Source: Candidatus Magasanikiibacteriota bacterium
Lineage (GTDB): Bacteria > Patescibacteriota > Patescibacteriia > Magasanikbacterales > UBA922
Length of the DNA stretch: 64,000 nt
Reading direction: 5' to 3'
NCBI GenBank assembly: GCA_003518365.1
Contig: DOYU01000010.1
Coordinates: 1,938 to 65,937, forward strand
Shown: positions 1 through 64,000 of the stretch, in pieces
Position numbering within the stretch: the first letter of the stretch is position 1
Layout of the letters: each line of letters begins with the position of its first letter
Program-made: the position numbers and the translations under genes
The notes under the pieces: generated by a model
What the model saw: only the letters and a program-made list of their open reading frames with translations
Told to the model about the DNA's origin: nothing
The model's database searches: none

Positions 1-38
1 ACGATTATTCCAGTGGTGTTCTTCGAACCGGTCTTTCC

Positions 39-788
39 ATGTTGATTATCACATTGCCTGTATTTCTTGGTACGAGAATATTTCTTGGAAAGATGTATAC
101 CAAGGAGCCAGAGAGAAAGGCGTTCAAAATGCGAAAGTGGCTCATGTATCTTACCTTGTTTATAGCAGCAATTATTGTGATTGTGACGCTCATCACTGTT
201 GTGAATGCATTTCTCTCCGGTGAAATCACGAGTAGATTTATTTTGAAAGCATTGGCAACGGTTGCCGTGGCAGCGCTGGTATTTTCGTATTACTTGCTTG
301 ATGTAAAGGATTCCCTCACAGTACAGAAACGACGTATATATTTGTGGTCGACGAGCATTGTGAGTATTGCATTCGTCGTCCTTACGTTTTTCGTTGTCGG
401 TTCTCCTACACAAGCGCGCTTGCAGCGGTTAGATAATGAGCGCGTGTCAGCACTCCAATCGATTCAATATCAAATAGAGTCATATTATGCAACAAACAAA
501 GAGCTCCCCGAATCGCTTGATGCCTTGAGTGCATTACCTGTTTACGATCGTGTCGAAAATAATTTTATTGACCCGACTACAGAAGAACAATATGGGTATC
601 GTGTAGGTGAGGGTGACAATTATATGCTCTGTGCGACTTTTGATACAAATACAGAAGATACCTCACGAACCGATGCAAACGACTTTTCAAGCCAAGACTG
701 GCAACACCCAGCAGGCGAGTACTGCTTTGCAAAAAGCGCGCCCTCGTTAGGAAATGACTTTCCTCCTGAAAAAACCATGGTTCAGTAA
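39..788 (+). CDS. hypothetical membrane protein (N-terminal TM helices, C-terminal soluble domain)
   Basis: Long ORF with hydrophobic N-terminal segments; no recognizable catalytic motif; followed by a hairpin terminator. Confidence 0.5.
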   Translation: MLIITLPVFLGTRIFLGKMYTKEPERKAFKMRKWLMYLTLFIAAIIVIVTLITVVNAFLSGEITSRFILKALATVAVAALVFSYYLLDVKDSLTVQKRRIYLWSTSIVSIAFVVLTFFVVGSPTQARLQRLDNERVSALQSIQYQIESYYATNKELPESLDALSALPVYDRVENNFIDPTTEEQYGYRVGEGDNYMLCATFDTNTEDTSRTDANDFSSQDWQHPAGEYCFAKSAPSLGNDFPPEKTMVQ

Positions 789-807
789 AAAACCTCTATA
801 AAAACGA

Positions 808-842
808 AGACCCGACCGCATGATGCGCTGTCGGGTCTTTTC
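808..842 (+). terminator. rho-independent terminator (9-bp stem agacccgac/gtcgggtct followed by T-run)
   Basis: Perfect 9-bp inverted repeat followed by tctttt immediately after the stop of ORF 39..788. Confidence 0.6.
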
Positions 843-1052
843 GACTCGGGGGCGCTGCGGACGGGCTTTGAGCAGGTCTCGGGACCGGCTAAGTCTCCTT
901 GATTGGTTGGGGCATTCCTTTTTCCTCCGTGGGATCGAAATGTAGTGGCAGTTTACTTTATAAAACAGTTTTTAGTCAATACTAGGCATTTGACCCATAC
1001 ATCAAGTTGAAATGTGTCGCCTGGAGTGATAAGCTGTACACCATACGCATCT

Positions 1053-4016
1053 ATGAAAAAAACACTGCATACTGCACAGCAAGACGCGGTAGACTATATC
1101 GATGGTCCGCTTTTGATTGTGGCAGGAGCAGGGACTGGAAAGACCACGGTGGTGACAGAAAAGATTGCAAGGCTGATCGATGATGGGAAAGCGACTCCGG
1201 AAGAAATTCTCGCTCTTACGTTTACAGAAAAGGCAGCCGCAGAAATGCAAGATCGTGTTGATGATCTGGTGTCACTCGGCTACACAGAAATGCAGATCAG
1301 CACATTTCATAGTTTTTGTCAGAAAATTCTCGAACAATACGGACTTGAAATTGGACTCCCAGATCGGTTCAAACTTTTGACTGAAACAGATGCGTGGCTG
1401 CTCATGAAAAAACATTTGTACGATTTCAAGCTTGATTATTATAGACCACTTGGCAATCCTTCCCGCCATATCCATGCACTCCTCACACACTTCAGCAAAT
1501 GCAAAGATGAATTAATCGCACCAGAAGATTATTTAGCATATGCAGAGAATGTCACACTTGACGGCGATACTACAGAGCAAGATGAAAAATCTCGATTGAC
1601 CGAACTAGCAAACACATATCACGCCTACAATCAGCTTTTGCTCGACAATCAAGCTATGGATTTTGGGGATTTAATTTTTTATACAGTAACACTCTTACGA
1701 GAACGACCTCAGATAAAGAAAAAATTGCAGCAGCAATTCAAGTACGTCCTCATCGATGAATTTCAAGATGTGAATTATGCACAATATGAGCTTGTGCAGC
1801 TTTTGACAGATAGTCCGGATGTCCAACTCACTGTGGTGGGGGATGACGATCAGAGTATCTATGCATTTCGTGGTGCAAGTGTGAGCAATATCCTGCGTTT
1901 TAAAGATGATTATCATGATGCAAAAGAAGTCGTGCTCACAGAGAATTATCGTTCTGGTCAGGCAATTTTAGATAGCGCCTACACGCTTATTCAACACAAC
2001 AACCCGGATAGACTTGAAGAAAAACTTGGTATTGAAAAAAAATTGCACGCAGCAAATGAGATTGACGCTGCAGTGACACATCTTCATGCCGCAACGCTTG
2101 ATGACGAAGTTGCTTCTGTTGTTCAACAGATACAGCAAATACAACAAACAGATAAAGATGTCACCTGGGACGATATCGCTATTTTGGTACGTGCGAATAA
2201 CCACGCAACTGTATTTATGGAGGCGCTCACCCTGGCTGGAATTCCCTATGAATTTTTGAGTTCTAGTGGATTGTATCGACAGAATATTGTGATCGATGCG
2301 GTCAATGTGTTTAAAGTCATGGATTCGTATAAGGATTCTGCTGCCATCTATCGCGTGCTCCAGATGCCATGCTTTGCATTTTCAGAGCGAGATATGCATG
2401 AGTTTTTGAGCTTTGCGAAGAAAAATTCACTGCCATATTACGAAGCGCTAAAACGGACTGATGAAATTATTCTTTCAAAAGAAGCAAAAGATACATGTAA
2501 AAAGATTGTCAAATTAATGACGTCCAGCATAAAGAAAGCAAGATTTGAAAAACCGACAACAGTATTGCATCATTTTTTTGAAGAAAGTGGCTATTTTACG
2601 TATCTCACAAAGGAAGAAGAAAAAGGAAATAGAGATGTAATACGTTCTATCGCGCATCTCAAACAATTTTTTGATTATATTCACGCGTACGAACTGACGG
2701 GTGGACATATTGATGTGAGAAGTTTTTTGGAATATTTTAACGACGTGCTCGAGAGTGGTGACAATGGAAAAGTGTATCAACCCAGTGATACGCCAGACTC
2801 CGTCAATATCATGACCGTACACGCATCAAAAGGACTCGAATTCCAATACGTTTTTGTTGTAAACTGTGTCGAAGAGAGGTTTCCAACACGACGCAAGGGC
2901 GGTGATATAGAATTGCCAGATGAACTCGTAAAAGAAGTGTTGCCAGAAGGGGATTATCATTATCAGGAAGAACGCCGTCTTTTCTACGTTGCCATGACAC
3001 GCGCAAAGAAGCAGCTCTTTCTCACCAGTGCCGACGATTATGGCGGATCAAGAAAAAAGAAAGTATCAAGGTTTGTCGCAGAAACAGGTGACACACTCGC
3101 AGCAGGACAATTTCCAATTTCTCCGACCGAGGCTGATCCCGCTTTGCGGGACAATTTCCAATCATTCATGGCAGGAAAGGCAAACAAGAATGATGAACAA
3201 CCTATTTTTGAAGGTCTATACAAACTCCCCAAAACATTCTCCTTTTCCCAAATCCGCGCATTCCAAGTCTGCCCGTATCAATACAAAATTTCGTATATTC
3301 TTAAAATCCCAATGAAAGGGTCGCATTATTTTAGTTTTGGAAATTCCATCCATCTGACCATGCAACGATTCTACGAGCGTGTGCAACAGCTCAATAGTGT
3401 CACGCAAGGATCATTATTTGATCTTGCGCCAGTTCCTGAGAAAAAAGAGGAAGGCATTGTTGTTCCTGCGCTCGATGAATTACTTACCATCTACGAAGGC
3501 GCGTGGATAGGGGATTGGTATCAGGATGAACGCCAGCGAACATGCTATCATGAAAAAGGGAAAGAACTTTTGAAAACGTTTTACAAAAAAAATGAAAATA
3601 ATTGGACCATTCCCGTGGCGCTGGAAGGTGGGTTTCGAATCAAAGTTGGAAAGCATGTTATTACTGGAAAGATAGACCGTGTTGATCAGCTTCCTGACGG
3701 AACGCTTGCAATCATAGATTATAAAACAGGCGCACCAAAAGAAAAACTCGATACAGATGATAAACAACAACTCTTGCTCTACCAAAAAGCTGCAACAGAG
3801 CTGCCACAATATCGAAATATCGGTCCTACAAGTAATCTTGTCTATTACTATATTGCCGACGATATAGAGACATCGTTTCTGGGTACAGAAAAAGAACTTG
3901 CTTCATTTGAGGATAAGATCCTGAAAACGCTCGATGAAATGCATGACACTGATTTCCGAAAGATTTCACGAGAAGATGGATGTGGACGCTGTGATGTATG
4001 TACGTCACTTATATGA
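1053..4016 (+). CDS. UvrD/PcrA-like SF1 helicase fused to C-terminal RecB/AddB/Cas4-like PD-(D/E)XK nuclease with Cys cluster
   Basis: Walker A GAGTGKT near N-terminus; UvrD-like motifs (DEFQD, VGDDDQSIY, TVHASKGLEF); C-terminal IIDYKTG nuclease motif and terminal CGRCDVC cysteines. Start moved to ATG 1053 (MKKTLH). Confidence 0.85.
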   Translation: MKKTLHTAQQDAVDYIDGPLLIVAGAGTGKTTVVTEKIARLIDDGKATPEEILALTFTEKAAAEMQDRVDDLVSLGYTEMQISTFHSFCQKILEQYGLEIGLPDRFKLLTETDAWLLMKKHLYDFKLDYYRPLGNPSRHIHALLTHFSKCKDELIAPEDYLAYAENVTLDGDTTEQDEKSRLTELANTYHAYNQLLLDNQAMDFGDLIFYTVTLLRERPQIKKKLQQQFKYVLIDEFQDVNYAQYELVQLLTDSPDVQLTVVGDDDQSIYAFRGASVSNILRFKDDYHDAKEVVLTENYRSGQAILDSAYTLIQHNNPDRLEEKLGIEKKLHAANEIDAAVTHLHAATLDDEVASVVQQIQQIQQTDKDVTWDDIAILVRANNHATVFMEALTLAGIPYEFLSSSGLYRQNIVIDAVNVFKVMDSYKDSAAIYRVLQMPCFAFSERDMHEFLSFAKKNSLPYYEALKRTDEIILSKEAKDTCKKIVKLMTSSIKKARFEKPTTVLHHFFEESGYFTYLTKEEEKGNRDVIRSIAHLKQFFDYIHAYELTGGHIDVRSFLEYFNDVLESGDNGKVYQPSDTPDSVNIMTVHASKGLEFQYVFVVNCVEERFPTRRKGGDIELPDELVKEVLPEGDYHYQEERRLFYVAMTRAKKQLFLTSADDYGGSRKKKVSRFVAETGDTLAAGQFPISPTEADPALRDNFQSFMAGKANKNDEQPIFEGLYKLPKTFSFSQIRAFQVCPYQYKISYILKIPMKGSHYFSFGNSIHLTMQRFYERVQQLNSVTQGSLFDLAPVPEKKEEGIVVPALDELLTIYEGAWIGDWYQDERQRTCYHEKGKELLKTFYKKNENNWTIPVALEGGFRIKVGKHVITGKIDRVDQLPDGTLAIIDYKTGAPKEKLDTDDKQQLLLYQKAATELPQYRNIGPTSNLVYYYIADDIETSFLGTEKELASFEDKILKTLDEMHDTDFRKISREDGCGRCDVCTSLI

Positions 4017-4528
4017 TCTATTGGATTGTCGTCATTCCAGCGTTTGGTGTCATTTTATTTATTGGGATATTTTCTTTTTGGAATCTGTATGCCATTGTAC
4101 GCGGGGCTCCATTTGTTCCCTCGGCAGCAAAACGAGTTGCGGCAATGATATCAGTTGCGCAGCTCCAAAAAACAGATGTACTCCTAGATCTAGGTTCTGG
4201 AGATGGCAGGATTGTGAGACGAGTCGCGCCGCTCGTACTCGAAGCGCGTGGTATAGAAATCAATCCCTCGCTTGTGCTCTGGTCCAGATTCATGAATGTG
4301 CTACTCCGAAAGAAAAAGATATACATTCACTGTGCAGATTTTTGGAACTACAATATTGCGGATGTGGATGTCCTATTTGTCTATTGCATTGATAGCAAAA
4401 TGAATCGACTCGAAGCAAAAATACAAAAAGAAATGAAGCCCGGATCTCGCGTGGTCTCAAACGGGTTCATATTCCCAGCTTGGACGCCTGCGAAGGAAGT
4501 GGATGGGGTGCGGTTATACCTGCTGTGA
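3998..4528 (+). CDS. small class I SAM-dependent methyltransferase with N-terminal TM segment
   Basis: Motif I LDLGSGDGR; N-terminal hydrophobic stretch; overlaps helicase stop by a few codons, start uncertain. Confidence 0.6.
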   Translation: MYVTYMIYWIVVIPAFGVILFIGIFSFWNLYAIVRGAPFVPSAAKRVAAMISVAQLQKTDVLLDLGSGDGRIVRRVAPLVLEARGIEINPSLVLWSRFMNVLLRKKKIYIHCADFWNYNIADVDVLFVYCIDSKMNRLEAKIQKEMKPGSRVVSNGFIFPAWTPAKEVDGVRLYLL

Positions 4529-4618
4529 CTTCTGATTTGAGTGTGCTATAGTATACGTAAAGAATTCAAAATAACCAAGAATTGGACAAAGTATTAGAAA
4601 TTAGGTGAATTAGTAATT

Positions 4619-4933
4619 TTGAATTTGGTATCTATGTCGTTTACACCACTTGGAGATGCCCTCCATGATAAAATCAAGAATGACCCCGCACTTCAGAGTC
4701 AGATCGATTCTACGGAGGCTATTGAGATCGCAAATGAGGTTTTTATGGAATTATTTGGGGAAGAGCTCGCTCCGCATGCAAAACCACTTTTTTTGAAAAA
4801 TCGTACTTTGACTGTGTCTTGTACCAGCTCTGCCATGGCAAATGAAATTCGGCTCAATCAGGCAAAAATTGTAGATACAGTAAATAAGAAAATGGGGAAG
4901 AATGAAGTCGATAGGATTCGGTATTTGGCCTGA
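4619..4933 (+). CDS. DUF721 (DciA-like) family protein
   Basis: C-terminal pattern LTVSCTSSAMANEIRLNQAKIVDTVNKKMG..VDRIRY resembles the DUF721 signature (LxVxxxSxWxxEL...K...IRF). Confidence 0.55.
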   Translation: MNLVSMSFTPLGDALHDKIKNDPALQSQIDSTEAIEIANEVFMELFGEELAPHAKPLFLKNRTLTVSCTSSAMANEIRLNQAKIVDTVNKKMGKNEVDRIRYLA

Positions 4934-4957
4934 TTGACAGTCACAACCTTCTCAATG

Positions 4958-4986
4958 CAAGCCCTTGCCGAAAAGGGTTTTTTTCG
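4958..4986 (+). terminator. putative rho-independent terminator
   Basis: ccctt-gccgaa-aaggg hairpin followed by tttttttcg. Confidence 0.5.
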
Positions 4987-5001
4987 TTAGAATGGGTACA
5001 T

Positions 5002-5418
5002 ATGACTATTCGTCAATTTATCACAATCATGGTTTTTGGTACCCTCATGTGTTGGTCTGGGTGGGGCGTTGTGTTATGGAATATTGATCCTTACGAAGCT
5101 GGAGTACTCAGTTTTTTGTTTTTCTATATTACACTGTTTTTGGCATTAACCGGGACTATCTCAACAGCTCTCTATACAGTGTATCACTTTTTTGGCGACG
5201 TGCAGGTTCCTGTATTCCGCTATGTCCAAAAAAGTATGGGCTATGGACTCATTGTATCTTCTCTTGTTGTATTTATTATCCTGGCTCAGATGTTTCGATT
5301 ACTTAATGTATGGAGCATCTCATTGCTTGTCCTTATCGCTGCATTCTTTATCTCACTCAAGCTCTCGAGACGACGACCGTATATTCCAACATATGAACCA
5401 GAGACAAACAGATTCTAA
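5002..5418 (+). CDS. hypothetical polytopic membrane protein
   Basis: 138-aa ORF, mostly hydrophobic helices. Confidence 0.45.
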   Translation: MTIRQFITIMVFGTLMCWSGWGVVLWNIDPYEAGVLSFLFFYITLFLALTGTISTALYTVYHFFGDVQVPVFRYVQKSMGYGLIVSSLVVFIILAQMFRLLNVWSISLLVLIAAFFISLKLSRRRPYIPTYEPETNRF

Positions 5419-5436
5419 TAGCTGAACATAATTTTT

Positions 5437-6684
5437 ATGAGACAATCATCCCTGTTCACCAAAACAAAGAAAGAAGTACCAAAAGATGAAGCCGCAAAAA
5501 ATGCGCAGTTGCTTATAAAGGCTGGCTTTATTTATAAAGAAATGGCAGGCGTCTATGCATATCTGCCACTTGGGCTTCGTGTCCTCGAAAAGATAAAACA
5601 AATTGTGAGGGAGGAAATGAATGCCATTGGGGGGCAGGAATTCATCATGTCTGCGATTCAACGAAAAGAACTGTGGGAAAAAACTGACCGATGGAGCGAT
5701 GACAATGTCGATGTGTGGTTTAAGTCTGCGTTAAAAAATGGTACTGAAATCGGATTTGGATGGTCACATGAAGAACCTATTACAGAGTTGATGAAACAAT
5801 ATCTGACCAGTTATCGTGATTTGCCTACGTATGTATATCAATTTCAGACAAAACTTCGTAATGAATTGAGAGCAAAAAGTGGTATCATGCGGGGAAGAGA
5901 ATTTATCATGAAGGATATGTATTCATATTCCTTGAATCCTGAACAACATCAAAAATTTTATGATGCTGTTATAGAAGCATATCTGAAAGTATTTTCCCGA
6001 GTTGGCCTTGGTGAAGATACATATGTAACATTTGCAACAGGTGGAGCATTCACACAATTTAGCCATGAATTTCAGACAATTACTGACGCGGGTGAGGATG
6101 TCATTTATGTGAATAGGGAAAAGCATATTGCCGTGAATGAAGAAGTCATGAGCGACAAAGTTCTCGAAGAACTTGGAGTTACAAAAGAAGAACTTGAAAA
6201 AGTAAAAACGGCGGAAGTAGGGAATATCTTTAATTTTGGTACAGTAAAATGTGAGCAACTTGGATTGTCTATTGTCGATGCACAGGGGCAATCAGTCCCA
6301 GTCCATCTTGGCTCCTACGGAATTGGTATTACTCGACTTATGGGAGTCATCGTAGAACATTTTTCTGATGAAAAGGGTATCGTATGGCCAAAAGAAGTGG
6401 CACCATTTCAAGTCCATCTCGTATCACTCTGTAAGGAAGAAGCTGATGTCGCGAAAGCTGACGCACTATACAAGGAGTTGCAAGGCGCTGGTGTAGAAGT
6501 TCTCTACGATGATCGAGATGTTCGACCAGGTGAAAAATTTGCTGACAGCGATCTCATGGGAATGCCACTGCGTATTGTGATCAGTCCGCGCTCACTCGAG
6601 AGTGGACAAGTGGAATTCAAATATCGTGCATCTGGAGAAGAAACAATGGTTGCTTTCGAACAAGTTGTATCAGAATTGAACTAA
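5437..6684 (+). CDS. proS: prolyl-tRNA synthetase (short form lacking editing domain)
   Basis: Class II aaRS motifs (RGREFIMKDMYSYS); ProRS-like N-terminus LLIKAGFI..GVYAYLPLG. Confidence 0.9.
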   Translation: MRQSSLFTKTKKEVPKDEAAKNAQLLIKAGFIYKEMAGVYAYLPLGLRVLEKIKQIVREEMNAIGGQEFIMSAIQRKELWEKTDRWSDDNVDVWFKSALKNGTEIGFGWSHEEPITELMKQYLTSYRDLPTYVYQFQTKLRNELRAKSGIMRGREFIMKDMYSYSLNPEQHQKFYDAVIEAYLKVFSRVGLGEDTYVTFATGGAFTQFSHEFQTITDAGEDVIYVNREKHIAVNEEVMSDKVLEELGVTKEELEKVKTAEVGNIFNFGTVKCEQLGLSIVDAQGQSVPVHLGSYGIGITRLMGVIVEHFSDEKGIVWPKEVAPFQVHLVSLCKEEADVAKADALYKELQGAGVEVLYDDRDVRPGEKFADSDLMGMPLRIVISPRSLESGQVEFKYRASGEETMVAFEQVVSELN

Positions 6685-6687
6685 GCT

Positions 6688-7731
6688 ATGTTCAAAAATT
6701 TTACACAAAGATTTAGTCGCGATATTGGTATTGATCTTGGCACGGCCAACACCCTTGTCTACATCCCAGAGAAAGGTATTGTTGTTGATGAACCCTCGGT
6801 TGTCGCGATTCATAATAAAACAGGGCAGATTCTTGCGGTGGGGAATGAAGCAAAGTACATGATCGGAAAGACGCCACCCCATATTACGGTCACAAAACCG
6901 CTCAGTCATGGGGTCATCTCAGACTATGAAGTGACCGAAAAGATGTTGAAATATTTTATTGATAAAGTGCACGAAGACAGTCGTTCGTTTATGACACGCC
7001 CTAGGGTCGTCGTCTGTGTGCCCCTCGAAGTCACAGAGGTAGAGGTAAAAGCTGTAGAAGATGCAGCAGTGGCAGCAGGGGCAAAAGAAGTTCATGTGGT
7101 CCAAGAGCCAATGGCCGCGGCGATTGGTGTACGCATGCCCATTCAAGATCCTGTGGGGAATATGATTATTGATATTGGTGGGGGAAACACGGACGTTGCG
7201 GTGATTTCTTTGAGTGGCATTGTGACATGGAAATCCACAGAAATAGCAGGAGATGAAATGAATAAAAATATTGTTCAGTACGCACGAGAAGTATTCAATC
7301 TTCTGATTGGAGAGACCTATGCTGAGCAAATGAAGATAAAAATTGGATCAGCAATACTTTCTCCTGAACGTATGGAATTTCCTATGCGTGGTCGGGATGT
7401 TGTCAGTGGATTGCCAAGAGAGATCATGGTGACAAATGAACATATTCATGAGGCATTGGAACGTTCTGTAAATACCATTATTAGCCTTATAAAAACCACT
7501 TTGGAGCAAACACCGCCAGAATTGACGGCAGATATTCATGAGCGAGGCGTACTACTTACAGGTGGTGGGGCGATGCTTCGGGCGCTTGACACGATCATTG
7601 CTCGTGCTATCGAGATCCCTGTCCGAGTATCGAGTGATCCACTGACGGATGTAGTACGAGGTACCGGTATTCTTCTCGAAGATAGAGAGTTACTAAAGGA
7701 AATAGAATTGCCATCTGCTCGCGTGGCATAA
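6688..7731 (+). CDS. mreB: rod shape-determining protein MreB
   Basis: Actin-like ATPase motifs GIDLGTANTLVY, DIGGGNTDVAV. Confidence 0.9.
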   Translation: MFKNFTQRFSRDIGIDLGTANTLVYIPEKGIVVDEPSVVAIHNKTGQILAVGNEAKYMIGKTPPHITVTKPLSHGVISDYEVTEKMLKYFIDKVHEDSRSFMTRPRVVVCVPLEVTEVEVKAVEDAAVAAGAKEVHVVQEPMAAAIGVRMPIQDPVGNMIIDIGGGNTDVAVISLSGIVTWKSTEIAGDEMNKNIVQYAREVFNLLIGETYAEQMKIKIGSAILSPERMEFPMRGRDVVSGLPREIMVTNEHIHEALERSVNTIISLIKTTLEQTPPELTADIHERGVLLTGGGAMLRALDTIIARAIEIPVRVSSDPLTDVVRGTGILLEDRELLKEIELPSARVA

Positions 7732-7756
7732 TATCTATCCTTTTACGTATGTTATT

Positions 7757-8575
7757 ATGAATAGTCCTCGTTTTTTTAGGTCATTTCTTTGGTTGACAGT
7801 GCTTCTCTTAGTCGTTGTCATTTTGCATATTTCAGGCGTACTCCATTTTATCGAAACGCCTCTTACCAGAATGTTGTACAAGGGAAGTCAAGCCCTCTAC
7901 ACGCTGACAATTACAGGAGAAGACGATGTGTATCTGAAGACACTCACTGGAGAGGAATTGCGTCAGGCATATATGGGACTGCAAGAACGATATAATAATA
8001 TCGTCGTCGATGTTGCGCAGATAAAGGAATTGCAAAAAGAAAATGAAAATTTAAAGGAACAACTACAATTTTTTTCAGAAAAGGATTGGACATATTACAC
8101 TGGACGAGTCACAGGAAAGCAAATAAATCCGTTTGAAAGTACTATTTTAATGTATATCGACCATGCATCAGAGACAATTCCTGTCGGCGCGCCTGCGATT
8201 ACAAAGAGTGGCATATTTGTAGGAACAGTGGTGGCGGTTGATGGAAACATTATAAATATTCAGCTTCTGAACGATGGGCGAACGAAAGTTGGTGCATCAT
8301 TTTTGAATGATGAGCGAACCATCGGTGTAGCGGAAGGTGGGTATGGAAAAAGCATTCGAGTGAATTTTATTCCACAAAATGAGAAGATTGCAGCAGGGGA
8401 CATCGTGGTCACATCTGGACTCACACAGCTCATCCCGTATGGATTACCAATAGGCACAATAGAAACAGTAGAAAAAGAGCCGTATGAACCATTTCAAAGT
8501 GCAGTTTTGACACCACTTGCTGCACCAAATAGCTTAGAAGTCATTTCTATAATAGTAGAACAGATAGCAACATGA
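7757..8575 (+). CDS. mreC: rod shape-determining protein MreC
   Basis: N-terminal TM, coiled coil, beta-rich C-terminal domain; position between mreB and mreD. Confidence 0.75.
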   Translation: MNSPRFFRSFLWLTVLLLVVVILHISGVLHFIETPLTRMLYKGSQALYTLTITGEDDVYLKTLTGEELRQAYMGLQERYNNIVVDVAQIKELQKENENLKEQLQFFSEKDWTYYTGRVTGKQINPFESTILMYIDHASETIPVGAPAITKSGIFVGTVVAVDGNIINIQLLNDGRTKVGASFLNDERTIGVAEGGYGKSIRVNFIPQNEKIAAGDIVVTSGLTQLIPYGLPIGTIETVEKEPYEPFQSAVLTPLAAPNSLEVISIIVEQIAT

Positions 8576-9084
8576 AAACATTTTTTCATATACTCCAACT
8601 TTGTATTTTTGTCTTGCTATTGCTCATGATACAATTTGGTGCTAGTTATGTTCTCCCTTTTCCCTGGAATGCGTTGCATGTGCCAACAAGCATCACTGTT
8701 ATATATTTGATCATGAAAGAAAAAAGACGCATTATTTGGTATATGTTTGGATTCCTATTCCTTCTCGAGTTACTTGTTCCTTCTGAAATATTTGGGAGTC
8801 TGCTCATTCCGGGTGTGCTCAGTGCATTTATTGCATACTGGTGCCACAGATTTTTCTTTACCAATAGGTCACTATATACAGGTATACTATTGACGATTAT
8901 TGCATTATTGAGTTTTCATGTTGGGCAAATTGTATATCAGTTTTTTTCACATTTACTTATGTTGAGGATTGGGTATGTACCAAATGTTCATGTACGACTT
9001 CTTCTTGTTGAAGGAGGAATGACTCTGGGAATCAATATTGTTATACTATTTTTCCTTTTAAAAAGACATGTTCTGTTTGCCTAA
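8572..9084 (+). CDS. mreD: rod shape-determining protein MreD (membrane)
   Basis: 170-aa polytopic membrane ORF overlapping mreC stop by 4 nt, in canonical mreBCD order. Confidence 0.6.
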   Translation: MKTFFHILQLCIFVLLLLMIQFGASYVLPFPWNALHVPTSITVIYLIMKEKRRIIWYMFGFLFLLELLVPSEIFGSLLIPGVLSAFIAYWCHRFFFTNRSLYTGILLTIIALLSFHVGQIVYQFFSHLLMLRIGYVPNVHVRLLLVEGGMTLGINIVILFFLLKRHVLFA

Positions 9085-9090
9085 TCCTAT

Positions 9091-11082
9091 ATGTCAGACG
9101 AACAAGATTCACAATTTTTTCGACTGCCAATAGATGAACATCTTTCTGTTCCTGTTAGGGAAGAAACGATCTGGATAGAAGGTGTACATCCTACAGCAGG
9201 AGACAAATCTATTGGCACAAGAAAATTTGTGACAGAAAGTATTACCACAAAGAGACTGTACATATTTATTATTTTGGTAGCTGTTACTTTTTTGTTACTG
9301 GTGATGCGTGTAGGATTTTTGCAAATTGTGCAAGGGGCATCGTATAGAGATGCTGCAGAAGGGAATCGTCAACGGGCTCTTCCAATTCCAGCTGAACGTG
9401 GTCTTATTTTTGATAAAAATAATATTCAGATGACAAAGAATGTCCCAAATTTTGCATTGGCGCTCGTACCACAAGACTTGCCAAGAGATAAAGAAGAAAG
9501 AAAAAATATTATTGGACGCGTCGCATCCTTAACACATACACCTGTAGAGGAAATTGCAGAAACCATAGAAAAGTACGGTTCATATAGCTACGAATCGATT
9601 ATCATTCAGGAAGATTTAGATTATGATACAGCGATGAATGTGTATATCGCTTCCGCCGACATACCAGGCATTCACATTCAAAGAGGGAGTAAACGACTGT
9701 ATGTTGAAGAAAAAGATGAAAGTGAGATGCCATTGCCTATATCACTTTCGCATGTACTTGGGTATCTCGGCAAATTAAGTCCAGAAGAATTGGATTCACT
9801 CTACCAGGTAGGATACCTCCCTTCAGACACGATAGGAAAAACAGGCGTAGAAAAAACCTATGAGCCATTTCTGCGTGGTACGTATGGTACAAAACAAATT
9901 GAAGTGGATTCGTTTGGTAAAGAACAAAAAGTGTTAAGTGAAGATCCTCCTGCACCAGGAAGTCATGTTGTTTTGAGTGTAGACATCCACATGCAAAAAG
10001 CACTTGAATACTATATCCAGAAAGCACTCGATGTCGGTGGATTTTCCCGTGCATCAGCTATTGCCATGGATCCACGTGATGGATCCATTCGGGCACTCGT
10101 CAGTTTGCCAAGCTTTGATAGCAATGATTTTTCTGGAGGCATTGATATTGATACGTATCAAACGTATATTGATGATGCCAATCAGCCACTGTTTAACAGA
10201 GCTATTTCGGGTGCATTTCCATCTGGATCTAGTATCAAGCCAGCATTTGCAGCAGCTGCCCTTCAGGAAGGCCTTGTCACACAAAATACAACCTTTTTGA
10301 GTACTGGTGGCCTCGCCGTAGGGCAGTGGTTTTTTCCGGATTGGCAATCAGGTGGGCATGGTATTACCAATATCAGACGTTCCATTGCTTGGTCAGTGAA
10401 TACATTTTATTACTACATTGGGGGAGGTTTTGGGGATTTTGTTGGTATGGGCGTAGAGAAAATGATGGAATATTTGAAATATTTCGGATTTGATGCGACG
10501 CTTGGTATTGATTTGCCTGGAGAAGTCGCTGGCTTTTTACCTTCCAAAGAATGGAAGGAACAAACAAAAGGTGAACGGTGGTATGTCGGAGATACATATA
10601 ATATTTCAATTGGTCAAGGGGATATTTTGGTAACACCACTACAAATAACATCCTATATTGCAACTATTGCGAATGGAGGTACTATATTCAAGCCACATGT
10701 AGTCGAAAAGACGATTGATATTGCAACAGGGGTAGAGCATGCGATTTCATCTGAGGTGTTAAAAATTGTTCCTATTTCCGACACAAATCTCAATATCGTT
10801 CGTCTCGGCATGAAAGATTGTGTTGACTATGGGGCATGTCGTAGGCTATCATCTCTTCCTTTTGAAATAGCAGGGAAAACAGGGACAGCACAATGGAGTA
10901 GTGTCAAGGAGCCTCACGCATGGTTTACTTCATTCGCGCCATACGAGAATCCTGAGATTGTCCTCACCATTTTAATAGAAGAAGGAATAGGAGGCAGTGA
11001 ATCAGCTACACCCGTTGCCTATGATTTTTACCGGTGGTGGTGGACCTACAAGACAACTGGGGATATATCACTTGACGAGTAG
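9091..11082 (+). CDS. mrdA: penicillin-binding protein 2 (peptidoglycan D,D-transpeptidase)
   Basis: N-terminal TM, PBP dimerisation domain, transpeptidase SxxK (SGSSIKP), KTGT motif (AGKTGTAQ); adjacent to mreBCD. Confidence 0.85.
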   Translation: MSDEQDSQFFRLPIDEHLSVPVREETIWIEGVHPTAGDKSIGTRKFVTESITTKRLYIFIILVAVTFLLLVMRVGFLQIVQGASYRDAAEGNRQRALPIPAERGLIFDKNNIQMTKNVPNFALALVPQDLPRDKEERKNIIGRVASLTHTPVEEIAETIEKYGSYSYESIIIQEDLDYDTAMNVYIASADIPGIHIQRGSKRLYVEEKDESEMPLPISLSHVLGYLGKLSPEELDSLYQVGYLPSDTIGKTGVEKTYEPFLRGTYGTKQIEVDSFGKEQKVLSEDPPAPGSHVVLSVDIHMQKALEYYIQKALDVGGFSRASAIAMDPRDGSIRALVSLPSFDSNDFSGGIDIDTYQTYIDDANQPLFNRAISGAFPSGSSIKPAFAAAALQEGLVTQNTTFLSTGGLAVGQWFFPDWQSGGHGITNIRRSIAWSVNTFYYYIGGGFGDFVGMGVEKMMEYLKYFGFDATLGIDLPGEVAGFLPSKEWKEQTKGERWYVGDTYNISIGQGDILVTPLQITSYIATIANGGTIFKPHVVEKTIDIATGVEHAISSEVLKIVPISDTNLNIVRLGMKDCVDYGACRRLSSLPFEIAGKTGTAQWSSVKEPHAWFTSFAPYENPEIVLTILIEEGIGGSESATPVAYDFYRWWWTYKTTGDISLDE

Positions 11083-11163
11083 AAGAACGTTTGGGTATAC
11101 TCAATGAAACCGCTCTAGAAGCGGATATTTTTATCAATTTGAAGGAGAGATTAAGGAACATGT

Positions 11164-11628
11164 ATGACAACAACACAATATCTTTCACAAGAAAAAAAGG
11201 GTGAGCTTGAACAGGAATTGATTGATCTGAAATTAACAAAAATTCCAGAAATTGCACAACGTATTGACGAGGCAAAGCAGATGGGCGATCTTTCTGAAAA
11301 TGCAGAGTATCATGATGCAAGAGATCAGATGGCATGGGCCCAGAGCCGCGTTCTTGAACTCGAAGCAATTTTGCACAATGCCGAAGTCATTACCACAACA
11401 GGCTCTGGCGATGGTGTTGTTGATCTTGGAAGGACCGTAGTGGTGAAGGTCAATGGCAAAGAGAAAGAATATACGATAGTCGGGGCGCAAGAAGCAGATC
11501 CTTTGTCCGGAAAAATATCCAATGAATCGCCGCTCGGAGAAGCGTTTATGGGAAAGAAGAAAGGGGATGCAGTTGTGGTTGAAGTTCCGGCAGGAGTGCA
11601 GGAATATAAGATTATTGCAGTCAAGTGA
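11164..11628 (+). CDS. greA: transcription elongation factor GreA
   Basis: Coiled-coil tip MGDLSENAEYHDARD; C-terminal FKBP-like domain; RBS aggagag upstream. Confidence 0.85.
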   Translation: MTTTQYLSQEKKGELEQELIDLKLTKIPEIAQRIDEAKQMGDLSENAEYHDARDQMAWAQSRVLELEAILHNAEVITTTGSGDGVVDLGRTVVVKVNGKEKEYTIVGAQEADPLSGKISNESPLGEAFMGKKKGDAVVVEVPAGVQEYKIIAVK

Positions 11629-11633
11629 TCTTT

Positions 11634-11682
11634 GTAACTCAGGTCTTTATACCTGTGACTCAAATCTAAAGATTTGAGTTAC
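11634..11682 (+). repeat. REP-like palindromic element (variant of the hairpins flanking the RAYT gene)
   Basis: gtaactcaggtct..acctgtgactcaaatctaaagatttgagttac; shares the GTAACTCAGGTCT arm with copies at 16026 and 16569. Confidence 0.5.
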
Positions 11683-11780
11683 AATTTTTATCTCAACAAA
11701 GCAAAAAAAGACGACTTTCCCCAAAAGTTGTCTTTTTTATATATATTTGTTACTATAAAGAGCGTAAATAAGCGAAAAAT

Positions 11781-13253
11781 ATGCCAAAACCAGAAATAGA
11801 TATTAATGACGAAAGAACAGTGAGATTAGCGAAACTTGCCTCGTTGACAGAAGCAGGGAATTCTTCATTTCCTGCACATTCAGAAAAGCAACATACGGTA
11901 GCAGAAGCAATTTTGAGTACCGAAGGAAGTACGGTGATCACGGCAGGAAGAATCATGTCAAAACGAGAAATAGGCAAACTTACGTTTTGTCGCTTGCAAG
12001 ATGTGAGCGGTGTTATTCAGCTCATTGTCAAACAAGATGAACTTGAAAAAGAAGTGTATAAGCAATTTGTAAAACTAGTTGATGCGGGTGATGTCGTCGA
12101 TGTGACAGGGGAGCGATTCCAATCAAAAACAGGAGAGGATTCTATTCTGGTAAAAAAATACTCAGTTTTGACAAAGGCACTCTTGCCACTGCCAGACAAA
12201 TTTCATGGATTGCAAAATGAGGAGCTTCGCATGCGCAAGCGCTATCTTGATTTACTCACCAATCCAGAACTTCGTGATATCTTTGTAAAGCGTGCACACT
12301 TTTGGGATGTAACCAGAACTTTTTTGAAAGACAATGGATTTTTTGAAGTAGAAACACCCTATCTCGAGACAACTACCGGCGGCGCAGAAGCAACACCGTT
12401 TCAAGCACATCACAATGATTTTGATATTGATGTGTATCTTCGCATTTCTGTCGGTGAACTGTGGCAAAAGCGTCTCATGGCAGCAGGATTTGAAAAAACA
12501 TTTGAAATCGGTCGTGTGTTCCGCAATGAAGGATCGAGCCCAGATCATTTGCAGGAATTTACCAACATGGAATTTTACTGGGCATACGCTGATTATAGAA
12601 AAGGCATGAAACTCGTCCAAGAACTCTATCAAAAAATTGCGATCGATGTATTTGGCAAAACTGAGTTCACAACAAAAGGCATGAACTACGATCTTGCAGG
12701 AGAATGGCCAGAAATTGATTATGTGAGTGAAGTAAAGAAGCAAACCGGCATTGATGTATTGAAAGCAAGTGAAGATGATATGCGAAAGAAGCTCGATGAG
12801 CTTGGTGTCGTCTACGAAGGAACAAACCGAGAGCGACTTACCGATACACTCTGGAAATTTTGTCGCAAGAATATTGCTGGTCCAGCATTCCTCGTCAATC
12901 ATCCAAAACTGGTTTCGCCACTCGCAAAAACACATCGTGACAATTCAGAACTGACCGAACGATTTCAGATCATCATTGCCGGCAGTGAGATCGGCAATGG
13001 CTATTCAGAATTGAATGATCCTATTGAACAGCGCGCACGATTTGAAAAACAACAAGAACTTATCGCATCAGGTGATACCGAGGCTATGATGCCAGATTGG
13101 GAATTTGTCGAAATGCTCGAGCACGGGATGCCACCTACGTGTGGCTTTGGCTTTGGTGAACGATTTTTTGCATTTCTCGTCGATAGGCCACTTCGTGAAG
13201 TGACACTTTTTCCACTGGTGAAACCTATTATCGAAGAAAATAGCGCAGAGTAA
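11781..13253 (+). CDS. lysS: lysyl-tRNA synthetase, class II
   Basis: OB anticodon-binding N-domain; class II motifs (FRNEGSSPDHLQEF, GGAEATPF). Confidence 0.9.
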   Translation: MPKPEIDINDERTVRLAKLASLTEAGNSSFPAHSEKQHTVAEAILSTEGSTVITAGRIMSKREIGKLTFCRLQDVSGVIQLIVKQDELEKEVYKQFVKLVDAGDVVDVTGERFQSKTGEDSILVKKYSVLTKALLPLPDKFHGLQNEELRMRKRYLDLLTNPELRDIFVKRAHFWDVTRTFLKDNGFFEVETPYLETTTGGAEATPFQAHHNDFDIDVYLRISVGELWQKRLMAAGFEKTFEIGRVFRNEGSSPDHLQEFTNMEFYWAYADYRKGMKLVQELYQKIAIDVFGKTEFTTKGMNYDLAGEWPEIDYVSEVKKQTGIDVLKASEDDMRKKLDELGVVYEGTNRERLTDTLWKFCRKNIAGPAFLVNHPKLVSPLAKTHRDNSELTERFQIIIAGSEIGNGYSELNDPIEQRARFEKQQELIASGDTEAMMPDWEFVEMLEHGMPPTCGFGFGERFFAFLVDRPLREVTLFPLVKPIIEENSAE

Positions 13254-13255
13254 AT

Positions 13256-13672
13256 ATGAAAACGGTCCTCCTCTTTGGAACCTTTGATTTTCTCCACAGC
13301 GGGCATATGCATACGTTTGAGGAAGCAAAGAAGCTTGGCGACACATTGATCGTGTCAGTTGCGAGAGACAAGGCGGTGGAAACAATAAAAGCAAAGTTTC
13401 CACTGCATTCAGAAGAAGAGCGTCTCAACTTGGTGAGACATATAGATATTGTGGACGACGCAATTCTTGGTGATGAAGAACAAAGCGTGTATTCGTTTTT
13501 TGACAAATTCATTCCAGATATCATCGCACTCGGCTATGATCAAGATGCATTGAAGGAAGATATTGAAACATTCATAGCAACCCACGACTACGCAACGACG
13601 TGTGTGACACTCCCTGTCTATAAAAACGGAGATATGAAATCGAGTAGAATAAAAGAAACACTAGCAATATGA
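13256..13672 (+). CDS. cytidylyltransferase-like nucleotidyltransferase (TagD/RibL/RfaE-II family)
   Basis: N-terminal FGTFDFLHSGH (HxGH nucleotidyltransferase signature); ~138 aa. Confidence 0.6.
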   Translation: MKTVLLFGTFDFLHSGHMHTFEEAKKLGDTLIVSVARDKAVETIKAKFPLHSEEERLNLVRHIDIVDDAILGDEEQSVYSFFDKFIPDIIALGYDQDALKEDIETFIATHDYATTCVTLPVYKNGDMKSSRIKETLAI

Positions 13673-14718
13673 AACGACGAAAATTATTGATAGCAACAAC
13701 AAACGAAGGCAAGATAGGCGAAATTACGCATTTTTTGAAATCGCTTCCGTTTCATCTCGTAACATTGAAGGATTTGAATCAAGAAATTGAAGAACCTGAA
13801 GAAACGGGTGCAACGTTGCAGGATAATGCAATTCTTAAGGCAACATACTACGGAGAAAAAGCAAATATGCTCACACTTGCTGATGACGGTGGACTTTTTA
13901 TTGATGCTCTTGATGGCTGGCCAGGCGTAAAAAGTGCTCGTGCATTCAATGGTACAAGTGTTCTTGAAGATGATGACATGCTCAAAGCACTTGAAGAAGT
14001 CCCGGAAGAAAATAGAAAAGCAGAGTTCAAACTTGTGACAGCAATATACGATCCACAAGACAAAACAGTGTTCACTGCAGAAGGAGCTGACTCAGGATCG
14101 GTACTCAAAGCACCCGTGAAAAATGAAGTTGTCAAATGGGGATACAACAATGTGTTTTATTCCGATGCTCTTGGAAAAACGTATGGAGAAATGACAATTG
14201 CAGAAAAGAATGGTTCAAGTCATCGAGGAAAGTCTCTGAGTCAAATCAAATATTTTCTTCAGAATCAATACGGTGGCAAACATTTTGTCGTTCCTGTAGC
14301 AATTATTATTAGGGATGGAAAAATTTTGATGAACAAACGTAATGATCCACACAATCCACAATTTCACGGCGTATGGGAATTTCCCGGTGGCACAGTAGAA
14401 ATGGGAGAAACTATTTTTGAAAATGTTGTCAGAGAATGTAAGGAAGAAACAGGGTTCGATGTAAAAGTTCTCGAACAGTTGCCTACCATTCGCGTCAAAA
14501 CGCGTCATATTGAAAAGTTTAGTTATCAAATTTATTTAGTCCCTGTCATAGCAAAAATTGTTGGTGGAGACGGAGTATTCAGTGATGATGAAGTATTAGA
14601 AATGCGATGGTACACACCAGAAGAGATTCCATCCTTACACCTGTTCCCAGACGACGGCAACATGGTGACAGAATATTTGCCAATGATAAATGATGCAATA
14701 TCCCGAAACTCCCTATAA
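13669..14718 (+). CDS. fusion protein: RdgB/Ham1-family non-canonical NTP pyrophosphatase (N) + NUDIX hydrolase (C)
   Basis: N-terminus KLLIATTNEGKIGEI (Ham1/ITPase); C-terminus Nudix box GVWEFPGGTVEMGETIFENVVRECKEETG. Confidence 0.75.
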   Translation: MKRRKLLIATTNEGKIGEITHFLKSLPFHLVTLKDLNQEIEEPEETGATLQDNAILKATYYGEKANMLTLADDGGLFIDALDGWPGVKSARAFNGTSVLEDDDMLKALEEVPEENRKAEFKLVTAIYDPQDKTVFTAEGADSGSVLKAPVKNEVVKWGYNNVFYSDALGKTYGEMTIAEKNGSSHRGKSLSQIKYFLQNQYGGKHFVVPVAIIIRDGKILMNKRNDPHNPQFHGVWEFPGGTVEMGETIFENVVRECKEETGFDVKVLEQLPTIRVKTRHIEKFSYQIYLVPVIAKIVGGDGVFSDDEVLEMRWYTPEEIPSLHLFPDDGNMVTEYLPMINDAISRNSL

Positions 14719-14754
14719 ATTGTTTATTGTTATTTGCTTATTGTGTATTGACAT

Positions 14755-16005
14755 ATGATTGATATCAAATTCATCCGCGAAAACGTGGAACTTGTAAAGG
14801 AGAATTGTACAAACAGAAATGTTACGGTGGACATTGATCGTCTTTTGGCTCTTGATGAGACTCGTCGTGGTCTGCAACAAGAGATAGATGACTTGAAATC
14901 AGTGAGGAATGCAACATCAAAAGGAAAGCCGAGTGAGGAAGATATCGCAGCGATGAAAGAACTCGGTGAAAAGATAAAACGTATTGAAGGAGATTTCAAA
15001 AGTGTCGAGCCAGAATATCTCGATCATCTCCTTTTGGTCCCAAATCTCACACATCCCGATTCACCAATTGGCGGGGAGTCGGATTTTGTCGTTGTTGAAG
15101 AACGAGGAACTGTCCCCACATTTTCATTTGATCCAAAAGATCACGAAGCCATCATGACAGATCTGGACCTGCTCGATTTTGAACGCGGTGCAAAAGTCGC
15201 TGGATCAAAATTTTATTATGTCAAAAATGATGCAGTGCGGCTCAACCAAGCATTGCTAAATTACGGCATGGATGTACTCGAAAAACATGGCTATACCCTT
15301 CTGGAAACACCAGACCTTGCAAAAGACCAGATCCTTGAAGCATCAGGATTCAATCCTCGCGGCGCAGAATCACAGACGTATAAGATTGAAGAAACTGATC
15401 TGAACTTGATTGGTACGGCTGAAATTACCGTCCTTGGCTATCACGCAGACGAAGTGCTTGATTTGTCAGCAGGACCAAAGAAGTATGCCGCACTTTCACA
15501 CTGCTACCGTCGTGAAGCAGGATCATATGGACGAGAAAGTAAAGGACTGTATCGTGTTCACCAGTTTACAAAGCTCGAAATGTTCATCTTCTGTAAACCT
15601 GAAGAAAGTGAAGCCCTCCATACAGAACTTCTGAACATTGAGAAGGAAATTTGTGACGGACTCGGGCTTGCATACCGTGTCATCGATATCCCAACAGGAG
15701 ATCTCGGTGGTCCAGCATACAGAAAATATGATCTCGAAGCCTGGATGACTATGAAAGAGGGAGAAGATAAATACGGTGAAATTACCAGTACAAGTAACTG
15801 TACAGATTACCAAGCTCGTAGATTGAACATCAAGCACAAAGAAGGGGAGAGCAAGCCTGAATTTGTCCATACGCTCAATGGCACAGCGATTGTTCTTTCA
15901 CGTTTTCCAATCGCGATTGTAGAACAATATCAAAATGAAGATGGCACAGTGACTGTGCCGGAAGTGTTGAGAAAATATATGGGGAAAGATATTATTGGAG
16001 TATAA
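14755..16005 (+). CDS. serS: seryl-tRNA synthetase
   Basis: N-terminal coiled-coil arm; class II core with HQFTKLEMF. Confidence 0.9.
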   Translation: MIDIKFIRENVELVKENCTNRNVTVDIDRLLALDETRRGLQQEIDDLKSVRNATSKGKPSEEDIAAMKELGEKIKRIEGDFKSVEPEYLDHLLLVPNLTHPDSPIGGESDFVVVEERGTVPTFSFDPKDHEAIMTDLDLLDFERGAKVAGSKFYYVKNDAVRLNQALLNYGMDVLEKHGYTLLETPDLAKDQILEASGFNPRGAESQTYKIEETDLNLIGTAEITVLGYHADEVLDLSAGPKKYAALSHCYRREAGSYGRESKGLYRVHQFTKLEMFIFCKPEESEALHTELLNIEKEICDGLGLAYRVIDIPTGDLGGPAYRKYDLEAWMTMKEGEDKYGEITSTSNCTDYQARRLNIKHKEGESKPEFVHTLNGTAIVLSRFPIAIVEQYQNEDGTVTVPEVLRKYMGKDIIGV

Positions 16006-16025
16006 CCGATATTGTGTAACTCAGG

Positions 16026-16055
16026 TCTGAAGACCTGAGAGTCACGCAGATTTAC
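16026..16055 (+). repeat. REP hairpin (GTAACTCAGGTCT-GAAG-ACCTGAG) upstream of RAYT
   Basis: Near-perfect palindrome; same core as 16571..16590. Confidence 0.7.
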
Positions 16056-16056
16056 T

Positions 16057-16581
16057 ATGCCTCTTGATCAGACAAAACAATACCCAAAACGACCAAGACT
16101 CCAGGATAACACAAACTATATGGGTACACGTGGCTACTTTGTGACGATAAATGCATACAACCGAATGAAGTATTTTACACATAAAAAAATTATTGAGTCA
16201 CTCATAGGATATCTACAAGAGACATCCAAGGTGAGTTTTTTTGATATCGTGGTGTACTGCTTTATGCCTGACCACCTACATTTGGTCGTGGAAGGAAAAA
16301 AAGAAGAAAGTAATCTCCTTTCATTTATCCATTCGTTCAAACAAAAGAGCGGTTTTGCCTTCAAAAAAGTACATAAACAAAAGCTCTGGGCGACAAGTTT
16401 TCATGATCGAACATTGCGAAAAAGTGAAGATATAAGAGGCGTCGGCAGATATACACTTGCCAATCCAGTAAAAGCAAATTTAGTAAAACATGCGCTCGAA
16501 TATCCGTACTCAGGCTCTTTTGTCTATGATCTGAAAGAATTGGTCCAAAGTGATATCCCAGCGTATTACGCTCAGGTCTGA
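16057..16581 (+). CDS. REP-associated tyrosine transposase (RAYT; IS200-like Y1 HUH transposase)
   Basis: HUH motif MPDHLHLVVEG; conserved RAYT C-terminal motif RYTLANPVKANLV (Y-x3-NPV[KR]AxLV); flanked by REP hairpins; stop codon TGA lies inside the downstream hairpin. Confidence 0.8.
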   Translation: MPLDQTKQYPKRPRLQDNTNYMGTRGYFVTINAYNRMKYFTHKKIIESLIGYLQETSKVSFFDIVVYCFMPDHLHLVVEGKKEESNLLSFIHSFKQKSGFAFKKVHKQKLWATSFHDRTLRKSEDIRGVGRYTLANPVKANLVKHALEYPYSGSFVYDLKELVQSDIPAYYAQV

Positions 16582-16594
16582 AGACCTGAGTTAC
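16569..16594 (+). repeat. REP hairpin (CTCAGGTCT-GAAG-ACCTGAG-TTAC) overlapping RAYT stop
   Basis: Identical 20-nt palindromic core to the upstream copy, same orientation. Confidence 0.7.
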
Positions 16595-16596
16595 AT

Positions 16597-17340
16597 TTGT
16601 TTATGCAAAAAACGGCATCACAATCTAAAATCTTAGTTGTTCTCCCCGGCTGGAACGGCTCGCATGAAACATGGACAGACTTTGTAGCACTTGCAAAACC
16701 GCATTTTCAAGATGTCGTGGTGATAGATTTGCCGTGCTTTGGTGATGAACCGTGCCCGAAAGCAGTGTGGGGCGTAGAGGAGTATGCTGAGTTTGCGAAA
16801 GAAAAAATAAGCAAATATGCAAATAGGCAAATTGTATTGCTGGGGCATAGCTTCGGAGGATCCGTAGCAACCCAGCTTGTTGCGAATAATCCAGACATTG
16901 CTTCTAAACTCATTCTGAGTGGAGCTGCTGTCATCCGTCCGAAAAATTATCTGAAACGATTCATCTTTGGGACAATGGCAAAGATTGGAAAAGGTTGTAT
17001 TGCCATTCTGCCATCACAAAAGCTAAAAATTCTTGCAAAAAAGGTACTCTATCGAGTAGCCGATTCACCAGATTTTTCAAATACAAGTGGCATCAAACGA
17101 GACATTTTTAAAAAGATTATTCGACAAGATCTCCGGCATCTTCTTTCGTCCATTGCTATTCCAACCTGCGTGATGCAAGGGACAGAAGACACCTATGTGC
17201 CATTCCGACATGGAAAAATTATTGCTGATGGGATTCCATCTGCATCGTTTGTTGTGATAGAGCAGGGGACACATGGATTGCATCAGAAAAAGACCGCAGA
17301 AGTCTTTTTATCTGATATACTAGAGTTTTGTAACAAGTAA
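16597..17340 (+). CDS. alpha/beta-fold hydrolase
   Basis: Nucleophile elbow GHSFGG; ~247 aa. Confidence 0.6.
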   Translation: MFMQKTASQSKILVVLPGWNGSHETWTDFVALAKPHFQDVVVIDLPCFGDEPCPKAVWGVEEYAEFAKEKISKYANRQIVLLGHSFGGSVATQLVANNPDIASKLILSGAAVIRPKNYLKRFIFGTMAKIGKGCIAILPSQKLKILAKKVLYRVADSPDFSNTSGIKRDIFKKIIRQDLRHLLSSIAIPTCVMQGTEDTYVPFRHGKIIADGIPSASFVVIEQGTHGLHQKKTAEVFLSDILEFCNK

Positions 17341-17348
17341 TATTTTGT

Positions 17349-18944
17349 ATGAGCGTTCCATATTTTGCATATATCATAGGAGGTCTCTGGATTGTAACGG
17401 CAATATTTGATTATGCCTATTTTACCTACTTTGCACAACTAAAAGAATATCGTTTTGATCGATTCAGGGATTTTTTGACAACACAAGCAGGCAAGGAAGA
17501 ATTGTTTGGGTATCGTATCCTTTGGCGGGCATTGCTAGTTATTGTATTATATACACTTTTGCATGGGACACTGTCCAATATGTTGCTTGTTTCGTGTATT
17601 ATCGGGATTGATATCATCGCAAAAATATACTGTATTTGGAGAAAATCAATTCGTCGTCCAGTGCCAACACCAAAAGCACTTCTCATCGTTGGCATGCTTG
17701 TAGGTATGGAAGGAATGATGCTGTTGTTCCTACCATATATCAATATTTTGTTATTGGTGCTTGTATTTAGATGGTTTTTGACAGCCGGAGTAGTTCTTAT
17801 CCTCTCTATTCCATCCTTTCTCGCTAAAAAAATGTATATAATGATAGCAACAAAGAAAATTGCCAGATATAAAAAATTACGCGTTATTGGCATTACAGGG
17901 AGCTATGGCAAAAGTAGCACAAAGGAATTTTTATCACAGATACTCGAAACAAGATATGCAATCAAAAAAACACCAAAAAATACCAATACGGAAATAGGAA
18001 TTGCAAAGCATATTTTGAAAACAGACTTTGCCGGGGTAGATGTCTATGTGGTGGAAATGGGTGCATATCGCATGAAGGAAATAAAAAAAATATGTGATAT
18101 CGTACATCCGCAGATAGGGATTTTGACAGCAATCGCCCCGCAACATCTTTCCCTCTTCGGTTCTATGGAAAACATTGCCGCAACAAAAAAAGAACTACTC
18201 ACATCACTCCCAAAAAATGGATGGGCTATTACCAATATTGATAATGCATATTGTAGAGAGATTATTTCTAATCTTTCTTGTCATATTCGAACATTTGGCT
18301 CAGATGAAGAATACAAACCAGATATTCTTATTCGTGATATAGAAAATATTGAAAACGGCATTACCTATCGTGTGTCTGACGATACGATGGATCATATCGT
18401 ACGTCTCAATATTTTAGGAAAGCATAATGTTTTTAATATTGTTCCTGCAGCTATAGCCGCTCATCGGATTGGCATGTCAGATGAGGATATAGATATGGCA
18501 ATCGAAAAACTTACACCTGGACATGGTTCGATAACAATATCACCCTATGGAACGGCGACGATCATTAATGATAGTTACAATTCCAATCCAGAAGGTTTTA
18601 AAGCAGCGTTAGATATATTAAATTCATTTTCTTCTTCGAGAAAAAGAATTGTTATCACGCGTGGGATGAGAGAATTGGGTGATCTCAGTGATGAGCTGCA
18701 TGAACAAATAGGCGGAGAGATTTCGTTTGTTGCAGATGAACTTATTATTACCGAAAAGGATGTCGCAGCATCTCTCGCAAAAGGTGTCGTGTCAAAATAC
18801 AACACACACATACAGCACATTTACGATCCGCACGAACTCCTAAAGTATGTACAAGGGTTGAAACATACAGATGCCGTGGTATTAATTGAAAATAGACTCC
18901 ATATCATGATTGCAAAAGAGTTAGATATCGCATTGACCGCATGA
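17349..18944 (+). CDS. Mur ligase family protein (MurF-like) with N-terminal polytopic membrane domain
   Basis: Residues ~1-170 hydrophobic helices; then Mur ligase P-loop VIGITGSYGKSSTKE and C-terminal Mur ligase domain; canonical MurF N-terminal substrate domain not recognizable. Confidence 0.7.
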   Translation: MSVPYFAYIIGGLWIVTAIFDYAYFTYFAQLKEYRFDRFRDFLTTQAGKEELFGYRILWRALLVIVLYTLLHGTLSNMLLVSCIIGIDIIAKIYCIWRKSIRRPVPTPKALLIVGMLVGMEGMMLLFLPYINILLLVLVFRWFLTAGVVLILSIPSFLAKKMYIMIATKKIARYKKLRVIGITGSYGKSSTKEFLSQILETRYAIKKTPKNTNTEIGIAKHILKTDFAGVDVYVVEMGAYRMKEIKKICDIVHPQIGILTAIAPQHLSLFGSMENIAATKKELLTSLPKNGWAITNIDNAYCREIISNLSCHIRTFGSDEEYKPDILIRDIENIENGITYRVSDDTMDHIVRLNILGKHNVFNIVPAAIAAHRIGMSDEDIDMAIEKLTPGHGSITISPYGTATIINDSYNSNPEGFKAALDILNSFSSSRKRIVITRGMRELGDLSDELHEQIGGEISFVADELIITEKDVAASLAKGVVSKYNTHIQHIYDPHELLKYVQGLKHTDAVVLIENRLHIMIAKELDIALTA

Positions 18945-20176
18945 AAAAAACTATTTTTACAGGATTTAGCCCAAACACGCGAGCAAAGGATATGAGCATT
19001 GCCGCCTCTTTTTTATTTCTCCCCTGGAAATGGTTCCAATGGAAAAAAGGTACACACGAAAAAAGAGCAATGGAGTTGCTAGAAGGATATTTTGGGGAAA
19101 ATATTCAGGCCATAACCTATGATAGCGGTCGTTCTGCCTTGTATCATGCGTTGCTTGCCTTGGATGTAGGAGAAGGCGACGAAGTCCTGGTGCAAGCGTT
19201 TACCTGCATGGTCGTCATAAACGCTATTTGCTGGACAGGGGCCAGGCCCGTGTATGTGGATATAGAAAAAGACACACTGAACATGGATCCGGTAAAAGCA
19301 GACCATGCATGCTCAGATAAAACAAAAGTAATCATTTTGCAACACACCTTTGGACTTCCCGCAAATATTGATGCGCTGCTTGATGTGGCCAAAAAGCACA
19401 ATCTGAAAACCATAGAAGACTGCGCGCACTCGCTTGGTGCGCGGTATAAAGGAAAACTCACAGGCACATATGCAGACATCGGTATGCTTAGTTTTGGTGG
19501 TGAAAAAATAGTTTCGTGCGTACGGGGAGGTGCCCTTATAACAAAACTTCCTCAACTTGCAGTGCGATTGAGAAAGACACACGCAACACTTTCTCCTTCA
19601 ACACGCAGAGTGATTCGCCAGCATCTCCTTCATGTAGTTCTTTTCCCAATGGGCAAATCACTCTATCATCTTGGCATAGGAAAAGTATTTTTAAAAGTGT
19701 TGAAAGAATTACATATTACAAATAAAATTATTTATACAGAAGAAAAATACGGTAAACAAGTCGCATGGTATCCAAGCAAACTTCCAAATGCGCTTTCAGC
19801 TCTCTTGGTAAGCCAATTGCCAGAAATAGAATCAATGAACTCGCATCGACGACATATCGCGTCATTGTACAAAAAGAAGCTGCCACACATAATCGAGACA
19901 CAGCAAGATACCGACATGCATATCTACTTGCGGTTTTCTTTGTTTGTTCAAAATCCAAATGCAGTAAGAGATCTGGCAAAAAAACAAGGTATTCTCCTCG
20001 GCGATTGGTATTCGCTTGTCATTGGTCCAGGAGATGTAGATCTCAGTGTTGCGCAATATGTGAAGGGCACCTGTCCTATCGCAGAAGAGCGAGCTGCAAA
20101 GGCACTGAATTTACCTACAGACATCCATATTCAAGATAGCGATGTGCTCAGAATTTTGTCTGTACTTACTGAGTAA
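18941..20176 (+). CDS. DegT/DnrJ/EryC1/StrS-family PLP-dependent aminotransferase
   Basis: Family-typical length and motifs (LVQAFTC, SFGGEKIVS with putative PLP lysine). Confidence 0.65.
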   Translation: MKKTIFTGFSPNTRAKDMSIAASFLFLPWKWFQWKKGTHEKRAMELLEGYFGENIQAITYDSGRSALYHALLALDVGEGDEVLVQAFTCMVVINAICWTGARPVYVDIEKDTLNMDPVKADHACSDKTKVIILQHTFGLPANIDALLDVAKKHNLKTIEDCAHSLGARYKGKLTGTYADIGMLSFGGEKIVSCVRGGALITKLPQLAVRLRKTHATLSPSTRRVIRQHLLHVVLFPMGKSLYHLGIGKVFLKVLKELHITNKIIYTEEKYGKQVAWYPSKLPNALSALLVSQLPEIESMNSHRRHIASLYKKKLPHIIETQQDTDMHIYLRFSLFVQNPNAVRDLAKKQGILLGDWYSLVIGPGDVDLSVAQYVKGTCPIAEERAAKALNLPTDIHIQDSDVLRILSVLTE

Positions 20177-20179
20177 TAT

Positions 20180-21202
20180 ATGTATTCAATAAAAAAAACT
20201 ACAGATATACAAGCGTGGGATGCCTTTGTAAAGACGCATCAATATAGTCCATTTGTTCAATCATACAAGTATGGTGAATTTTATCGTGAACTCGGAGAAC
20301 ACTACTGGATCCTAGGCGTGTATGCAGGGGAGACGCTGGTTGGAGGAAGCCTGGTTCTCACCGTACATGCAAAACGAGGCAATTTCTTTTATCTGCCCTA
20401 TGGTCCGATGCTCGACTATACAGATAGTGCCATGGTGCAACAATTTTTTGCCAAACTCAAGCGTGGAGCAAAAAAAGAACACATGGATTTTATTCGGATT
20501 AGTCCCTTTCTTTCTGATACCCAAGAGGGGAGGGCGGTTATTCATGCAGAAGGATATCGAGCTGCTCCTATGCATGTCCTGGCTGAAAATAGTTGGCTTT
20601 TGGATCTATCACAAAGCGAAGAGCAGCTCCTCGCACAGATGAAAAAAAATCATAGAAATCTTATACGCAGATGTGAACGAGAGGGAGTGACGGTGACATC
20701 ACACACAGATCAAAAAACACTGGACATACTGCATGATATGCTTGATGAGACAGAAAAACGACAGCATTTTACACGATTTTCAAGACACTATATCAATACT
20801 GAATTTGCCAAATTTGCAGAAGATGGAGAAACATTGGTGTATATGGGAACATTGCCAACAGGCGAGGCTGATGCCGCTGCGATTATTATGTTTTATGGCA
20901 ATATGGCGGTCTATAGACACAGCGCCTCGCGTAATCTTGATAAAAAACTTCCAACATCCTATCTCATACAGTGGCACGTAATCAAAGAAGCAAAAAGAAG
21001 GGGAATGAGATGGTATAACTTTTGGGGTGTAGAGCCAAAAGATGCGAGTGCATCACATCCGTTTTCAGGGATTGGGCATTTTAAGCGTGGATTTGGGGGA
21101 TTTCAAGAAGATTTGCTACATTGCCAAGATCTTCCAATAACAAAAAAATATTGGGTAAACTGGATTGTTGAAACCATTCGAAAACGGAAGCGTGGCTTCT
21201 AG
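20180..21202 (+). CDS. FemAB-family peptidyltransferase-like protein (GNAT fold)
   Basis: N-terminal pattern W.AFV..H..SPFVQS..YGEF resembling FemA/FemB/MurM family; in cell-wall gene cluster. Confidence 0.55.
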   Translation: MYSIKKTTDIQAWDAFVKTHQYSPFVQSYKYGEFYRELGEHYWILGVYAGETLVGGSLVLTVHAKRGNFFYLPYGPMLDYTDSAMVQQFFAKLKRGAKKEHMDFIRISPFLSDTQEGRAVIHAEGYRAAPMHVLAENSWLLDLSQSEEQLLAQMKKNHRNLIRRCEREGVTVTSHTDQKTLDILHDMLDETEKRQHFTRFSRHYINTEFAKFAEDGETLVYMGTLPTGEADAAAIIMFYGNMAVYRHSASRNLDKKLPTSYLIQWHVIKEAKRRGMRWYNFWGVEPKDASASHPFSGIGHFKRGFGGFQEDLLHCQDLPITKKYWVNWIVETIRKRKRGF

Positions 21203-21228
21203 TTATTCTTTCATTTGTCTGTCATTCA

Positions 21229-22239
21229 ATGAACTATACAAAAAATAAAAAACAATCGTGTACGAGGGTCTATGTAAAAAGTAGGAATGCTTTATATAGC
21301 CGAAGTAAAGCAAAGGATTTTGCGTGGAGAGGAAGAAAACGTAATCCCATGCAAAAACAATTGCCACAGAAGAGTAGGTTAAGGTTTAAACTATATTTGA
21401 TGTTGTTTTTAGCATCTATATTTGGCATGATCGGCATGTTTGTGTACCATCCATTTTTTCGAATATCAAAAATTCAAGTCAACGGCGTAGAAACAATTAC
21501 GCCACAAGAAATTGAACAGACAATCTATGGTGCAATGGATTATCACAAGTGGTTTTTATTTCCTGCGAGTAGTTTTTTCTTTGTTGATGCATCAGAAGTT
21601 GAATCAATATTGAATCAACGGTTTCCGCTTAACACCGTAGCTATTACAAAACAGTTTCCTCACACACTTACTGTTTTACTTCAGGAACGTCTGTCAACAA
21701 TACTCTATGACAATGGCGATGCGTATCATTTTATTGGACTCACAGGAAAAGTTGTAGAACCTGTAAGAAAGGTCACCGATGCAGAGTGGTGGATCGACAC
21801 TGAAATCGTAACAAGTACAAATGAACGTGGCGAAGAAGTCTCAGAAAAAAAAGAAATTGCAAGACACCATAGACCTGATATGAATGGTTTGCAAAAGGAT
21901 GTTGGAGAGTTTCCACTCATTGTTGATACCAATGCAATCGAAAGAGGTACTGTTGCATTGAATACTGACGTCATAAAAGAGGACTATATTTCCCAAGTGC
22001 TTGAATGGTATGAAGTCCTATTACAACAATTTGATCTTACCATATCATACGTCGATGTAAGTTCGCCATACCGTACGGTTATTTTTACAAATGCTGGATT
22101 ACAGATTCTTATTGCATTGCCAGCAGGGGAGAGTATTGCCCAGATTGATAGATTTCGAGCTGCGTACAAAGAGATTTCAGATATCTCAGTAATTGGGTAC
22201 ATAGATGTTCGATATCCTGGTAAGATATATTGGCAATAG
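21229..22239 (+). CDS. ftsQ: FtsQ/DivIB-like cell division protein (TM + POTRA)
   Basis: Single TM LYLMLFLASIFGMIGMFVY followed by POTRA-like ISKIQVNGVETITPQEI. Confidence 0.55.
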   Translation: MNYTKNKKQSCTRVYVKSRNALYSRSKAKDFAWRGRKRNPMQKQLPQKSRLRFKLYLMLFLASIFGMIGMFVYHPFFRISKIQVNGVETITPQEIEQTIYGAMDYHKWFLFPASSFFFVDASEVESILNQRFPLNTVAITKQFPHTLTVLLQERLSTILYDNGDAYHFIGLTGKVVEPVRKVTDAEWWIDTEIVTSTNERGEEVSEKKEIARHHRPDMNGLQKDVGEFPLIVDTNAIERGTVALNTDVIKEDYISQVLEWYEVLLQQFDLTISYVDVSSPYRTVIFTNAGLQILIALPAGESIAQIDRFRAAYKEISDISVIGYIDVRYPGKIYWQ

Positions 22240-22708
22240 AAACTAGCACGTCACTGAAAAGGGTGAAGGGGGGATATTCTTCTTCATAGCAGGCCTTTTT
22301 GGAGACATCCAAAGATAGTATATCGTGTCGCACAATGTATATTATGCGACATTGCCTAGGACACTAAAAGAGGGATTTCAGGACTAATTATCTACTTACA
22401 TAAAACACAATCAATTTTCTTTTTGCATCAATTACAAATGTAATTTTGTTCCCATTTTGTTTTTTTTATTTCTTTCTGGGATTGCAAATCTTTATATACT
22501 GCCAGACCATCAAATCTCTCAATCTGCCCAAATCGTACATGTACTACCCCATCCTCTCTTAAATCTATACGTGGCAATATTGTGCGACGCAATACATTGT
22601 ACGCATAAATTGCAGAGGTAAAGTGATACGTCCAACATATTAAACTTTTTGGAGAAAAACATAAAAGGACCTTTGCCAAGATCCTTTTTATATATACAAA
22701 AGTCATCA

Positions 22709-23971
22709 CTAATAATCCTTTACCAAATAGGCCAAAGGATTCACAGGTATACCATCTTTTCGAACCTCAAAGTGTAAGTGAGGTCCTGTCACAAATGGAC
22801 CTGCACCGACAGTACCAGGAGTGCCACCAGAATATCCAATGATATCTCCTCTTGTCACAAATTGATCTGCACTCACGGTTATTTTGCTCATGTGTCCATA
22901 GACCGTTGAGAGCCCTCCCGAGTGGACAATCATCACATATGCATAACAGCTTGCTGTTTGGCAAGTACGCGCTCTTGCTATGTAGCCACTCGCAGCTGCC
23001 CGGAGCGGCGTGCTATGTGCTGCGCGGATATCGATTGCGTTATGTTCAAAGACATATCTATATGGATATGATGGATCATGGAAGTATGCGGTTACATAAC
23101 GACTTGGTGTTGGCCAGGAGAGCTGCCCATCAAATTGGACATCTGAAGATCCTGTTACCTTATCCTCTGCCTCTAATTTAGCTCGTACTTGCTGCTCGAT
23201 AGATGTAATGTCACTTTCAATCGACTGATACTGTGATTTTAAGTTGCCGACCAATGTCTTATATGTGAGCTCTGATGATTGGGTTTGCGCAAGCAATGTT
23301 TGCTTTGCAAAGGATTGTCCTTCGAGGTCTTTTTTCTTATTATCAAGTTCTTCTTTCATTGCATCATACGCTTTTCGTCTTTCTTCTGTTGCTATTTTTT
23401 TTTTTTCCAACTCTTCTTTTGATATTCTGAGCGCTCTAGCACTTTTTCCAAGATCTTCTTCAATGGATTTTGCGTATTCCATCTTATTATAAAAATCAGA
23501 AAAATTGTCATAGGATGCAAGTACCTGAAGAATTCCCTTGTTCCCTTGTTCATGGAGAGTGCGAATAAACTCTGACATGATCATCCTCTGTCGATCAATG
23601 GTATTTTCTTTATCAGTAATACCGAGATTAAGCGCTTCAATTTCGAGAGTAAGCGTTTCCAGTTTTTGTTCTGTTGCTTCTATATCGAGTTCAACTTGGA
23701 CAATATGATTGTCCAAGATAGCCATTTGATTGGCCAGTGATGTGGATTCAAGACGTGTCTGGTCAATTTTTTTCTTATACGCATCAATACTTGCTTCAAG
23801 TTGCTTTACTTTTTCCTTTTTTGCAGCAATTTCTTGATTGAGCTGGTCGATTTCCTCTTTATTTCCACCAGTTCCACTAGTAGTCTGTGTATACACAAAT
23901 ACCGGCAAGCTAACAATTGCCAGTAGTGTTATTATTGTGATGTTTAGAAACGTTTTTTTTCTCCGATGCAT
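22709..23971 (-). CDS. M23/LytM-family peptidoglycan endopeptidase with N-terminal coiled coil (EnvC-like)
   Basis: C-terminal GPHLHFEVRKDG (HxH M23 motif); long coiled-coil N-region; start taken at MHRRKK. Confidence 0.8.
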   Translation of the reverse strand: MHRRKKTFLNITIITLLAIVSLPVFVYTQTTSGTGGNKEEIDQLNQEIAAKKEKVKQLEASIDAYKKKIDQTRLESTSLANQMAILDNHIVQVELDIEATEQKLETLTLEIEALNLGITDKENTIDRQRMIMSEFIRTLHEQGNKGILQVLASYDNFSDFYNKMEYAKSIEEDLGKSARALRISKEELEKKKIATEERRKAYDAMKEELDNKKKDLEGQSFAKQTLLAQTQSSELTYKTLVGNLKSQYQSIESDITSIEQQVRAKLEAEDKVTGSSDVQFDGQLSWPTPSRYVTAYFHDPSYPYRYVFEHNAIDIRAAHSTPLRAAASGYIARARTCQTASCYAYVMIVHSGGLSTVYGHMSKITVSADQFVTRGDIIGYSGGTPGTVGAGPFVTGPHLHFEVRKDGIPVNPLAYLVKDY

Positions 23972-24021
23972 ACAATATTCTAATCGGAGTCTAGTATAGC
24001 ACAGGAGAAAAAATCGTGCTA

Positions 24022-25509
24022 TCAAGAAATCTTTGCAAGCCCCTCCCCTATTCGTTGCAGACTTTTTTCTTTACCAAGGACGGTCATAATTTCAAATGGT
24101 CCAGGAGAATATTGCTGTCCAGAGAGCGCAACGCGAGTTGGCCAGAGCACGTCTCCTACACCATACGTACGCTCTTTGATCCAGCCCATGACGGCCTGCT
24201 CTATCCCCTCTTCTGTCCAGGCTTCCTTAGCAAAAGTTGATAAAAATTCGCTTAGTTGAGCCAATTTTTCTTTTGCATCAGGCAAATCACTCTTTTTCCA
24301 CTTCAGAAGTTCAGTTTCATAACTCAACGAATCTGCAAAGAGGAAGGTTGTATTCGTGACAATGTCTGCAAGGGTATTTGCACGTTCACGACCAAGGCGG
24401 ACGACGCCCTCAAAAAATGAGAGGTCGTTGATCATTTCTTCATCTGAACCGGCTGCGGCAAAAAAGGGCTTGGCACGTGTGGCAAGTTCTTCAATAGACA
24501 ATTTTTTCATCCATTCTTTGTTATACCAATCAAGTTTTTCGTAATTGAACACGGCCGCTGACTTATTTACTTTTTCAAAACTAAATGCCTGCACCAACTC
24601 TTCGAGTGTAAATATTTCTTGCTCCGTACCAGGGTTCCATCCAAGAAATGCAACAAAATTAACCATTGCTTCTGGCAAATATCCTTTGTTTTTAAAATCA
24701 AAAACAGAGACATCACCATGTCGCTTACTGAGTTTTTGTCTTTTTTCATTTACAAGTAATGGCAAATGACCATAGACGGGCTTTTCCCAACCAAACATGT
24801 CATACAAGACAATATGTTTTGGAGTAGAACTCAGCCATTCTTCGCCACGAAACACGTGCGAGATTTCCATAAGATGATCGTCCACAACAACAGCGAGATG
24901 GTATGTAGGAAACCCATCAGTTTTCATGAGTACCTGATCATCAATCAGTTTATTTTCGAAAGAAACATTGTCACGCACAAGATCTGTCCACGTGGTAGTT
25001 CCTTCGTCCGGCATGTTAAGACGAACAACATGTGGCGAGTTCGCGTCAAGTTTTTTCTGAACGTTTTCTGTTGAAAGTGTTTTACAGTGCCCATCGTAGC
25101 CAGTTGGTTGTTTATTCATTTCTTGCATTTTTCTGAGATCATCGAGACGTTCTTTGGTACAAAAACAATAATACGCATCTTTTTGCTCAAGCAGTTGATG
25201 AACATACTTTTTGTAAATATCCAAGCGTTCTGACTGAATATACGGTCCTTTTTCCCCTACTTGTGTCAGATGCTGATGTGTGTCAAACGTAACACCTTCA
25301 TCCGGTGGGATATGGGCCCAATGTAACGATTCAACAATATTTTCAGTCGATCCTTCTACGAGACGTTCTCTATCCGTATCCTCAATACGAAGCAAAAAAT
25401 CACCACCGTTCTTTTTGGCATAAAGATAATCAAACAGTGCGCTGAGAAGTGATCCAACGTGGAACATGCCCGTAGGGCTTGGTGGAATGCGTGTTCTTAT
25501 CTTCTTCAT
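24022..25509 (-). CDS. gltX: glutamyl-tRNA synthetase
   Basis: HIGH motif PSPTGMFHVGS and KMSKS-like KLSKRHG; start taken at MKKIRTRIP. Confidence 0.85.
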   Translation of the reverse strand: MKKIRTRIPPSPTGMFHVGSLLSALFDYLYAKKNGGDFLLRIEDTDRERLVEGSTENIVESLHWAHIPPDEGVTFDTHQHLTQVGEKGPYIQSERLDIYKKYVHQLLEQKDAYYCFCTKERLDDLRKMQEMNKQPTGYDGHCKTLSTENVQKKLDANSPHVVRLNMPDEGTTTWTDLVRDNVSFENKLIDDQVLMKTDGFPTYHLAVVVDDHLMEISHVFRGEEWLSSTPKHIVLYDMFGWEKPVYGHLPLLVNEKRQKLSKRHGDVSVFDFKNKGYLPEAMVNFVAFLGWNPGTEQEIFTLEELVQAFSFEKVNKSAAVFNYEKLDWYNKEWMKKLSIEELATRAKPFFAAAGSDEEMINDLSFFEGVVRLGRERANTLADIVTNTTFLFADSLSYETELLKWKKSDLPDAKEKLAQLSEFLSTFAKEAWTEEGIEQAVMGWIKERTYGVGDVLWPTRVALSGQQYSPGPFEIMTVLGKEKSLQRIGEGLAKIS

Positions 25510-25510
25510 A

Positions 25511-26245
25511 TTATGAATTGAGTTGATAGAGTGTGATGCCGACAGACATGGCAAGATTCAGTGATTCAGCGTTCCCGGTGCCTGCGATGGTATAGGATGC
25601 ATCAGTGATCTCTCTGAGATTGTCAGCAAGACCATGTGACTCTGAACCAAACAGAAGTGCCTGTTTTCTTCCTTTCCTCAGCTGAGAGATGTCCTTCCCG
25701 GACAGATCCAAGGTGGCGATACTATACCCATTTTTCCTGAGAAATTCAACTGTGTCAACCATATATTCAGATTGGTATATCTTTGTACGAAAGATAGATC
25801 CCATAGTGCTGCGCACGACTTTCTCATTATACGGATCAACAGATCCTTCAGAGACTATCACGGCATGAACGCCAAACCAGTCTGCCGTTCGAATGATGGT
25901 TCCAAGATTGCCCGGATCATTTACCCTGTCGAGGAGAATAATATGTTCTTCATGAATCATGTTATCGAGCGACGCATCCGGCATAGCAACAACGGCCATT
26001 ACACCAGGAAATGTCTCCGTTTGCTTGATAGCATCGACATCACGTTTATTCGCTCGTTCAACAGGGATTCCTGTCTTTTCAGCATAACTGATAATAACAC
26101 CCATGTCTGCATCAATGGCACTTTCTTCGACGATAAGCAGTTCAACCTCAGCATGTTCCAATGCTTCTTCAACCCCCTTTTTTCCTTCTACAGTAAACAC
26201 ACCAAACTCTTTGCGGTATTTTTTTTGTGTAAGTTTTTTGAGCAT
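25511..26245 (-). CDS. SpoU/TrmH-family RNA 2'-O-methyltransferase
   Basis: SPOUT motifs (LLDRVNDPGNLGTIIRTA, LLFGSESHGL, NLAMSVGITLYQL). Confidence 0.8.
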   Translation of the reverse strand: MLKKLTQKKYRKEFGVFTVEGKKGVEEALEHAEVELLIVEESAIDADMGVIISYAEKTGIPVERANKRDVDAIKQTETFPGVMAVVAMPDASLDNMIHEEHIILLDRVNDPGNLGTIIRTADWFGVHAVIVSEGSVDPYNEKVVRSTMGSIFRTKIYQSEYMVDTVEFLRKNGYSIATLDLSGKDISQLRKGRKQALLFGSESHGLADNLREITDASYTIAGTGNAESLNLAMSVGITLYQLNS

Positions 26246-26255
26246 GGTGCTCGTG

Positions 26256-27017
26256 CTATTTGACAACATAGGATTTCAATACTAAGTAAGGAAATACGAT
26301 AACAGCGGTGAAAATGCGCTTGATTCTGCTTGGCTGGTGTATCAGTCGCCACAGCCACTCAATACCAATCCGTCTGAACAATTTTGGTGCTCGAGGGATG
26401 ACACCCGCAAGAAAATCAAACGTTCCCCCAACTCCCATGAGTATCTTTACGCCAGGAAGTTCTGATTTGAATGTATCAATCCACCACTCCTGCTTCCCAT
26501 GCCCAAAGGCTACGAAGAGGATATCGGGTTTGGCGAGAACAATGTCAGAAAGTATTTCATCATGCTGACCTTTATCAACTATAGTATACATTGCTCTATT
26601 GTCACATTGTTTTATTGTGATATTGTCACTTTTTTGAACAAAATGTATACTCAAACCAGCAAACCTCTCTTTCAACTTTTCTGCAGCTTGCTTTGCCGCT
26701 CCTGATTTACCTCCAATAAAATATACAGATTTTCCTTCCCTTTCAGCCAATTCGCAAAGTGAGAGCACAAGATCAGCTCCGGGAAAACGGGTATACACTC
26801 CCCCACTCATAAGCTGAATGCCAAATCCATCACAGACATTCATATCTCCACTATTAAGGATATCCCGAAAACCCAGATTCCTGTGCGCCGCCACAAGCAT
26901 CTCTGGATTTGGTGTGTAGAGAGTATGCGTTTCTGAACCAGAGAGCCATGTTTTTGCTTTCTCCAGTATCTCTTGCTTTGTGAGTGGGTCAATCCTGACA
27001 CCGAGCATTTTGTGCAT
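26256..27017 (-). CDS. WecB/TagA/CpsF-family glycosyltransferase
   Basis: Family-typical C-terminal motifs (GVGGTFDFLAG, PRAPKLFRRIGIEWLWRL); start uncertain (MHKML). Confidence 0.7.
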   Translation of the reverse strand: MHKMLGVRIDPLTKQEILEKAKTWLSGSETHTLYTPNPEMLVAAHRNLGFRDILNSGDMNVCDGFGIQLMSGGVYTRFPGADLVLSLCELAEREGKSVYFIGGKSGAAKQAAEKLKERFAGLSIHFVQKSDNITIKQCDNRAMYTIVDKGQHDEILSDIVLAKPDILFVAFGHGKQEWWIDTFKSELPGVKILMGVGGTFDFLAGVIPRAPKLFRRIGIEWLWRLIHQPSRIKRIFTAVIVFPYLVLKSYVVK

Positions 27018-27051
27018 AGCTTGGCAAAAATATGTTACAATACTATCACTC

Positions 27052-27079
27052 TTGACAACAAAAATCAATTTGCTATAGT
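27052..27079 (+). promoter_or_regulatory. sigma70-like promoter TTGACA-N16-tgcTATAGT upstream of clpB
   Basis: Consensus -35 and -10 hexamers with TG upstream of -10. Confidence 0.6.
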
Positions 27080-27080
27080 A

Positions 27081-27107
27081 TTATCACTCATGGAGGTGGA
27101 GTGCTAG
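27081..27107 (+). promoter_or_regulatory. CIRCE element (HrcA operator) TTATCACTC-N9-GAGTGCTAG
   Basis: Matches CIRCE consensus TTAGCACTC-N9-GAGTGCTAA at 15/18 positions with exact 9-nt spacer; located at the predicted transcription start of clpB; an extra half-site ATCACTC lies just upstream of the -35. Confidence 0.7.
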
Positions 27108-27186
27108 CACAGTTTCTTGATAGCGTTCGTTGCACATTGAACGTAACCACAGCAGACTGAAAGTTGAATGGTTTATTAGATTATCA

Positions 27187-27226
27187 GTTAATTAGTTTCT
27201 AATTTTGATGAACGAAACTAATTAAC
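27187..27226 (+). promoter_or_regulatory. 13-bp perfect inverted repeat gttaattagtttc-N14-gaaactaattaac in clpB 5' leader
   Basis: Perfect IR between CIRCE and clpB ATG; operator or leader RNA hairpin. Confidence 0.4.
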
Positions 27227-27255
27227 TAATACTCCAATTACCCAATTTACTACAT

Positions 27256-29889
27256 ATGATTCCACAAAATTTTACCCAAAAATCCCAAGAGGCGCTGCAG
27301 CATGCAGCCCAGATTTCTCATGCAAACGGCCAACCTCAAGTTGAGCCGCCACATCTTTTTTTATCACTTCTCGAACAAGAAGAAGGTGTTGTGCTGTCTG
27401 TTCTCAAGAAATTAAACGTCAATATCGAGGAACTTCGTCATGACACGCAGCAAATGATTGATGGATTGCCAAAGCAATTTGGCGCAATGAGTGGTGGTAT
27501 GGGGCAAATTATGATGGGCCAAGCCATGATGTTTATTTTGCAAAATGCACAGAATGAATCGCAAAAAATGGGTGATGAATATATTAGTGTTGAGCATCTT
27601 CTTCTTTCATTCCTCACAAATAAAAATCCTATAAGCGACGCACTTGGCAAACAAGGCGTCCAGCATGCTGATGCTTTGAAAGTATTGGCAACGGTGCGAG
27701 GCTCACAACGAGTCGATTCCCCTACTCCGGAAAGTACCTACCAAGCGCTGGAAAAGTATGGCATGAATTATACTGACCGTGCGCGAAAGGAAAAACTAGA
27801 CCCTGTGATTGGGCGCGATGATGAGATACGACGTGTGATGCAAGTGCTCACAAGACGAACAAAAAATAATCCTGTGTTGATTGGTGAGCCAGGTGTCGGA
27901 AAAACAGCCATTGTAGAGGGACTTGCACAGCGCATTGTGAACGGTGATGTACCCGAAAGTCTAAAAGACAAAGAGGTCATTGGTCTTGATATAGGCTCTC
28001 TTGTCGCCGGGACAAAGTTCCGCGGTGAATTTGAAGAACGGCTGAAAGCGGTGTTGAAAGAAGTCACAGATGCTCGCGGGAAAATCATTCTCTTTATTGA
28101 TGAACTCCATACTATCATGGGCGCAGGAAGCTCTGAAGGGGCTGTCGATGCGTCAAATATGCTAAAGCCTGCACTTGCTCGAGGTGAACTTCGCACGATC
28201 GGTGCCACAACAATCAAAGAATATCAGCAACATATTGAAAAGGATGCAGCGTTTGAACGTCGCTTTCAGCCTGTCCTCGTTAAAGAGCCAAGTGAAGAGG
28301 ATGCTCTCGCCATTTTGCGTGGGATTAAAGAAAAGTATGAAGTGCATCATGGAGTCAGAATTACAGATCCTGCACTTGTGGCAGCAGTAAAACTGTCGAG
28401 CAGATATATCACTGATCGTTTTCTTCCGGACAAAGCTATCGACCTCATCGACGAAGCGACAAGTGCCATGCGTCTTGAGATAGAATCCATGCCAGACGAT
28501 CTTGATAAAATGAAGCGAAAAATGATGAAAATTGAGATTGAATTGTCAGCATTGAAAAAAGAGAAAGATGTTGAGTCTAAAGAACGTGAAGCAAAACTTA
28601 AAAAAGAACTTGCTAATTTGAAAGAAAGTATTGGTGAAATAGAATTGCATTGGAAGCACGAAAAAGAAATTATTTCAAAAATTCGTGGCTACAAAAAAGA
28701 AATTGATACCTTGAAACAACAGGCAGAAATTGAGGAACGTAAGGGAAATCTTCAGAAGGTTGCTGAAATTCGCTATGGGAATATCCCCAATACAGAAGAA
28801 GCGCTGAAAAAGGATCAGCGCAAGTTTGCTGACTTGCAGGAAAAGAGGGCTATCTTGAAAGAAGAAGTTACTGAAGAAGATATTGCCGCCGTTGTCGCAC
28901 GGTGGACAGGTATTCCTGTCGACAAGATGCTTCAGGATGATCTCAAAAAACTTGCCAACATGGAAGCCGTCCTCTCGACACGAGTCATCGGACAATCAGA
29001 TGCTATCAAGGCAGTATCCAATGCCATCCGTCGTTCACGAGCAGGCGTTGCAGAGGAAAACAAACCAATCGGCAGCTTTATTTTCATGGGGCCAACAGGT
29101 GTTGGAAAAACAGAACTCGCAAGGGGTCTTGCTGAATTTTTGTTTAATGACGAGGACGCACTCGTGCGAGTAGATATGAGTGAATATATGGAACGCCATG
29201 CAACAAGTAAATTGATTGGCTCCCCTCCTGGCTATGTTGGCTATGAAGAAGGTGGCCAGCTGACTGAAATCATCCGTCGCAGACCCTATGCAGTCCTTTT
29301 GTTTGACGAGATTGAAAAAGCGCATCCAGATGTCTTTAATATCATGCTCCAGATTCTCGATGATGGACATGTAAAAGATGCCAAAGGAAGAAAAATAAAT
29401 TTCAAAAATACGGTCATCATCATGACCAGCAATATCGCCAGTGATGTCATCATGGCTATGGGACAACGTGGTGAACTAGGTTTTCAAGAAACAGGGAAAA
29501 AATCAAAAGCACAAGAGGAGGATCGCATGAAAGAGAAAGTTATGGAAGGATTGAAAGAACACTTCAAGCCGGAATTTCTCAATCGTATCGATGAGATTAT
29601 CACCTTCCACCCACTTGATAAGCCAGAAATTCGAAGTATTGTTGACTTGCAGCTTGCACGCGTTGGGAAGAGACTCACTGAACAGCGCATCACACTCGAC
29701 GTATCTGCTAAGGCCAAGGATTGGCTTGCCAAGAAAGGATACGATCCACAAATGGGTGCTCGCCCACTCAAACGATTGATCCAAACAGAACTCTTGGACA
29801 AGCTTGCACTTGATATTTTGGAAGGAAAAATTGCAGAAGGAAGAACGGTGAAAGTGGATGTTGGAAAAAGTGGGTTAGTAGTCAAGTAA
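27256..29889 (+). CDS. clpB: ATP-dependent chaperone ClpB
   Basis: Two AAA+ modules ([16 protein letters not shown]), middle coiled-coil domain, 877 aa. Confidence 0.95.
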
Positions 29890-29909
29890 CAAGTTGAAAG
29901 GCACTCAAA

Positions 29910-29950
29910 TATAAAAACAAACGCCCGACCATCACGAAGATGATCGGGCT
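29910..29950. terminator. hairpin terminator between clpB and the convergent small gene (U-tract on minus strand)
   Basis: gcccgaccatca/tgatcgggc stem; on the minus strand it is followed by TTTGTTTTTAT. Confidence 0.5.
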
Positions 29951-29985
29951 ACAATGTAAACAGCGGCGCGGCAGCAGGATGCTGC

Positions 29986-30279
29986 CTAGGTCAGCTGATC
30001 GCTCGTGTAGGAGAGCTCATGAACCAGCTCGTTCTTCCACTCGTTGGACCCCAGATCTGCATCCCAGACGGACGCAATGAGGGATCTAATCCACATATTG
30101 ACGGACATGCGCTTGTTGGTGAGCATCTTCTCTTCACAGCGCCTGAGCGCGTGGAGAAGATGCATCAGCACTGCCTTGTGAATCGCAGCCTCAGCAGCTT
30201 CTTTAGGAAGAGGCGTCATCACCAAATCCTGGATAGTCATTGTAATAGCCTGGATGGCGGGGAAACGTCGCTCGCTCAT
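29986..30279 (-). CDS. hypothetical small protein, GC-rich relative to surroundings
   Basis: 97-aa ORF with strong RBS (GGAGGA 6 nt before ATG) and downstream hairpin; local GC clearly above genome background. Confidence 0.5.
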   Translation of the reverse strand: MSERRFPAIQAITMTIQDLVMTPLPKEAAEAAIHKAVLMHLLHALRRCEEKMLTNKRMSVNMWIRSLIASVWDADLGSNEWKNELVHELSYTSDQLT

Positions 30280-30488
30280 TGTGATCCTCCGATGTTGTGC
30301 GAGAGTGATATAGAATCATACTTAAGAAAATCTGTCAATAATAAAAAGATCGAGTATTGAACTTGATCTTTTTATTTCTAAATTGCCTACTTAAACGAAT
30401 TTTGCTTTGGCTTTCTCACTACCAGCAGGAATTTGTCACTCCATCAGAAAGGTTGCTAGATGTTACGTGCTACATGATTCGTGAAGAC

Positions 30489-31502
30489 CTACCAATTTCC
30501 ACACACCGTCTTCATCAACGCTGCTGTCACTTGATACGGATCACAGTTTGCAGCAGGACGGCGATCTTCTAAATAGCCATAGCCAACATTGCTGGTCGCC
30601 ATGGGAATACGAATCGAAGCACCACGATCACTTACACCGTAACGAAATTCATTGATACTGCACGTCTCATGTTGCCCTGTCAAACGCTCTTCATTATGTG
30701 CTCCATACACAGCAATATGGTCTGCATGGCGTCTTCCTAATTTTTCACATGCTGCGGTGATAACACTCATGCCGCCCGGCTCACGCATGGATTTTGTACT
30801 AAAGTTTGTATGCGCTCCAGCCCCATTCCAATCCCCTTTTACAGGCTTTGGATACAGCGTGGCACTGACATCATGGTCTTCTGCAATTCTATAGAGCATC
30901 CATCGCGCCATCCAAATCTGATCCGATACTTCAAGTGGGCCGACAGGTCCAATCTGAAATTCCCATTGACCTGGCATGACTTCTGCATTGATGCCACAAA
31001 AGTCTAAGCCTGCTTCCAGACATGCTTCCATGTGTTCTTCGACAATCGCACGACCAAATACTTCATCAGCCCCAACGCCACAATAGTAATTGCCTTGTGG
31101 ACCAGGGAATCCATGATCCGGCCATCCAAGCGGTTTTGCGCCATCAAAAAACGTATATTCTTGTTCGATGCCAAACCACGCTTCTTCATGTTCATACATC
31201 TTTGCGACTTCTCTGAGATGCGCGCGTGTATTCGACACATGGACAGTACCGTCTGCATTCAATACCTCACAGAGAACGAGCACATGATTCCCTCCACGAA
31301 TCGGATCTTTGACAAAGAAGACAGGTTTGAGCTGGCAGTCGCTTTTTGATCCATCAGCTTGCTGCGTACTTGAACCATCAAATCCCCAATCCGGCAAATC
31401 CTCAATGCGTGAGATTGGTCCGCGGACGACTTTTGTTTTGGATCGAAGTTTGGCAGTTGGCTTCTGCCCATCGATCCAAATGTATTCTGCCATGATGCTA
31501 TA
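30489..31502 (-). CDS. glnII: glutamine synthetase, type II (eukaryote-like GSII)
   Basis: EYIWIDG N-terminus, YYCGVGADEVFGR, NAEVMPGQWEFQIGP, NGAGAHTNFSTKSMRE match the GSII signature; ~340 aa. Confidence 0.8.
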   Translation of the reverse strand, partial: YSIMAEYIWIDGQKPTAKLRSKTKVVRGPISRIEDLPDWGFDGSSTQQADGSKSDCQLKPVFFVKDPIRGGNHVLVLCEVLNADGTVHVSNTRAHLREVAKMYEHEEAWFGIEQEYTFFDGAKPLGWPDHGFPGPQGNYYCGVGADEVFGRAIVEEHMEACLEAGLDFCGINAEVMPGQWEFQIGPVGPLEVSDQIWMARWMLYRIAEDHDVSATLYPKPVKGDWNGAGAHTNFSTKSMREPGGMSVITAACEKLGRRHADHIAVYGAHNEERLTGQHETCSINEFRYGVSDRGASIRIPMATSNVGYGYLEDRRPAANCDPYQVTAALMKTVCGNW

Positions 31503-31594
31503 CATAGCGTAAAATATAAAATACAAAGACCCGGTGTGTGACAGGTCTTTGTGTTGATGCATGTATTGTAGAGGAGAAGAAAAAAATGGTCAAA

Positions 31595-31918
31595 TTATTC
31601 CTCAGGAAAGACTTTGTTTCCATCTTTGTCGTACAGATGAATTGCAAGAACGGGACATGACTGCGCGCCGAGAAGCAATGTTTCTTCATCTGTTGCATCA
31701 TGTCCTTCTGGTACATAGGCAATATCTTCTTCATCCATCTGAAATGCTAGTGGAGCCACAACAGTACAAGACATCGCGCCAATGCATGCTTGTTTGTCGA
31801 CTACAATGCGACGAATTCTCCCCTCTTTTCGAATGCCTTGATAGTATTCATCTGGCATGTCATCTGGCATTGCGATGTCTTCGTCTGAATCATTGTTTAT
31901 TGGTGGATCGTATTCCAT
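31595..31918 (-). CDS. single-cluster 4Fe-4S ferredoxin
   Basis: CIGAMSC ... SCP cysteine motifs typical of small single-cluster ferredoxins. Confidence 0.65.
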   Translation of the reverse strand: MEYDPPINNDSDEDIAMPDDMPDEYYQGIRKEGRIRRIVVDKQACIGAMSCTVVAPLAFQMDEEDIAYVPEGHDATDEETLLLGAQSCPVLAIHLYDKDGNKVFPEE

Positions 31919-31924
31919 AAAATA

Positions 31925-32788
31925 TTATATTTTTCTCCCTTCGTTTCGGTGTACGTTTCTTTCTAATCGAGCTTCTACATCGGGGACTAATTCTGTATAA
32001 AATTCATTTCTTAGAGGTTCAATATCTTTATTACATTTTTCTACCATTTTGGCTTCAATAGTCTCATCTTTCTGCATTATTCTAACAATAACATCTTGCA
32101 CGGTCAATCCAGCACGTTCAAGTTTTTCTAGCACACTATGAACTATTTCATTTTTATATGTATCTGCATATCCATCGAGGCATTGGCTAAGTTCTGCTCT
32201 TAGTTCCGCATCATCAGCAGGACTATTCCGAAGTTCAGCTACCTTATCCTGCAATTCTAGTAATGTCTCACTTGTACTGTGCGATTCTAGTAGACACTCA
32301 AATTCGTACCGTACAAGTTTCTCCATGTATGCATCTACAGTCCGTCGAACCTTACTCTCGATGTTCTTCTGAGTCTCTCGCAATTCCTCCGCTACTTTGG
32401 CTGTGAGCCATTTTCCAAAAACAAAGTATTTTTCAAGAAAGTAGGACTGTCTTTGTCTCTCCTTAAATTTGCTCCTGAATAAGGCTCCATCAATTTCTGG
32501 ATGTTCCTGTATGTACTCGTCTACCAGAAATGCAAGCCCTGGCTCTGGGGCCTCTAGAATACTTTCAGCAAAACCATAGGCTGACGATTCAAGGTTGTTT
32601 AAAAAATGTTCTGCTTTTTGCAAAAAAGGTTGTGTTATCTCTCCACCAATTTGTGCATCTAATGCATCCAGCCCTTCTTGAATTTTCCTTTCTTTTGCTT
32701 CTTTTTCGTTTCTGAGATGGGAGGCAAATGACGAATCTATAAATACATCAAGTTGTTGCTCTATTTGCGTCGTGTTTGTTTGACTCAT
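31925..32788 (-). CDS. hypothetical acidic, predicted helical protein
   Basis: 287-aa ORF tightly packed downstream of the suf operon; no recognizable motif. Confidence 0.45.
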   Translation of the reverse strand: MSQTNTTQIEQQLDVFIDSSFASHLRNEKEAKERKIQEGLDALDAQIGGEITQPFLQKAEHFLNNLESSAYGFAESILEAPEPGLAFLVDEYIQEHPEIDGALFRSKFKERQRQSYFLEKYFVFGKWLTAKVAEELRETQKNIESKVRRTVDAYMEKLVRYEFECLLESHSTSETLLELQDKVAELRNSPADDAELRAELSQCLDGYADTYKNEIVHSVLEKLERAGLTVQDVIVRIMQKDETIEAKMVEKCNKDIEPLRNEFYTELVPDVEARLERNVHRNEGRKI

Positions 32789-32798
32789 ATGAATGAAA

Positions 32799-33086
32799 TT
32801 AGAGACCCATCATGACCTTGAGTGCCTCAGGCATCTCCCACGGTGGGTCAAAACTGACTTCTATTGTGACATGTTCCACGCCAAGATTCAACATAGCTTC
32901 GCGAATGCCATCTTGTAATGCCGGTCCTGCTGGGCACATGGGTGTTGTATAGGTCATCACGATATGAATATGCTCATCATCTGGAATATCTATCTCACGA
33001 ATAAGACCCATGGTGTGGATATCCAGACCAACTTCTGGGTCAATAACCATTTTCAAATGTGCTTCGACGTCTTCTTTTGTAATCAT
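32799..33086 (-). CDS. DUF59 (MIP18/SufT-like) Fe-S assembly protein
   Basis: Small protein with conserved Cys (TTPMCPAG) typical of DUF59; in suf operon. Confidence 0.7.
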   Translation of the reverse strand: MITKEDVEAHLKMVIDPEVGLDIHTMGLIREIDIPDDEHIHIVMTYTTPMCPAGPALQDGIREAMLNLGVEHVTIEVSFDPPWEMPEALKVMMGL

Positions 33087-33811
33087 AGTGTACCTGTATA
33101 CCCACTCTTTTCAATTTCAACGGCCAATTCAGGTCCCCCACTCTTCACAATCTTTCCATCCATCATGATATGAATCTCGTCCGGCTTTACGTATTCGAGA
33201 ATACGATTGTAGTGCGTGATAAGCAAAACGCCTGTTTCTGAACTTCGGAAACGATTGATGCCTTCAGACACAATGCGTAAGGCATCAACATCAAGACCAG
33301 AATCAGTTTCATCAAGAATAGCATACATTGGCGTGAGTGCAGACATTTGCAAAATTTCAAGCCGTTTTTTTTCTCCACCAGACATGCCTACATTCACATA
33401 CCGCGTAAGAAAAGATTCCTCAATATTCAATTCTTTCATTTTTTCTACAAGCATCGCATGCACAGTAAGTGGGTTTTGTGTTTCACCGCGCTGTGCATTG
33501 ATAGCAAGACGCAAAAAGTTTGCAACCGTTACTCCCTCAATCCCAGGTGGGTATTGCATAGAAAGGAACATGCCTTTTTTTGCTCGTGCGTCTGGCGCCA
33601 TGTCTGTAATATTCTCATCATCAAGAAAAATAGAACCACTGGTTACTTCATACGTTGGATGCCCTGCCAAAGTATTTGCAAGCGTCGATTTTCCAGATCC
33701 ATTTGGCCCCATGATAACAACGACTTTCCCTTTTGGCACGTCAAGATTGACCCCTTTCAGGATTTCTTTGCCGTCAGCTTTTGCATGAAGATCTTGTATA
33801 TGTAAACTCAT
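33083..33811 (-). CDS. sufC: Fe-S cluster assembly ATPase SufC
   Basis: ABC ATPase motifs GPNGSGKST, LSGGEKKR; SufC-like length. Confidence 0.9.
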   Translation of the reverse strand: MSLHIQDLHAKADGKEILKGVNLDVPKGKVVVIMGPNGSGKSTLANTLAGHPTYEVTSGSIFLDDENITDMAPDARAKKGMFLSMQYPPGIEGVTVANFLRLAINAQRGETQNPLTVHAMLVEKMKELNIEESFLTRYVNVGMSGGEKKRLEILQMSALTPMYAILDETDSGLDVDALRIVSEGINRFRSSETGVLLITHYNRILEYVKPDEIHIMMDGKIVKSGGPELAVEIEKSGYTGTL

Positions 33812-34179
33812 AGTTCATTCATCATTGATTTAAGGGTATTCCATCCGAGCAAAGCACACTTCATTCGTGCATGGGATATGGGAATGCCGAGCATTGCCAG
33901 CATATTTTCCTCTGTAATAGCACATATTTCTTCTTTTGTCATCCCTTTTACTTTATCCGTAATGAGCGACAGGGATGCCTGTGAAATCGCACAGCCTTCA
34001 CCTTGATGGCCTATATCCACTACTCTCCCTTCAGTATCAAATAATACCTGCAATGTAACATTGTCTCCACACGAAGGATTCACGGCCTTCTTTTCAATAC
34101 TAAATGTATCCAACTGTTTATGATTCAGCGGATGCTTATACAAATCAAGGATCATTTCTTTGTAGAGTTGTTCGTCCAT
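33808..34179 (-). CDS. sufU: SufU/NifU-like Fe-S scaffold
   Basis: Conserved Cys in NPSCGD, GEGCAIS and a C-terminal Cys. Confidence 0.8.
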   Translation of the reverse strand: MDEQLYKEMILDLYKHPLNHKQLDTFSIEKKAVNPSCGDNVTLQVLFDTEGRVVDIGHQGEGCAISQASLSLITDKVKGMTKEEICAITEENMLAMLGIPISHARMKCALLGWNTLKSMMNEL

Positions 34180-34321
34180 ACGTGGATAATTGGATTATTT
34201 GTTGATTGGGCAATTTGTCATCCTGAACTTGATTCAGGATCTCTCTCACCAAAGACGTGCTCTGTTGGAAAGATGCCGGATCAAGTCCGGCATGACAATC
34301 CGAAACTTATTACGGGATCGC

Positions 34322-35527
34322 TTATCTAAACAGATCAAGGGTTTTCTTCAAAGCTCTCAGAACAGTATCTATATCCTTTTCATCATTATACATTCCTACA
34401 GAAAATCGCGCAGTACCGCCATTCAATCCCAGTTTTTTCATCAGCGGCAGAGTGCAGTGATGTCCAGCTCGGATTGCGACGTTGTGTTGATTGCAAATCT
34501 CGGCAATATCATGCGGATGAATACCTGGGATATGAATTGAAACGATGCCATTGTGTTTCGTTACATCTGATGATCCAATGATTTTTACTTCAGGCAATGT
34601 AGATAATTGTTTGATGAGGTAATTAGTTAATTCGTTTTCGTGAGCAATGATGTTCTCTAATCCAATCTCCTGTACAAATGCAATCGCAGCTCCGAGTCCA
34701 ATTGCACCGGCAATGTTGGGCGTGCCTGGTTCAAATCTATGTGGTACCTCATTCCATTCTGCATCTTCATAGCTGACATCATTGACCATATCGCCACCAA
34801 ACACCACCGGTGACAATGCTTCAAGTTTTTCTTTTTTTCCATACAACACACCAATCCCTGTGGGCCCATATAGTTTATGTCCAGAAAAAACAAGAAAGTC
34901 CACGTCCAGTGTCTTTACATCAGTATTCATGTGAACAATAGATTGTGCAGCATCAATAATAGTGATTGCTCCTACCTGCTTTGCCAGAGCAATCAGATCT
35001 TTTGCAGGAGCTTTACTTCCGAGTGTATTTGAGACGTGTGCAAATGAAACAATTTTTGTGTTGCTATCAATTTTTCTCTTTGCATCTTCGAGATCAAGCT
35101 GAAAATCTTCATCAATGTCAATAAAACGTAATTCCACGCCAGTCTTTTTTGCAACTTGTTGCCAAGGTATCAAATTTGCGTGATGTTCCCATGCAGTAAG
35201 TACAATATTGTCTCCTGATTTCAACGATTGTCCGAGGGATGTTGCGAGCATGTTCAACCCGTGCGTTGTTCCATAGGTAAATACGATTTCTTCTGGTGTA
35301 GCATTGATAAACTGCGCAACAATGTTTCTTGCGTTTTCATATTCAGTTGTTGCTCTATCACTCGCGGTATACAGACCTCGGTGAATGTTCACTCCATATT
35401 CTTCATAATATTCTCTCATTTTTTTAATCACCACTTGTGGCTTCAATGCAGAAGCAGCACTATCAAAATACGCCAGGTCAGGTGAATGATGGAAAATGGG
35501 AAAATGTTGTTTGATGTTTTTATCCAT
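34322..35527 (-). CDS. sufS: cysteine desulfurase SufS (class II)
   Basis: PLP-dependent class V aminotransferase fold, SufS-like N-terminus and HHCTLP active-site region; start at MDKNIKQ. Confidence 0.85.
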   Translation of the reverse strand: MDKNIKQHFPIFHHSPDLAYFDSAASALKPQVVIKKMREYYEEYGVNIHRGLYTASDRATTEYENARNIVAQFINATPEEIVFTYGTTHGLNMLATSLGQSLKSGDNIVLTAWEHHANLIPWQQVAKKTGVELRFIDIDEDFQLDLEDAKRKIDSNTKIVSFAHVSNTLGSKAPAKDLIALAKQVGAITIIDAAQSIVHMNTDVKTLDVDFLVFSGHKLYGPTGIGVLYGKKEKLEALSPVVFGGDMVNDVSYEDAEWNEVPHRFEPGTPNIAGAIGLGAAIAFVQEIGLENIIAHENELTNYLIKQLSTLPEVKIIGSSDVTKHNGIVSIHIPGIHPHDIAEICNQHNVAIRAGHHCTLPLMKKLGLNGGTARFSVGMYNDEKDIDTVLRALKKTLDLFR

Positions 35528-35550
35528 ATGGAGTGACGAACGCAAGTTCG

Positions 35551-36597
35551 TTATGTTTGCAATGGTGACGAACTCGCGTTCGTCATTCCTCTTGCTTCAG
35601 TAATACTTTGCATGATATCTGTTTTCAAAGCATTATCTTCAATCATATCGACAATGCTTCCGAGATGTCCATGCAGCATTGCTTGCTTTGCGGTCTGGGT
35701 ATCCATACCACGAGATTGGAAATAAAACAAGGATTCCTCGTCTACATTGGTGGTAGAAACGCCGTGTGAGCAAGACACCTCATTATTTGCAATTTCAAGA
35801 TCTGGAACAGAACTGATGTGTGCGTCTGAGGAAAGAAGCAGTGTTTCTTCTTTTTGATGCCCCACTGCATTGAACGCATGTTCGCGGATATCAATCAGAC
35901 TTCTGTAAATAGTTTTGGCTTTATCTTCTAGCGCGCCATGTGTTTTCAAATTACTTTGCGTGTGCTCTGCCACATGCATCGTCGTATGCGTAATGTCATG
36001 AAACTGTTCTCGTCGTCCATAAAAAATACCGTACGTCTCCCCCACTGATCGTGGCTGTTCAAGAATGGTGTATATACTTGAGTTTGCTACAGATCCTCCA
36101 ATAGCGACATCAATCCATGTTATCTTTGCTTCTTTGCCGACAAAGGCACGTCTGAGAGCAATGACAAACTGATCTTTCTCAACACGTTGATCGGCTATGT
36201 ACGTTACGTGTGAACCTTCTTCTAGTGTTATATCAATAATGACGCCAGTAAAATCTTTATTCATGATATGTTCATTCATTGTAGCTTTTACTCCGGTCTT
36301 CACGACAATGTGAATATACGCGCCTGCAGTTTTTTTCAATGCTTGCAGCGTCAATGCAAACAAATCAGTATCTTTTTCAATAACAATCTCAAATGCATCT
36401 AGTACATTCTCCGCAAGATGTTCAAACAAGACATTATCTTTAATCCCATATTCTACATTCGATATTCGACATTCTACTTTTTCTGCAGAGACTTGCATTG
36501 ATTCACTACCAAACTCTCGCATACCCAAACCAACCGGACTATAGTCTGCGACTATGCCAATTCCATATTTGAGATGTTCTGTTTGGATGTTAGACAT
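35551..36597 (-). CDS. sufD: Fe-S cluster assembly protein SufD
   Basis: SufB/SufD beta-helix family; position in operon. Confidence 0.7.
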   Translation of the reverse strand: MSNIQTEHLKYGIGIVADYSPVGLGMREFGSESMQVSAEKVECRISNVEYGIKDNVLFEHLAENVLDAFEIVIEKDTDLFALTLQALKKTAGAYIHIVVKTGVKATMNEHIMNKDFTGVIIDITLEEGSHVTYIADQRVEKDQFVIALRRAFVGKEAKITWIDVAIGGSVANSSIYTILEQPRSVGETYGIFYGRREQFHDITHTTMHVAEHTQSNLKTHGALEDKAKTIYRSLIDIREHAFNAVGHQKEETLLLSSDAHISSVPDLEIANNEVSCSHGVSTTNVDEESLFYFQSRGMDTQTAKQAMLHGHLGSIVDMIEDNALKTDIMQSITEARGMTNASSSPLQT

Positions 36598-37216
36598 GTT
36601 CTTGTATAAATAATGTTGCGCGTTTAACCGCCTCTGGATATATTTCTTTTACTCTATCATCATTTTCAAATTCAACCGCTTTCGCTTTCACTTTTTCAGA
36701 CGATTCTTCTGGAAGTCCTAAGCCTTTCCAAAAAGTAAGACCCTCTTCTATGCCAATATCTGACTTGTTTGTGTAGATTTCTTGAATAAGTTTGTTATAT
36801 TGTCTAACTTTTGATAAGTCTTCGTTGTTTTTTACTTCAACATAATCTAAATCATGCAAATAATCAGACATTGCAAAGTTCTCAAAATCATCTATATCCT
36901 GAAGAATTTTTAACCCAGTGGACACAATCCATTGAGGATCTCCATACGCTTTTGTAGGTGGCAAATGAAATAATGCATTTCTCACTTCTTCTGATAGCCT
37001 ATCGTTCAAGTGATGTACTGCCATTCCTTTCAAAAAATCATCATTACTTTCAAATTCAGTGAACAGCTCTTTGTAATGAGTTTTTGAACGATGAATGCCA
37101 GTTATATATCGACTATCTGGATATACTGTTCCCGACAAATACTTTTTTCTATCTTGAACCGAAAGCAACTCCTGAAATTCAAGCGCAAATCGAATATGTG
37201 TGGCTGATAATGACAT
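36590..37216 (-). CDS. hypothetical protein embedded in suf operon between sufB and sufD
   Basis: 208-aa ORF on the operon strand, overlaps sufD start by 8 nt; no recognizable motif (His-rich stretch AVHHLNDR). Confidence 0.5.
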   Translation of the reverse strand: MSLSATHIRFALEFQELLSVQDRKKYLSGTVYPDSRYITGIHRSKTHYKELFTEFESNDDFLKGMAVHHLNDRLSEEVRNALFHLPPTKAYGDPQWIVSTGLKILQDIDDFENFAMSDYLHDLDYVEVKNNEDLSKVRQYNKLIQEIYTNKSDIGIEEGLTFWKGLGLPEESSEKVKAKAVEFENDDRVKEIYPEAVKRATLFIQEHV

Positions 37217-37226
37217 AATATGTTTG

Positions 37227-38639
37227 TTATCCTACACTCCCTTCCATCTCAAGCTCAATCAATCGATTCAACTCAAGTGCATATTCAAGTGGTAATGCTT
37301 TTACAATTGGTTCTATAAATCCTGCAACAACAAGTTGCATGGCTTCCTGTTCAGAAAGTCCTCGACTCATGAGATAAAAAATCTCTTCGTCCCCAATTTT
37401 TCCTACGCGTGCTTCATGTGCAATATCAACCTTATCATTGTCGATCTTCATGTATGGATGCGTTTTGGTCACGGATTCTTTATCAATCAAAAGTGCGTCA
37501 CATTCTACAGAAATTTTACTTCTGTCAGCCTGCTTTGTGACTTTCACATAGCCACGATAGGTCGTAATGCCATTGCCTGTGGAAATAGATTTTGCGCGAA
37601 TTGTGGACTTTGTATCAGGAGCAACATGAATCACTTTTGATCCTGTATCTTGATTCTGTCCATCACCAGCAAAGGCAATGCCAAGACTATCCGAACGTGC
37701 ACCTCTGCCACGAAGAATGGATGCAGGATAAAGCATCGTCACACCACTGCCCATATTTCCATTGATCCATTCTATCACGCCATTCTCGTCAACCAACGCA
37801 CGCTTTGTATTCAGGTTGTACGTATTTTTTGACCAATTTTCTATAGAATAATATCTGACTCGCGCATTGGCATGGACAAATATTTCTACACCTCCTGCAT
37901 GGAGTGAATTTTTTGTGTATCGTGGAGCACTACATCCTTCTATATACTGAATTTCGCTTCCTTCGTCTGCAATGATGAGCGTGTGTTCAAATTGTCCGCC
38001 ACTTTCTGCATTCATGCGAAAATAGGCTTGCAGGGGAAGTGTCACTTTGACATTTTTTGGAACATAAATAAATGTTCCACCACTCCATACCGCAGCATGA
38101 AGCATGATAAACTTGTGATCATTGATAGGAATGCATTGCGTCATGAAATATTTCTGAACTAATTCAGGATATTTTTGCACAGCTACATCCATGTTTTCAA
38201 AAATAACACCTTGTTTTTTCAAATCTTCCTGAATGTTATGATAAATAACATCACTATCGTACTGAGCGCCTACTCCAGCGAGTGCTTTCTTTTCTGCTTC
38301 TGGAATACCGAGGCGATCAAATGTTTTTTTGATATCATCGGGAACATCATCCCAACTTGTTGCTTCCTGCGTATCGGGACGAACAAAATACGTGATCTCA
38401 TCAAGATTAAGTTTTGATAAATCCGGTCCCCATGTGGGAATAGCAGTTTCTTTAAAATATGCAAATGCCTGCAAACGCTTTTCAAGCATCCATGCAGGCT
38501 CATTTTTTTGTTTTGAAATTTCACGAACAACCTCCTCTGTCACACCAGGAGTTGCTCGATATTTTGATCGCTCTTCATTTGCAGTGTCGTAGAGTGATCG
38601 ATCGATTGTAATATTTTTGATTGACATGTTTTTACGCAT
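37227..38639 (-). CDS. sufB: Fe-S cluster assembly protein SufB
   Basis: 470-aa SufB-like with conserved N-terminal region and beta-helix core. Confidence 0.9.
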   Translation of the reverse strand: MRKNMSIKNITIDRSLYDTANEERSKYRATPGVTEEVVREISKQKNEPAWMLEKRLQAFAYFKETAIPTWGPDLSKLNLDEITYFVRPDTQEATSWDDVPDDIKKTFDRLGIPEAEKKALAGVGAQYDSDVIYHNIQEDLKKQGVIFENMDVAVQKYPELVQKYFMTQCIPINDHKFIMLHAAVWSGGTFIYVPKNVKVTLPLQAYFRMNAESGGQFEHTLIIADEGSEIQYIEGCSAPRYTKNSLHAGGVEIFVHANARVRYYSIENWSKNTYNLNTKRALVDENGVIEWINGNMGSGVTMLYPASILRGRGARSDSLGIAFAGDGQNQDTGSKVIHVAPDTKSTIRAKSISTGNGITTYRGYVKVTKQADRSKISVECDALLIDKESVTKTHPYMKIDNDKVDIAHEARVGKIGDEEIFYLMSRGLSEQEAMQLVVAGFIEPIVKALPLEYALELNRLIELEMEGSVG

Positions 38640-38654
38640 TCAGATATTCCTGAT

Positions 38655-39842
38655 TTATATATTCATTTTTCTCACTTTCACGATAACTCCAGGCAATACG
38701 TTCAAAACCTTTTTAATTTCTTTTTCTGTCGTATCTTTTCCAAGTGTAAAACGAATACTACTTTTCATCCTTGCTTCATCATAGCCACACGCAGTGAGAA
38801 CATGTGAGAGTTCATCACTGTCTGTAGTACATGCTGAGCCAGAGCTTACTGCAATGCCTGCCGCATCAAGATATAAAATAATTGCTTCAGATTCTGCTCC
38901 GAGGAATGAGACGTTCAAGTTATTCACCAAACGTTGGTTTTCAAGTGAAGGCCCGTTCAATGCGACATTCTCAATCTTATCCTGAATACCAGCCCATAAA
39001 TAATTTCGTAACTTTAAAATTTGTTTGTTAGTAGTTAATTGTTTATCGTTAATTTGTAAGACCGCTTCCCCCAATCCAACTATTCCCGCAACATCTTCCG
39101 TCCCAGGCGAATAGCCAAACTCCTGTCCACCACCAAACATGATTGGTTCGATATCAACTTCTCTTCTTTTGAACAACACGCCGGCACTTTTTGGTCCATA
39201 TATTTTTGATCCATTGAAGCTCAGAAGATCAACATGCAACCGCTCAACTGACATATCGAGATATCCCGCAGCCTGACATGCATCGGTATGAAAAAGTGGA
39301 TATATACTCTTGTGTTCTTTTCTATATCGCAATATCATTTTTCCAATTTCAGCAATTGGTTCGATAGTGCCAATTTCATTATTGGCATACATGATAGAAA
39401 CAAGAATCGTATCTGGACGAATTGCCATTTTTACCGCATCGACTGAAACAAATCCATGTTCATCAACAGGAAGGTACGTGATATCAAATCCTTCCTTTTC
39501 TAGCTGTCTCAATGTATTGAGCACAGCATGATGTTCCACTTGTGAAGTAACAATGTGTTTTCCTGTTTCACGATGCGCAAGGGCAGCACCGAGAAGAGCA
39601 ACATTAATAGAATGTGTACCTCCATGTGTGAAGACAATAGTATCAGGCGTTGTATGTACAAACGTTGCAACAGTTTTTCGAGCATGTTCTATCGCACTTT
39701 TTGCAAAGACAGAGCTATCATACAATGCGGAGGGATTTGCAAAGTGCTCTGTCAAAAAAGGTTTCATCGCAGCAAAAACAGCAGCGTCGAGTGGCGTAGC
39801 TGCTGCATGGTCTAGATAGATTGTCCCTTTCTTCATTGTCAT
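38655..39842 (-). CDS. iscS: class I cysteine desulfurase (IscS/NifS-like)
   Basis: YLDHAAATP N-terminus; PLP-Lys region SFNGSKIYGPK; active-site loop SSGSAC; start taken at MTMKKG. Confidence 0.8.
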   Translation of the reverse strand: MTMKKGTIYLDHAAATPLDAAVFAAMKPFLTEHFANPSALYDSSVFAKSAIEHARKTVATFVHTTPDTIVFTHGGTHSINVALLGAALAHRETGKHIVTSQVEHHAVLNTLRQLEKEGFDITYLPVDEHGFVSVDAVKMAIRPDTILVSIMYANNEIGTIEPIAEIGKMILRYRKEHKSIYPLFHTDACQAAGYLDMSVERLHVDLLSFNGSKIYGPKSAGVLFKRREVDIEPIMFGGGQEFGYSPGTEDVAGIVGLGEAVLQINDKQLTTNKQILKLRNYLWAGIQDKIENVALNGPSLENQRLVNNLNVSFLGAESEAIILYLDAAGIAVSSGSACTTDSDELSHVLTACGYDEARMKSSIRFTLGKDTTEKEIKKVLNVLPGVIVKVRKMNI

Positions 39843-40237
39843 GCGGTTAGTCCTGCAATGGGTGTTGCTTTTAGGACAGACACCAACTTTTTTTGTACCC
39901 GTTCCATACCATGTTTGATGGTACACGTATGAATAAGTTTGCATGTTTTTTCATCGATCACACATGGCGCGAAAGTTGGCTTATCGATGGCCTCGATCAC
40001 ATCAAGCAGTGAAATGCGACTATATGGAATTGTCAAAAAATATCCACCCTGAACTCCCTGCTTTGAATCAATCATCTTTGCTTGTTTGAGCTCTCTGGCG
40101 ATGCGTTGCAAGAACAGAAAAGATATGTTACTCTCATCAGAGAATGTCCGAAGGCTGAGCGCCTGATTTTTTTCGAGTGAAGAGAGTCTGTGGAGCAGCT
40201 GAATGGCATAATCAGCTTGTTTTGAAAGTCTTAGCAT
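39839..40237 (-). CDS. Rrf2-family transcriptional regulator (IscR-like, with Cys ligands)
   Basis: Rrf2 N-terminal wHTH (LSKQADYAIQLL); Cys cluster CVIDEKTCKLIHTC. Confidence 0.8.
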   Translation of the reverse strand: MLRLSKQADYAIQLLHRLSSLEKNQALSLRTFSDESNISFLFLQRIARELKQAKMIDSKQGVQGGYFLTIPYSRISLLDVIEAIDKPTFAPCVIDEKTCKLIHTCTIKHGMERVQKKLVSVLKATPIAGLTA

Positions 40238-40289
40238 AGTGAAAATATTGATCTAAAGTAGATCTCTATATTATACCAAATGAGTACAT

Positions 40290-40991
40290 ATGTCAACGTC
40301 AATACAGAGTCACATTGTCACACTTTTGTCTAAAAAAGAAGTTGCTCAACATGTCTTTGAACTACGGTTTTCAAAGCCGGATGGTTTTAGCTATACAGCA
40401 GGACAATTTGTCCAATTTTTAATACCAAACGGTGAAAAGACAACACCTCGCTCCTATTCCATTTCTTCGATTCCAACGGAGGCGTATCTTGAATTTTGTA
40501 TCAAATTGCATGAAGGTGGTCTTGCCTCAGAATACATCCGAGCAATGAACGTAGGTTCTTCTCTTTCTTGCAAAGGACCTCTGGGAAGATTTGTAGTAGA
40601 TGTAAATTCACATGACCACTACTTTGTCGCAACAGGTGTAGGGCTTGCCCCTATCATGGGAATGATTCGTTCTCTTATTGAAGAAAAAAACGCCGATCAT
40701 CCCGTACGGTTACTCTTTGGGGTTCGCGAGGAAGAAGATGTATTCTGGATAGACCGACTTGAAGAGCTCAAACAAAAACATAGTCTTTTTGACTATACCA
40801 TCACACTCTCGCAGCCAAAGCCTACTGGCGGATGGCAAGGATTGAGTGGGCGCGTCACAGACCACATTCTCCACCACCTTGGAAAGCATAAATTCTATCT
40901 CTGTGGCAGCGCGGCTATGGTAAAAGATATCAGAACACTCTTGCTTGAAAATGGCATCGACACAAAGGACATACATTTTGAGATCTTTTAG
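40290..40991 (+). CDS. ferredoxin-NADP reductase-like FAD/NAD(P)-binding oxidoreductase
   Basis: FNR-family RxYS motif (PRSYSISS), GxGxxP (GVGLAPIMG), C-terminal NAD-binding fold. Confidence 0.65.
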   Translation: MSTSIQSHIVTLLSKKEVAQHVFELRFSKPDGFSYTAGQFVQFLIPNGEKTTPRSYSISSIPTEAYLEFCIKLHEGGLASEYIRAMNVGSSLSCKGPLGRFVVDVNSHDHYFVATGVGLAPIMGMIRSLIEEKNADHPVRLLFGVREEEDVFWIDRLEELKQKHSLFDYTITLSQPKPTGGWQGLSGRVTDHILHHLGKHKFYLCGSAAMVKDIRTLLLENGIDTKDIHFEIF

Positions 40992-41018
40992 CAATGATCA
41001 GTGATCAATGACTAGTGA

Positions 41019-41402
41019 TCAGGTTCGCTTTGATTTCATAGTATCAATCGACTTCCAGAGCATTCTGCCAACTTCATCCATTAGATTCCAGCATCGTTGA
41101 TATTCTAATGCCGAAATATACCCTCGCTTGCAAGAAAAAAAAAGTTGATATTTCAATTCCATGAGCGACCCATATGAGACTTCTAGATGGTACACAAAAG
41201 TGCCACTTTTTGTCCTGGCATATCCTTCTATGATATTTGAGGGAATTGAAATGACCGCTCTACGTATTTGCGATACAATTCCAAATTTTTCCTCAGCAGG
41301 GAAGGATGGCAAAATATCATACACAGCATGTGCCAATTGGTCAGCGCGCTGCATAAGTGGTTTTTGCAATATATCCATACATCCTTTAGCATGATTGATC
41401 AC
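41019..41402 (-). CDS. four-helix-bundle protein (23S rRNA intervening-sequence protein family, PF05635-like)
   Basis: Signature SIPSNIIEGYAR...SLMELKYQL characteristic of this family; ~127 aa. Confidence 0.7.
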   Translation of the reverse strand: MINHAKGCMDILQKPLMQRADQLAHAVYDILPSFPAEEKFGIVSQIRRAVISIPSNIIEGYARTKSGTFVYHLEVSYGSLMELKYQLFFSCKRGYISALEYQRCWNLMDEVGRMLWKSIDTMKSKRT

Positions 41403-41422
41403 TAATCATTAATCAATGTTCA

Positions 41423-42013
41423 CTAAATTGGCAACGTCATATTGATCCCTCGCGCGGCCTGTCCTGCACCCTCTCCTCTTGGCTCAGGATCAAAGTTCAC
41501 GGCAATCGGCATAAGCTCTCCAGTCAGAGTTGCCGTGTACAGCATTTTATTTTTTTTGCCAAACTCGTAAATTTCTTTTGTCACCTTTACATCCTGTTCA
41601 CAATATTTTTTTATTTCATCAATTTTTCCTTCTTCATACCATTTAATAGCAGCAAGCCCGTTTGCACTTTTACTGATCTCAAGTGTTGCTTTGGCAATAT
41701 CATCGAGCTTATATCTGTGACCACATGATTCCTTTATCTTTTCTAAAAGATCTAAATGTGGAATCACATTGATATCACCAGGATAATATTTATCCAAAAT
41801 TGGAGCATCAAATCCTTTACTATTATATCCAATAATCCGTTCTGCACGTTCTAAAATAGGCCACAATTCAGAAAGTTGATGTTCATCAAAAGACCGATAG
41901 CTATCGGTTTCATATTCATACACAGACACGACTGTTACTTTTATATTTGCACGATCCTTGATGTCGCCGTATGTTTCGATGTCGAAGACTACTTCCCTAC
42001 TCATAGATTTCAC
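41423..42013 (-). CDS. DEDD-family 3'-5' exonuclease (RNase H-like fold)
   Basis: Exo motifs VFDIETYG, IGYNSKGFDAPIL, YCEQDVKVT. Confidence 0.6.
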   Translation of the reverse strand: MKSMSREVVFDIETYGDIKDRANIKVTVVSVYEYETDSYRSFDEHQLSELWPILERAERIIGYNSKGFDAPILDKYYPGDINVIPHLDLLEKIKESCGHRYKLDDIAKATLEISKSANGLAAIKWYEEGKIDEIKKYCEQDVKVTKEIYEFGKKNKMLYTATLTGELMPIAVNFDPEPRGEGAGQAARGINMTLPI

Positions 42014-42062
42014 AGATTATTAAATGATTACACTGAAATATTCTTCAAAAATTCAACGAAAT

Positions 42063-42416
42063 CTATGATACTTTTTTAAATTTGACAGTAAACAACGGCT
42101 CGTATTCATTTTCATACTTATCATTCACACTCACGGTCTCCCCTTTCATGACCATCGTCATGGCGATGTCATTGATCATTTCTTGATCACTGGCAATATC
42201 AATTTTGATATCATCCATCTGTATAAATTCATTTGAAAATTGTGATTTCAATTCTGTTTCTATACTTTTCTTTTTTTCCCGAAGGGTCTTCAAAGATTCT
42301 TCAGCTTCAATGTAGGCTTCGCTTCCTTTGAGTGCTTCCTTGTACGCGTCGCGCAAATCTTTGAGTTTTTTCTTGTTCTCCTGGACACGATTAAAAATTT
42401 CTTGGAGGTCTTGCAT
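42063..42416 (-). CDS. hypothetical coiled-coil protein
   Basis: 117-aa ORF, Lys/Glu-rich. Confidence 0.4.
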   Translation of the reverse strand: MQDLQEIFNRVQENKKKLKDLRDAYKEALKGSEAYIEAEESLKTLREKKKSIETELKSQFSNEFIQMDDIKIDIASDQEMINDIAMTMVMKGETVSVNDKYENEYEPLFTVKFKKVS

Positions 42417-42485
42417 AGATGTATACTATATGAAAAACAGCTGGACTATTGTATCATAGCGTGGTAATCAGGACAAATATACGTT

Positions 42486-42980
42486 ATGCAACTTCCAAAA
42501 CGAAAACCAGGCAAATATACCAATCTCCCGAATGATCCCCTCATGACAGGGCATAAGTTTGCTGCGCTGCAAAAAGATCTTGAAAAACTTTTGGCAAAAA
42601 GGCCAAAGGCGGCTTCAGAAGTAGCTCGGCTGGCAGAACTCGGCGACTTTTCAGAAAATGTTGAATATCAGTTGGCAAAAGGAAAATTGCGAGGCATGAA
42701 TAATGCCATATTGAAAATCGAGCGCCAACTTGCTGACGCAGATATCATAGCTCCGCTTGATAACGATGAGGTGCATGTGGGAAGTACCGTCACCGTTCAT
42801 GCAAATGGTACAGAAAAAACCTATACCATTTTAGGATCAACAGAAACAGATCCATCAAAAGGAATTATTTCATACACCTCTCCTATTGGGGAGGCGCTGC
42901 TCGGGAAAAAGAAAGGAGACATTGTGTCCCTCATGATTCAAGGCCACGATGTTTCTTACCGTATTCTCAAGATACACTAA
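42486..42980 (+). CDS. GreA/GreB-family transcript cleavage factor paralog
   Basis: LGDFSENVEYQLAKG coiled-coil tip; C-terminal GreA FKBP-like domain (PIGEALLGKKKGD); second paralog besides greA at 11164. Confidence 0.75.
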   Translation: MQLPKRKPGKYTNLPNDPLMTGHKFAALQKDLEKLLAKRPKAASEVARLAELGDFSENVEYQLAKGKLRGMNNAILKIERQLADADIIAPLDNDEVHVGSTVTVHANGTEKTYTILGSTETDPSKGIISYTSPIGEALLGKKKGDIVSLMIQGHDVSYRILKIH

Positions 42981-43972
42981 TCTTCCTTGTAGACTTTTCG
43001 TTTGTACAGAAATCCACTGATGAAGTGTGGAAGATGTCTTGCTGTATACGCAAGCGTGGACGCATGGACAATGACAAGGATCACCCCCACAAATACAATA
43101 ATCCCTAAGGTGACGTTCTCAGCAACACGAAGAAAAAAGTGAATAATGTAAGGATTTGGATCTTCAACAAGTTCTTTTTGAAACATCCAGCGAAGAAACT
43201 GAGCTGGACCAATATATGCTGCGACGAGAAATGCCATGCCCAGGAGGAGCCCGGCGAGGCTTTGCAATGCCCACAAAGCTTTCTTTCTCTTTTTTTTGAG
43301 TACAGAAGGCATGTCTACAACATGCAGACGAAATTGCGCAGTCATAATTTCGTAAAACATCTTCAGTCGTGCAACAAATCCATTCCAAAAACCATATTTT
43401 TTTTCTTTGATAACTTGATTCATCCCTTTGTGCACGGAAAAAGTAAAACCCTTGCCATAGTGAACTGCATAAAAATTGAGGCCGGCTTCAATGCGAAATC
43501 GATGTTTATAAAAATCAGGAACTTTTTTCCACAGATTTCTCGTAAGTGCTCGCTCCCCGCCGAATAATGGAACAAACCACAATATCTGATGCATGTAATA
43601 GATCTTTCTATTTCGCATGCCGATAGACATCTCAGTACTGCCATTCAAGACTGGAAGCAAAATATGATTCAATATGACATGTGACAGCCCTTTTACATCT
43701 GCATCAACAAAAAATATTGTGTCAGCATCCGTTGCCAACACTCCCCTATTCATTGAAAATCCTTTTCCTTTGTTGGTATCATTTTTGATATACGTTACTG
43801 GAAATGTTTGCACAATACTCTCTGTGTCGTCTGTGGAGCCGTCATCAACAACAATAATTTCGGCAAACAAGCCTGACAAGACGAGCGTACTTAAAACAGC
43901 ACCAATGCGCGATGATTCATTGTATGCTGGAACAATGGCTGCTATTTTTTCAGGACTCGTTTGCTGATCCAT
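42977..43972 (-). CDS. family 2 glycosyltransferase with C-terminal TM helices
   Basis: AIVPAYNES...VVDDGSTDDT, DADV motifs. Confidence 0.75.
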   Translation of the reverse strand: MDQQTSPEKIAAIVPAYNESSRIGAVLSTLVLSGLFAEIIVVDDGSTDDTESIVQTFPVTYIKNDTNKGKGFSMNRGVLATDADTIFFVDADVKGLSHVILNHILLPVLNGSTEMSIGMRNRKIYYMHQILWFVPLFGGERALTRNLWKKVPDFYKHRFRIEAGLNFYAVHYGKGFTFSVHKGMNQVIKEKKYGFWNGFVARLKMFYEIMTAQFRLHVVDMPSVLKKKRKKALWALQSLAGLLLGMAFLVAAYIGPAQFLRWMFQKELVEDPNPYIIHFFLRVAENVTLGIIVFVGVILVIVHASTLAYTARHLPHFISGFLYKRKVYKED

Positions 43973-44520
43973 GTTATCACTATATGAGCAAGAATGAGAG
44001 TAATGGCAAGAACACCAAGTGCATATCCTGTCCGTTCAAAAAGTGGTGACCAATTGTGTGTACCCCGCGCCGCTGCCCACCCAATGGCGAGCATAACGCA
44101 CAGCCAAAGCACGGTGCCAATAGCGTCGTAGAGTAAAAACAACCAAAAATTCATTTTCCGAGAAGCAATATAGATGATCGTGAGAATGCGCGTGCCGTAC
44201 AAAAATTTTATGAAGAGCAATACAAAAAAAGGTGTATGCGATTGCAGAGGCACTTCTTCTTGTTTGAGCTCTTCTACTTTCTTTCGGCTTCTTTTCCACT
44301 TCATAAACAGTTTCAAGAGTGCTGTGCCAAAAAGAAACCAGATCAAATCAGAAATAATTGTCCCCAAAAATGCAAGGGAAAAGACTATTCCTAATGACCA
44401 CAATCCCTGACCGGCAAGAAATGCAGCACTCACAATAACCGTTTCACCAAAAAAGAATGCACCTAAAAAAATTGCAGGAAGCTGGTACGTTGTAAGGAGA
44501 CCGAGAATGTCTACGTCCAT
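43942..44520 (-). CDS. DedA/VTT-family membrane protein
   Basis: Conserved FFGETVIVSAAFLAGQG region and polytopic topology. Confidence 0.7.
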   Translation of the reverse strand: MDVDILGLLTTYQLPAIFLGAFFFGETVIVSAAFLAGQGLWSLGIVFSLAFLGTIISDLIWFLFGTALLKLFMKWKRSRKKVEELKQEEVPLQSHTPFFVLLFIKFLYGTRILTIIYIASRKMNFWLFLLYDAIGTVLWLCVMLAIGWAAARGTHNWSPLFERTGYALGVLAITLILAHIVITWISKRVLKK

Positions 44521-44568
44521 ACTTGCAGGAAATCAAGATTATAAGCATGTTCCAGTACAGCCGCCGTG

Positions 44569-44886
44569 CTACACTTGTTGTGTTGGTGTTGGATTCGTTG
44601 CGGCAGGTTTTTCACCAGAAACCGTATTATGTTTTTCCTTCAAGATTCCTTTTGGCTCTGAAAACACAAAGAGATACAATAATTCTACAATACCAATAGT
44701 ATTCAGCAGGAGAATCGCAACAAACCAGATACTATCCCCGCGTCGCGCTGCCTTCCATAGCGCGAACGCCTTCCATATGAGTGACCATATCGCAACAAGA
44801 ACAAAAAATCCCCAAAGTCCTTGCCCTATTCCTGCAAATCCAAAGGGTCCCATCATTGATGAATTAGACGAAAATGAATTCCACAT
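44569..44886 (-). CDS. hypothetical small membrane protein
   Basis: 105 aa, three hydrophobic helices. Confidence 0.4.
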   Translation of the reverse strand: MWNSFSSNSSMMGPFGFAGIGQGLWGFFVLVAIWSLIWKAFALWKAARRGDSIWFVAILLLNTIGIVELLYLFVFSEPKGILKEKHNTVSGEKPAATNPTPTQQV

Positions 44887-44964
44887 AAAAAATTATTATT
44901 GAATGATGTATCTAGTATATGCCTGTACATGCATGAACACAAGGAACGCGGTGGATAAATATAT

Positions 44965-44997
44965 GTAAAAAACAGCTCAATATAGCTGTTTTTTACA
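44965..44997. terminator. bidirectional hairpin terminator (aaaaaacagct-caatat-agctgtttttt)
   Basis: 11-bp perfect stem flanked by A-run and T-run between convergent genes. Confidence 0.6.
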
Positions 44998-45016
44998 TAT
45001 TCACACGCAGGGATAC

Positions 45017-45682
45017 TCAGGAGATACTTTCTACTATATTTTCAAAAATTATATCCGCATTAAACAGATCTTGTTCTGTGATACATGTAGATTGCTGAGG
45101 TTCATCATAATTTGTACATTGCACTTCTCTGACAGAAAACTTCAATTCAAGTGGACCACCACCGTACTCAAATTCATACGTATATCGTGTATAGACACTT
45201 CCAGCGGCACCTTCTTCTTCACGAGTAATACAATATGTTTTTCCATTGACAGTTCGAAGCTCCGTAGGATCACTTCTTTCAAGACAAGGAACAAGGGCTT
45301 GCCCGATAGTCAACGTAGGTGGCCAATCAACAGGAGTGATATAAAGACTTCCAAAATCTGCCGGATACATGAAGGAAAGCCCTGTGTCAGTATCAAACTT
45401 GAACAAGAGAAGCGTTTCCTTTTCTGGAGAGTCCTTCACACTGTCAGGACATACGGCAAATGCACACTCTGGACCACTCCGACCAACGTATGTTGTGCCA
45501 TCAGGACAAAGCTTTGCCTCAAGCGTACACGCAACTTGATGATCTGTAGGATCTGTTTGTTCCCCCACTGCCGCTCCGTCATAATATGTTACCCACGCGA
45601 AATACAGTGCTGATGAAAGGACGAGAATGATAATAAGGATAAGCCAAAGGGCGGTATGTTTTGATTGCGATGGGATTTTCAT
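45017..45682 (-). CDS. hypothetical secreted/anchored protein (Cys-rich)
   Basis: N-terminal signal/anchor (ALWLILIIILVLSSALYFAW); several Cys pairs. Confidence 0.45.
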   Translation of the reverse strand: MKIPSQSKHTALWLILIIILVLSSALYFAWVTYYDGAAVGEQTDPTDHQVACTLEAKLCPDGTTYVGRSGPECAFAVCPDSVKDSPEKETLLLFKFDTDTGLSFMYPADFGSLYITPVDWPPTLTIGQALVPCLERSDPTELRTVNGKTYCITREEEGAAGSVYTRYTYEFEYGGGPLELKFSVREVQCTNYDEPQQSTCITEQDLFNADIIFENIVESIS

Positions 45683-45704
45683 AAGAATAAGTAAATAAAT
45701 AACA

Positions 45705-45893
45705 CTATGCCGAATATACTTTCATACCAATCCAAATCCCTACTAATCCTCCTAAAAACGCACCAATAACAGAAGCAAAAGAAAAGGAATCTGCACCAAA
45801 CCAGACAGGAACATATGTACCAAGTGTAGATCCTACAATCATGCCAAGCATGACAATTTTTTTATCCATATATATCACTATAACACAAAACAC
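45705..45893 (-). CDS. hypothetical small membrane protein
   Basis: 62 aa, two hydrophobic helices. Confidence 0.35.
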   Translation of the reverse strand: MFCVIVIYMDKKIVMLGMIVGSTLGTYVPVWFGADSFSFASVIGAFLGGLVGIWIGMKVYSA

Positions 45894-46205
45894 AGCATAT
45901 TGCTGTGTTTTGTAGTGCTCGCCCTGCTCAACGATTTCCGAACTTTTGACTGGGCAAGCGAATACAAATATCCGACGGTAGTTTTAGACCAAATGAAAGA
46001 AATGCTGGCCAAGTACGCGAATGTATAACCCGTTCTTGCCCCATGTTTGCCCGTGTGGCGAGCGGTTCGAGCGAAGTAAGAGATTTGTACCAATCTGGAA
46101 ACCAAAAACGATTGTGAACGAATTTTGAGACTTTAAAACGATTTGCTTAACTTCGGAAAAGTTAAGCAAATATGACTCCGCTAGACTTGTTCCGACGGCA
46201 AGCGT

Positions 46206-46526
46206 ATGTTCTTGCTTGCTATGGATGACAATGACATTGAAGCGATCCTTCGGGACGCTAAAAACGTAAGAATGCCACATCGACGCGGATCATTTAATCC
46301 GTTATCTTCTCTTCCAGAACCAAAAGCCAAAATCAAACAAGCAATCAAGGAAAGAATCAGACTCTTGGCCGGTGCTTATATCTCACTGGCTGGATTTGTA
46401 GACGATGACGATATCCGGTTTGCCGAGGATAATCCAAAGTCAAAGAAAACTCGAGCAATGTATCACAAAGTGCTCGAGGATATGGAAATAGCAAAAAAAG
46501 AAATAAGGGAATTTAAAATATTATAG
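46206..46526 (+). CDS. hypothetical protein
   Basis: 106-aa ORF at the left edge of the accessory segment; no motif recognized. Confidence 0.35.
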   Translation: MFLLAMDDNDIEAILRDAKNVRMPHRRGSFNPLSSLPEPKAKIKQAIKERIRLLAGAYISLAGFVDDDDIRFAEDNPKSKKTRAMYHKVLEDMEIAKKEIREFKIL

Positions 46527-46699
46527 TAACTCTTCAAGCTCAACGGCATCGTCCTCGTCCACACCCAAATCTTCCATGATCTCCTGCACACGCTCGGCCG
46601 TGTCCTTATCAAGATCGTGACTTTCCATAAGCTCGACGACTTCTTTGTTTGGAGCTTCTTCGGCTGGTTCATCTTTAATTGGATCGTTATCGTCTACCA
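46520..46699 (-). CDS. small highly acidic protein (59 aa), last gene of the dcm/GHKL operon (frame absent from ORF track because <60 aa)
   Basis: Own six-frame read of 46520..46699: MVDDNDPIKDEPAEEAPNKEVVELMESHDLDKDTAERVQEIMEDLGVDEDDAVELEELL; about 40% Asp/Glu. The overlapping track ORF 46463..46672 is low complexity. Confidence 0.3.
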
Positions 46700-46714
46700 T
46701 AGCCCATATTTACT

Positions 46715-48388
46715 TTAGGCTTTCCCTGATAATAATGTGATAAGTCTGCCTTTAATATTTTCATAAACCGATGTTAGCTTCTTTTTCGCCGCATCAGTTA
46801 AAAGTGCTGTGTGAGCAAGAGAGTCTCGAATTGGCTTATACTCGTTTGCGTCTCTCGCAAGACAAGCCTCCTTAGTTGGATCTTTTGCTTTATCTACGAG
46901 GTATGCGAGATCATTCATGGATAAATAACTCAAATCACTATTATTTTTACGAATACCAATACTAACGTTGCCTTTATTTTTAGACTCTGTTTCTACTTTT
47001 TTCCATTTCGCAATTTCTGTTTTTGCTTCCTTTGACAGGGTTATTTTCTTTTCACCAATATAATTTCTGATTAAATTTTCTGACACAAAACATTCCGCAT
47101 AAGAACCAAAATTATATTGGGCATCATCAGCAAGATCATTAACCCACGTGTCAATTTTCTTTTTATGTTTTGATTTTCCTGCAACTGTGTATTCTTTGGA
47201 AACAGTGTTAAATAACTCCATTGATTTCCTATCTCGAGGGGTCATTCTCTCGTTTTCTGAATCGCCATCCTTCCTGTGGGCTATTCTCCATTTGTCCCAA
47301 TCTTCAACGATTTTTAATATCACACTTTTTCGCAGAGTATCTAGAAACTTTTTATATTTTGGATCATCGGCAACCACACCCTCTCGACTACTAGTAAATA
47401 TATCATCACCACTATCAAGTTCATTGAAGTGAATCTGCCCATACAAATAATTCTCAGCTACTCGAGATGTCGGTATGTGTTTTAGGATATCTCTTTCTCG
47501 CAATCTTCCGTTTACAAAAAGGTCAATTCCGATTCTTTCCTCAGTCGTCATTATTTTAAGATCTCTTGGTCGTTCAACTGACGCAATAAATCCTTTCATT
47601 TTATTTCCTTTAAGAACGATGTCTCTTTGCTCGTTTTTTTCTGTAGTAAATCTCTTCTCAAGACTTTGAATGTAAGGATCTTTATGTTCATTTATTTTCC
47701 ATAAAAACTCTGTTTTTTCAGCAAGATCATTGAGAGATTCGTGTGTGACTTTGTCGCCATCAATAAAAATATTAAATGTTTTATCTAAAAGTGAAAAACG
47801 AAAATATAAAGCAACAATCTTTTTCAAAAATTCTAAGCTATTTTGTATGCCGTCCTTGATGCCCTCAAAATAAATTATTGTGCCGTGTTTGTGATCTTTT
47901 GTATGGGTAGCAAAAGTGCTTTCTGTCCACGATCCAAGAGAATACTCCTTGGGAGTAAGATCTTCTGTTATTGCCTTGTCCAAACCCGAGTTATCAATGA
48001 CACCACCAATATAATTGCTGGATTTAGTTTTTGAGATAACAGTTATTTTTTCCGCACAAGATAACAAGGCTAATTTACCAATACCTTTTCTGCCTATAAA
48101 AGGTCTGCCCTTAGGGGAGGCGGAACCGCCATTTTTTCTCTTTGAGTATCCAATTTTCAAAAACTTATTTTGAAAATCATCCTTTGTCATACCCAAACCA
48201 TCATCCTTAATAAAAAAGCTATTACCTTTTTTATTGATATAGATTGAGACATTTTTTGCGTCAGCATCCCATGCGTTAGAGATTGCTTCTCCGAGAACCG
48301 TTGCAAAACTTCTGTACAGATTTCTTCCTAAGTGATTTAAGACGCTCAGTGAAATCTCAAAAGAGAAATTATCATTATTGTTTTTCAT
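46715..48388 (-). CDS. GHKL-superfamily ATPase (HATPase_c_3; MORC/paraMORC-like) associated with R-M genes
   Basis: Bergerat-fold motifs: N box EAISNAWDADA, G1 IKDDGLGMT, G2 GRKGIGKLA; overlaps dcm by 14 nt. Confidence 0.7.
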   Translation of the reverse strand: MKNNNDNFSFEISLSVLNHLGRNLYRSFATVLGEAISNAWDADAKNVSIYINKKGNSFFIKDDGLGMTKDDFQNKFLKIGYSKRKNGGSASPKGRPFIGRKGIGKLALLSCAEKITVISKTKSSNYIGGVIDNSGLDKAITEDLTPKEYSLGSWTESTFATHTKDHKHGTIIYFEGIKDGIQNSLEFLKKIVALYFRFSLLDKTFNIFIDGDKVTHESLNDLAEKTEFLWKINEHKDPYIQSLEKRFTTEKNEQRDIVLKGNKMKGFIASVERPRDLKIMTTEERIGIDLFVNGRLRERDILKHIPTSRVAENYLYGQIHFNELDSGDDIFTSSREGVVADDPKYKKFLDTLRKSVILKIVEDWDKWRIAHRKDGDSENERMTPRDRKSMELFNTVSKEYTVAGKSKHKKKIDTWVNDLADDAQYNFGSYAECFVSENLIRNYIGEKKITLSKEAKTEIAKWKKVETESKNKGNVSIGIRKNNSDLSYLSMNDLAYLVDKAKDPTKEACLARDANEYKPIRDSLAHTALLTDAAKKKLTSVYENIKGRLITLLSGKA

Positions 48389-49445
48389 AATATTTTAGGT
48401 GGTTCTTGATACTCTTGCCAATGACTGATCCCAGCCTTACTGGTACTGCATTTCCAATAAACTTCGCTACTTTAGTAACTACCATAGCGTCTTCAGACTC
48501 GGTAAATTTATAATTTTCAGGGAATGTTTGAAATATTGCGGCCTCCCTTAAACTTATAGCACGATTTTGTGTTGGGTGACCAAAACGACCATTCCCTAGA
48601 CCTATACATTGTGTGGTCATAGTCGGTGCTGGTTCATCCCATCTCATCCGACCGTATACGGTGCTTCGATAGGTCTTTCCGGAAGCCTTTTTGTGACAAG
48701 TAAGCATTAGATCTTCACTCCAGCTTTCTGAATTTCCACCATTGTGGGGAGTTGCCTTGATTCTCTCAAGATTTATTGGATCAAGTTTTCTTGCCTTATG
48801 GAGAGGGTCTTTTTTGCTCGTTTGACCATCTTTGATTGGTTCAAGGTGCCTGATGACATCACGAACAGTAACTCTTTTATCCTTGTGAGTTCTTTTTATC
48901 AATTCAATTTCACCAAACCTTGAAGCCAACAAAACTAATCGTTTTCGTTTTTGCGGTACGCCAAATTCTGAAACATCTACTACTTCATATTTATATTTAT
49001 ATCCATTATCCACCAGCGTCTTAATAAACTTAGCAAAAACGGGATATTTATTTGTGTCAGCTAAACCACTAACATTTTCCATTGAGACAATGTCTGGCTG
49101 AATAGCCGCGATAAGTTGAGCAAATTTGCCCAATGGCTCAAGTTGCTTTTCAGTAACTTTTTTTAAGTTTAATCTTGAAAATGGCTGACAAGGTGCGCAA
49201 CCAGCAAGAACACGAATCGTACCCTTTTTTGTTCCAAATAATTTATTAATTTGATCAGGCGTTACCTTGAGAATATCACTATCAATAAATTGAGTTTTGT
49301 TGTTGTACTCATAACCAAATTTACAGCTTGAATCGTTATCAATTCCTGCTACCACATCTAAACCCTCCTTGATAAGACCATGTGTAAGTCCACCAATGCC
49401 ACAAAATAGATCAACGACTTTAATTTTTGAGGATTGTGATTTCAT
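48375..49445 (-). CDS. dcm: DNA (cytosine-5)-methyltransferase
   Basis: Motif I DLFCGIGG, motif IV GCAPCQPFS (PCQ), motif VI ENV (SMENVSG). Confidence 0.85.
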   Translation of the reverse strand: MKSQSSKIKVVDLFCGIGGLTHGLIKEGLDVVAGIDNDSSCKFGYEYNNKTQFIDSDILKVTPDQINKLFGTKKGTIRVLAGCAPCQPFSRLNLKKVTEKQLEPLGKFAQLIAAIQPDIVSMENVSGLADTNKYPVFAKFIKTLVDNGYKYKYEVVDVSEFGVPQKRKRLVLLASRFGEIELIKRTHKDKRVTVRDVIRHLEPIKDGQTSKKDPLHKARKLDPINLERIKATPHNGGNSESWSEDLMLTCHKKASGKTYRSTVYGRMRWDEPAPTMTTQCIGLGNGRFGHPTQNRAISLREAAIFQTFPENYKFTESEDAMVVTKVAKFIGNAVPVRLGSVIGKSIKNHLKYYEKQ

Positions 49446-49467
49446 ACTAACAATAATTATATCAGTT

Positions 49468-49486
49468 TATCGAAAATTTTTCGATA
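49468..49486. promoter_or_regulatory. perfect 9-bp palindrome TATCGAAAA-t-TTTTCGATA upstream of dcm
   Basis: Located 23 nt upstream of the dcm start in the 105-nt gap between operons; candidate operator. Confidence 0.35.
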
Positions 49487-49550
49487 GCAAATCTTGCTTA
49501 TTTTTACTGAGTAAGTCCAGTACTTTCACTTTTAGGGTAATCTTGAGCTA

Positions 49551-51086
49551 TTATACCGTACTGTATAAAACGGAATTATTTTCAACGTGGGTTAAAAATT
49601 CCTCGATTGTTTTTGGCAAGATCGAAAGATTCTCTTTCTCCTTAACATAATTAATCTGCATTACAGAATCTTTGAATATGCTAGGGGCCACAAAGTAACA
49701 CATAGAATCCTTTGTACCTTTTTGGAATTGGCTCAAATGTCTTGAGATCGGCCACACTTCCATCATAGTTTGCATGCGTCCCTCCGACATTGTAACTTCG
49801 ACTAATATACCCTTAACATCCTCGAAACATTCAATGTCACCCTTATCTCCAACGCCTCCAGCTGTTGATGTTGGGAGACCTTCATCGTCGTAAGGATAGT
49901 TTGATACCACTCTAACATTTGGAAACTTGGATTTAATAGCCAAAGACACAAGAAACTCTAATCTGACAGGATTTGATAAGTATTTCAAAACATCATCTTT
50001 TGTTAATCTCTTCTTGGCCAAATTTAACATTTCATCTTTAATCCTGTTCCAAGGATAAATACCAACCCACTTAGCCAAAAAGGCGTCTCTCTCGCCGACA
50101 CTTACCGGCTTGGCAACAAACGAGATAAGATTTTCATCCACAGCCGACATATACTCAAAATATGATTCCTCTGTGGTGTATTTTTTATAATCAGAATAAG
50201 TTGCTAAAGCATAATCAACCTTAGTTTGTTCATTTCTGTTTATATCAATAAAACGACCAGCACCTCTTAATGAGATCAATCCTGTTAATCTCATTTTTCT
50301 AATAAACTCATCCGGATAGTCAACCATTATCGACTTCGGATTAAATTTCTTAAAATCACCGTCCATGATCTGGTTAACACAAATATCCACAATAACTTCC
50401 CAGCTCGGGGTATAGCCGTGTTCTTTTCTGATTTTCTTTATAAGTTTGTAAAGCTTCTCGGCGTCGTTATCTTTCCAGAAAATAACCAAGGGCAATTCTA
50501 ATTTTGAAATTCCGGTCCCGTTTAAATCCTTGTCAGCATTTATTTTATTAATCACACTCAGTAGTAAAATCAGCGGTGCATTTTCATTGAGTACTCGCCT
50601 GAATGGACTATTGCTTTGATATTTTACAAATGCATTCAGAAAAGCCTGTTGTTCAAATTCTGGGTGTTCGTTATCAACCAATTTTAATCCAATATCAGAA
50701 AATCTTATCTTTTCACCGTTTTTGTAATAAACAAAACCAAGCTCTTTGGCAATCTTAAACCAAGTATCAAACCGAGAAGCCCAGCCCTTACTAAAACCGG
50801 CTTCTTTATGATTTTGCGGATTATCCTCAAGAACCTTTTTCACTTCAGAATCAGACAACGGCTCTTTTGTTTCAATTTTATTCTTTACAACAGCACTTAT
50901 GTTAGTCGGCTTATATAGTCCGACCCGAATAACTTCACCGGAGATTTCTTCAGCCAACTGATCGTCAAGCACTTTTCCGTTGTAATCTTTAAGTACTCCC
51001 AAAAACCACTTAAGCCTTTCTGGGTTTCTAAGTGTAGTAGTAAATAATAATGGTTTATATTCTGATTCTCTTGTTTTTGTTTTCAT
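49551..51086 (-). CDS. hypothetical 511-aa protein; candidate restriction endonuclease partner of the two adjacent adenine methyltransferases
   Basis: No methyltransferase motifs; possible PD-(D/E)XK-like stretch GDKGDIECFEDVK near C-terminus; operon context with two alpha-class N6A methyltransferases. Confidence 0.4.
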   Translation of the reverse strand: MKTKTRESEYKPLLFTTTLRNPERLKWFLGVLKDYNGKVLDDQLAEEISGEVIRVGLYKPTNISAVVKNKIETKEPLSDSEVKKVLEDNPQNHKEAGFSKGWASRFDTWFKIAKELGFVYYKNGEKIRFSDIGLKLVDNEHPEFEQQAFLNAFVKYQSNSPFRRVLNENAPLILLLSVINKINADKDLNGTGISKLELPLVIFWKDNDAEKLYKLIKKIRKEHGYTPSWEVIVDICVNQIMDGDFKKFNPKSIMVDYPDEFIRKMRLTGLISLRGAGRFIDINRNEQTKVDYALATYSDYKKYTTEESYFEYMSAVDENLISFVAKPVSVGERDAFLAKWVGIYPWNRIKDEMLNLAKKRLTKDDVLKYLSNPVRLEFLVSLAIKSKFPNVRVVSNYPYDDEGLPTSTAGGVGDKGDIECFEDVKGILVEVTMSEGRMQTMMEVWPISRHLSQFQKGTKDSMCYFVAPSIFKDSVMQINYVKEKENLSILPKTIEEFLTHVENNSVLYSTV

Positions 51087-51090
51087 ATAT

Positions 51091-51996
51091 TTAATAATTG
51101 GTAATTAACACTTCCTTGATCTGTTTCTTACCGTTATTGTGATAGCTGATATAATTGCTTTCAATTTTGTGCGTCTTATATTTTTTCATCCAATCAATCA
51201 GTAAATCATTTTTACTTCCGTTATAATGGGTTACATTTGATAGGGCAAACTTTATACCCTTCTTATCCAAATCATCAATCATCCCCAGCAAGTCGGCTTC
51301 AGCTTTTTGATCCCACCGCTTGTTGTATTCGCTTGCTGTTATCAGATAGGGTGGATCTAAATAAACGAAATCATTCTTAGAATATTTCCGGTTTGCAAAA
51401 TAAGCTCTGAAGTCCTTTGAACTTAAAGTCATCTTCTTATCTTGCACAAAATCAAAATAACCATTCAGAGCGTTAACAACATTTTTATTAAAATCGACAT
51501 TGCCAACCGGTAAATTAAATTTACCACCACCATTAAACCTCAACATTCTATTAAAACCATAGATAAGTAGAATATACAGAATTAAAGGATCATTCTTTAT
51601 GTGTTTATTTACGCAAACTCTTAATTTTTCGTAGCCCTCTTTATTAAATTTGGCAAAATAGGTCTTTTTCCATTCTTTTTTTAACGAGACCGGAATTATA
51701 TCTTCTTTATAAGATCGTGATAGGTGATATTTCTTGATTATCTTTTCTACATTCTTAAAAAATAAAGTTGGGTTATTTGCACTATTAATTAAGAAACGAT
51801 GTATGTTGATTAAATTTTTATCGTTATCATTTAAGTAGTATTTATTTGCGTTAATATTTAAAAAGACAGTACCACCGCCGACAAATGGTTCGTAAAAATT
51901 GTCTACTTCCTGTGGAAATAAACCAGCCAGTTGCTTCATTAATTTGTATTTATCCCCGACATAAAATAGCGGGGATCTCTTAATTTTATTTTGCAT
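51091..51996 (-). CDS. Dam-family (D12-class, alpha) N6-adenine DNA methyltransferase
   Basis: Motif X YVGDKYKL, motif I EPFVGGGTVFLN, motif IV DPPY (VYLDPPYLIT). Confidence 0.8.
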   Translation of the reverse strand: MQNKIKRSPLFYVGDKYKLMKQLAGLFPQEVDNFYEPFVGGGTVFLNINANKYYLNDNDKNLINIHRFLINSANNPTLFFKNVEKIIKKYHLSRSYKEDIIPVSLKKEWKKTYFAKFNKEGYEKLRVCVNKHIKNDPLILYILLIYGFNRMLRFNGGGKFNLPVGNVDFNKNVVNALNGYFDFVQDKKMTLSSKDFRAYFANRKYSKNDFVYLDPPYLITASEYNKRWDQKAEADLLGMIDDLDKKGIKFALSNVTHYNGSKNDLLIDWMKKYKTHKIESNYISYHNNGKKQIKEVLITNY

Positions 51997-53803
51997 GGTT
52001 TACGGTGGTTACAAATAAATACTCTTTATGGTTTTTGAAATCGGTATTGCCAGCGTTGAAATGCCTGTAGTCTTTTTCAAAGACTTTAGTTTTTCCCTTT
52101 GCCGATAAAATATCCTTGATCTCTTGTAGAGTAATTTTATTTTTTGATGAATTGCTTTTTGAATCGTAAGTATTATTGTAAGACACGACTAAATACTTGG
52201 CATTCAAATCTTTTACTAATTCGGCAAGCCTGTCTTTTGCTTGAACACGGCAATAATCGCTCATATTTTCCTCCTGAGGCTTCAGGGCGGTCCCAAACAA
52301 CTCTGGCTTATCCCATTTCGTTAAAGTTTCTAGGACATGGTAGAAACGACTATACTGCCTCGAGTTATAGGGTGGATCAATATAAACAATGTCAGCTTTA
52401 ATTTTTTTAGCTAAGAGGTTCGTATCTTCTTTATAAATTGTGACATTTTTTACTTCAATCGGATCAATAGGTCTCATAAAAAATCCGTCTTCGACATGTT
52501 CTTTTTTGAAATATGCATCATAGTGACCAACTGTATTGGCAACCTTATCGATTGAATACAATAACGAAGCAATAAGAATATAATATTCTTTATCCGACAG
52601 GTTCTTTCTGTTTTCCTCTATAGTTTCTCTAATGAACCCTATTATTTTGGCTGAGTTGTGGCTAAAATACTTACCGCCAAAATTAGTAGAAAAATAATTA
52701 TTCTCTAAATCACCACCGTCAATGTTGTTGTAGTCTTTGATAATATTTTCAATCTTGTTTTTATCCCATTCTCCATTGCCAAAAAAGGCTTGATAAATTG
52801 CATAGTTAGAATGTAAAAAATCGTTAAGAATGATTTCATCATAGTGTCTGGCCGCAACAGCCGAAACCACTCCGGTCCCAGCAAAAATATCAGCGAAAGA
52901 GTTGCCTTTTTCGCACTCCTTATTAATTACGGAAAATATCCATTCAATAAGTTTGTGCTTACTGCCAATATATCGGCGGTTTTGTAATTGTAAATAATTC
53001 TTTTTTACCTGTGGAATATAAAAATAATTCTCCTGTACTTTTTCGGCACTTATTTCGTAAGCTGGTTTTTCAAGCTCTAAAAGAGCAAACAAAGTTCCTT
53101 GTACACCGTCAGCTACATAGTCATAACTCTTTTTATCTTTGCTTAATTTTTCAAAAAAGCTACAGCTTCCGTTCTCCGCTGTGATAATAAAATCAATAAC
53201 AGCAATGCCCATTATCTCTCCAGCTTGGGATATTTTTTGTACCACCTCAATATCTCTTGTACTGGGAGATGAATCTCCGGAGGGGTGATTATGAACTAAT
53301 ATGATACTAGCGGAGTTAAGTTCTACTGCTGGATGAAAAATTTCTCTGGGATGTATTAAGCTTTTATCTAGCAAACCTACACTAATAATTTCTTTCTTTA
53401 TCAAAACATTTCTGGCGTTAAGATAAAGACACACTAAATATTCCTTTTTCTTGTCTCGTAGATCGTATGTTAAAGATAAAACATCCTGTTGGTTTTTTAT
53501 GATAGTGTCGCCACCTTTTTCTTCATCATAAAATCTTTTTACTAATGAAATGGCAGAAATAATTTGTAAGGCCTTGGCTTGCCCAATACCAGAAACCTCT
53601 AATAGGTCTTCAACTTTAATATTTAAAAAATTCTTGCCAAATTTCTTAATAATCTGTTCTGATAGCTGTTTAACATTTTTGCCTTTAATCCCACTACCCA
53701 GAAGAATCGCCAAAAGATCACTCTTTGAAAGTGCTTCTGATCCTTTTTTAAGGAACCTCTCTCGAGGACGATCTATTTTGGGGATGTCTTTTATTTTTGG
53801 CAT
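51986..53803 (-). CDS. fusion: RadC-like JAB/MPN domain (N) + alpha-class N6-adenine DNA methyltransferase (C)
   Basis: RadC signature HNHPSGDSSPSTRD preceded by an HhH-like region; then YIGSKHKL (motif X), DIFAGTGVVS (motif I), VYIDPPYNS (motif IV). Confidence 0.75.
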   Translation of the reverse strand: MPKIKDIPKIDRPRERFLKKGSEALSKSDLLAILLGSGIKGKNVKQLSEQIIKKFGKNFLNIKVEDLLEVSGIGQAKALQIISAISLVKRFYDEEKGGDTIIKNQQDVLSLTYDLRDKKKEYLVCLYLNARNVLIKKEIISVGLLDKSLIHPREIFHPAVELNSASIILVHNHPSGDSSPSTRDIEVVQKISQAGEIMGIAVIDFIITAENGSCSFFEKLSKDKKSYDYVADGVQGTLFALLELEKPAYEISAEKVQENYFYIPQVKKNYLQLQNRRYIGSKHKLIEWIFSVINKECEKGNSFADIFAGTGVVSAVAARHYDEIILNDFLHSNYAIYQAFFGNGEWDKNKIENIIKDYNNIDGGDLENNYFSTNFGGKYFSHNSAKIIGFIRETIEENRKNLSDKEYYILIASLLYSIDKVANTVGHYDAYFKKEHVEDGFFMRPIDPIEVKNVTIYKEDTNLLAKKIKADIVYIDPPYNSRQYSRFYHVLETLTKWDKPELFGTALKPQEENMSDYCRVQAKDRLAELVKDLNAKYLVVSYNNTYDSKSNSSKNKITLQEIKDILSAKGKTKVFEKDYRHFNAGNTDFKNHKEYLFVTTVNHAK

Positions 53804-53806
53804 ATT

Positions 53807-54055
53807 TTAATTCTTCTTTTTGGTTTTAATATTACTTGTCTCATCCAAAAAAGCATTGAGATCAGATTGCTTGATACGCCAAACACCAAGCTTGGATGCC
53901 TTTAACCTGCCCGACTCGATATATCGGGTGACAGTGCGTGTATGAACTCTTAAAATTTTGGCGATTTCTTCTATTGTGAAAAGTTTTTCAATTTCGTTCA
54001 TAAGAATTATATTAGTCGTTGATATCATTTTACCTCTTCTGCTTTTCATTGTCAA
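53807..54055 (-). CDS. excisionase-family HTH DNA-binding protein (Xis/AlpA/MerR-like)
   Basis: LFTIEEIAKILRVHTRTVTRYIESGRLKASKLGVWRIKQSDLNAFL matches the excisionase-family HTH pattern. Confidence 0.6.
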   Translation of the reverse strand: MTMKSRRGKMISTTNIILMNEIEKLFTIEEIAKILRVHTRTVTRYIESGRLKASKLGVWRIKQSDLNAFLDETSNIKTKKKN

Positions 54056-54174
54056 AATCGCCGTATTTTGTCATAATACACTTGTGGGGTTGAGTAATCA
54101 GATATTACCGACTCAATCCCTATATCCAAAAATTAGTGAATGGCTGGCATAAAATGGGTCCCATTCACTAAAAA

Positions 54175-54909
54175 ATGAACTGGGAAGTAAGGATTAGGCT
54201 TGCATCCAGTAAAAACATGACTATGAAAATGAAAAAGGCCTCAAAGACCACAAAATACAAATTCAACATAAAGAAAATTGTCTCTAAGTCAATGACTTAC
54301 CGTTTTTCTCTCGGAATAGTTAAAGATGTTGTAAAAAATGCTCTGGAAAATTCCGGTATCAAAAATTCGGATGATATTATAAAGAGGCACGAGGACGAGA
54401 TCGTAGAGCTAAAAGATAGGCTAAACAAAACAGACACTAAATTTGAAAGCTATAAAAAAGAGACTAACAAAACAATTGCCGAATTAAAAGATGAACTGGG
54501 AAAAGTTAGTAAACAGAACCTGACTCAGATCGGCCGAGAAATGGCTATCGGTTTTTATGAACAGAGCCAAAAGATACGGTCCAAACAGAAAGAAAAGAAA
54601 ACTAAAGAAACTTTGCTCTGCCTCTCCTCAGACGGCGATCTATACCTAGCGTCCAATCAACAAAAATGTTATCCGATGAGTAAAGAGAAAATGCGTGAGA
54701 AATTGATAAAAGTTTTATGCTCGGCCAAAGGTTATATCAAGACGGCCGAGTTGGCTGAAATGGTCGGCACGACCAATCAAGCGATTAGAAATTCCAAGCT
54801 GGAGATAAATAATAAATCTAAAAATCGGATTGGCATTGATAAACTGATTATCGGCCGTGACGGCAATGGCTATCGCTTAAATCCAGAATATAAAATCAAA
54901 ATACTATAG
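54175..54909 (+). CDS. hypothetical coiled-coil protein with possible C-terminal winged-helix
   Basis: 244-aa ORF divergent from the Xis-like gene; followed by terminator. Confidence 0.4.
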   Translation: MNWEVRIRLASSKNMTMKMKKASKTTKYKFNIKKIVSKSMTYRFSLGIVKDVVKNALENSGIKNSDDIIKRHEDEIVELKDRLNKTDTKFESYKKETNKTIAELKDELGKVSKQNLTQIGREMAIGFYEQSQKIRSKQKEKKTKETLLCLSSDGDLYLASNQQKCYPMSKEKMREKLIKVLCSAKGYIKTAELAEMVGTTNQAIRNSKLEINNKSKNRIGIDKLIIGRDGNGYRLNPEYKIKIL

Positions 54910-54942
54910 CGTAATAGTCGGTGTAGTTAATAACTTCAATGA

Positions 54943-54970
54943 GAGAGCCTGAAATAGGGCTCTTTTTTGT
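54943..54970 (+). terminator. rho-independent terminator (agagcc-tgaaata-gggctct + T-run)
   Basis: Hairpin followed by tttttt. Confidence 0.55.
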
Positions 54971-55055
54971 TGCCCAACTACACCTGGGCATTATTCCAAG
55001 AGATGGGCAACGATTGGCAAACTATAAATGTGTGAGAGTAAAAAAATGAAATGAT

Positions 55056-55307
55056 ATGCCAATCAAACAAAGTGAGAGTTTCAAGACCGCCGATCTGGCA
55101 TTGATCGCGGTGCTTTTATTATTAATGCCCGAATCTCTTGAGGTCGTGGATCGGACAAATCCGCATAAGGTCCTCTTTGGATTTAAAACTGACCGCAAGC
55201 TCGAAAAGCTTATGGACAGTTTTTGGAAACGAGAGCTTGTGGTCGAACCTCAAGCGTTCTTTAACCAAATCAAAATCGCCAAAGCCAGGATCTATGTCCA
55301 CGAATAA
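55056..55307 (+). CDS. hypothetical protein (island cargo)
   Basis: 83-aa ORF in GC-richer segment. Confidence 0.35.
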   Translation: MPIKQSESFKTADLALIAVLLLLMPESLEVVDRTNPHKVLFGFKTDRKLEKLMDSFWKRELVVEPQAFFNQIKIAKARIYVHE

Positions 55308-55309
55308 AT

Positions 55310-55519
55310 ATGAAGTTAAAACCGGAAACGCTGGAAAAACTCCGAGCGATTCTCAAAAAAGACTTTGGCCAAGAAGTGAATGATCAAGACCTCCACGATA
55401 TCGCATTCAATCTCGTGAGTTATTACGACGCTCTGTCGCGATTCTACTGGGAGGATATCACGAGCGGTCGAAAGCTTATAGAACCATATGACACAGTACC
55501 CGAGCGACAAACCACATAA
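55310..55519 (+). CDS. hypothetical protein (island cargo)
   Basis: 69-aa ORF directly following the previous one. Confidence 0.3.
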   Translation: MKLKPETLEKLRAILKKDFGQEVNDQDLHDIAFNLVSYYDALSRFYWEDITSGRKLIEPYDTVPERQTT

Positions 55520-56060
55520 GATCAGAGATTATCGCGAATTGCCGTTTGCTTACCAAGATAAGCCAGCTTTGCGGTACATGCGACAACAATGGCTCGATAA
55601 GCACATTAGCATTGATGCCTACCGGAATCTCCGGAACATGTATCTGGCTTTGACTGAGATTGCCTCCAACAAAGCCAGTCAAACCATAGAGGCGTCCAAC
55701 AAAACGCTTTTGATTTATTCCGGACTCAAAGACTGGCGAACGATTAAGAATTGTTTGTCCAAGCTCGAGGAGTGGGCTTTTATCGCGATCACAAAAACTC
55801 GGGGCGAGGATGCAAAGTTCAAGCCCCGAGGTATCACTTTGCTGTCCGTCCTACATCTGACGCAGGGTGGAAACCAATCAGCATCAAAAGCCGGACGGCA
55901 TAGCACGCAGACTGCCTCCGGTGCAGAAGATATAGAAGGTAATGGATTAAAAGAAATTAAAGAAAATAATAAAGAAATTAACGGCCGGTCCAAGAATTTA
56001 AAACTCTTGGCCGAGGCGAGAGCCAAACTCGTAGCTAAGATGACCCTACAAAACAAATGA
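55488..56060 (+). CDS. hypothetical protein, possible DNA-binding/replication-related (island cargo)
   Basis: 190-aa ORF; basic N-terminal half; no firm motif. Confidence 0.35.
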   Translation: MTQYPSDKPHKIRDYRELPFAYQDKPALRYMRQQWLDKHISIDAYRNLRNMYLALTEIASNKASQTIEASNKTLLIYSGLKDWRTIKNCLSKLEEWAFIAITKTRGEDAKFKPRGITLLSVLHLTQGGNQSASKAGRHSTQTASGAEDIEGNGLKEIKENNKEINGRSKNLKLLAEARAKLVAKMTLQNK

Positions 56061-56148
56061 TTTTCGGTTATAAACGGCAACATTTGGCAACGAAATGAGC
56101 AAAAAACCGATAATAAATAATCATTAAACGATACTAAATGATACCTAA

Positions 56149-56622
56149 ATGGCTAAATCTGTAGACATAAAAAATGAAAAATATCAGAATGCGATCCGCT
56201 TAAAATATGGCGATTTTACTTATTTAGAGATTGCCCGGATGCTTAAAGTTTCTCATGTCAGTGTAAAGAGATGGTTTCGGTCAGACGGCTTACTGAAAGA
56301 CGAATACGACCGATATGAAAAAGAAAGAAACCGTGTACGCGACAAAGAGACTGATACTGTGCTGGCGAGACATTCTGTAATTGCGGCCAATATTCTGGTC
56401 TCGCTTATGGGTGCCAAAAGCGATGTCATGAAATTCAGAGCTGTTAAAGCCATTTTGGATTATGTACTGGGTCCAGTAAGAACCATGGGCAGTGACGATC
56501 CTTACGATAACGCCGATTATCGGCGAGATAGCGACAGTATTGCGAGAATACTGGAAAGTGCTAGGAAAAGACAACAAAAATCCACTGTGGGCAACTCGAG
56601 CTTAGCTTGTCCGAAAAAATAG
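56149..56622 (+). CDS. HTH-domain protein (possible phage terminase small subunit-like or regulator)
   Basis: N-terminal HTH-like YLEIARMLKVSHVSVKRW. Confidence 0.35.
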   Translation: MAKSVDIKNEKYQNAIRLKYGDFTYLEIARMLKVSHVSVKRWFRSDGLLKDEYDRYEKERNRVRDKETDTVLARHSVIAANILVSLMGAKSDVMKFRAVKAILDYVLGPVRTMGSDDPYDNADYRRDSDSIARILESARKRQQKSTVGNSSLACPKK

Positions 56623-56681
56623 CGTATGTTGTGTCTTGAGACCAAAAGTCGAATTCGAACCTTAGTAAAATTAACAAAATT

Positions 56682-58469
56682 ATGACTATGACAATGCAAA
56701 ACGAAAATGAATCGATGCGAGCCGTAGGATATGCCCGTGTCTCCTCCAAGGATCAAGAGGACACTGGATACTCACTACCGGCTCAAGAAAAACTTCTACA
56801 CGATTATGCCGACAGAAACGGTTTTGATCTGGTAAAAGTTTTTGCTATTCAAGAATCGGCGGCCGGAAAAATCCAACGAAAGATATTCCACGAGATGTTG
56901 GACTATGTGACCAAAGCCAAGATCAATACGATCTTCGTGGAAACCACCGACCGTTTAACCCGTAACTTCGCTGATGTGCCGATAATTGACGAATGGATAC
57001 TGGCGGATGAAAAGCACACCATTCATCTGGTAAAAGAAGGCTGTACCTTACACAAAGACTCCAAGTCCCACGAATGGTTTATGTGGCGAGTCAAAGTGGC
57101 TACGGCCGAATATTATATCCGACTCCTTTCCGAGAATGTGAAAAAGGGGCAGAAAGAAAAATTGGCTCAAGGCTGGCTACCAAGCAAACCGCCACTGGGA
57201 TACCAGACCACTGGCGAGAAAGGACACAAAATCCATATCATTGATCCGGACAAATCGCCACTGGTCAAAAAGATGTTTGACCTTTACGCCTCCAATCGCT
57301 ACTCAACCAAAAAGCTGGCCGATGAAATGCATAAGCTTGGCATGCGGTCTCGAGGAGGAAATAAAGTCAGTCATTCAAGAGTCCACCAACTACTGGGCGA
57401 TCCGTTTTATTATGGAATGAATCGCTGGAACGGCAAAGTCGCTCAAGGCGGACACGAACCGCTGATAACCAAAGAATTATTCATGCGATGCCAAGACATA
57501 ATGCATAGCAACGGTACGCCGAAATACAACAAGCACAATCCGTTATTTAAAAATGTCTTCCACTGTGAGGAATGCAAAGGCCGGATAACTTGGGAGATAC
57601 AAAAAGGCCACTGGTATGGCCACTGCAACCATTATAAAAACTGCCAGCAAAAGGAATGGGTCAAACAAGAGAACATTGACCTGCAAGTAATGGAAAATAT
57701 CGAGCATTTAAGCTCAAAGCACAACGAGGCCATAGAGAATATGCTCACTTGGGTCCAAGAGGCACTCAAAGAAAGCCACGGCGAGGAGATAGAATTCCGA
57801 CAAAAGGCCACTGGCGAACTTGAGCGACGCTACCAAGTCGCCACGCAAAGACTGGATAAGATATACGATGACAAGATAGACGGCAAGATCAGCGAGGACT
57901 TCTACCAGAAAAAGTACCAGCAGTACAAAATTGAACAAGAGGAAGTGTTGGACGGACTGAATAAGCACAAAAATGCCAACCTCAAGTATTACGATATGGG
58001 GTCAACCTTTTTACAAATGGCCAAAGAGGCAAGGAGAATTTATTTGAACCGAAGCACGATTGAAATGGTCGACGACAAGAAACAACTTTTGTCCCTTTTA
58101 TTTTCGAACCCTATAATAAATGGCAAGAAAGTTGAGATTTCATACCAGAAAGCCTTCAAAATGGTATTTGAACGAGTATCACAGATGTTGGGAGAAAATA
58201 CAGACGAAAATACAACATTCGAACCGCTGAAAAAGCCCGTAGATAAAGAGAAAAGCAGAGCTTTTGGCTCTGCTCATCCCATATGGCTCGACGGGTGGGA
58301 CTCGAACCCACGACCAATTGGTTACACGTCATCCACAATTTTCATTGCGGCGTGGACTATATCATCACCCTCGCCTATTTCCGATCATGTCGGAATCGTT
58401 AGGGTGCGAAGCGCTTCCCCTGCATCAAATATGTTCGAACAAGGTACTCCCCGAAGGGATAGTCTCTGA
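56682..58469 (+). CDS. large serine recombinase (resolvase/invertase N-domain + recombinase domain + zinc ribbon)
   Basis: Catalytic Ser region GYARVSSKDQ; zinc ribbon CEECKGR...HCNHYKNC; the last ~60 codons are antisense to the tRNA-Asn 3' exon and intron. Confidence 0.8.
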   Translation: MTMTMQNENESMRAVGYARVSSKDQEDTGYSLPAQEKLLHDYADRNGFDLVKVFAIQESAAGKIQRKIFHEMLDYVTKAKINTIFVETTDRLTRNFADVPIIDEWILADEKHTIHLVKEGCTLHKDSKSHEWFMWRVKVATAEYYIRLLSENVKKGQKEKLAQGWLPSKPPLGYQTTGEKGHKIHIIDPDKSPLVKKMFDLYASNRYSTKKLADEMHKLGMRSRGGNKVSHSRVHQLLGDPFYYGMNRWNGKVAQGGHEPLITKELFMRCQDIMHSNGTPKYNKHNPLFKNVFHCEECKGRITWEIQKGHWYGHCNHYKNCQQKEWVKQENIDLQVMENIEHLSSKHNEAIENMLTWVQEALKESHGEEIEFRQKATGELERRYQVATQRLDKIYDDKIDGKISEDFYQKKYQQYKIEQEEVLDGLNKHKNANLKYYDMGSTFLQMAKEARRIYLNRSTIEMVDDKKQLLSLLFSNPIINGKKVEISYQKAFKMVFERVSQMLGENTDENTTFEPLKKPVDKEKSRAFGSAHPIWLDGWDSNPRPIGYTSSTIFIAAWTISSPSPISDHVGIVRVRSASPASNMFEQGTPRRDSL

Positions 58470-58713
58470 ACCTTTTTCCATGTATGGACGCACATACGTT
58501 TCTCTCTCAAGGAGAGTGCTCTTATGCACACCTATATAATCATACCTGAAAACTTGGCTGCGAATTGCCATACAGATCCACAAGGGATCTGCGAAGGGTT
58601 CTCGCAATTCACTTCGTTGGCATCCTTCTGTTTCTAGAAGGAGCTGCTAGTGCGCCTAGATTGCTCTATACGTCTATTTACAGCCAACTGCTCTACCGCT
58701 GAGCTACCGTCGA
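58284..58713 (-). tRNA. tRNA-Asn(GTT) interrupted by a group I intron in the anticodon loop (exons 58680..58713 and 58284..58324)
   Basis: 5' exon TCGACGGTAGCTCAGCGGTAGAGCAGTTGGCTGT; 3' exon TAACCAATTGGTCGTGGGTTCGAGTCCCACCCGTCGAGCCA; acceptor, D, anticodon and T stems pair; spliced anticodon loop CUGUUAA. Confidence 0.7.
58325..58679 (-). ncRNA. group I self-splicing intron (355 nt) within tRNA-Asn
   Basis: Conserved group I core R element GTTCAGAGACTA (plus 58460..58471) and S element GATATAGTCC (plus 58354..58363) forming P7; 5' exon ends in U, intron ends in G; internal guide GCAGCU can pair with exon end GGCUGU. Confidence 0.7.
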
Positions 58714-58769
58714 ATATGTTGTAATCGAGCATAGTGTACTCGACTTGTGTGAGCCTGTAAAGACTCTTG

Positions 58770-58840
58770 TTCGGGGACAGGGATTCGAACCCCGATAGTC
58801 AGGATCAAAACCTGAAGTCCTACCTTTAGACGATCCCCGA
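58770..58840 (-). tRNA. tRNA-Gln(TTG)
   Basis: Cloverleaf: acceptor TCGGGGA/TCCCCGA, anticodon loop TTTTGAT, T-loop TTCGAAT; 71 nt, no encoded CCA. Confidence 0.75.
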
Positions 58841-59000
58841 ATGTTTGATTATATTGGCTTTTTCTTCTCTCCCAAAGCCAGTCTTTACATACAATTCACT
58901 TCTTCAAAAGAAACGAATTTTTCACTGTGAATTATTCGTAAAGGCCGAAATACCTTTGTAGATTTTGTTTTTCCAGATTGATGATCCTTGAAACGCTGCG

Positions 59001-59909
59001 TCAAGTCTTCAAATAACGACGCATTGCAATCATACTGGATATCAAGGTGAGAAAAAAGACAATTCCAAACTGGATACCAGCGAGTGAGAGTATATGCGAA
59101 AAATAGTAATTTGTCAAGAATTTTGGATCTCCTAAAATTACCCCCAAATATGGGTCAAGTATCCCCGTTGCACCGTATACCAAAAGAACGGCTATCCCTA
59201 CGCTTAGGATACTAAAGAGAATAGACTCAACAATATAGGGTCCTTGGACAAACCAGTTGGTTGCTCCCACGAGTTTTTTGATACTGATTTCAATACGCTG
59301 TGTATAAATTGCGACGCGAATCGTATTAAAAATGATGAGAAATGCAATAATGGCAAAAAAAGCAGTAAGAGCAAACGAAAAATGCTCTACATTTTTTGTA
59401 ATGACATCAATTTTTTGAATTGCGCCCTGAGTATCCGTAAATGTCTTTGATTCAACAATAGTTTCATATTCCGGCACACTCAGATCATCAATAACCGTCA
59501 CATAATCTGCAGGGTCCTTTGTTTTTACAACAATAGTTGCACCAAGTGGATTCTCCGCGAGCTCTTCAAGAGAGGCTAAAATATTTTCATTATCCTTGTA
59601 CAGATTTTTAAAATTTTGTAACACTTCATCCTGAGATAAAAAGGTAGCGTGAGTGACTTGTGGAAGTGATGCAATGTATGTGTACACTTCATCTATTTCA
59701 TCAGCAGTTGCCTCAGGTGAAAGATAAATACTTACATCTATCTGCTCACGAATAGACGTTGTTGCCTCATTGGTCACGAGCCTGATAAAGAGGAGCGTAT
59801 TGACCGACAACAACATCAAAACAAGTACAAAAATTGTCATAAAAGACAATCCTATATTTCGTACAATATCTTGCAATGCAAAGCTAACAATGCGTAAAAA
59901 AGAATACAT
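59001..59909 (-). CDS. ftsX: cell division permease FtsX
   Basis: Four-TM topology with large periplasmic loop; adjacent to ftsE. Confidence 0.8.
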   Translation of the reverse strand: MYSFLRIVSFALQDIVRNIGLSFMTIFVLVLMLLSVNTLLFIRLVTNEATTSIREQIDVSIYLSPEATADEIDEVYTYIASLPQVTHATFLSQDEVLQNFKNLYKDNENILASLEELAENPLGATIVVKTKDPADYVTVIDDLSVPEYETIVESKTFTDTQGAIQKIDVITKNVEHFSFALTAFFAIIAFLIIFNTIRVAIYTQRIEISIKKLVGATNWFVQGPYIVESILFSILSVGIAVLLVYGATGILDPYLGVILGDPKFLTNYYFSHILSLAGIQFGIVFFLTLISSMIAMRRYLKT

Positions 59910-59911
59910 AG

Positions 59912-60607
59912 CTATTGGGCAGTAGCGCTAAGATGATATTTTCCATGTTTTTCATCTGAGATGATTTTTCCATCTTGCAATACCACGACACGTTTTCTAA
60001 GTTGATTTACAATATCTCGATTGTGCGTGACAAGTACAATCGTAGTCCCAAATTCATTAATTTTTTTCAAAATTTCCATGATCTCTTGAGTATTGATACT
60101 GTCAAGATTACCGGTAGGTTCATCTGCCACAATAATCTTTGGTCGATGTACCAGTGAACGAGCAATAACGACGCGCTGTTGTTCTCCACCGGAGAGCTGG
60201 TGTGGATATCTGTCCATTTTGTGTTTCAAACCCACAATCTCAACCACACGAGGAACGATATCCCGAATACGTTTGTATGGCTCCCCTGCCACTTGCAAGG
60301 CAAACGCAACATTTTCTTGTACTGTTTTTTTTGAAAGTAACTTAAAATCTTGAAAAATAACTCCTATCTGACGACGAAGTAACGGAATATCTGCCTGACG
60401 AATACGAGAAATATCCCATCCACCTATTTCAATCGTTCCGCTAGTCGGTTTTTCTTCTGCAATAAGCAATTTGATGAGTGTTGTCTTGCCAGTACCACTT
60501 TGTCCTACGATTGAGACAAATTCCCCTGCATCAATAGTCAAGTCAACATCAGCAAGACCGATACTATCAGCGGTATATTGTTTTGACACTGATTTCAGAT
60601 GAATCAT
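59912..60607 (-). CDS. ftsE: cell division ATP-binding protein FtsE
   Basis: ABC motifs [27 protein letters not shown]; start at MIHLKSV. Confidence 0.85.
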
Positions 60608-60672
60608 ACGAAGATCAGTATACCATACTTTATTTTTAAGCAGTAGATTTGCTGTGGGTGGATGAAGAAATA

Positions 60673-60700
60673 TTGACAAAAAAAAATGTTCATGTACAAT
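60673..60700 (+). promoter_or_regulatory. sigma70-like promoter TTGACA-N16-TACAAT
   Basis: Consensus hexamers upstream of the small GC-rich ORF; divergent from ftsE. Confidence 0.55.
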
Positions 60701-60726
60701 TTTTAAGCTCATGTCAAGGAGGAGCG

Positions 60727-61014
60727 ATGTCATTTCAAGGGTGGATCGAACGAAAATACGGCAGTGCAAAACGAGGGCGCACCCAGAAGCTCGAAGTGCC
60801 AAGAAGTGTTCAAACGACGTGTCCTCATTGCCACAAGCTGATGACGCTCGTGGGTATCAAGAGGGAACGAGGGAAGAATGCCTTGCCAGTGGTCGTCCAC
60901 ATAGGCATCAACGATGATTGCTCTGCCATCGTAGCCACCAAACGACCCGATCACGGGATGTGGGGATACTTCATCGTCATCGATGAGCTGCGCGATTCTG
61001 CGCCTACGACCTGA
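60727..61014 (+). CDS. hypothetical small protein (95 aa) with CxxC pair, GC-rich
   Basis: RBS AGGAGG 6 nt upstream of ATG 60727; CPHCHK motif; followed by a strong terminator; GC content above background. Confidence 0.5.
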   Translation: MSFQGWIERKYGSAKRGRTQKLEVPRSVQTTCPHCHKLMTLVGIKRERGKNALPVVVHIGINDDCSAIVATKRPDHGMWGYFIVIDELRDSAPTT

Positions 61015-61032
61015 CCGATCGCCAGAGCAACA

Positions 61033-61080
61033 AAGCCCCCGGTTTGCGAAATGCGCGAACCGGGGGCTTCTTCAATTTTT
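61033..61080 (+). terminator. rho-independent terminator (aagcccccggtt...aaccgggggctt + T-run)
   Basis: 12-bp perfect stem followed by cttcaattttt. Confidence 0.7.
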
Positions 61081-61091
61081 ATTGTTTTCTG

Positions 61092-61164
61092 AGCCACCTC
61101 GGGGAGTCGAACCCCGGACCTATTCGTTACGAGTGAATTGCTCTACCAACTGAGCTAAGGCGGC
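61092..61164 (-). tRNA. tRNA-Thr(CGT)
   Basis: Cloverleaf: GCCGCCT acceptor (one G-U), D-arm TAGCTCAGTTGGTAGAGC, anticodon loop CTCGTAA, T-loop TTCGACT. Confidence 0.7.
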
Positions 61165-61222
61165 ATGTGAATTGCCGCAGTATTCTAACTCAAAACGAGG
61201 GAGCATGTCAATCTATAGATCC

Positions 61223-61642
61223 TCAGGCAGATGCTTGATGTGATGTACCATACACCACATCCTCAGCCACCCATTCATCCATTTTTTGCTCTACAAATTT
61301 TACAGCATTAGTGATATCCCTCTGAACCATCAACGCGTCATAGATGTATGATAACTCCCCGCCACTTGGAATAAACTGCTGTCGGAATCGATTACTAAAC
61401 TCTCCAAAGAAAAAATCTTCTGGTTTTTTGTAACGTGTCATGAGATATTCAATGGCAATCATTTGAATCAACATGATCACTTGATCATCTCTATGTGGGT
61501 CCTCACTCCGAACCACTGTCTTCAATTTTGCGATTGCCTCACTTCTATAATCTTTTTCTTCACTGTGATGTGCATCGAATTCTCCAAAAGAATGTTCTTC
61601 TGTGTGGTGGCGTCCTCCACTTATAGTGTCACCAGTAACCAT
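61223..61642 (-). CDS. hypothetical protein
   Basis: 139-aa ORF; His-rich N-terminus. Confidence 0.4.
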   Translation of the reverse strand: MVTGDTISGGRHHTEEHSFGEFDAHHSEEKDYRSEAIAKLKTVVRSEDPHRDDQVIMLIQMIAIEYLMTRYKKPEDFFFGEFSNRFRQQFIPSGGELSYIYDALMVQRDITNAVKFVEQKMDEWVAEDVVYGTSHQASA

Positions 61643-61669
61643 AGGAGTATGGTTAAAAATAAAAATCGA

Positions 61670-62731
61670 TTATGTTGTTTGTTCTGGCGTACTGTCGATG
61701 TTTGTCGTTACATTATCTGTAGCGCTATCGGCTACAGCAAAAGGATTTGCTATGTCACTATAAATTTTCACGTCAGCTGCTTTGAGCTGGTCTTGAAAAA
61801 ATGCTGCAAAATCGTTGATAGTTTTGACATCATCTACTTGTACAATATGAATACCAAATTGGGTTTCAACAACTCCGTCATACAATTCTCCAGCAGACAT
61901 AGCAAAAATGACATCTTCAAATTCAGGAATGGTAGTTCCACGATCAATCCACCCTAGATCTCCACCTGTTTCAGATGTTCCATCACTACCAAATTCTGCA
62001 GCAAGTGAGGCAAAATCTTCTCCATCTTTAATACGCTGCAACACTTTTCCTGCCTGTGCCTTTACTTCATCTATAGGATGTTCATCATCTACGGTAAAAA
62101 GAATGTGGCGTGCCTTTACCTGTGTTGCCTTATAGGTATCACCAACAGTAGTATCTTGTTCAAATGCCTCTCCAACCTTTTGTTCTACCACAATTGGATT
62201 GATCACACGTTCAGTAAATGTCTGCAACGACCATCCAAAAGTCTTTTGTACTTCTTGTGCTGCGGTTTCTTCATCTGGAAATTGTGAAAGAAGTTCGGAC
62301 TTTGCAACATCAACATCGCTCTGATCCACAGTGACATTGTATTTCTTTGCGTATTCGTTTATCAATGCATTGATCAACAATCTACTAATAACCTGCTGCG
62401 ATATATCTGTATCTGTGACAGCAGTTGCTCCTTGATCTTGTTGAGAATAAAAATTTTTGAGAGATGAAAAATCTGTCATGAAATCATGATACGACACACG
62501 ATGTCCATTAATTTTTGCAATAGGAATATTGAACACCTGTGCACTCGCCAACACAAAGGATGAATCAGACAATGCTGCCACACGCGTTTTTGTGTACATA
62601 AACACACCTGCACCTGCGACGAGGACAACAACAAGCAACCCAGCAAAAAATAATCCTATCATATTCTTCTTTTGGGGCTGCGTGGTCAGAATTTGTTCTT
62701 GTTCTTCTTTTTGTGGCTCCATAGATTCCAT
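61670..62731 (-). CDS. parvulin-type peptidyl-prolyl isomerase (PrsA/SurA-like) with N-terminal TM anchor
   Basis: PpiC domain KARHILF...GDLGWIDRG...FGIHIV; N-terminal TM. Confidence 0.7.
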   Translation of the reverse strand: MESMEPQKEEQEQILTTQPQKKNMIGLFFAGLLVVVLVAGAGVFMYTKTRVAALSDSSFVLASAQVFNIPIAKINGHRVSYHDFMTDFSSLKNFYSQQDQGATAVTDTDISQQVISRLLINALINEYAKKYNVTVDQSDVDVAKSELLSQFPDEETAAQEVQKTFGWSLQTFTERVINPIVVEQKVGEAFEQDTTVGDTYKATQVKARHILFTVDDEHPIDEVKAQAGKVLQRIKDGEDFASLAAEFGSDGTSETGGDLGWIDRGTTIPEFEDVIFAMSAGELYDGVVETQFGIHIVQVDDVKTINDFAAFFQDQLKAADVKIYSDIANPFAVADSATDNVTTNIDSTPEQTT

Positions 62732-62750
62732 ACAATATTGTATTAGTAAG

Positions 62751-63140
62751 TTATATGTGTGATATGTGCATAATATAGTACCACCATTTTGCTGGATTCT
62801 TCAAGGGGGCAAGATCTTCTATACTAGTAGCATCGTTTACTCCATCGTCTTTGTGAAAAGCGCTATCTTCGGGAAGAGCAATGACATGCTCACCTGGTTT
62901 CTTTAGGTTAAACTCAACACGCGCTTTCTCTTCTACATAATCTGGGCTCGATACATATTTTAACAACTCAAATGATTCAAGTTTTTTTGTTTGCAACTGT
63001 TGCACCTCTTGCTCAAGTTCCTTGATCTCTTGGCGAATAGCATAATCCTGATAATACGCACGAGCATAACTTATTGCAACAAGCACAGCAGTGACAAAAA
63101 GCAGTATCAAAAACAACCGTGACGAAAAAAATCGTCGCAT
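62751..63140 (-). CDS. FtsB/DivIC-family septum formation initiator
   Basis: N-terminal TM followed by coiled coil (IRQEIKELEQEVQQLQTK); start taken at MRRFF. Confidence 0.6.
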   Translation of the reverse strand: MRRFFSSRLFLILLFVTAVLVAISYARAYYQDYAIRQEIKELEQEVQQLQTKKLESFELLKYVSSPDYVEEKARVEFNLKKPGEHVIALPEDSAFHKDDGVNDATSIEDLAPLKNPAKWWYYIMHISHI

Positions 63141-63203
63141 GGAACTATGCTCTTGTTTGTTGTGTTGTGTCATACTGTATTGACAACAGTATAGCACGAA
63201 ATA

Positions 63204-64000
63204 TTACGCGGTGCGACCCTTGAGCGCGTCGCGAGCAATAGTGCGATCATCCCAGGGAATCATATTCCCCCCTGCGACACACATTGCCTGTTCACTCCCC
63301 TTTCCAGTGATCAACACAAGATCCCCTGGCTTGGCTCGACGCACGGCAAGCGTAATTGCTTTTCTTCGATCAATTTCTATAAAAAGATTGCGGCCTTTTC
63401 TTTTGCCAGTCTTTTTTACCGCAGAAGCAACATCCTCAATAATTTCAATAGGATCGTCTTCGTATGGATCCTCATCAGTGACGAAACACATGTCTGCGTG
63501 GTGTCCAATAAATTCTCCGAGCGTAAAGCGCCTCGCTTTATCTCTTCCTCCTCCTGTTGATCCAAATACATGAAGGATCCGTTTTGGCTGTAACAACGCA
63601 ACGACCTCGTACAACTTTTTCATGGCCACAGGCTCGAAGGCATAATCAACAAGTATTTGAAACCCGTGTCCTTCTGCTTCACGAATAAACTCAATTCTTC
63701 CCGGGACATTATGAAAACTGGCGACAGCTTTTTCAATAGTTCCCCAAGAAATATCCATAGCTCGAGCAACCGCCATACACGCAACAATATTTTTGGCATT
63801 GTGTTCACCATACATGGGTGCAAAAAATTCACGCTCATGAACCTTGAAGTGAATCCCTGCTTTGTCAGAAGTAATATCTTCTGCATGCAACCTTTCTTTG
63901 CCATCAAAATATGTCATGGTCTCAAACTGCTTTGATGCAAACTTGGTATATCCCATCACTGATCTATTGATAAACGCAATTTTTGGAATATGTTTTCCTT
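63204..64000 (-). CDS. murE: UDP-N-acetylmuramoyl-tripeptide synthetase MurE, C-terminal part (partial; N-terminus beyond window end)
   Basis: Mur ligase C-terminal motifs VDYAFEP, GSTGGGRDKARR, DEDPYEDDP, GKGSE resembling MurE. Confidence 0.7.
   Translation of the reverse strand, partial: GKHIPKIAFINRSVMGYTKFASKQFETMTYFDGKERLHAEDITSDKAGIHFKVHEREFFAPMYGEHNAKNIVACMAVARAMDISWGTIEKAVASFHNVPGRIEFIREAEGHGFQILVDYAFEPVAMKKLYEVVALLQPKRILHVFGSTGGGRDKARRFTLGEFIGHHADMCFVTDEDPYEDDPIEIIEDVASAVKKTGKRKGRNLFIEIDRRKAITLAVRRAKPGDLVLITGKGSEQAMCVAGGNMIPWDDRTIARDALKGRTA

What the first reader, a model, noticed from the sequence alone, without database searches (positions are those of the whole stretch)
51986..53803. 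RadC-like JAB domain fused to an alpha-class N6-adenine DNA methyltransferase
- **Domains.** A single 605-aa ORF has an N-terminal RadC/UPF0758 JAB domain with the canonical HNHPSGxxxPSxxD motif. A Dam-like methyltransferase follows, with motif X YIGSKHKL, motif I FAGTG and DPPY after a putative TRD.
- **RadC context.** RadC-like JAB proteins are characteristic of conjugative and integrative elements and incoming-DNA processing. They are not methyltransferases.
- **Hypotheses.** The fusion could be an element-encoded protective methylase with an associated peptidase/regulatory domain, or the second methyltransferase of a Type IIS-like system that acquired RadC.
- **Missing homologs.** I do not recall this fusion being characterized.
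Basis: partly seen in the sequence, partly recalled or inferred. Interest (0 to 1): 0.7.

Follow-up and report, generated by a model that had tools for sequence, protein, structure and literature searches.

The report
RadC fused to a restriction-system methylase
A complete copy of RadC, a widespread bacterial protein whose job is still unknown, is fused to the first DNA methylase of an ordinary three-gene restriction-modification system. The same RadC module recurs on unrelated methylases of other restriction systems, which gives a new and testable clue to what RadC does.

Summary
**Observation.** It is confirmed. ORF 51986-53803 (-) encodes 605 aa. It holds a full-length RadC (helix-hairpin-helix (HhH) domain plus JAB domain, above NCBIfam's RadC equivalog cut-off) fused in frame to a D12-class N6-adenine methyltransferase.

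**Not an artefact.**
- The identical protein lies on at least 24 independent contigs.
- I recovered 62 further full-length copies among 80 related loci from species-level genomes.

**What it is.** It is M1 of an AlwI-family Type IIS R-M cassette: RadC-M1, then a Dam-like M2, then an AlwI-family endonuclease.
- The cassette was complete in 43 of 43 family-A loci with enough flank.
- It sits on a serine-recombinase island next to tRNA-Gln, in a groundwater genome of Parcubacteria/candidate-phyla-radiation (CPR) type.

**The RadC half is under selection.**
- The JAB residues E154, H171, H173 and D184 are invariant.
- dN/dS is 0.05-0.09, as low as in the methylase half.

**New point.** This RadC module belongs to a clade that is also fused to the N-terminus of other methylases. 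These are C5 methylases (next to NgoFVII-type or MTaX1 genes) and a beta-class N4/N6 methylase (next to an EcoRII-C endonuclease). It was never seen fused to an endonuclease.

**Function.** What RadC does here is inferred only. It is most likely a DNA-bound accessory of the modification arm.

**Prior reports.** I found no paper describing this fusion.

**Verdict.** It is a new variant of a known kind.

The parts
51986..53803 (-). RadC-M1 fusion gene (605 aa): complete RadC fused to a D12-class N6-adenine DNA methyltransferase
   Evidence: ORF. Pfam and NCBIfam. Identical protein on at least 24 contigs.
53570..53794 (-). UPF0758_N / helix-hairpin-helix domain of RadC (residues 4-78)
   Evidence: Pfam PF20582, E 2e-22. 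21 of the 80 positions of residues 1-80 are invariant in 63 fusions.
53150..53497 (-). RadC JAB/MPN+ domain (residues 103-218). The metal-site motif HNHPSGDSSPSTRD lies at 53252-53293 and the upstream Glu154 at 53342-53344.
   Evidence: Pfam PF04002, E 1.7e-35. PDB 2QLC, E 2e-23. E154, H171, H173 and D184 are invariant in 63 of 63 fusions.
52973..53143 (-). Linker (residues 221-277). It is really the N-terminal extension of M1, because unfused M1 homologs keep it.
   Evidence: tblastn: the LINK segment is present at 55-64% identity in unfused L074, L075 and L078.
51989..52972 (-). D12-class (alpha-type) m6A methyltransferase domain (residues 278-605). Motif I FAGTG lies at 52871-52885 and DPPY at 52367-52378.
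   Evidence: Pfam PF02086, E 5e-36. Motifs invariant. 55% identical to the annotated 'DNA adenine methylase' M1 of a Lactococcus lactis plasmid AlwI-type system.
51091..51996 (-). M2: Dam-family N6-adenine methyltransferase. Its start overlaps the end of the fusion gene by 11 nt.
   Evidence: Pfam PF02086 and NCBIfam TIGR00571, 140 bits against a cut-off of 115. Follows the fusion in 43 of 43 family-A loci.
49551..51086 (-). AlwI-family Type IIS restriction endonuclease (511 aa)
   Evidence: Pfam PF09491, E 2e-42. The C-terminal domain matches N.BspD6I and R.BspD6I.
53807..54055 (-). Small HTH_17 (MerR/excisionase-type) gene ending 3 nt before the fusion start. It is a possible controller of the operon. 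The best promoter-like match of the region lies at 54055-54027.
   Evidence: Pfam PF12728, E 1e-15. Promoter scan, 11 of 12 matches, though the region as a whole is not above chance. Other cassettes carry an HTH_3 or HTH_17 gene at this position.
46715..49445 (-). Neighbouring second cassette: C5 cytosine methylase (48375-49445) plus a GHKL/HATPase_c_3 protein (46715-48388). It is not part of the RadC system.
   Evidence: Pfam. In the related island L007 this segment is replaced by other DNA.
56682..58469 (+). Large serine recombinase of the island that carries the cassette. tRNA-Gln lies at 58769-58840.
   Evidence: Pfam Resolvase plus Recombinase. tRNA scan. The same island backbone occurs in L007.

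Best explanation
**What it is (shown).** The ORF is the M1 methyltransferase of a complete AlwI-family Type IIS restriction-modification cassette. The gene order is RadC-M1, then a Dam-like M2, then the AlwI-family endonuclease. The cassette rides on a serine-recombinase island in a groundwater genome of Parcubacteria/CPR type.

**How the base system works (inferred from the family).** M1 and M2 each put N6-methyl on the adenine of one strand of an asymmetric site. This shields the host DNA from the endonuclease.

**The RadC part (shown).**
- A whole RadC protein, with its HhH DNA-binding domain and a JAB domain with an intact metal site, is fused to the N-terminus of M1.
- It is an accessory module. 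Close cassettes exist without it.
- It is kept under strong purifying selection.
- It belongs to an R-M-associated RadC clade. That clade has been joined to the N-terminus of D12, C5 and beta-class methylases in at least four unrelated Type II R-M families.
- It was never seen on the endonuclease.

**How RadC most likely works here (inferred).**
- It acts on DNA together with the modification arm.
- The HhH domain holds the methylase on DNA without sequence preference, plausibly on newly made or newly arrived DNA.
- The JAB site carries out a hydrolytic step of still unknown chemistry.
- Together these help DNA that must be protected to be methylated before the endonuclease cuts it.

**Confidence split.** About 0.9 for the identity of the system. 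About 0.35 for this particular role of RadC.
For: **Identity and reality.**
- Domains.
- Identical protein on at least 24 contigs.
- Same architecture in more than 120 clusters.
- 62 full-length copies among 80 loci spanning Patescibacteria, Omnitrophota, Gammaproteobacteria, Atribacterota, Planctomycetia, Nitrospirae, Campylobacterota and others.

**Cassette.**
- M2 plus an AlwI-family endonuclease follow in 43 of 43 family-A loci.
- An AlwI-like endonuclease follows in 12 of 13 family-B loci.
- The same M1-M2-R order is annotated in a Lactococcus lactis plasmid.
- A published survey links AlwI-family enzymes to the pair 'DNA adenine methylase' plus Dam (PMC12898733).

**Selection on RadC.**
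- E154, H171, H173 and D184 are invariant, and S181 is kept in at least 90% of 63 fusions.
- dN/dS for RadC is 0.05-0.09, against 0.06-0.07 for the methylase. Synonymous sites are saturated.
- Between families A and B, RadC dN is 0.15 while methylase dN is 0.54.

**Recurrence on other methylases.**
- RadC-C5 next to MTaX1.
- RadC-C5 next to an NgoFVII-type endonuclease.
- RadC-beta N4/N6 methylase next to an EcoRII-C endonuclease.
- A second D12 fusion family, P0122.
- RadC modules of most D12 and C5 fusions (P0138, P0140, P0132 and the truncated D12 forms) are 58-81% identical to this one. Stand-alone RadCs are 38-51% identical, apart from two short proteins (65% and 70%) that may be fragments of fusions. 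The remaining fusions (P0122, P0222, P0204; 42-46% identical) group together in a second cluster with one stand-alone RadC.

**Link kept when unfused.** In L077 a 160-aa RadC JAB gene sits 285 nt upstream of an unfused M1-M2-R cassette, transcribed divergently.

**HhH kept when JAB is lost.** L080, L086 and P0208.
Against: - No biochemical activity is known for any RadC, so the proposed role is contextual inference only.
- RadC is dispensable for transformation where tested (PMC6237807).
- Cassettes whose M1 is 71-76% identical work without RadC (L074, L075, L078, L085). RadC is therefore not required for methylation as such.
- A pure tethering role would not need the invariant JAB metal site.
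- The structure prediction was too poor to show any contact between the domains: pLDDT 58, pTM 0.47.
- The recognition sequence could not be inferred. There is no site avoidance in the window.
Confidence: 0.6

Rival explanations
1. RadC is a regulatory module of the R-M operon. It would be the counterpart of the N-terminal HTH of autoregulating methylases, or of a LexA-like repressor: DNA binding plus a peptidase that switches expression or stability of the methylase or endonuclease.
For: - Close homologs of this M1 domain carry other modules at the same N-terminal position.
- These are an Xre-type HTH_3 (P0123, P0131, P0190, P0167) or a LexA DNA-binding domain plus an S24 peptidase (P0149; S24 only in P0128).
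- RadC has the same logic: a DNA-binding domain plus a metallopeptidase fold.
Against: - At least nine RadC cassettes already have a separate small HTH gene directly upstream. It is HTH_17 here and in L012, and HTH_3 in L016, L035, L066 and L071 (Pfam); the ORFs of similar size and position in L022, L049 and L051 were not scanned.
- The upstream gene differs between loci (DUF4357 gene, GIY-YIG gene, others). No common upstream gene precedes the RadC module, which is about 80% identical across these loci. The intergenic DNA itself was not aligned or searched for a shared operator motif.
- HhH motifs bind the DNA backbone without sequence specificity (established knowledge).
Confidence: 0.15
2. 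RadC is an establishment or anti-restriction factor of a mobile cassette. Like ArdC-type modules, it would act on resident host defences or on the incoming element's DNA, while the fused methylase modifies the new host.
For: - RadC-type JAB domains are fused to ArdC, and lie next to ArdB/KlcA anti-restriction genes in mobile elements (PMC3239186; PMC5512222; PMC12458937).
- This cassette lies on a recombinase island.
- It is spread across many phyla at 55-96% identity.
Against: - No fused copy in 72,556 plasmids, 50,697 phage records or IMG/VR contigs.
- The RadC here is the full-length HhH-bearing type that passes the RadC equivalog threshold.
- It always travels with its own endonuclease.
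- No conjugation genes were seen in the flanks. The Pfam-annotated genes of L001-L006 and the translated ORFs around the cassette (about 45-58.5 kb) showed none. The rest of the window was listed only as ORF coordinates.
Confidence: 0.12
3. RadC is a second nuclease that works with the restriction arm, for example by cutting the second strand next to a nicking AlwI-family enzyme.
For: - RadC-clade JAB domains were predicted to be nucleases from domain displacement with exonucleases (PMC3239186; PMC3482391).
- The AlwI family includes nickases and heterodimeric enzymes (N.BspD6I and R.BspD6I large and small subunits).
Against: - The same RadC clade is fused to methylases whose partner endonucleases are unrelated: NgoFVII-type, EcoRII-C and MTaX1.
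- It is never fused to an endonuclease in the 150 best representatives.
- Cassettes without RadC keep the same endonuclease type.
Confidence: 0.06
4. The fusion is functionally neutral: a stable gene-fusion accident in which RadC merely hitch-hikes. Alternatively, it is an assembly or frameshift artefact.
For: Derivatives without RadC, or with the JAB part deleted, exist (L074, L075, L078, L080, L085, L086, P0208).
Against: - **Artefact excluded.** The identical ORF lies on at least 24 independent contigs, and there are 62 full-length copies in other genomes.
- **Neutrality unlikely.**
  - dN/dS is 0.05-0.09 with saturated dS.
  - The catalytic residues are invariant.
  - The same RadC clade is fused to three methylase classes.
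Confidence: 0.05

Closest known systems
AlwI-family Type IIS R-M systems with two adenine methylases (M1 'DNA adenine methylase' plus M2 Dam-family), e.g. the annotated cassette on Lactococcus lactis plasmid NZ_CP065734.1
   Same: - Same gene order, M1-M2-R.
- M1 domain 55% identical.
- M2 of the Dam family.
- Endonuclease with the RE_AlwI domain.
   Different: - The known M1 proteins have no RadC.
- The lactococcal M1 has only an ~80-aa N-terminal extension with no Pfam domain.
- The recognition site of the present system is unknown.
Stand-alone RadC (UPF0758; PRK00024; JAB domain structure 2QLC)
   Same: - HhH N-domain plus a JAB domain with E...HxH...S..D.
- Score above the equivalog cut-off.
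   Different: - Here it is the N-terminal half of a methylase inside an R-M operon.
- It belongs to a separate clade: typical stand-alone RadCs are 38-51% identical, against 58-81% among most R-M-fused modules.
Type II methylases with N-terminal regulatory modules (HTH-methylase autoregulators of the SsoII/EcoRII type; here also HTH_3-M1 and LexA/S24-M1 homologs)
   Same: An extra DNA-binding module at the N-terminus of the R-M methylase, at the same position.
   Different: - RadC has an HhH rather than an HTH.
- It carries a conserved metal-hydrolase site.
- It often coexists with a separate HTH gene upstream.
RadC-containing polyvalent proteins and RadC-ArdC, RadC-DinG and RadC-primase fusions of mobile elements
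   Same: The RadC JAB domain is joined to DNA-acting domains in genetic-conflict contexts (PMC5512222; PMC3239186; PMC11981726).
   Different: - Only two modules.
- Part of a resident R-M cassette with a cognate endonuclease.
- No conjugation or phage context, and no copies in plasmid or phage collections.
- In the passages read from these papers, a methylase is not among the RadC fusion partners named. The papers' full domain-architecture listings and supplements were not checked.

Membership tests
RadC family (UPF0758 / PRK00024) | N-terminal UPF0758_N (HhH) domain followed by a RadC JAB domain, scoring above the curated family cut-off | tested here: met
   PF20582 E 2e-22 and PF04002 E 1.7e-35. 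NF000642 scores 211 bits against a cut-off of 180, and TIGR00608 scores 200 against 134.
RadC family (UPF0758 / PRK00024) | JAB/MPN+ metal-site residues: Glu, HxH, Ser, Asp | tested here: met
   E154, H171, H173 and D184 are invariant, and S181 is kept in at least 90% of 63 fusions.
RadC family (UPF0758 / PRK00024) | Stand-alone protein of about 220 aa | tested here: not met
   It forms residues 1-220 of a 605-aa protein.
D12-class (alpha) N6-adenine DNA methyltransferase | PF02086 match with an N-terminal SAM-binding motif (FxGxG), then a variable region, then DPPY | tested here: met
   PF02086 E 5e-36 over residues 278-522. FAGTG at 307-311 and DPPY at 476-479, both invariant.
D12-class (alpha) N6-adenine DNA methyltransferase | m6A methylation of a defined DNA sequence | not testable with these tools
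   This needs methylome sequencing of an expressing host. k-mer avoidance in the window was uninformative.
AlwI-family Type IIS R-M system | Endonuclease with the RE_AlwI domain next to two adenine methylases, one for each strand | tested here: met
   PF09491 E 2e-42. M2 is Dam-family. The trio is conserved in 43 of 43 family-A loci. Same layout in an annotated plasmid system and in PMC12898733.
AlwI-family Type IIS R-M system | Cleavage at a fixed distance outside an asymmetric site | not testable with these tools
   No biochemical data. The endonuclease matches the BspD6I catalytic domain only weakly, E 2e-8.
Polyvalent proteins of conjugative elements and phages (RadC-bearing) | Large multi-domain protein encoded by a conjugative element or phage and delivered with it | tested here: not met
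   - Two modules only.
- No conjugation or phage genes among the Pfam-annotated or translated genes around the cassette.
- No copy in plasmids, phages or IMG/VR.
HTH-methylase autoregulators / C-protein-controlled R-M | Sequence-specific HTH on the methylase, binding an operator upstream of its own gene | tested here: not met
   There is no HTH in the fusion. The upstream genes are not conserved among loci. Separate HTH genes are present instead.

The most novel reading that the evidence does not exclude
**Reading.**
- RadC in general, not only this clade, would be a catalytic partner of DNA methylation and restriction-modification.
- It would be a DNA-bound JAB hydrolase that ensures nascent or incoming DNA is modified before restriction, or that relieves self-restriction.
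- Incoming DNA could include single-stranded DNA taken up by competence machinery.

**Consequences if true.**
- It would explain why radC is induced with competence in several bacteria yet has no transformation phenotype in restriction-free assays.
- The fused methylases here would be the 'Rosetta stone' for the function of a protein that has been unexplained for about 40 years.
Probability: 0.15. Interest if true: 0.85.

Novelty: new variant of a known kind. Interest (0 to 1): 0.6.

Why it matters
- **RadC is still unexplained.**
  - It occurs in most bacterial lineages and is induced with competence in several species.
  - It still has no known activity. It has been predicted to be a nuclease, yet its fold resembles metalloproteases.
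- **What this finding adds.**
  - A dedicated RadC clade is repeatedly fused to the methylase, and never to the endonuclease, of at least four unrelated Type II R-M families. It is under strong purifying selection.
  - That gives a concrete and experimentally tractable context for finding its substrate.
- **A new accessory layer for R-M systems.** It is especially common in CPR and other ultra-small uncultured bacteria.
- **A practical point.** Many of these 600-aa proteins are annotated only as 'DNA repair protein RadC', which hides an active R-M methylase.

Tried and rejected
1. **Recognition site from k-mer avoidance.** No 4- or 5-mer stood out: GGATC 125 observed against 122 expected, GAGTC 59 against 66. 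Counts inside and outside the island did not differ either. The island is probably too recent and the window too short.
2. **AlphaFold2 on a 65-sequence alignment.** Mean pLDDT was 58 and pTM 0.47. Only the JAB core was reasonably confident. All rows were at least 77% identical. I did not use the model for fold search or domain-contact claims, and I did not spend the second job.
3. **Solved structures by sequence.** Only the RadC JAB domain (2QLC) matched. No methylase hit came up at E<0.01.
4. **Fused copies in cultured or mobile records.** None in plasmids, phages or viral contigs. Only unfused M1 homologs turned up.
5. **Frameshift or assembly artefact.** Rejected.
6. **Recent recombination as the reason for high RadC identity between families A and B.** Not supported, because dS is saturated at about 2.
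7. **Another RadC gene in the window.** None.
8. **Literature.** Four searches found no description of a RadC-methylase fusion in an R-M system. Attaiech et al. 2008 is not held.
Full report
**1.

- The window has one uninterrupted 605-aa ORF at 51986..53803 on the minus strand.
- Pfam finds three domains:
  - UPF0758_N, the helix-hairpin-helix (HhH) part of RadC, at residues 4-78.
  - The RadC JAB domain at residues 103-218, E 1.7e-35.
  - MethyltransfD12 at residues 278-522, E 5e-36.
- NCBIfam scores the N-terminal 220 residues above the RadC equivalog cut-off, 211 bits against 180. This is a whole RadC, not just a JAB fragment.
  - HNHPSGDSSPSTRD at 171-184.
  - YIGSKHKL at 278-285.
  - FAGTG at 307-311.
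  - DPPY at 476-479.
- The only solved structure matched by sequence is the RadC JAB domain 2QLC.

**2. It is not an artefact**

- The identical protein is encoded on at least 24 contigs from different samples and assemblers. These include NCBI assembly GCA_000998635.1 and several groundwater metagenomes.
- More than 120 clusters at 90% identity share the same four Pfam domains and lengths of 600-611 aa.
- A scan of one genome per species returned 80 loci.
  - The hosts are mostly Patescibacteria.
  - They also include Omnitrophota, Gammaproteobacteria, Atribacterota, Desulfobacteraceae, Planctomycetia, Nitrospirae, Arcobacter, Nautiliales, Spirochaetaceae and a few DPANN-type archaeal MAGs.
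- Of these loci, 62 carry a full-length fusion.

**3. What the gene belongs to**

- The next gene (51091-51996) overlaps the fusion by 11 nt. It is a Dam-family methylase: TIGR00571 scores 140 bits against a cut-off of 115.
- The gene after that (49551-51086) is an AlwI-family endonuclease, PF09491 E 2e-42. Its C-terminal domain matches N.BspD6I and R.BspD6I.
- I ran tblastn with the window's proteins against all loci.
  - RadC-M1, M2 and the AlwI-type endonuclease occur in this order in 43 of 43 'family A' loci that have enough downstream sequence.
  - A 'family B' (13 loci) has the same RadC, about 80% identical, on a different D12 methylase that is about 44% identical. An AlwI-like endonuclease follows it directly in 12 of 13 loci.
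- The same M1-M2-R layout, without RadC, is annotated on a Lactococcus lactis plasmid (M1 55% identical) and on Helicobacter suis plasmids.
- A 2026 survey notes that AlwI-family endonucleases go with the pair 'DNA adenine methylase' plus Dam (PMC12898733).
- The base system is therefore an ordinary Type IIS R-M cassette, and the fusion is its M1.
- The recognition site could not be deduced. No k-mer avoidance is visible in 64 kb.

**4. Surroundings**

- A small HTH_17 gene (53807-54055) ends 3 nt before the fusion. The best promoter-like match of the region sits at its 5' end, although promoter-like matches in the region as a whole are not above chance.
- On the other side of a divergent block of small genes lies a large serine recombinase (56682-58469), followed by tRNA-Gln.
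- The related island L007 shares this backbone. However, it has other DNA in place of the neighbouring C5-methylase/GHKL-ATPase pair at about 46.7-49.6 kb.
- The cassette is thus cargo of a modular integrative island.

**5. The RadC half is functional**

- In 63 non-redundant fusions, the JAB metal-site residues E154, H171, H173 and D184 are invariant. S181 is kept in at least 90%.
- The methylase motifs are invariant as well.
- Pairwise dN/dS is 0.05-0.09 for RadC and 0.06-0.07 for the methylase. Synonymous sites are saturated.
- Between families A and B, RadC dN is 0.15, as within family A, while methylase dN is 0.54.
- The conservation therefore reflects constraint rather than recent exchange.

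**6. RadC recurs on other R-M methylases**

A search of 1.84 billion representatives, followed by Pfam scans, showed the same N-terminal RadC module on other methylases:

| Fusion | Proteins | Neighbouring gene |
|---|---|---|
| RadC-C5 cytosine methylase | P0140 | MTaX1 gene |
| RadC-C5 cytosine methylase | P0222 | NgoFVII-type endonuclease |
| RadC-C5 cytosine methylase | P0138, P0132 | context not examined |
| RadC-beta-class N4/N6 methylase | P0204 | EcoRII-C endonuclease |
| Second D12 fusion family | P0122 | contig too short to show |

- RadC modules of the D12 and most C5 fusions are 58-81% identical to the window's.
  - Stand-alone RadCs in the same list are 38-51% identical.
  - Two short proteins are exceptions at 65% and 70%. 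They may be fragments of fusions.
- In a rough NJ tree the fused modules fall into two groups, each attached to more than one methylase class.
- Among the 150 best representatives, RadC is never fused to an endonuclease.

**7. RadC is accessory**

- Cassettes whose M1 is 71-76% identical lack RadC (L074, L075, L078, L085).
- L080, L086 and P0208 keep only the HhH part.
- In L077 an unfused M1-M2-R cassette has a 160-aa RadC JAB gene (PF04002, E 2e-44) 285 nt upstream, transcribed divergently. This is a single case of the link surviving without fusion.

**8. Positional equivalents and the regulator idea**

- Close M1 homologs carry other N-terminal modules at the same position:
  - HTH_3 in four representative clusters.
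  - A LexA DNA-binding domain plus S24 peptidase in P0149, and S24 alone in P0128.
  - An AAA_21 ATPase in P0158.
- This suggests a regulatory role for whatever sits there.
- Three points argue against a plain operator-binding role for RadC.
  - At least nine RadC cassettes already have a separate small HTH gene directly upstream: HTH_17 here and in L012, and HTH_3 in L016, L035, L066 and L071. L022, L049 and L051 have ORFs of similar size and position that I did not scan.
  - Others have a DUF4357 gene or a GIY-YIG gene there instead, so the upstream gene is not conserved. I did not compare the intergenic DNA for a shared operator.
  - HhH motifs bind DNA without sequence specificity (established knowledge).

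**9. Mechanism**

- Shown:
  - A complete R-M cassette.
  - An intact, selected RadC on M1.
  - A RadC clade dedicated to methylases of several R-M types.
- Inferred from the family: M1 and M2 each methylate one strand of an asymmetric site.
- Inferred from context:
  - RadC serves the modification arm on DNA.
  - The HhH domain anchors the methylase.
  - The JAB site performs an unknown hydrolytic step.
  - Together they favour timely protection of nascent or incoming DNA.
- I give the identity of the system about 0.9 and this RadC role about 0.35.
- The rivals are listed with their tests:
  - a regulator;
  - an establishment or anti-restriction factor;
  - a second nuclease;
  - a neutral fusion.
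- The literature gives no activity for any RadC.
  - It is predicted to be a nuclease (PMC3239186, PMC3482391).
  - Its fold is closest to metalloproteases (PMC11981726).
  - It is competence-induced in several bacteria but dispensable for transformation (PMC6237807).
  - It is still called elusive in 2026.

**10. Novelty and score**

- The sequences are in public databases, auto-annotated as 'DNA repair protein RadC' or 'adenine-specific DNA-methyltransferase'.
- Four literature searches found no description of a RadC-methylase fusion in an R-M system.
- The fusion partners named in the passages I read from the Aravind-lab papers are HhH, ArdC, primase and DinG.
- It is a new variant of a known kind: a Type II R-M system with a RadC-bearing methylase.
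- Interest is 0.6. The base system is ordinary. The recurrent, selected link between RadC and R-M methylases is unexpected, and it makes an old open question testable.

Noticed in passing
window 46715-49445 (-): A second defence-type pair lies directly downstream of the AlwI cassette: a C5 cytosine methylase (48375-49445) overlapping a 557-aa GHKL/HATPase_c_3 protein (46715-48388). From memory, this resembles the MORC-like ATPases described with R-M systems. In the related island L007 this segment is replaced by a different ~3.7-kb insert between conserved flanks.
   Followed up: partly
P0149, P0128 (representatives): Close homologs of the M1 methylase domain are fused at the N-terminus to a complete LexA-like repressor (LexA_DNA_bind plus Peptidase_S24), or to S24 alone. 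This would be a self-cleaving, possibly damage-responsive module on an R-M methylase. Others carry HTH_3 (P0123, P0131, P0167, P0190) or an AAA_21 ATPase (P0158).
   Followed up: partly
L007-L086, gene after M2: M1 and M2 stay about 72-91% identical across most family-A loci (55-56% for M2 in a few). The AlwI-family endonuclease next to them falls into classes of about 26%, 50%, 57-65%, 72-81% and 94% identity to the window's enzyme. This suggests that the endonuclease is swapped or evolves much faster within an otherwise conserved cassette.
   Followed up: partly
L077 7152-7634 (-): A short 160-aa RadC JAB protein without the HhH domain is encoded divergently, 285 nt upstream of an unfused M1-M2-AlwI cassette.
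   Followed up: yes
L080, L086, P0208: These derivatives have lost the JAB domain, but the HhH (UPF0758_N) part stays fused to M1. L074 keeps only a JAB remnant.
   Followed up: partly
L014, L017, L021, L023, L031, L034, L039, L041, L046 (ORF ending 3 nt before the fusion start): A conserved 282-aa gene with a C-terminal DUF4357 domain (weak RAMA match) and a GIY-YIG-like N-terminal motif directly precedes the RadC-M1 gene in nine loci. L036 has a T5orf172/MUG113 GIY-YIG gene there.
   Followed up: partly
L093 902-1579 (+): In the locus with the RadC-C5 methylase plus NgoFVII-type endonuclease, a ThiF (E1-like) gene ends 1 nt before the RadC fusion gene. JAB and E1-like proteins are partners in ubiquitin-like systems. 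This may be coincidence, as the neighbours look like housekeeping genes.
   Followed up: no
L028, L043, L050: Full-length fusions at 73-78% identity occur in MAGs labelled Nanoarchaeota, Woesearchaeota and Altiarchaeales. This means either transfer between bacteria and archaea or mis-binned contigs. The contigs are short (2-9 kb).
   Followed up: no
window 54175-56622 (+): A block of small island genes lies between the R-M operon and the recombinase: 244-aa, DUF5659, 69-aa, 190-aa and 157-aa HTH-like proteins. It is conserved with the island in L007 and partly in L012. Apart from DUF5659 and a weak sigma-70 r4/HTH match, it has no Pfam assignment.
   Followed up: partly

Follow-up and report, generated by a model that had tools for sequence, protein, structure and literature searches.

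Group I introns that interrupt tRNA-Asn at anticodon positions 35/36 are listed in the catalogue of Williams 2020 (10.1101/2020.01.27.920355), under the type that PMC13011429 cites as 'Asn.4Ug'. In a later study, Nakagawa et al. (mSystems 2026; PMC13011429; preprint 10.1101/2025.07.03.662931) found tRNA-Asn 35/36 introns to be enriched in Patescibacteria, with 15 such tRNA-Asn genes in 95 complete genomes, and showed that they self-splice precisely in vitro, the ligation product having been sequenced. In that study, 25 of 28 introns at 35/36 were classed as IA, no IC introns were found in Patescibacteria, and a 2-nt Asn/Thr ambiguity of the intron boundaries was described. The classical IC3 introns, by comparison, reside in tRNA-Leu UAA at 34/35, in tRNA-fMet at 33/34, and in tRNA-Ile2 and tRNA-Arg at 36/37.

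The 64,000-nt stretch of DNA analysed here (the window) carries a locus that is very probably a functional tRNA-Asn(GUU) gene, split at 35/36 by an endonuclease-less self-splicing group I intron and with a 3' end that is also the attB of a restriction-modification island. Like the classical IC3 introns, most of which have no ORF, this would be a self-splicing group I intron in a bacterial anticodon loop, with a U.G wobble in P1, but it lies in another tRNA and at another position, and its subgroup probably differs too. The intron is a new example of a catalogued type rather than a new phenomenon, and the sequence-only reading, which had considered an insertion at tRNA-Asn 35/36 unusual, is outdated on this point, since the type has been catalogued and its self-splicing demonstrated in the studies cited above. 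The gene, its intron and its immediate surroundings comprise the following features.

58284..58713, minus strand: whole split tRNA-Asn(GUU) gene, two exons plus a 355-nt gap
58680..58713, minus strand: 5' exon TCGACGGTAGCTCAGCGGTAGAGCAGTTGGCTGT, with acceptor 5' strand, D-arm, anticodon stem 5' strand, C32, U33, G34 and U35
58284..58324, minus strand: 3' exon TAACCAATTGGTCGTGGGTTCGAGTCCCACCCGTCGAGCCA, with U36, A37, A38, anticodon stem 3' strand, variable loop, T-arm, acceptor 3' strand, G73 and CCA
58325..58679, minus strand: group I intron of 355 nt, no ORF, supported by RF00028, the published-intron profile, covariation and the MFE fold
58642..58647, minus strand: IGS GCAGCU, pairing with exon GGCUGU (58685..58680) to form P1
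58460..58471, minus strand: J6/7-P7 5' strand, R element GGTTCAGAGACTA region, invariant 12/12
58459-58448, minus strand: P7.1 hairpin, between P7 and P3'
58444-58418, minus strand: P7.2 hairpin, between P7 and P3'
58354..58363, minus strand: P7 3' strand, S element GATATAGTCC, with ATAGTCC invariant 12/12
58325, minus strand: omega-G, last intron nucleotide, where the profile alignment ends; G|TAA invariant
58769..58840, minus strand: tRNA-Gln(UUG), directly upstream of tRNA-Asn
58875..58848, minus strand: promoter-like site upstream of tRNA-Gln
58253..58275, minus strand: terminator-like hairpin and T-run 3' of tRNA-Asn, in island DNA within the recombinase ORF of the opposite strand

Using the intron mode of ARAGORN (-i), a tRNA-Asn(gtt) with i(35,355) was called on 58284..58713, while neither ARAGORN in default mode nor the Rfam tRNA model called the split gene. 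The joined exons give a canonical 75-nt tRNA cloverleaf with U1-A72, discriminator G73 and a predicted spliced anticodon loop CUGUUAA; the final CA of the 3' exon (58285..58284) is derived from the island. When compared to 11 published tRNA-Asn sequences, the spliced tRNA shows 68-84% identity (78-84% for nine of them), with 84% to a tRNA-Asn whose ligated product was sequenced. The full 751-nt locus is 100% identical in seven other metagenome/MAG contigs and three shorter contigs match it up to their ends (100%, 99.8% and 100%), showing that the split gene is not an assembly artefact; the contigs that carry it come from Rifle groundwater metagenomes. A megablast of 56000-62000 against a phage collection gave no match, and the idea of a phage tRNA cluster was dropped.

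The Rfam model RF00028 (Intron_gpI) matched 58333..58725(-) over its whole length (1-253) with 77.9 bits, above the gathering score of 50 (E=4.4e-18). An nhmmer profile with 11 published Patescibacteria tRNA-Asn 35/36 introns as its sole input matched 58648-58551 (E=6.2e-10) and, collinearly, 58474-58325 (E=7.6e-15), the second match ending on the predicted omega-G, a nucleotide whose counterpart in GCA_016700035.1 lies at the splice junction that was sequenced experimentally (PMC13011429). [quoted passage not shown] The P1-P9 model puts standard pairs in 82.4% of the cells of this alignment versus 38-44% in slid registers, and 47 pairs show changes on both sides versus 16-27 in slid registers; none of 500 shuffles reached the covariation score. 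P2 (93% paired), P3 (97.6%) and P4 (100%) all show many compensatory changes, P3 has four covarying pairs and P8 is 85.5% paired; an unconstrained MFE fold gives the same helices (z=-3.2), and P10 is weak with at most ~2 bp. The two hairpins between P7 and P3' fit what would be expected of subgroup IA. The only ORF within the intron encodes 60 aa and has no Pfam match at E below 0.1, leaving no trace of a homing-endonuclease remnant in that search. These results bear out the structural part of the sequence-only reading: the two minus-strand halves 355 nt apart, with all their elements located correctly, the tRNA-Asn(GUU) identity with G73, P7 built from the R and S elements and the lack of a homing endonuclease ORF were all confirmed, and the Rfam search and P1-P9 folding that it had proposed as checks both came out in its favour.

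The exact boundaries of the intron deserve attention, since the same precursor can also be read, with boundaries shifted by 2 nt, as a tRNA-Thr(UGU) with an intron at 33/34, whose 5' exon would end at U33 (58682) and whose intron would end at G58327. ARAGORN accepts this alternative join as tRNA-Thr(tgt) and calls the homologous genes in two other contigs (L017 and L018) Thr, a call that is frequent with ARAGORN and tFind on such genes (PMC13011429), and the rule of a U at -1 and a G at omega is satisfied by the Thr boundaries as it is by the Asn boundaries. However, the P1 pairs are kept in every sequence of the alignment (U35.G wobble 12/12, G-C 12/12, U-A 12/12, C-G 12/12), and the Thr register is rejected because U33 sits in the Watson-Crick U-A pair and not in the wobble, which belongs to U35. 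The published-intron profile ends at G58325, and the in vitro product of the homologous GCA_016700035.1 intron was sequenced as a 35/36 junction (PMC13011429). Moreover, U1-A72 and G73 are invariant in all 12 aligned Asn genes, whereas the genuine tRNA-Thr of the window has G1 and a discriminator U; it is only 71% identical to the spliced tRNA, to which nine of the 11 published tRNA-Asn are closer. We therefore consider a tRNA-Thr very improbable and retain tRNA-Asn with insertion at U35 | U36, as the sequence-only reading had proposed along with a P1 of GGCUGU and GCAGCU carrying U.G at the splice site, and an intron that follows an exon U (58680, the -1 U of the intron) and ends in G.

We infer splicing at this locus from sequence, structure, covariation, homology to experimentally spliced introns and the split gene found in relatives. 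In the proposed pathway, the usual one for group I introns, tRNA-Asn would be transcribed together with tRNA-Gln(UUG), with which it is probably co-transcribed, and the intron would fold into a P1-P9 group I core. An exogenous guanosine would then attack after U35, held in the P1 U.G wobble with GCAGCU, before omega-G (58325) takes the G-site in P7, and exon ligation would create the anticodon loop CUGUUAA.

When compared to the published Patescibacteria tRNA-Asn introns, the window intron lies in the same tRNA at the same site, is bounded by the same U(-1) and omega-G, and pairs an IGS GCAGCY with GGCUGU in the same way. The core elements (GTGAA, AAGGTTCAGAGACTA, GATATAGTCC, a GAAA-capped P9 and ...gtg|TAAC) are common to both, as are the hairpins that separate P7 from P3'. 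An HEG is missing, as it is from most members, and the gene has exactly the anticodon arm of GCA_016700035.1, whose intron was spliced experimentally. It differs by its length, 355 nt versus 205-312 nt for the published HEG-less tRNA-Asn introns, because of a large periphery, in which the P1 loop has 32 nt and a branched extension of P6 adds roughly 75 nt, and its tRNA-Asn copy, unlike the published ones, is also the attachment site of an island. Similarity of neighbouring genes to MAGs, rather than marker-gene phylogeny, indicates that the host is a Magasanikbacteria-related member of the Patescibacteria: the nearest genomes by FtsX are Cand. Magasanikbacteria MAGs (lineage Patescibacteria group / Parcubacteria group), with an FtsX 87% identical in the relative L011. 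We take Magasanikbacteria to correspond to the GTDB class ABY1. The intron table of PMC13011429 contains no ABY1 genome, whereas the window host is Magasanikbacteria-related, and three ABY1 rows of its supplement have a tRNA-Asn that was already found by tRNAscan-SE.

Orthologous split genes with identical exons and diverged intron peripheries were found in L011 (Cand. Magasanikbacteria) and in L016. The L016 intron scores 87.3 bits with Rfam, while the L011 intron was not found at the gathering threshold, which the alignment attributes to a 47-nt insertion within P4, shared by the closest relatives L011 and L012, rather than to absence of the intron. Unusually large peripheral insertions could slow down folding, and, given the P4 insertion, some members of the lineage may splice poorly or need help. 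Hence, one may ask whether the window intron is a decaying ribozyme that splices inefficiently, the gene being a pseudogene or depending on a protein cofactor and tRNA-Asn coming from another gene; the large peripheral insertions of the window intron, the 47-nt P4 insert of L011 and L012 and the failure of L011 to reach the Rfam threshold all go in that direction. Against this, the elements of the catalytic core are all intact and invariant, compensatory changes among the window, L011 and L016 keep the helices paired, and conservation is 100% in the exons against drifting intron peripheries, a signature of selection on the spliced product. In addition, intron-containing and intronless copies of one tRNA rarely coexist in a genome (PMC13011429). 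Decay thus appears improbable, and a functional split tRNA-Asn gene remains our preferred reading.

While its structural claims held, the sequence-only reading had overlooked the attachment site at the 3' end of the tRNA and the overlapping recombinase ORF, which belong to the following features.

45922..58285, no strand assigned: integrated island of 12,364 bp, absent from L011
58286..58290, no strand assigned: att core copy 1, GCTCG on the plus strand and CGAGC on the minus strand, tRNA positions 70-74, where L011 homology ends
45917..45921, no strand assigned: att core copy 2, GCTCG on the plus strand, at the far end of the island
56682..58469, plus strand: large serine recombinase ORF, 595 aa as integrated, with Pfam Resolvase and Recombinase domains
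45922..46028, plus strand: native C-terminal tail segment of the recombinase (ALLNDFRTFDWASEYKYPTVVLDQMKEMLAKYANV*), revealed by in silico joining of the island ends

The island has a GC content of 37.8%, versus 41.1% in the rest of the window. According to Pfam, its cargo includes a C5 methylase, an AlwI-type endonuclease, a D12 methylase and a RadC-D12 methylase fusion, next to a HATPase_c_3 protein, an HTH_17 protein, small ORFs and the large serine recombinase. L011 provides the island-free site, with flanks that map to window positions 58843-58286 and 45921-45729: the identical core at both ends is only 5 bp (GCTCG), the 12,364 bp in between are absent, and the predicted repaired attB reads …CGAGC|ACTACAAAACACAGC…. 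From this comparison, the 3' end of tRNA-Asn (CGAGC, positions 70-74) appears to have served as attB for a restriction-modification island moved by its serine recombinase.

This arrangement raises the question, already formulated in the sequence-only reading as what would refute it, of whether the two halves are att remnants or tRNA fragments of a mobile element and the group I-like stretch simply DNA of that element. The serine-recombinase island does abut the tRNA, and its recombinase ORF reaches across the 3' half into the intervening sequence. However, the island junction lies at tRNA positions 70-74, so that both halves and the whole intron are on the chromosomal side, and a recombinase of the same family also adjoins an intronless tRNA-Asn. 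L011 and L016 lack the island here, yet their tRNA-Asn gene is split in the same way and its exons are identical; after tRNA-Asn, both have their own terminators, each different from that of the window, with the downstream flank of L011 matching the window beyond the island and the L016 terminator preceding its contig end. Since island-free relatives carry the split gene, the halves are not att remnants, an explanation to which we give almost no credence, and they are best seen as exons of tRNA-Asn.

The recombinase (PF00239 83 bits; PF07508 66.5 bits) qualifies as a large serine recombinase, defined here by a resolvase domain, a Recombinase domain and a length of about 450-700 aa, both at its 595 aa and at the 571 aa of the ORF obtained by in silico excision. 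Its codons 535-536 (TGG CTC = W L) read the tRNA end GAG-CCA in antisense, and codons 537-595 continue in antisense over the 3' exon and 145 nt of intron sequence, where omega-G turns a would-be TAA stop of the recombinase frame into Tyr. On the basis of the joined island ends, we place attP within the recombinase's own 3' coding region, which would explain why the opposite-strand ORF overlaps the intron. Reading the region as protein-coding rather than as an intron, on account of the 595-aa plus-strand ORF, was rejected because the last 61 aa derive from the junction and vary among homologues, and joining the island ends puts a conserved tail in their place. This tail fits the consensus WxDFRTxxW...P...LL, which is that of about 30 of 120 homologues (out of more than 1800), a fraction that is approximate since sorting by regex left 55 of the 120 as 'other', many of which belong by eye to the two main classes.

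Our literature search, incomplete in coverage and weak as evidence of novelty, found nothing relevant on tRNA integration by Patescibacteria serine recombinases, and the island may be previously undescribed. In myxophage Mx8, work attributed to Tojo et al. in 1996 and Magrini et al. in 1999 reportedly placed attP in the 3' end of the integrase gene, intP becoming intX upon integration. Its attB is said to be the 3' end of a tRNA gene, that of tRNA-Asp, and its Int a tyrosine recombinase of which integration reportedly replaces the C-terminal residues. The window island resembles Mx8 by its in-gene attP, its attB at a tRNA 3' end and the replacement of the integrase C-terminus, but differs by its large serine recombinase (Resolvase and Recombinase), its tRNA-Asn target and a core of only 5 bp. 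Tentatively, and with more doubt than confidence, we propose that this reflects a Patescibacteria-wide recombinase family that would use the tRNA-Asn 3' end as attB and carry attP in-gene, where the family 'HPIWL' would result from a tRNA-like ...GAGCCA read in antisense. Since attP would lie inside the gene, integration would remove the conserved 35-40-aa tail (W-D-D-F-R-T-x-x-W...P-E...L-L) and swap it for antisense-tRNA residues, and this swap could be a built-in switch between an integration-competent and an integrated form of the enzyme. In intron hosts, omega-G would destroy the TAA stop that an intronless anticodon loop supplies; transcription and translation of the recombinase would then run antisense through the ribozyme and could couple island expression to tRNA-Asn maturation.

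The value of the intron is mostly practical. Since default tools miss this essential tRNA gene, a MAG of the lineage would seem to lack a tRNA-Asn and would be scored as less complete. The locus extends the published distribution of the type to a Magasanikbacteria-related lineage, and natural variants (the enlarged P1 loop and P6, and the 47 extra nt in the P4 of sister genomes) could help to show how much peripheral load is tolerated. For the biology of mobile elements, the island carries more weight: it points to tRNA-Asn as a favoured target, in CPR bacteria, of serine-recombinase islands with restriction-modification cargo, and to remodelling of the recombinase C-terminus by integration.

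A split tRNA-Asn(GUU) gene interrupted by a group I intron had been proposed on the minus strand by the sequence-only reading, and ARAGORN, Rfam, structure and homology together showed that the observation is real and that its interpretation was correct. Neither ARAGORN at default settings nor the Rfam model for tRNA detected this gene; both reported only a tRNA-Gln(UUG) and a tRNA-Thr(CGU). When introns were allowed, ARAGORN called tRNA-Asn(gtt) i(35,355) at exactly the proposed coordinates, and the joined exons make up a canonical cloverleaf of 75 nt, in which U1 pairs with A72, G73 is the discriminator and CCA is encoded. The intervening sequence was likewise recognised as a group I intron by a full-model Rfam Intron_gpI match at 58333..58725(-) (77.9 bits against a gathering score of 50, E=4.4e-18). 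The features are as follows:

58680..58713, minus strand: tRNA half, 5' exon, 355 nt from the other half
58284..58324, minus strand: tRNA half, 3' exon (sequence inspection, ARAGORN)
58642..58647, minus strand: guide sequence GCAGCU, pairing with exon GGCUGU as P1
58769..58840: tRNA-Gln(UUG), neighbour of the split gene (default ARAGORN, Rfam tRNA model)
61091..61164: tRNA-Thr(CGU) (default ARAGORN, Rfam tRNA model)

A 751-nt stretch around the split gene recurs at full length and 100% identity in seven further contigs, which come from independent assemblies of groundwater metagenomes and one MAG (GCA_003488405.1), and three shorter contigs match it as far as each extends. Two sigma-70-like promoter matches lie nearby, one upstream of tRNA-Gln (58848..58875, minus strand; TTGGGA-16-TATAAT, 10/12) and one in the Gln-Asn spacer (58733..58761, minus strand; 9/12), which is ~85% conserved between the window and L011, a contig of a close relative. 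Since such matches are no commoner here than in shuffled sequence, they do no more than hint at co-transcription of the two tRNAs.

Two splice registers fit the U(-1)/G(omega) rule: U35 with an intron ending at G58325, giving Asn(GUU), and U33 with an intron ending at G58327, giving Thr(UGU). P1 separates them, as in 12/12 related sequences U35 forms the U.G wobble, as had been predicted for the splice site, while U33 sits in a U-A pair. A profile built solely from the published tRNA-Asn 35/36 introns (Table S3 of PMC13011429) aligns to the window with its end at G58325. Moreover, U1, C2, G71, A72 and G73 are invariant across all aligned Asn genes, whereas the genuine tRNA-Thr of the window has G1 and a discriminator U. 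Finally, the joined tRNA is closer to nine of 11 published Patescibacteria tRNA-Asn (78-84% identity; 68% and 71% to the others) than to the window's own tRNA-Thr (71%). From these four lines of sequence evidence, we conclude that the Asn register is the correct one. The same 2-nt Asn/Thr ambiguity was previously described, and was settled when the product ligated in vitro from a homologue was sequenced (PMC13011429); this homologue has an anticodon arm identical to that of the window gene.

We then drew a secondary structure model on the window (P1, P2, P3, P4, P5a, P6/6a/6b, P7, P7.1, P7.2, P8/8a, P9.0 and P9) and transferred it to a MAFFT alignment in which the window was joined by two orthologues and nine published precursors. 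Standard pairs occupied 82.4% of cells, compared with 38-44% when 3' partners were slid by 1-3 columns, and 47 of 81 pairs changed on both sides, compared with 16-27 in the slid registers; the observed covariation score was reached by none of 500 shuffles. P2 was 93% paired, and each of its six pairs covaried (window, CCTTCT/AGAAGG; L011, CCTCTT/AAGAGG; the more distant L016, CTTGGT/ACCAAG); P3 was 97.6% and P4 100% paired, and P7 was invariant across the 12 sequences. As would be expected of lineage-specific peripheral helices, P6a/b and P8a paired less well across the wider alignment. When the intron alone was folded without constraints, the minimum free energy structure contained the same helices at -112.2 kcal/mol (z=-3.2, 0/100 shuffles as good), and P7.1/P7.2-type hairpins are present. 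The absence of a homing endonuclease gene (HEG) was also confirmed, in that the sole ORF of at least 60 aa on the intron strand had no Pfam match at E below 0.1. At 355 nt, the intron is longer than published HEG-less ones (205-312 nt), owing to a P1 loop of 32 nt and a branched extension of P6; in published HNH-carrying introns with readable 5' ends, the HNH gene too is located in the P1 loop, upstream of the guide.

The window carries housekeeping genes for aminoacyl-tRNA synthetases, a PBP, Mur ligases, ClpB, SufB, FtsEX and a PrsA-like protein, and the genomes nearest by FtsX (87% identity) are two Candidatus Magasanikbacteria MAGs (Patescibacteria group / Parcubacteria group). In one of these, L011, tRNA-Gln is followed by the split tRNA-Asn as in the window; its exons are identical, and its orthologous intron was not reported by Rfam at the gathering threshold. 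This intron carries an extra 47 nt that splits the 5' strand of P4 (L011 about 9290..9340), as does that of the other MAG, L012, itself truncated (about 9650..9700); differences between the two within a hairpin of this insertion are apparently compensatory. L016 has a 330-nt intron (Rfam, 87.3 bits) and an FtsX 55% identical. Selection for the predicted spliced tRNA is indicated by exons that are identical, intron peripheries that have drifted apart and helices that compensatory changes have preserved. L014 and L016 (CAYXGV010000013.1, CAZEYK010000047.1) are MAG contigs titled 'uncultured Gammaproteobacteria bacterium', labels that are probably wrong; in both, as in the window, tRNA-Thr(CGU) lies upstream of FtsX, here a relative of 55% identity, L016 additionally has tRNA-Gln and then split tRNA-Asn, and L014 has two Acido-Lenti-1 RNA matches (50.4 and 40.9 bits) either side of the FtsX-homologue end.

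An insertion at position 35/36 of tRNA-Asn had been considered unusual, which was not borne out. The interrupted bacterial tRNA types rose from 4 to 21 with tFind (Williams 2020, 10.1101/2020.01.27.920355), including 'Asn.4Ug' according to PMC13011429, and 95 complete Patescibacteria genomes contain group I introns at 35/36 in 15 tRNA-Asn and 3 tRNA-Asp genes (PMC13011429). Across 4,934 complete genomes, 19/28 insertions at 35/36 are patescibacterial and 25/28 of the introns belong to subgroup IA, most without HEGs; self-splicing in vitro was precise and GTP-dependent, with an omega-G-to-C control (PMC13011429). Given that the profile from these published introns recognises the window intron, the locus shows every testable feature of the class, and its P7.1/P7.2-type hairpins make subgroup IA a candidate assignment. 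By its sequence, the intron thus belongs to a published class validated experimentally in homologues, and the phenomenon is not new. The published intron table has no ABY1-class genome, and in three ABY1 rows of the supplement, tRNA-Asn had already been found by tRNAscan-SE (PMC13011429). The latter implies an intronless gene in those rows. If Magasanikbacteria, presumably of the ABY1 class, do fall within it, the window intron would modestly extend the known distribution.

The 3' end of the gene abuts an island absent from the syntenic site of L011, where 9045-9649 matches window 58843-58286 and 9645-9850 matches window 45921-45729:

45922..58285: island, 12,364-bp insertion
56682..58469, plus strand: large serine recombinase ORF, 595 aa, Resolvase and Recombinase domains (Pfam)
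45922..46028, plus strand: restored recombinase tail, 35 aa (in silico joining of island ends)

The island (GC 37.8%, compared with 41.1% elsewhere in the window) lies between two copies of a 5-bp direct repeat, which reads CGAGC in the tRNA orientation (GCTCG on plus) and corresponds to tRNA positions 70-74. It encodes an AlwI-type endonuclease, a C5 methylase, a HATPase_c_3 protein, an HTH_17 protein, the recombinase and two D12 methylases, one fused to RadC/JAB. Such a junction could suggest that the tRNA halves are att remnants instead of exons, but both lie on its chromosomal side, in agreement with their being exons. The 3'-terminal CCA is encoded in the window (58284..58286), L017, L018 and L022, all with an island (GAGC|CA...), but not in island-bearing L020 (GAGCCC) or at the island-free sites of L011 (9647..9652, GAGCATG) and L016 (about 8770, GAGCAAT), so the island end usually imitates the tRNA terminus and completes it. 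The terminator (58275..58253), too, comes from the island.

The recombinase ORF extends through this terminator and the 3' exon and covers 145 nt of the intron as well. Codons 535-536, TGG CTC (W L), span the junction and are the antisense of GAG-CCA; the 59 codons that follow, the last of the ORF, are tRNA and intron read in antisense. Integration therefore accounts for the overlap, which does not speak against the intron. When the island ends were joined in silico, the result was a 571-aa ORF ending ...HPIWLALLNDFRTFDWASEYKYPTVVLDQMKEMLAKYANV, a tail fitting the W-D-D-F-R-T...P-E...L-L consensus of about a quarter of the best 120 of 1,818 homologues. Approximate counts among these 120 were 30 with a matching W-(D/N)-D-F-R-T-x-x-W...P-E...L-L tail, 45-50 with antisense T-arm peptide tails (xDSNxxP...) and 20 stopping at most 2 codons from WL. 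The attP site is thus predicted to lie within the recombinase's own 3' coding region. The family has over 1800 members, those with a named source coming from Patescibacteria-group MAGs, and in 4/4 contexts checked the recombinase adjoins tRNA-Asn(GUU):

L017: tRNA-Asn(GUU) with a 195-nt intron
L018/L019: tRNA-Asn(GUU) with a 238-nt intron (Rfam, 92.7 bits); same island-end sequence as the window, different host neighbourhood
L020: second recombinase, adjoining tRNA-Asn with an intron
L022: intronless tRNA-Asn, 4573..4648

These contexts point to tRNA-Asn as the target of this serine-recombinase island. In L020 (10001..18656), two such islands lie in tandem beside the split gene, and it is the far end of the proximal island that codes for the 'native-like' tail of P0015, the distal recombinase. 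This implies that the site was used more than once.

Positions 35-37 of the tRNA (window 58323..58325), read as their reverse complement, form codon 12 after WL in the frame of the recombinase. This codon is TAA if the tRNA-Asn is intronless, as seen in L022 and consistent with many 11-aa tails. With an intron, omega-G replaces U35 and the codon is TAC, so that the stop is lost and the reading frame stays open into the ribozyme. Of the intron and the island, the latter is the less expected, with a predicted attP inside its recombinase gene, tRNA-Asn as its apparent target and a stop codon removed by the intron.
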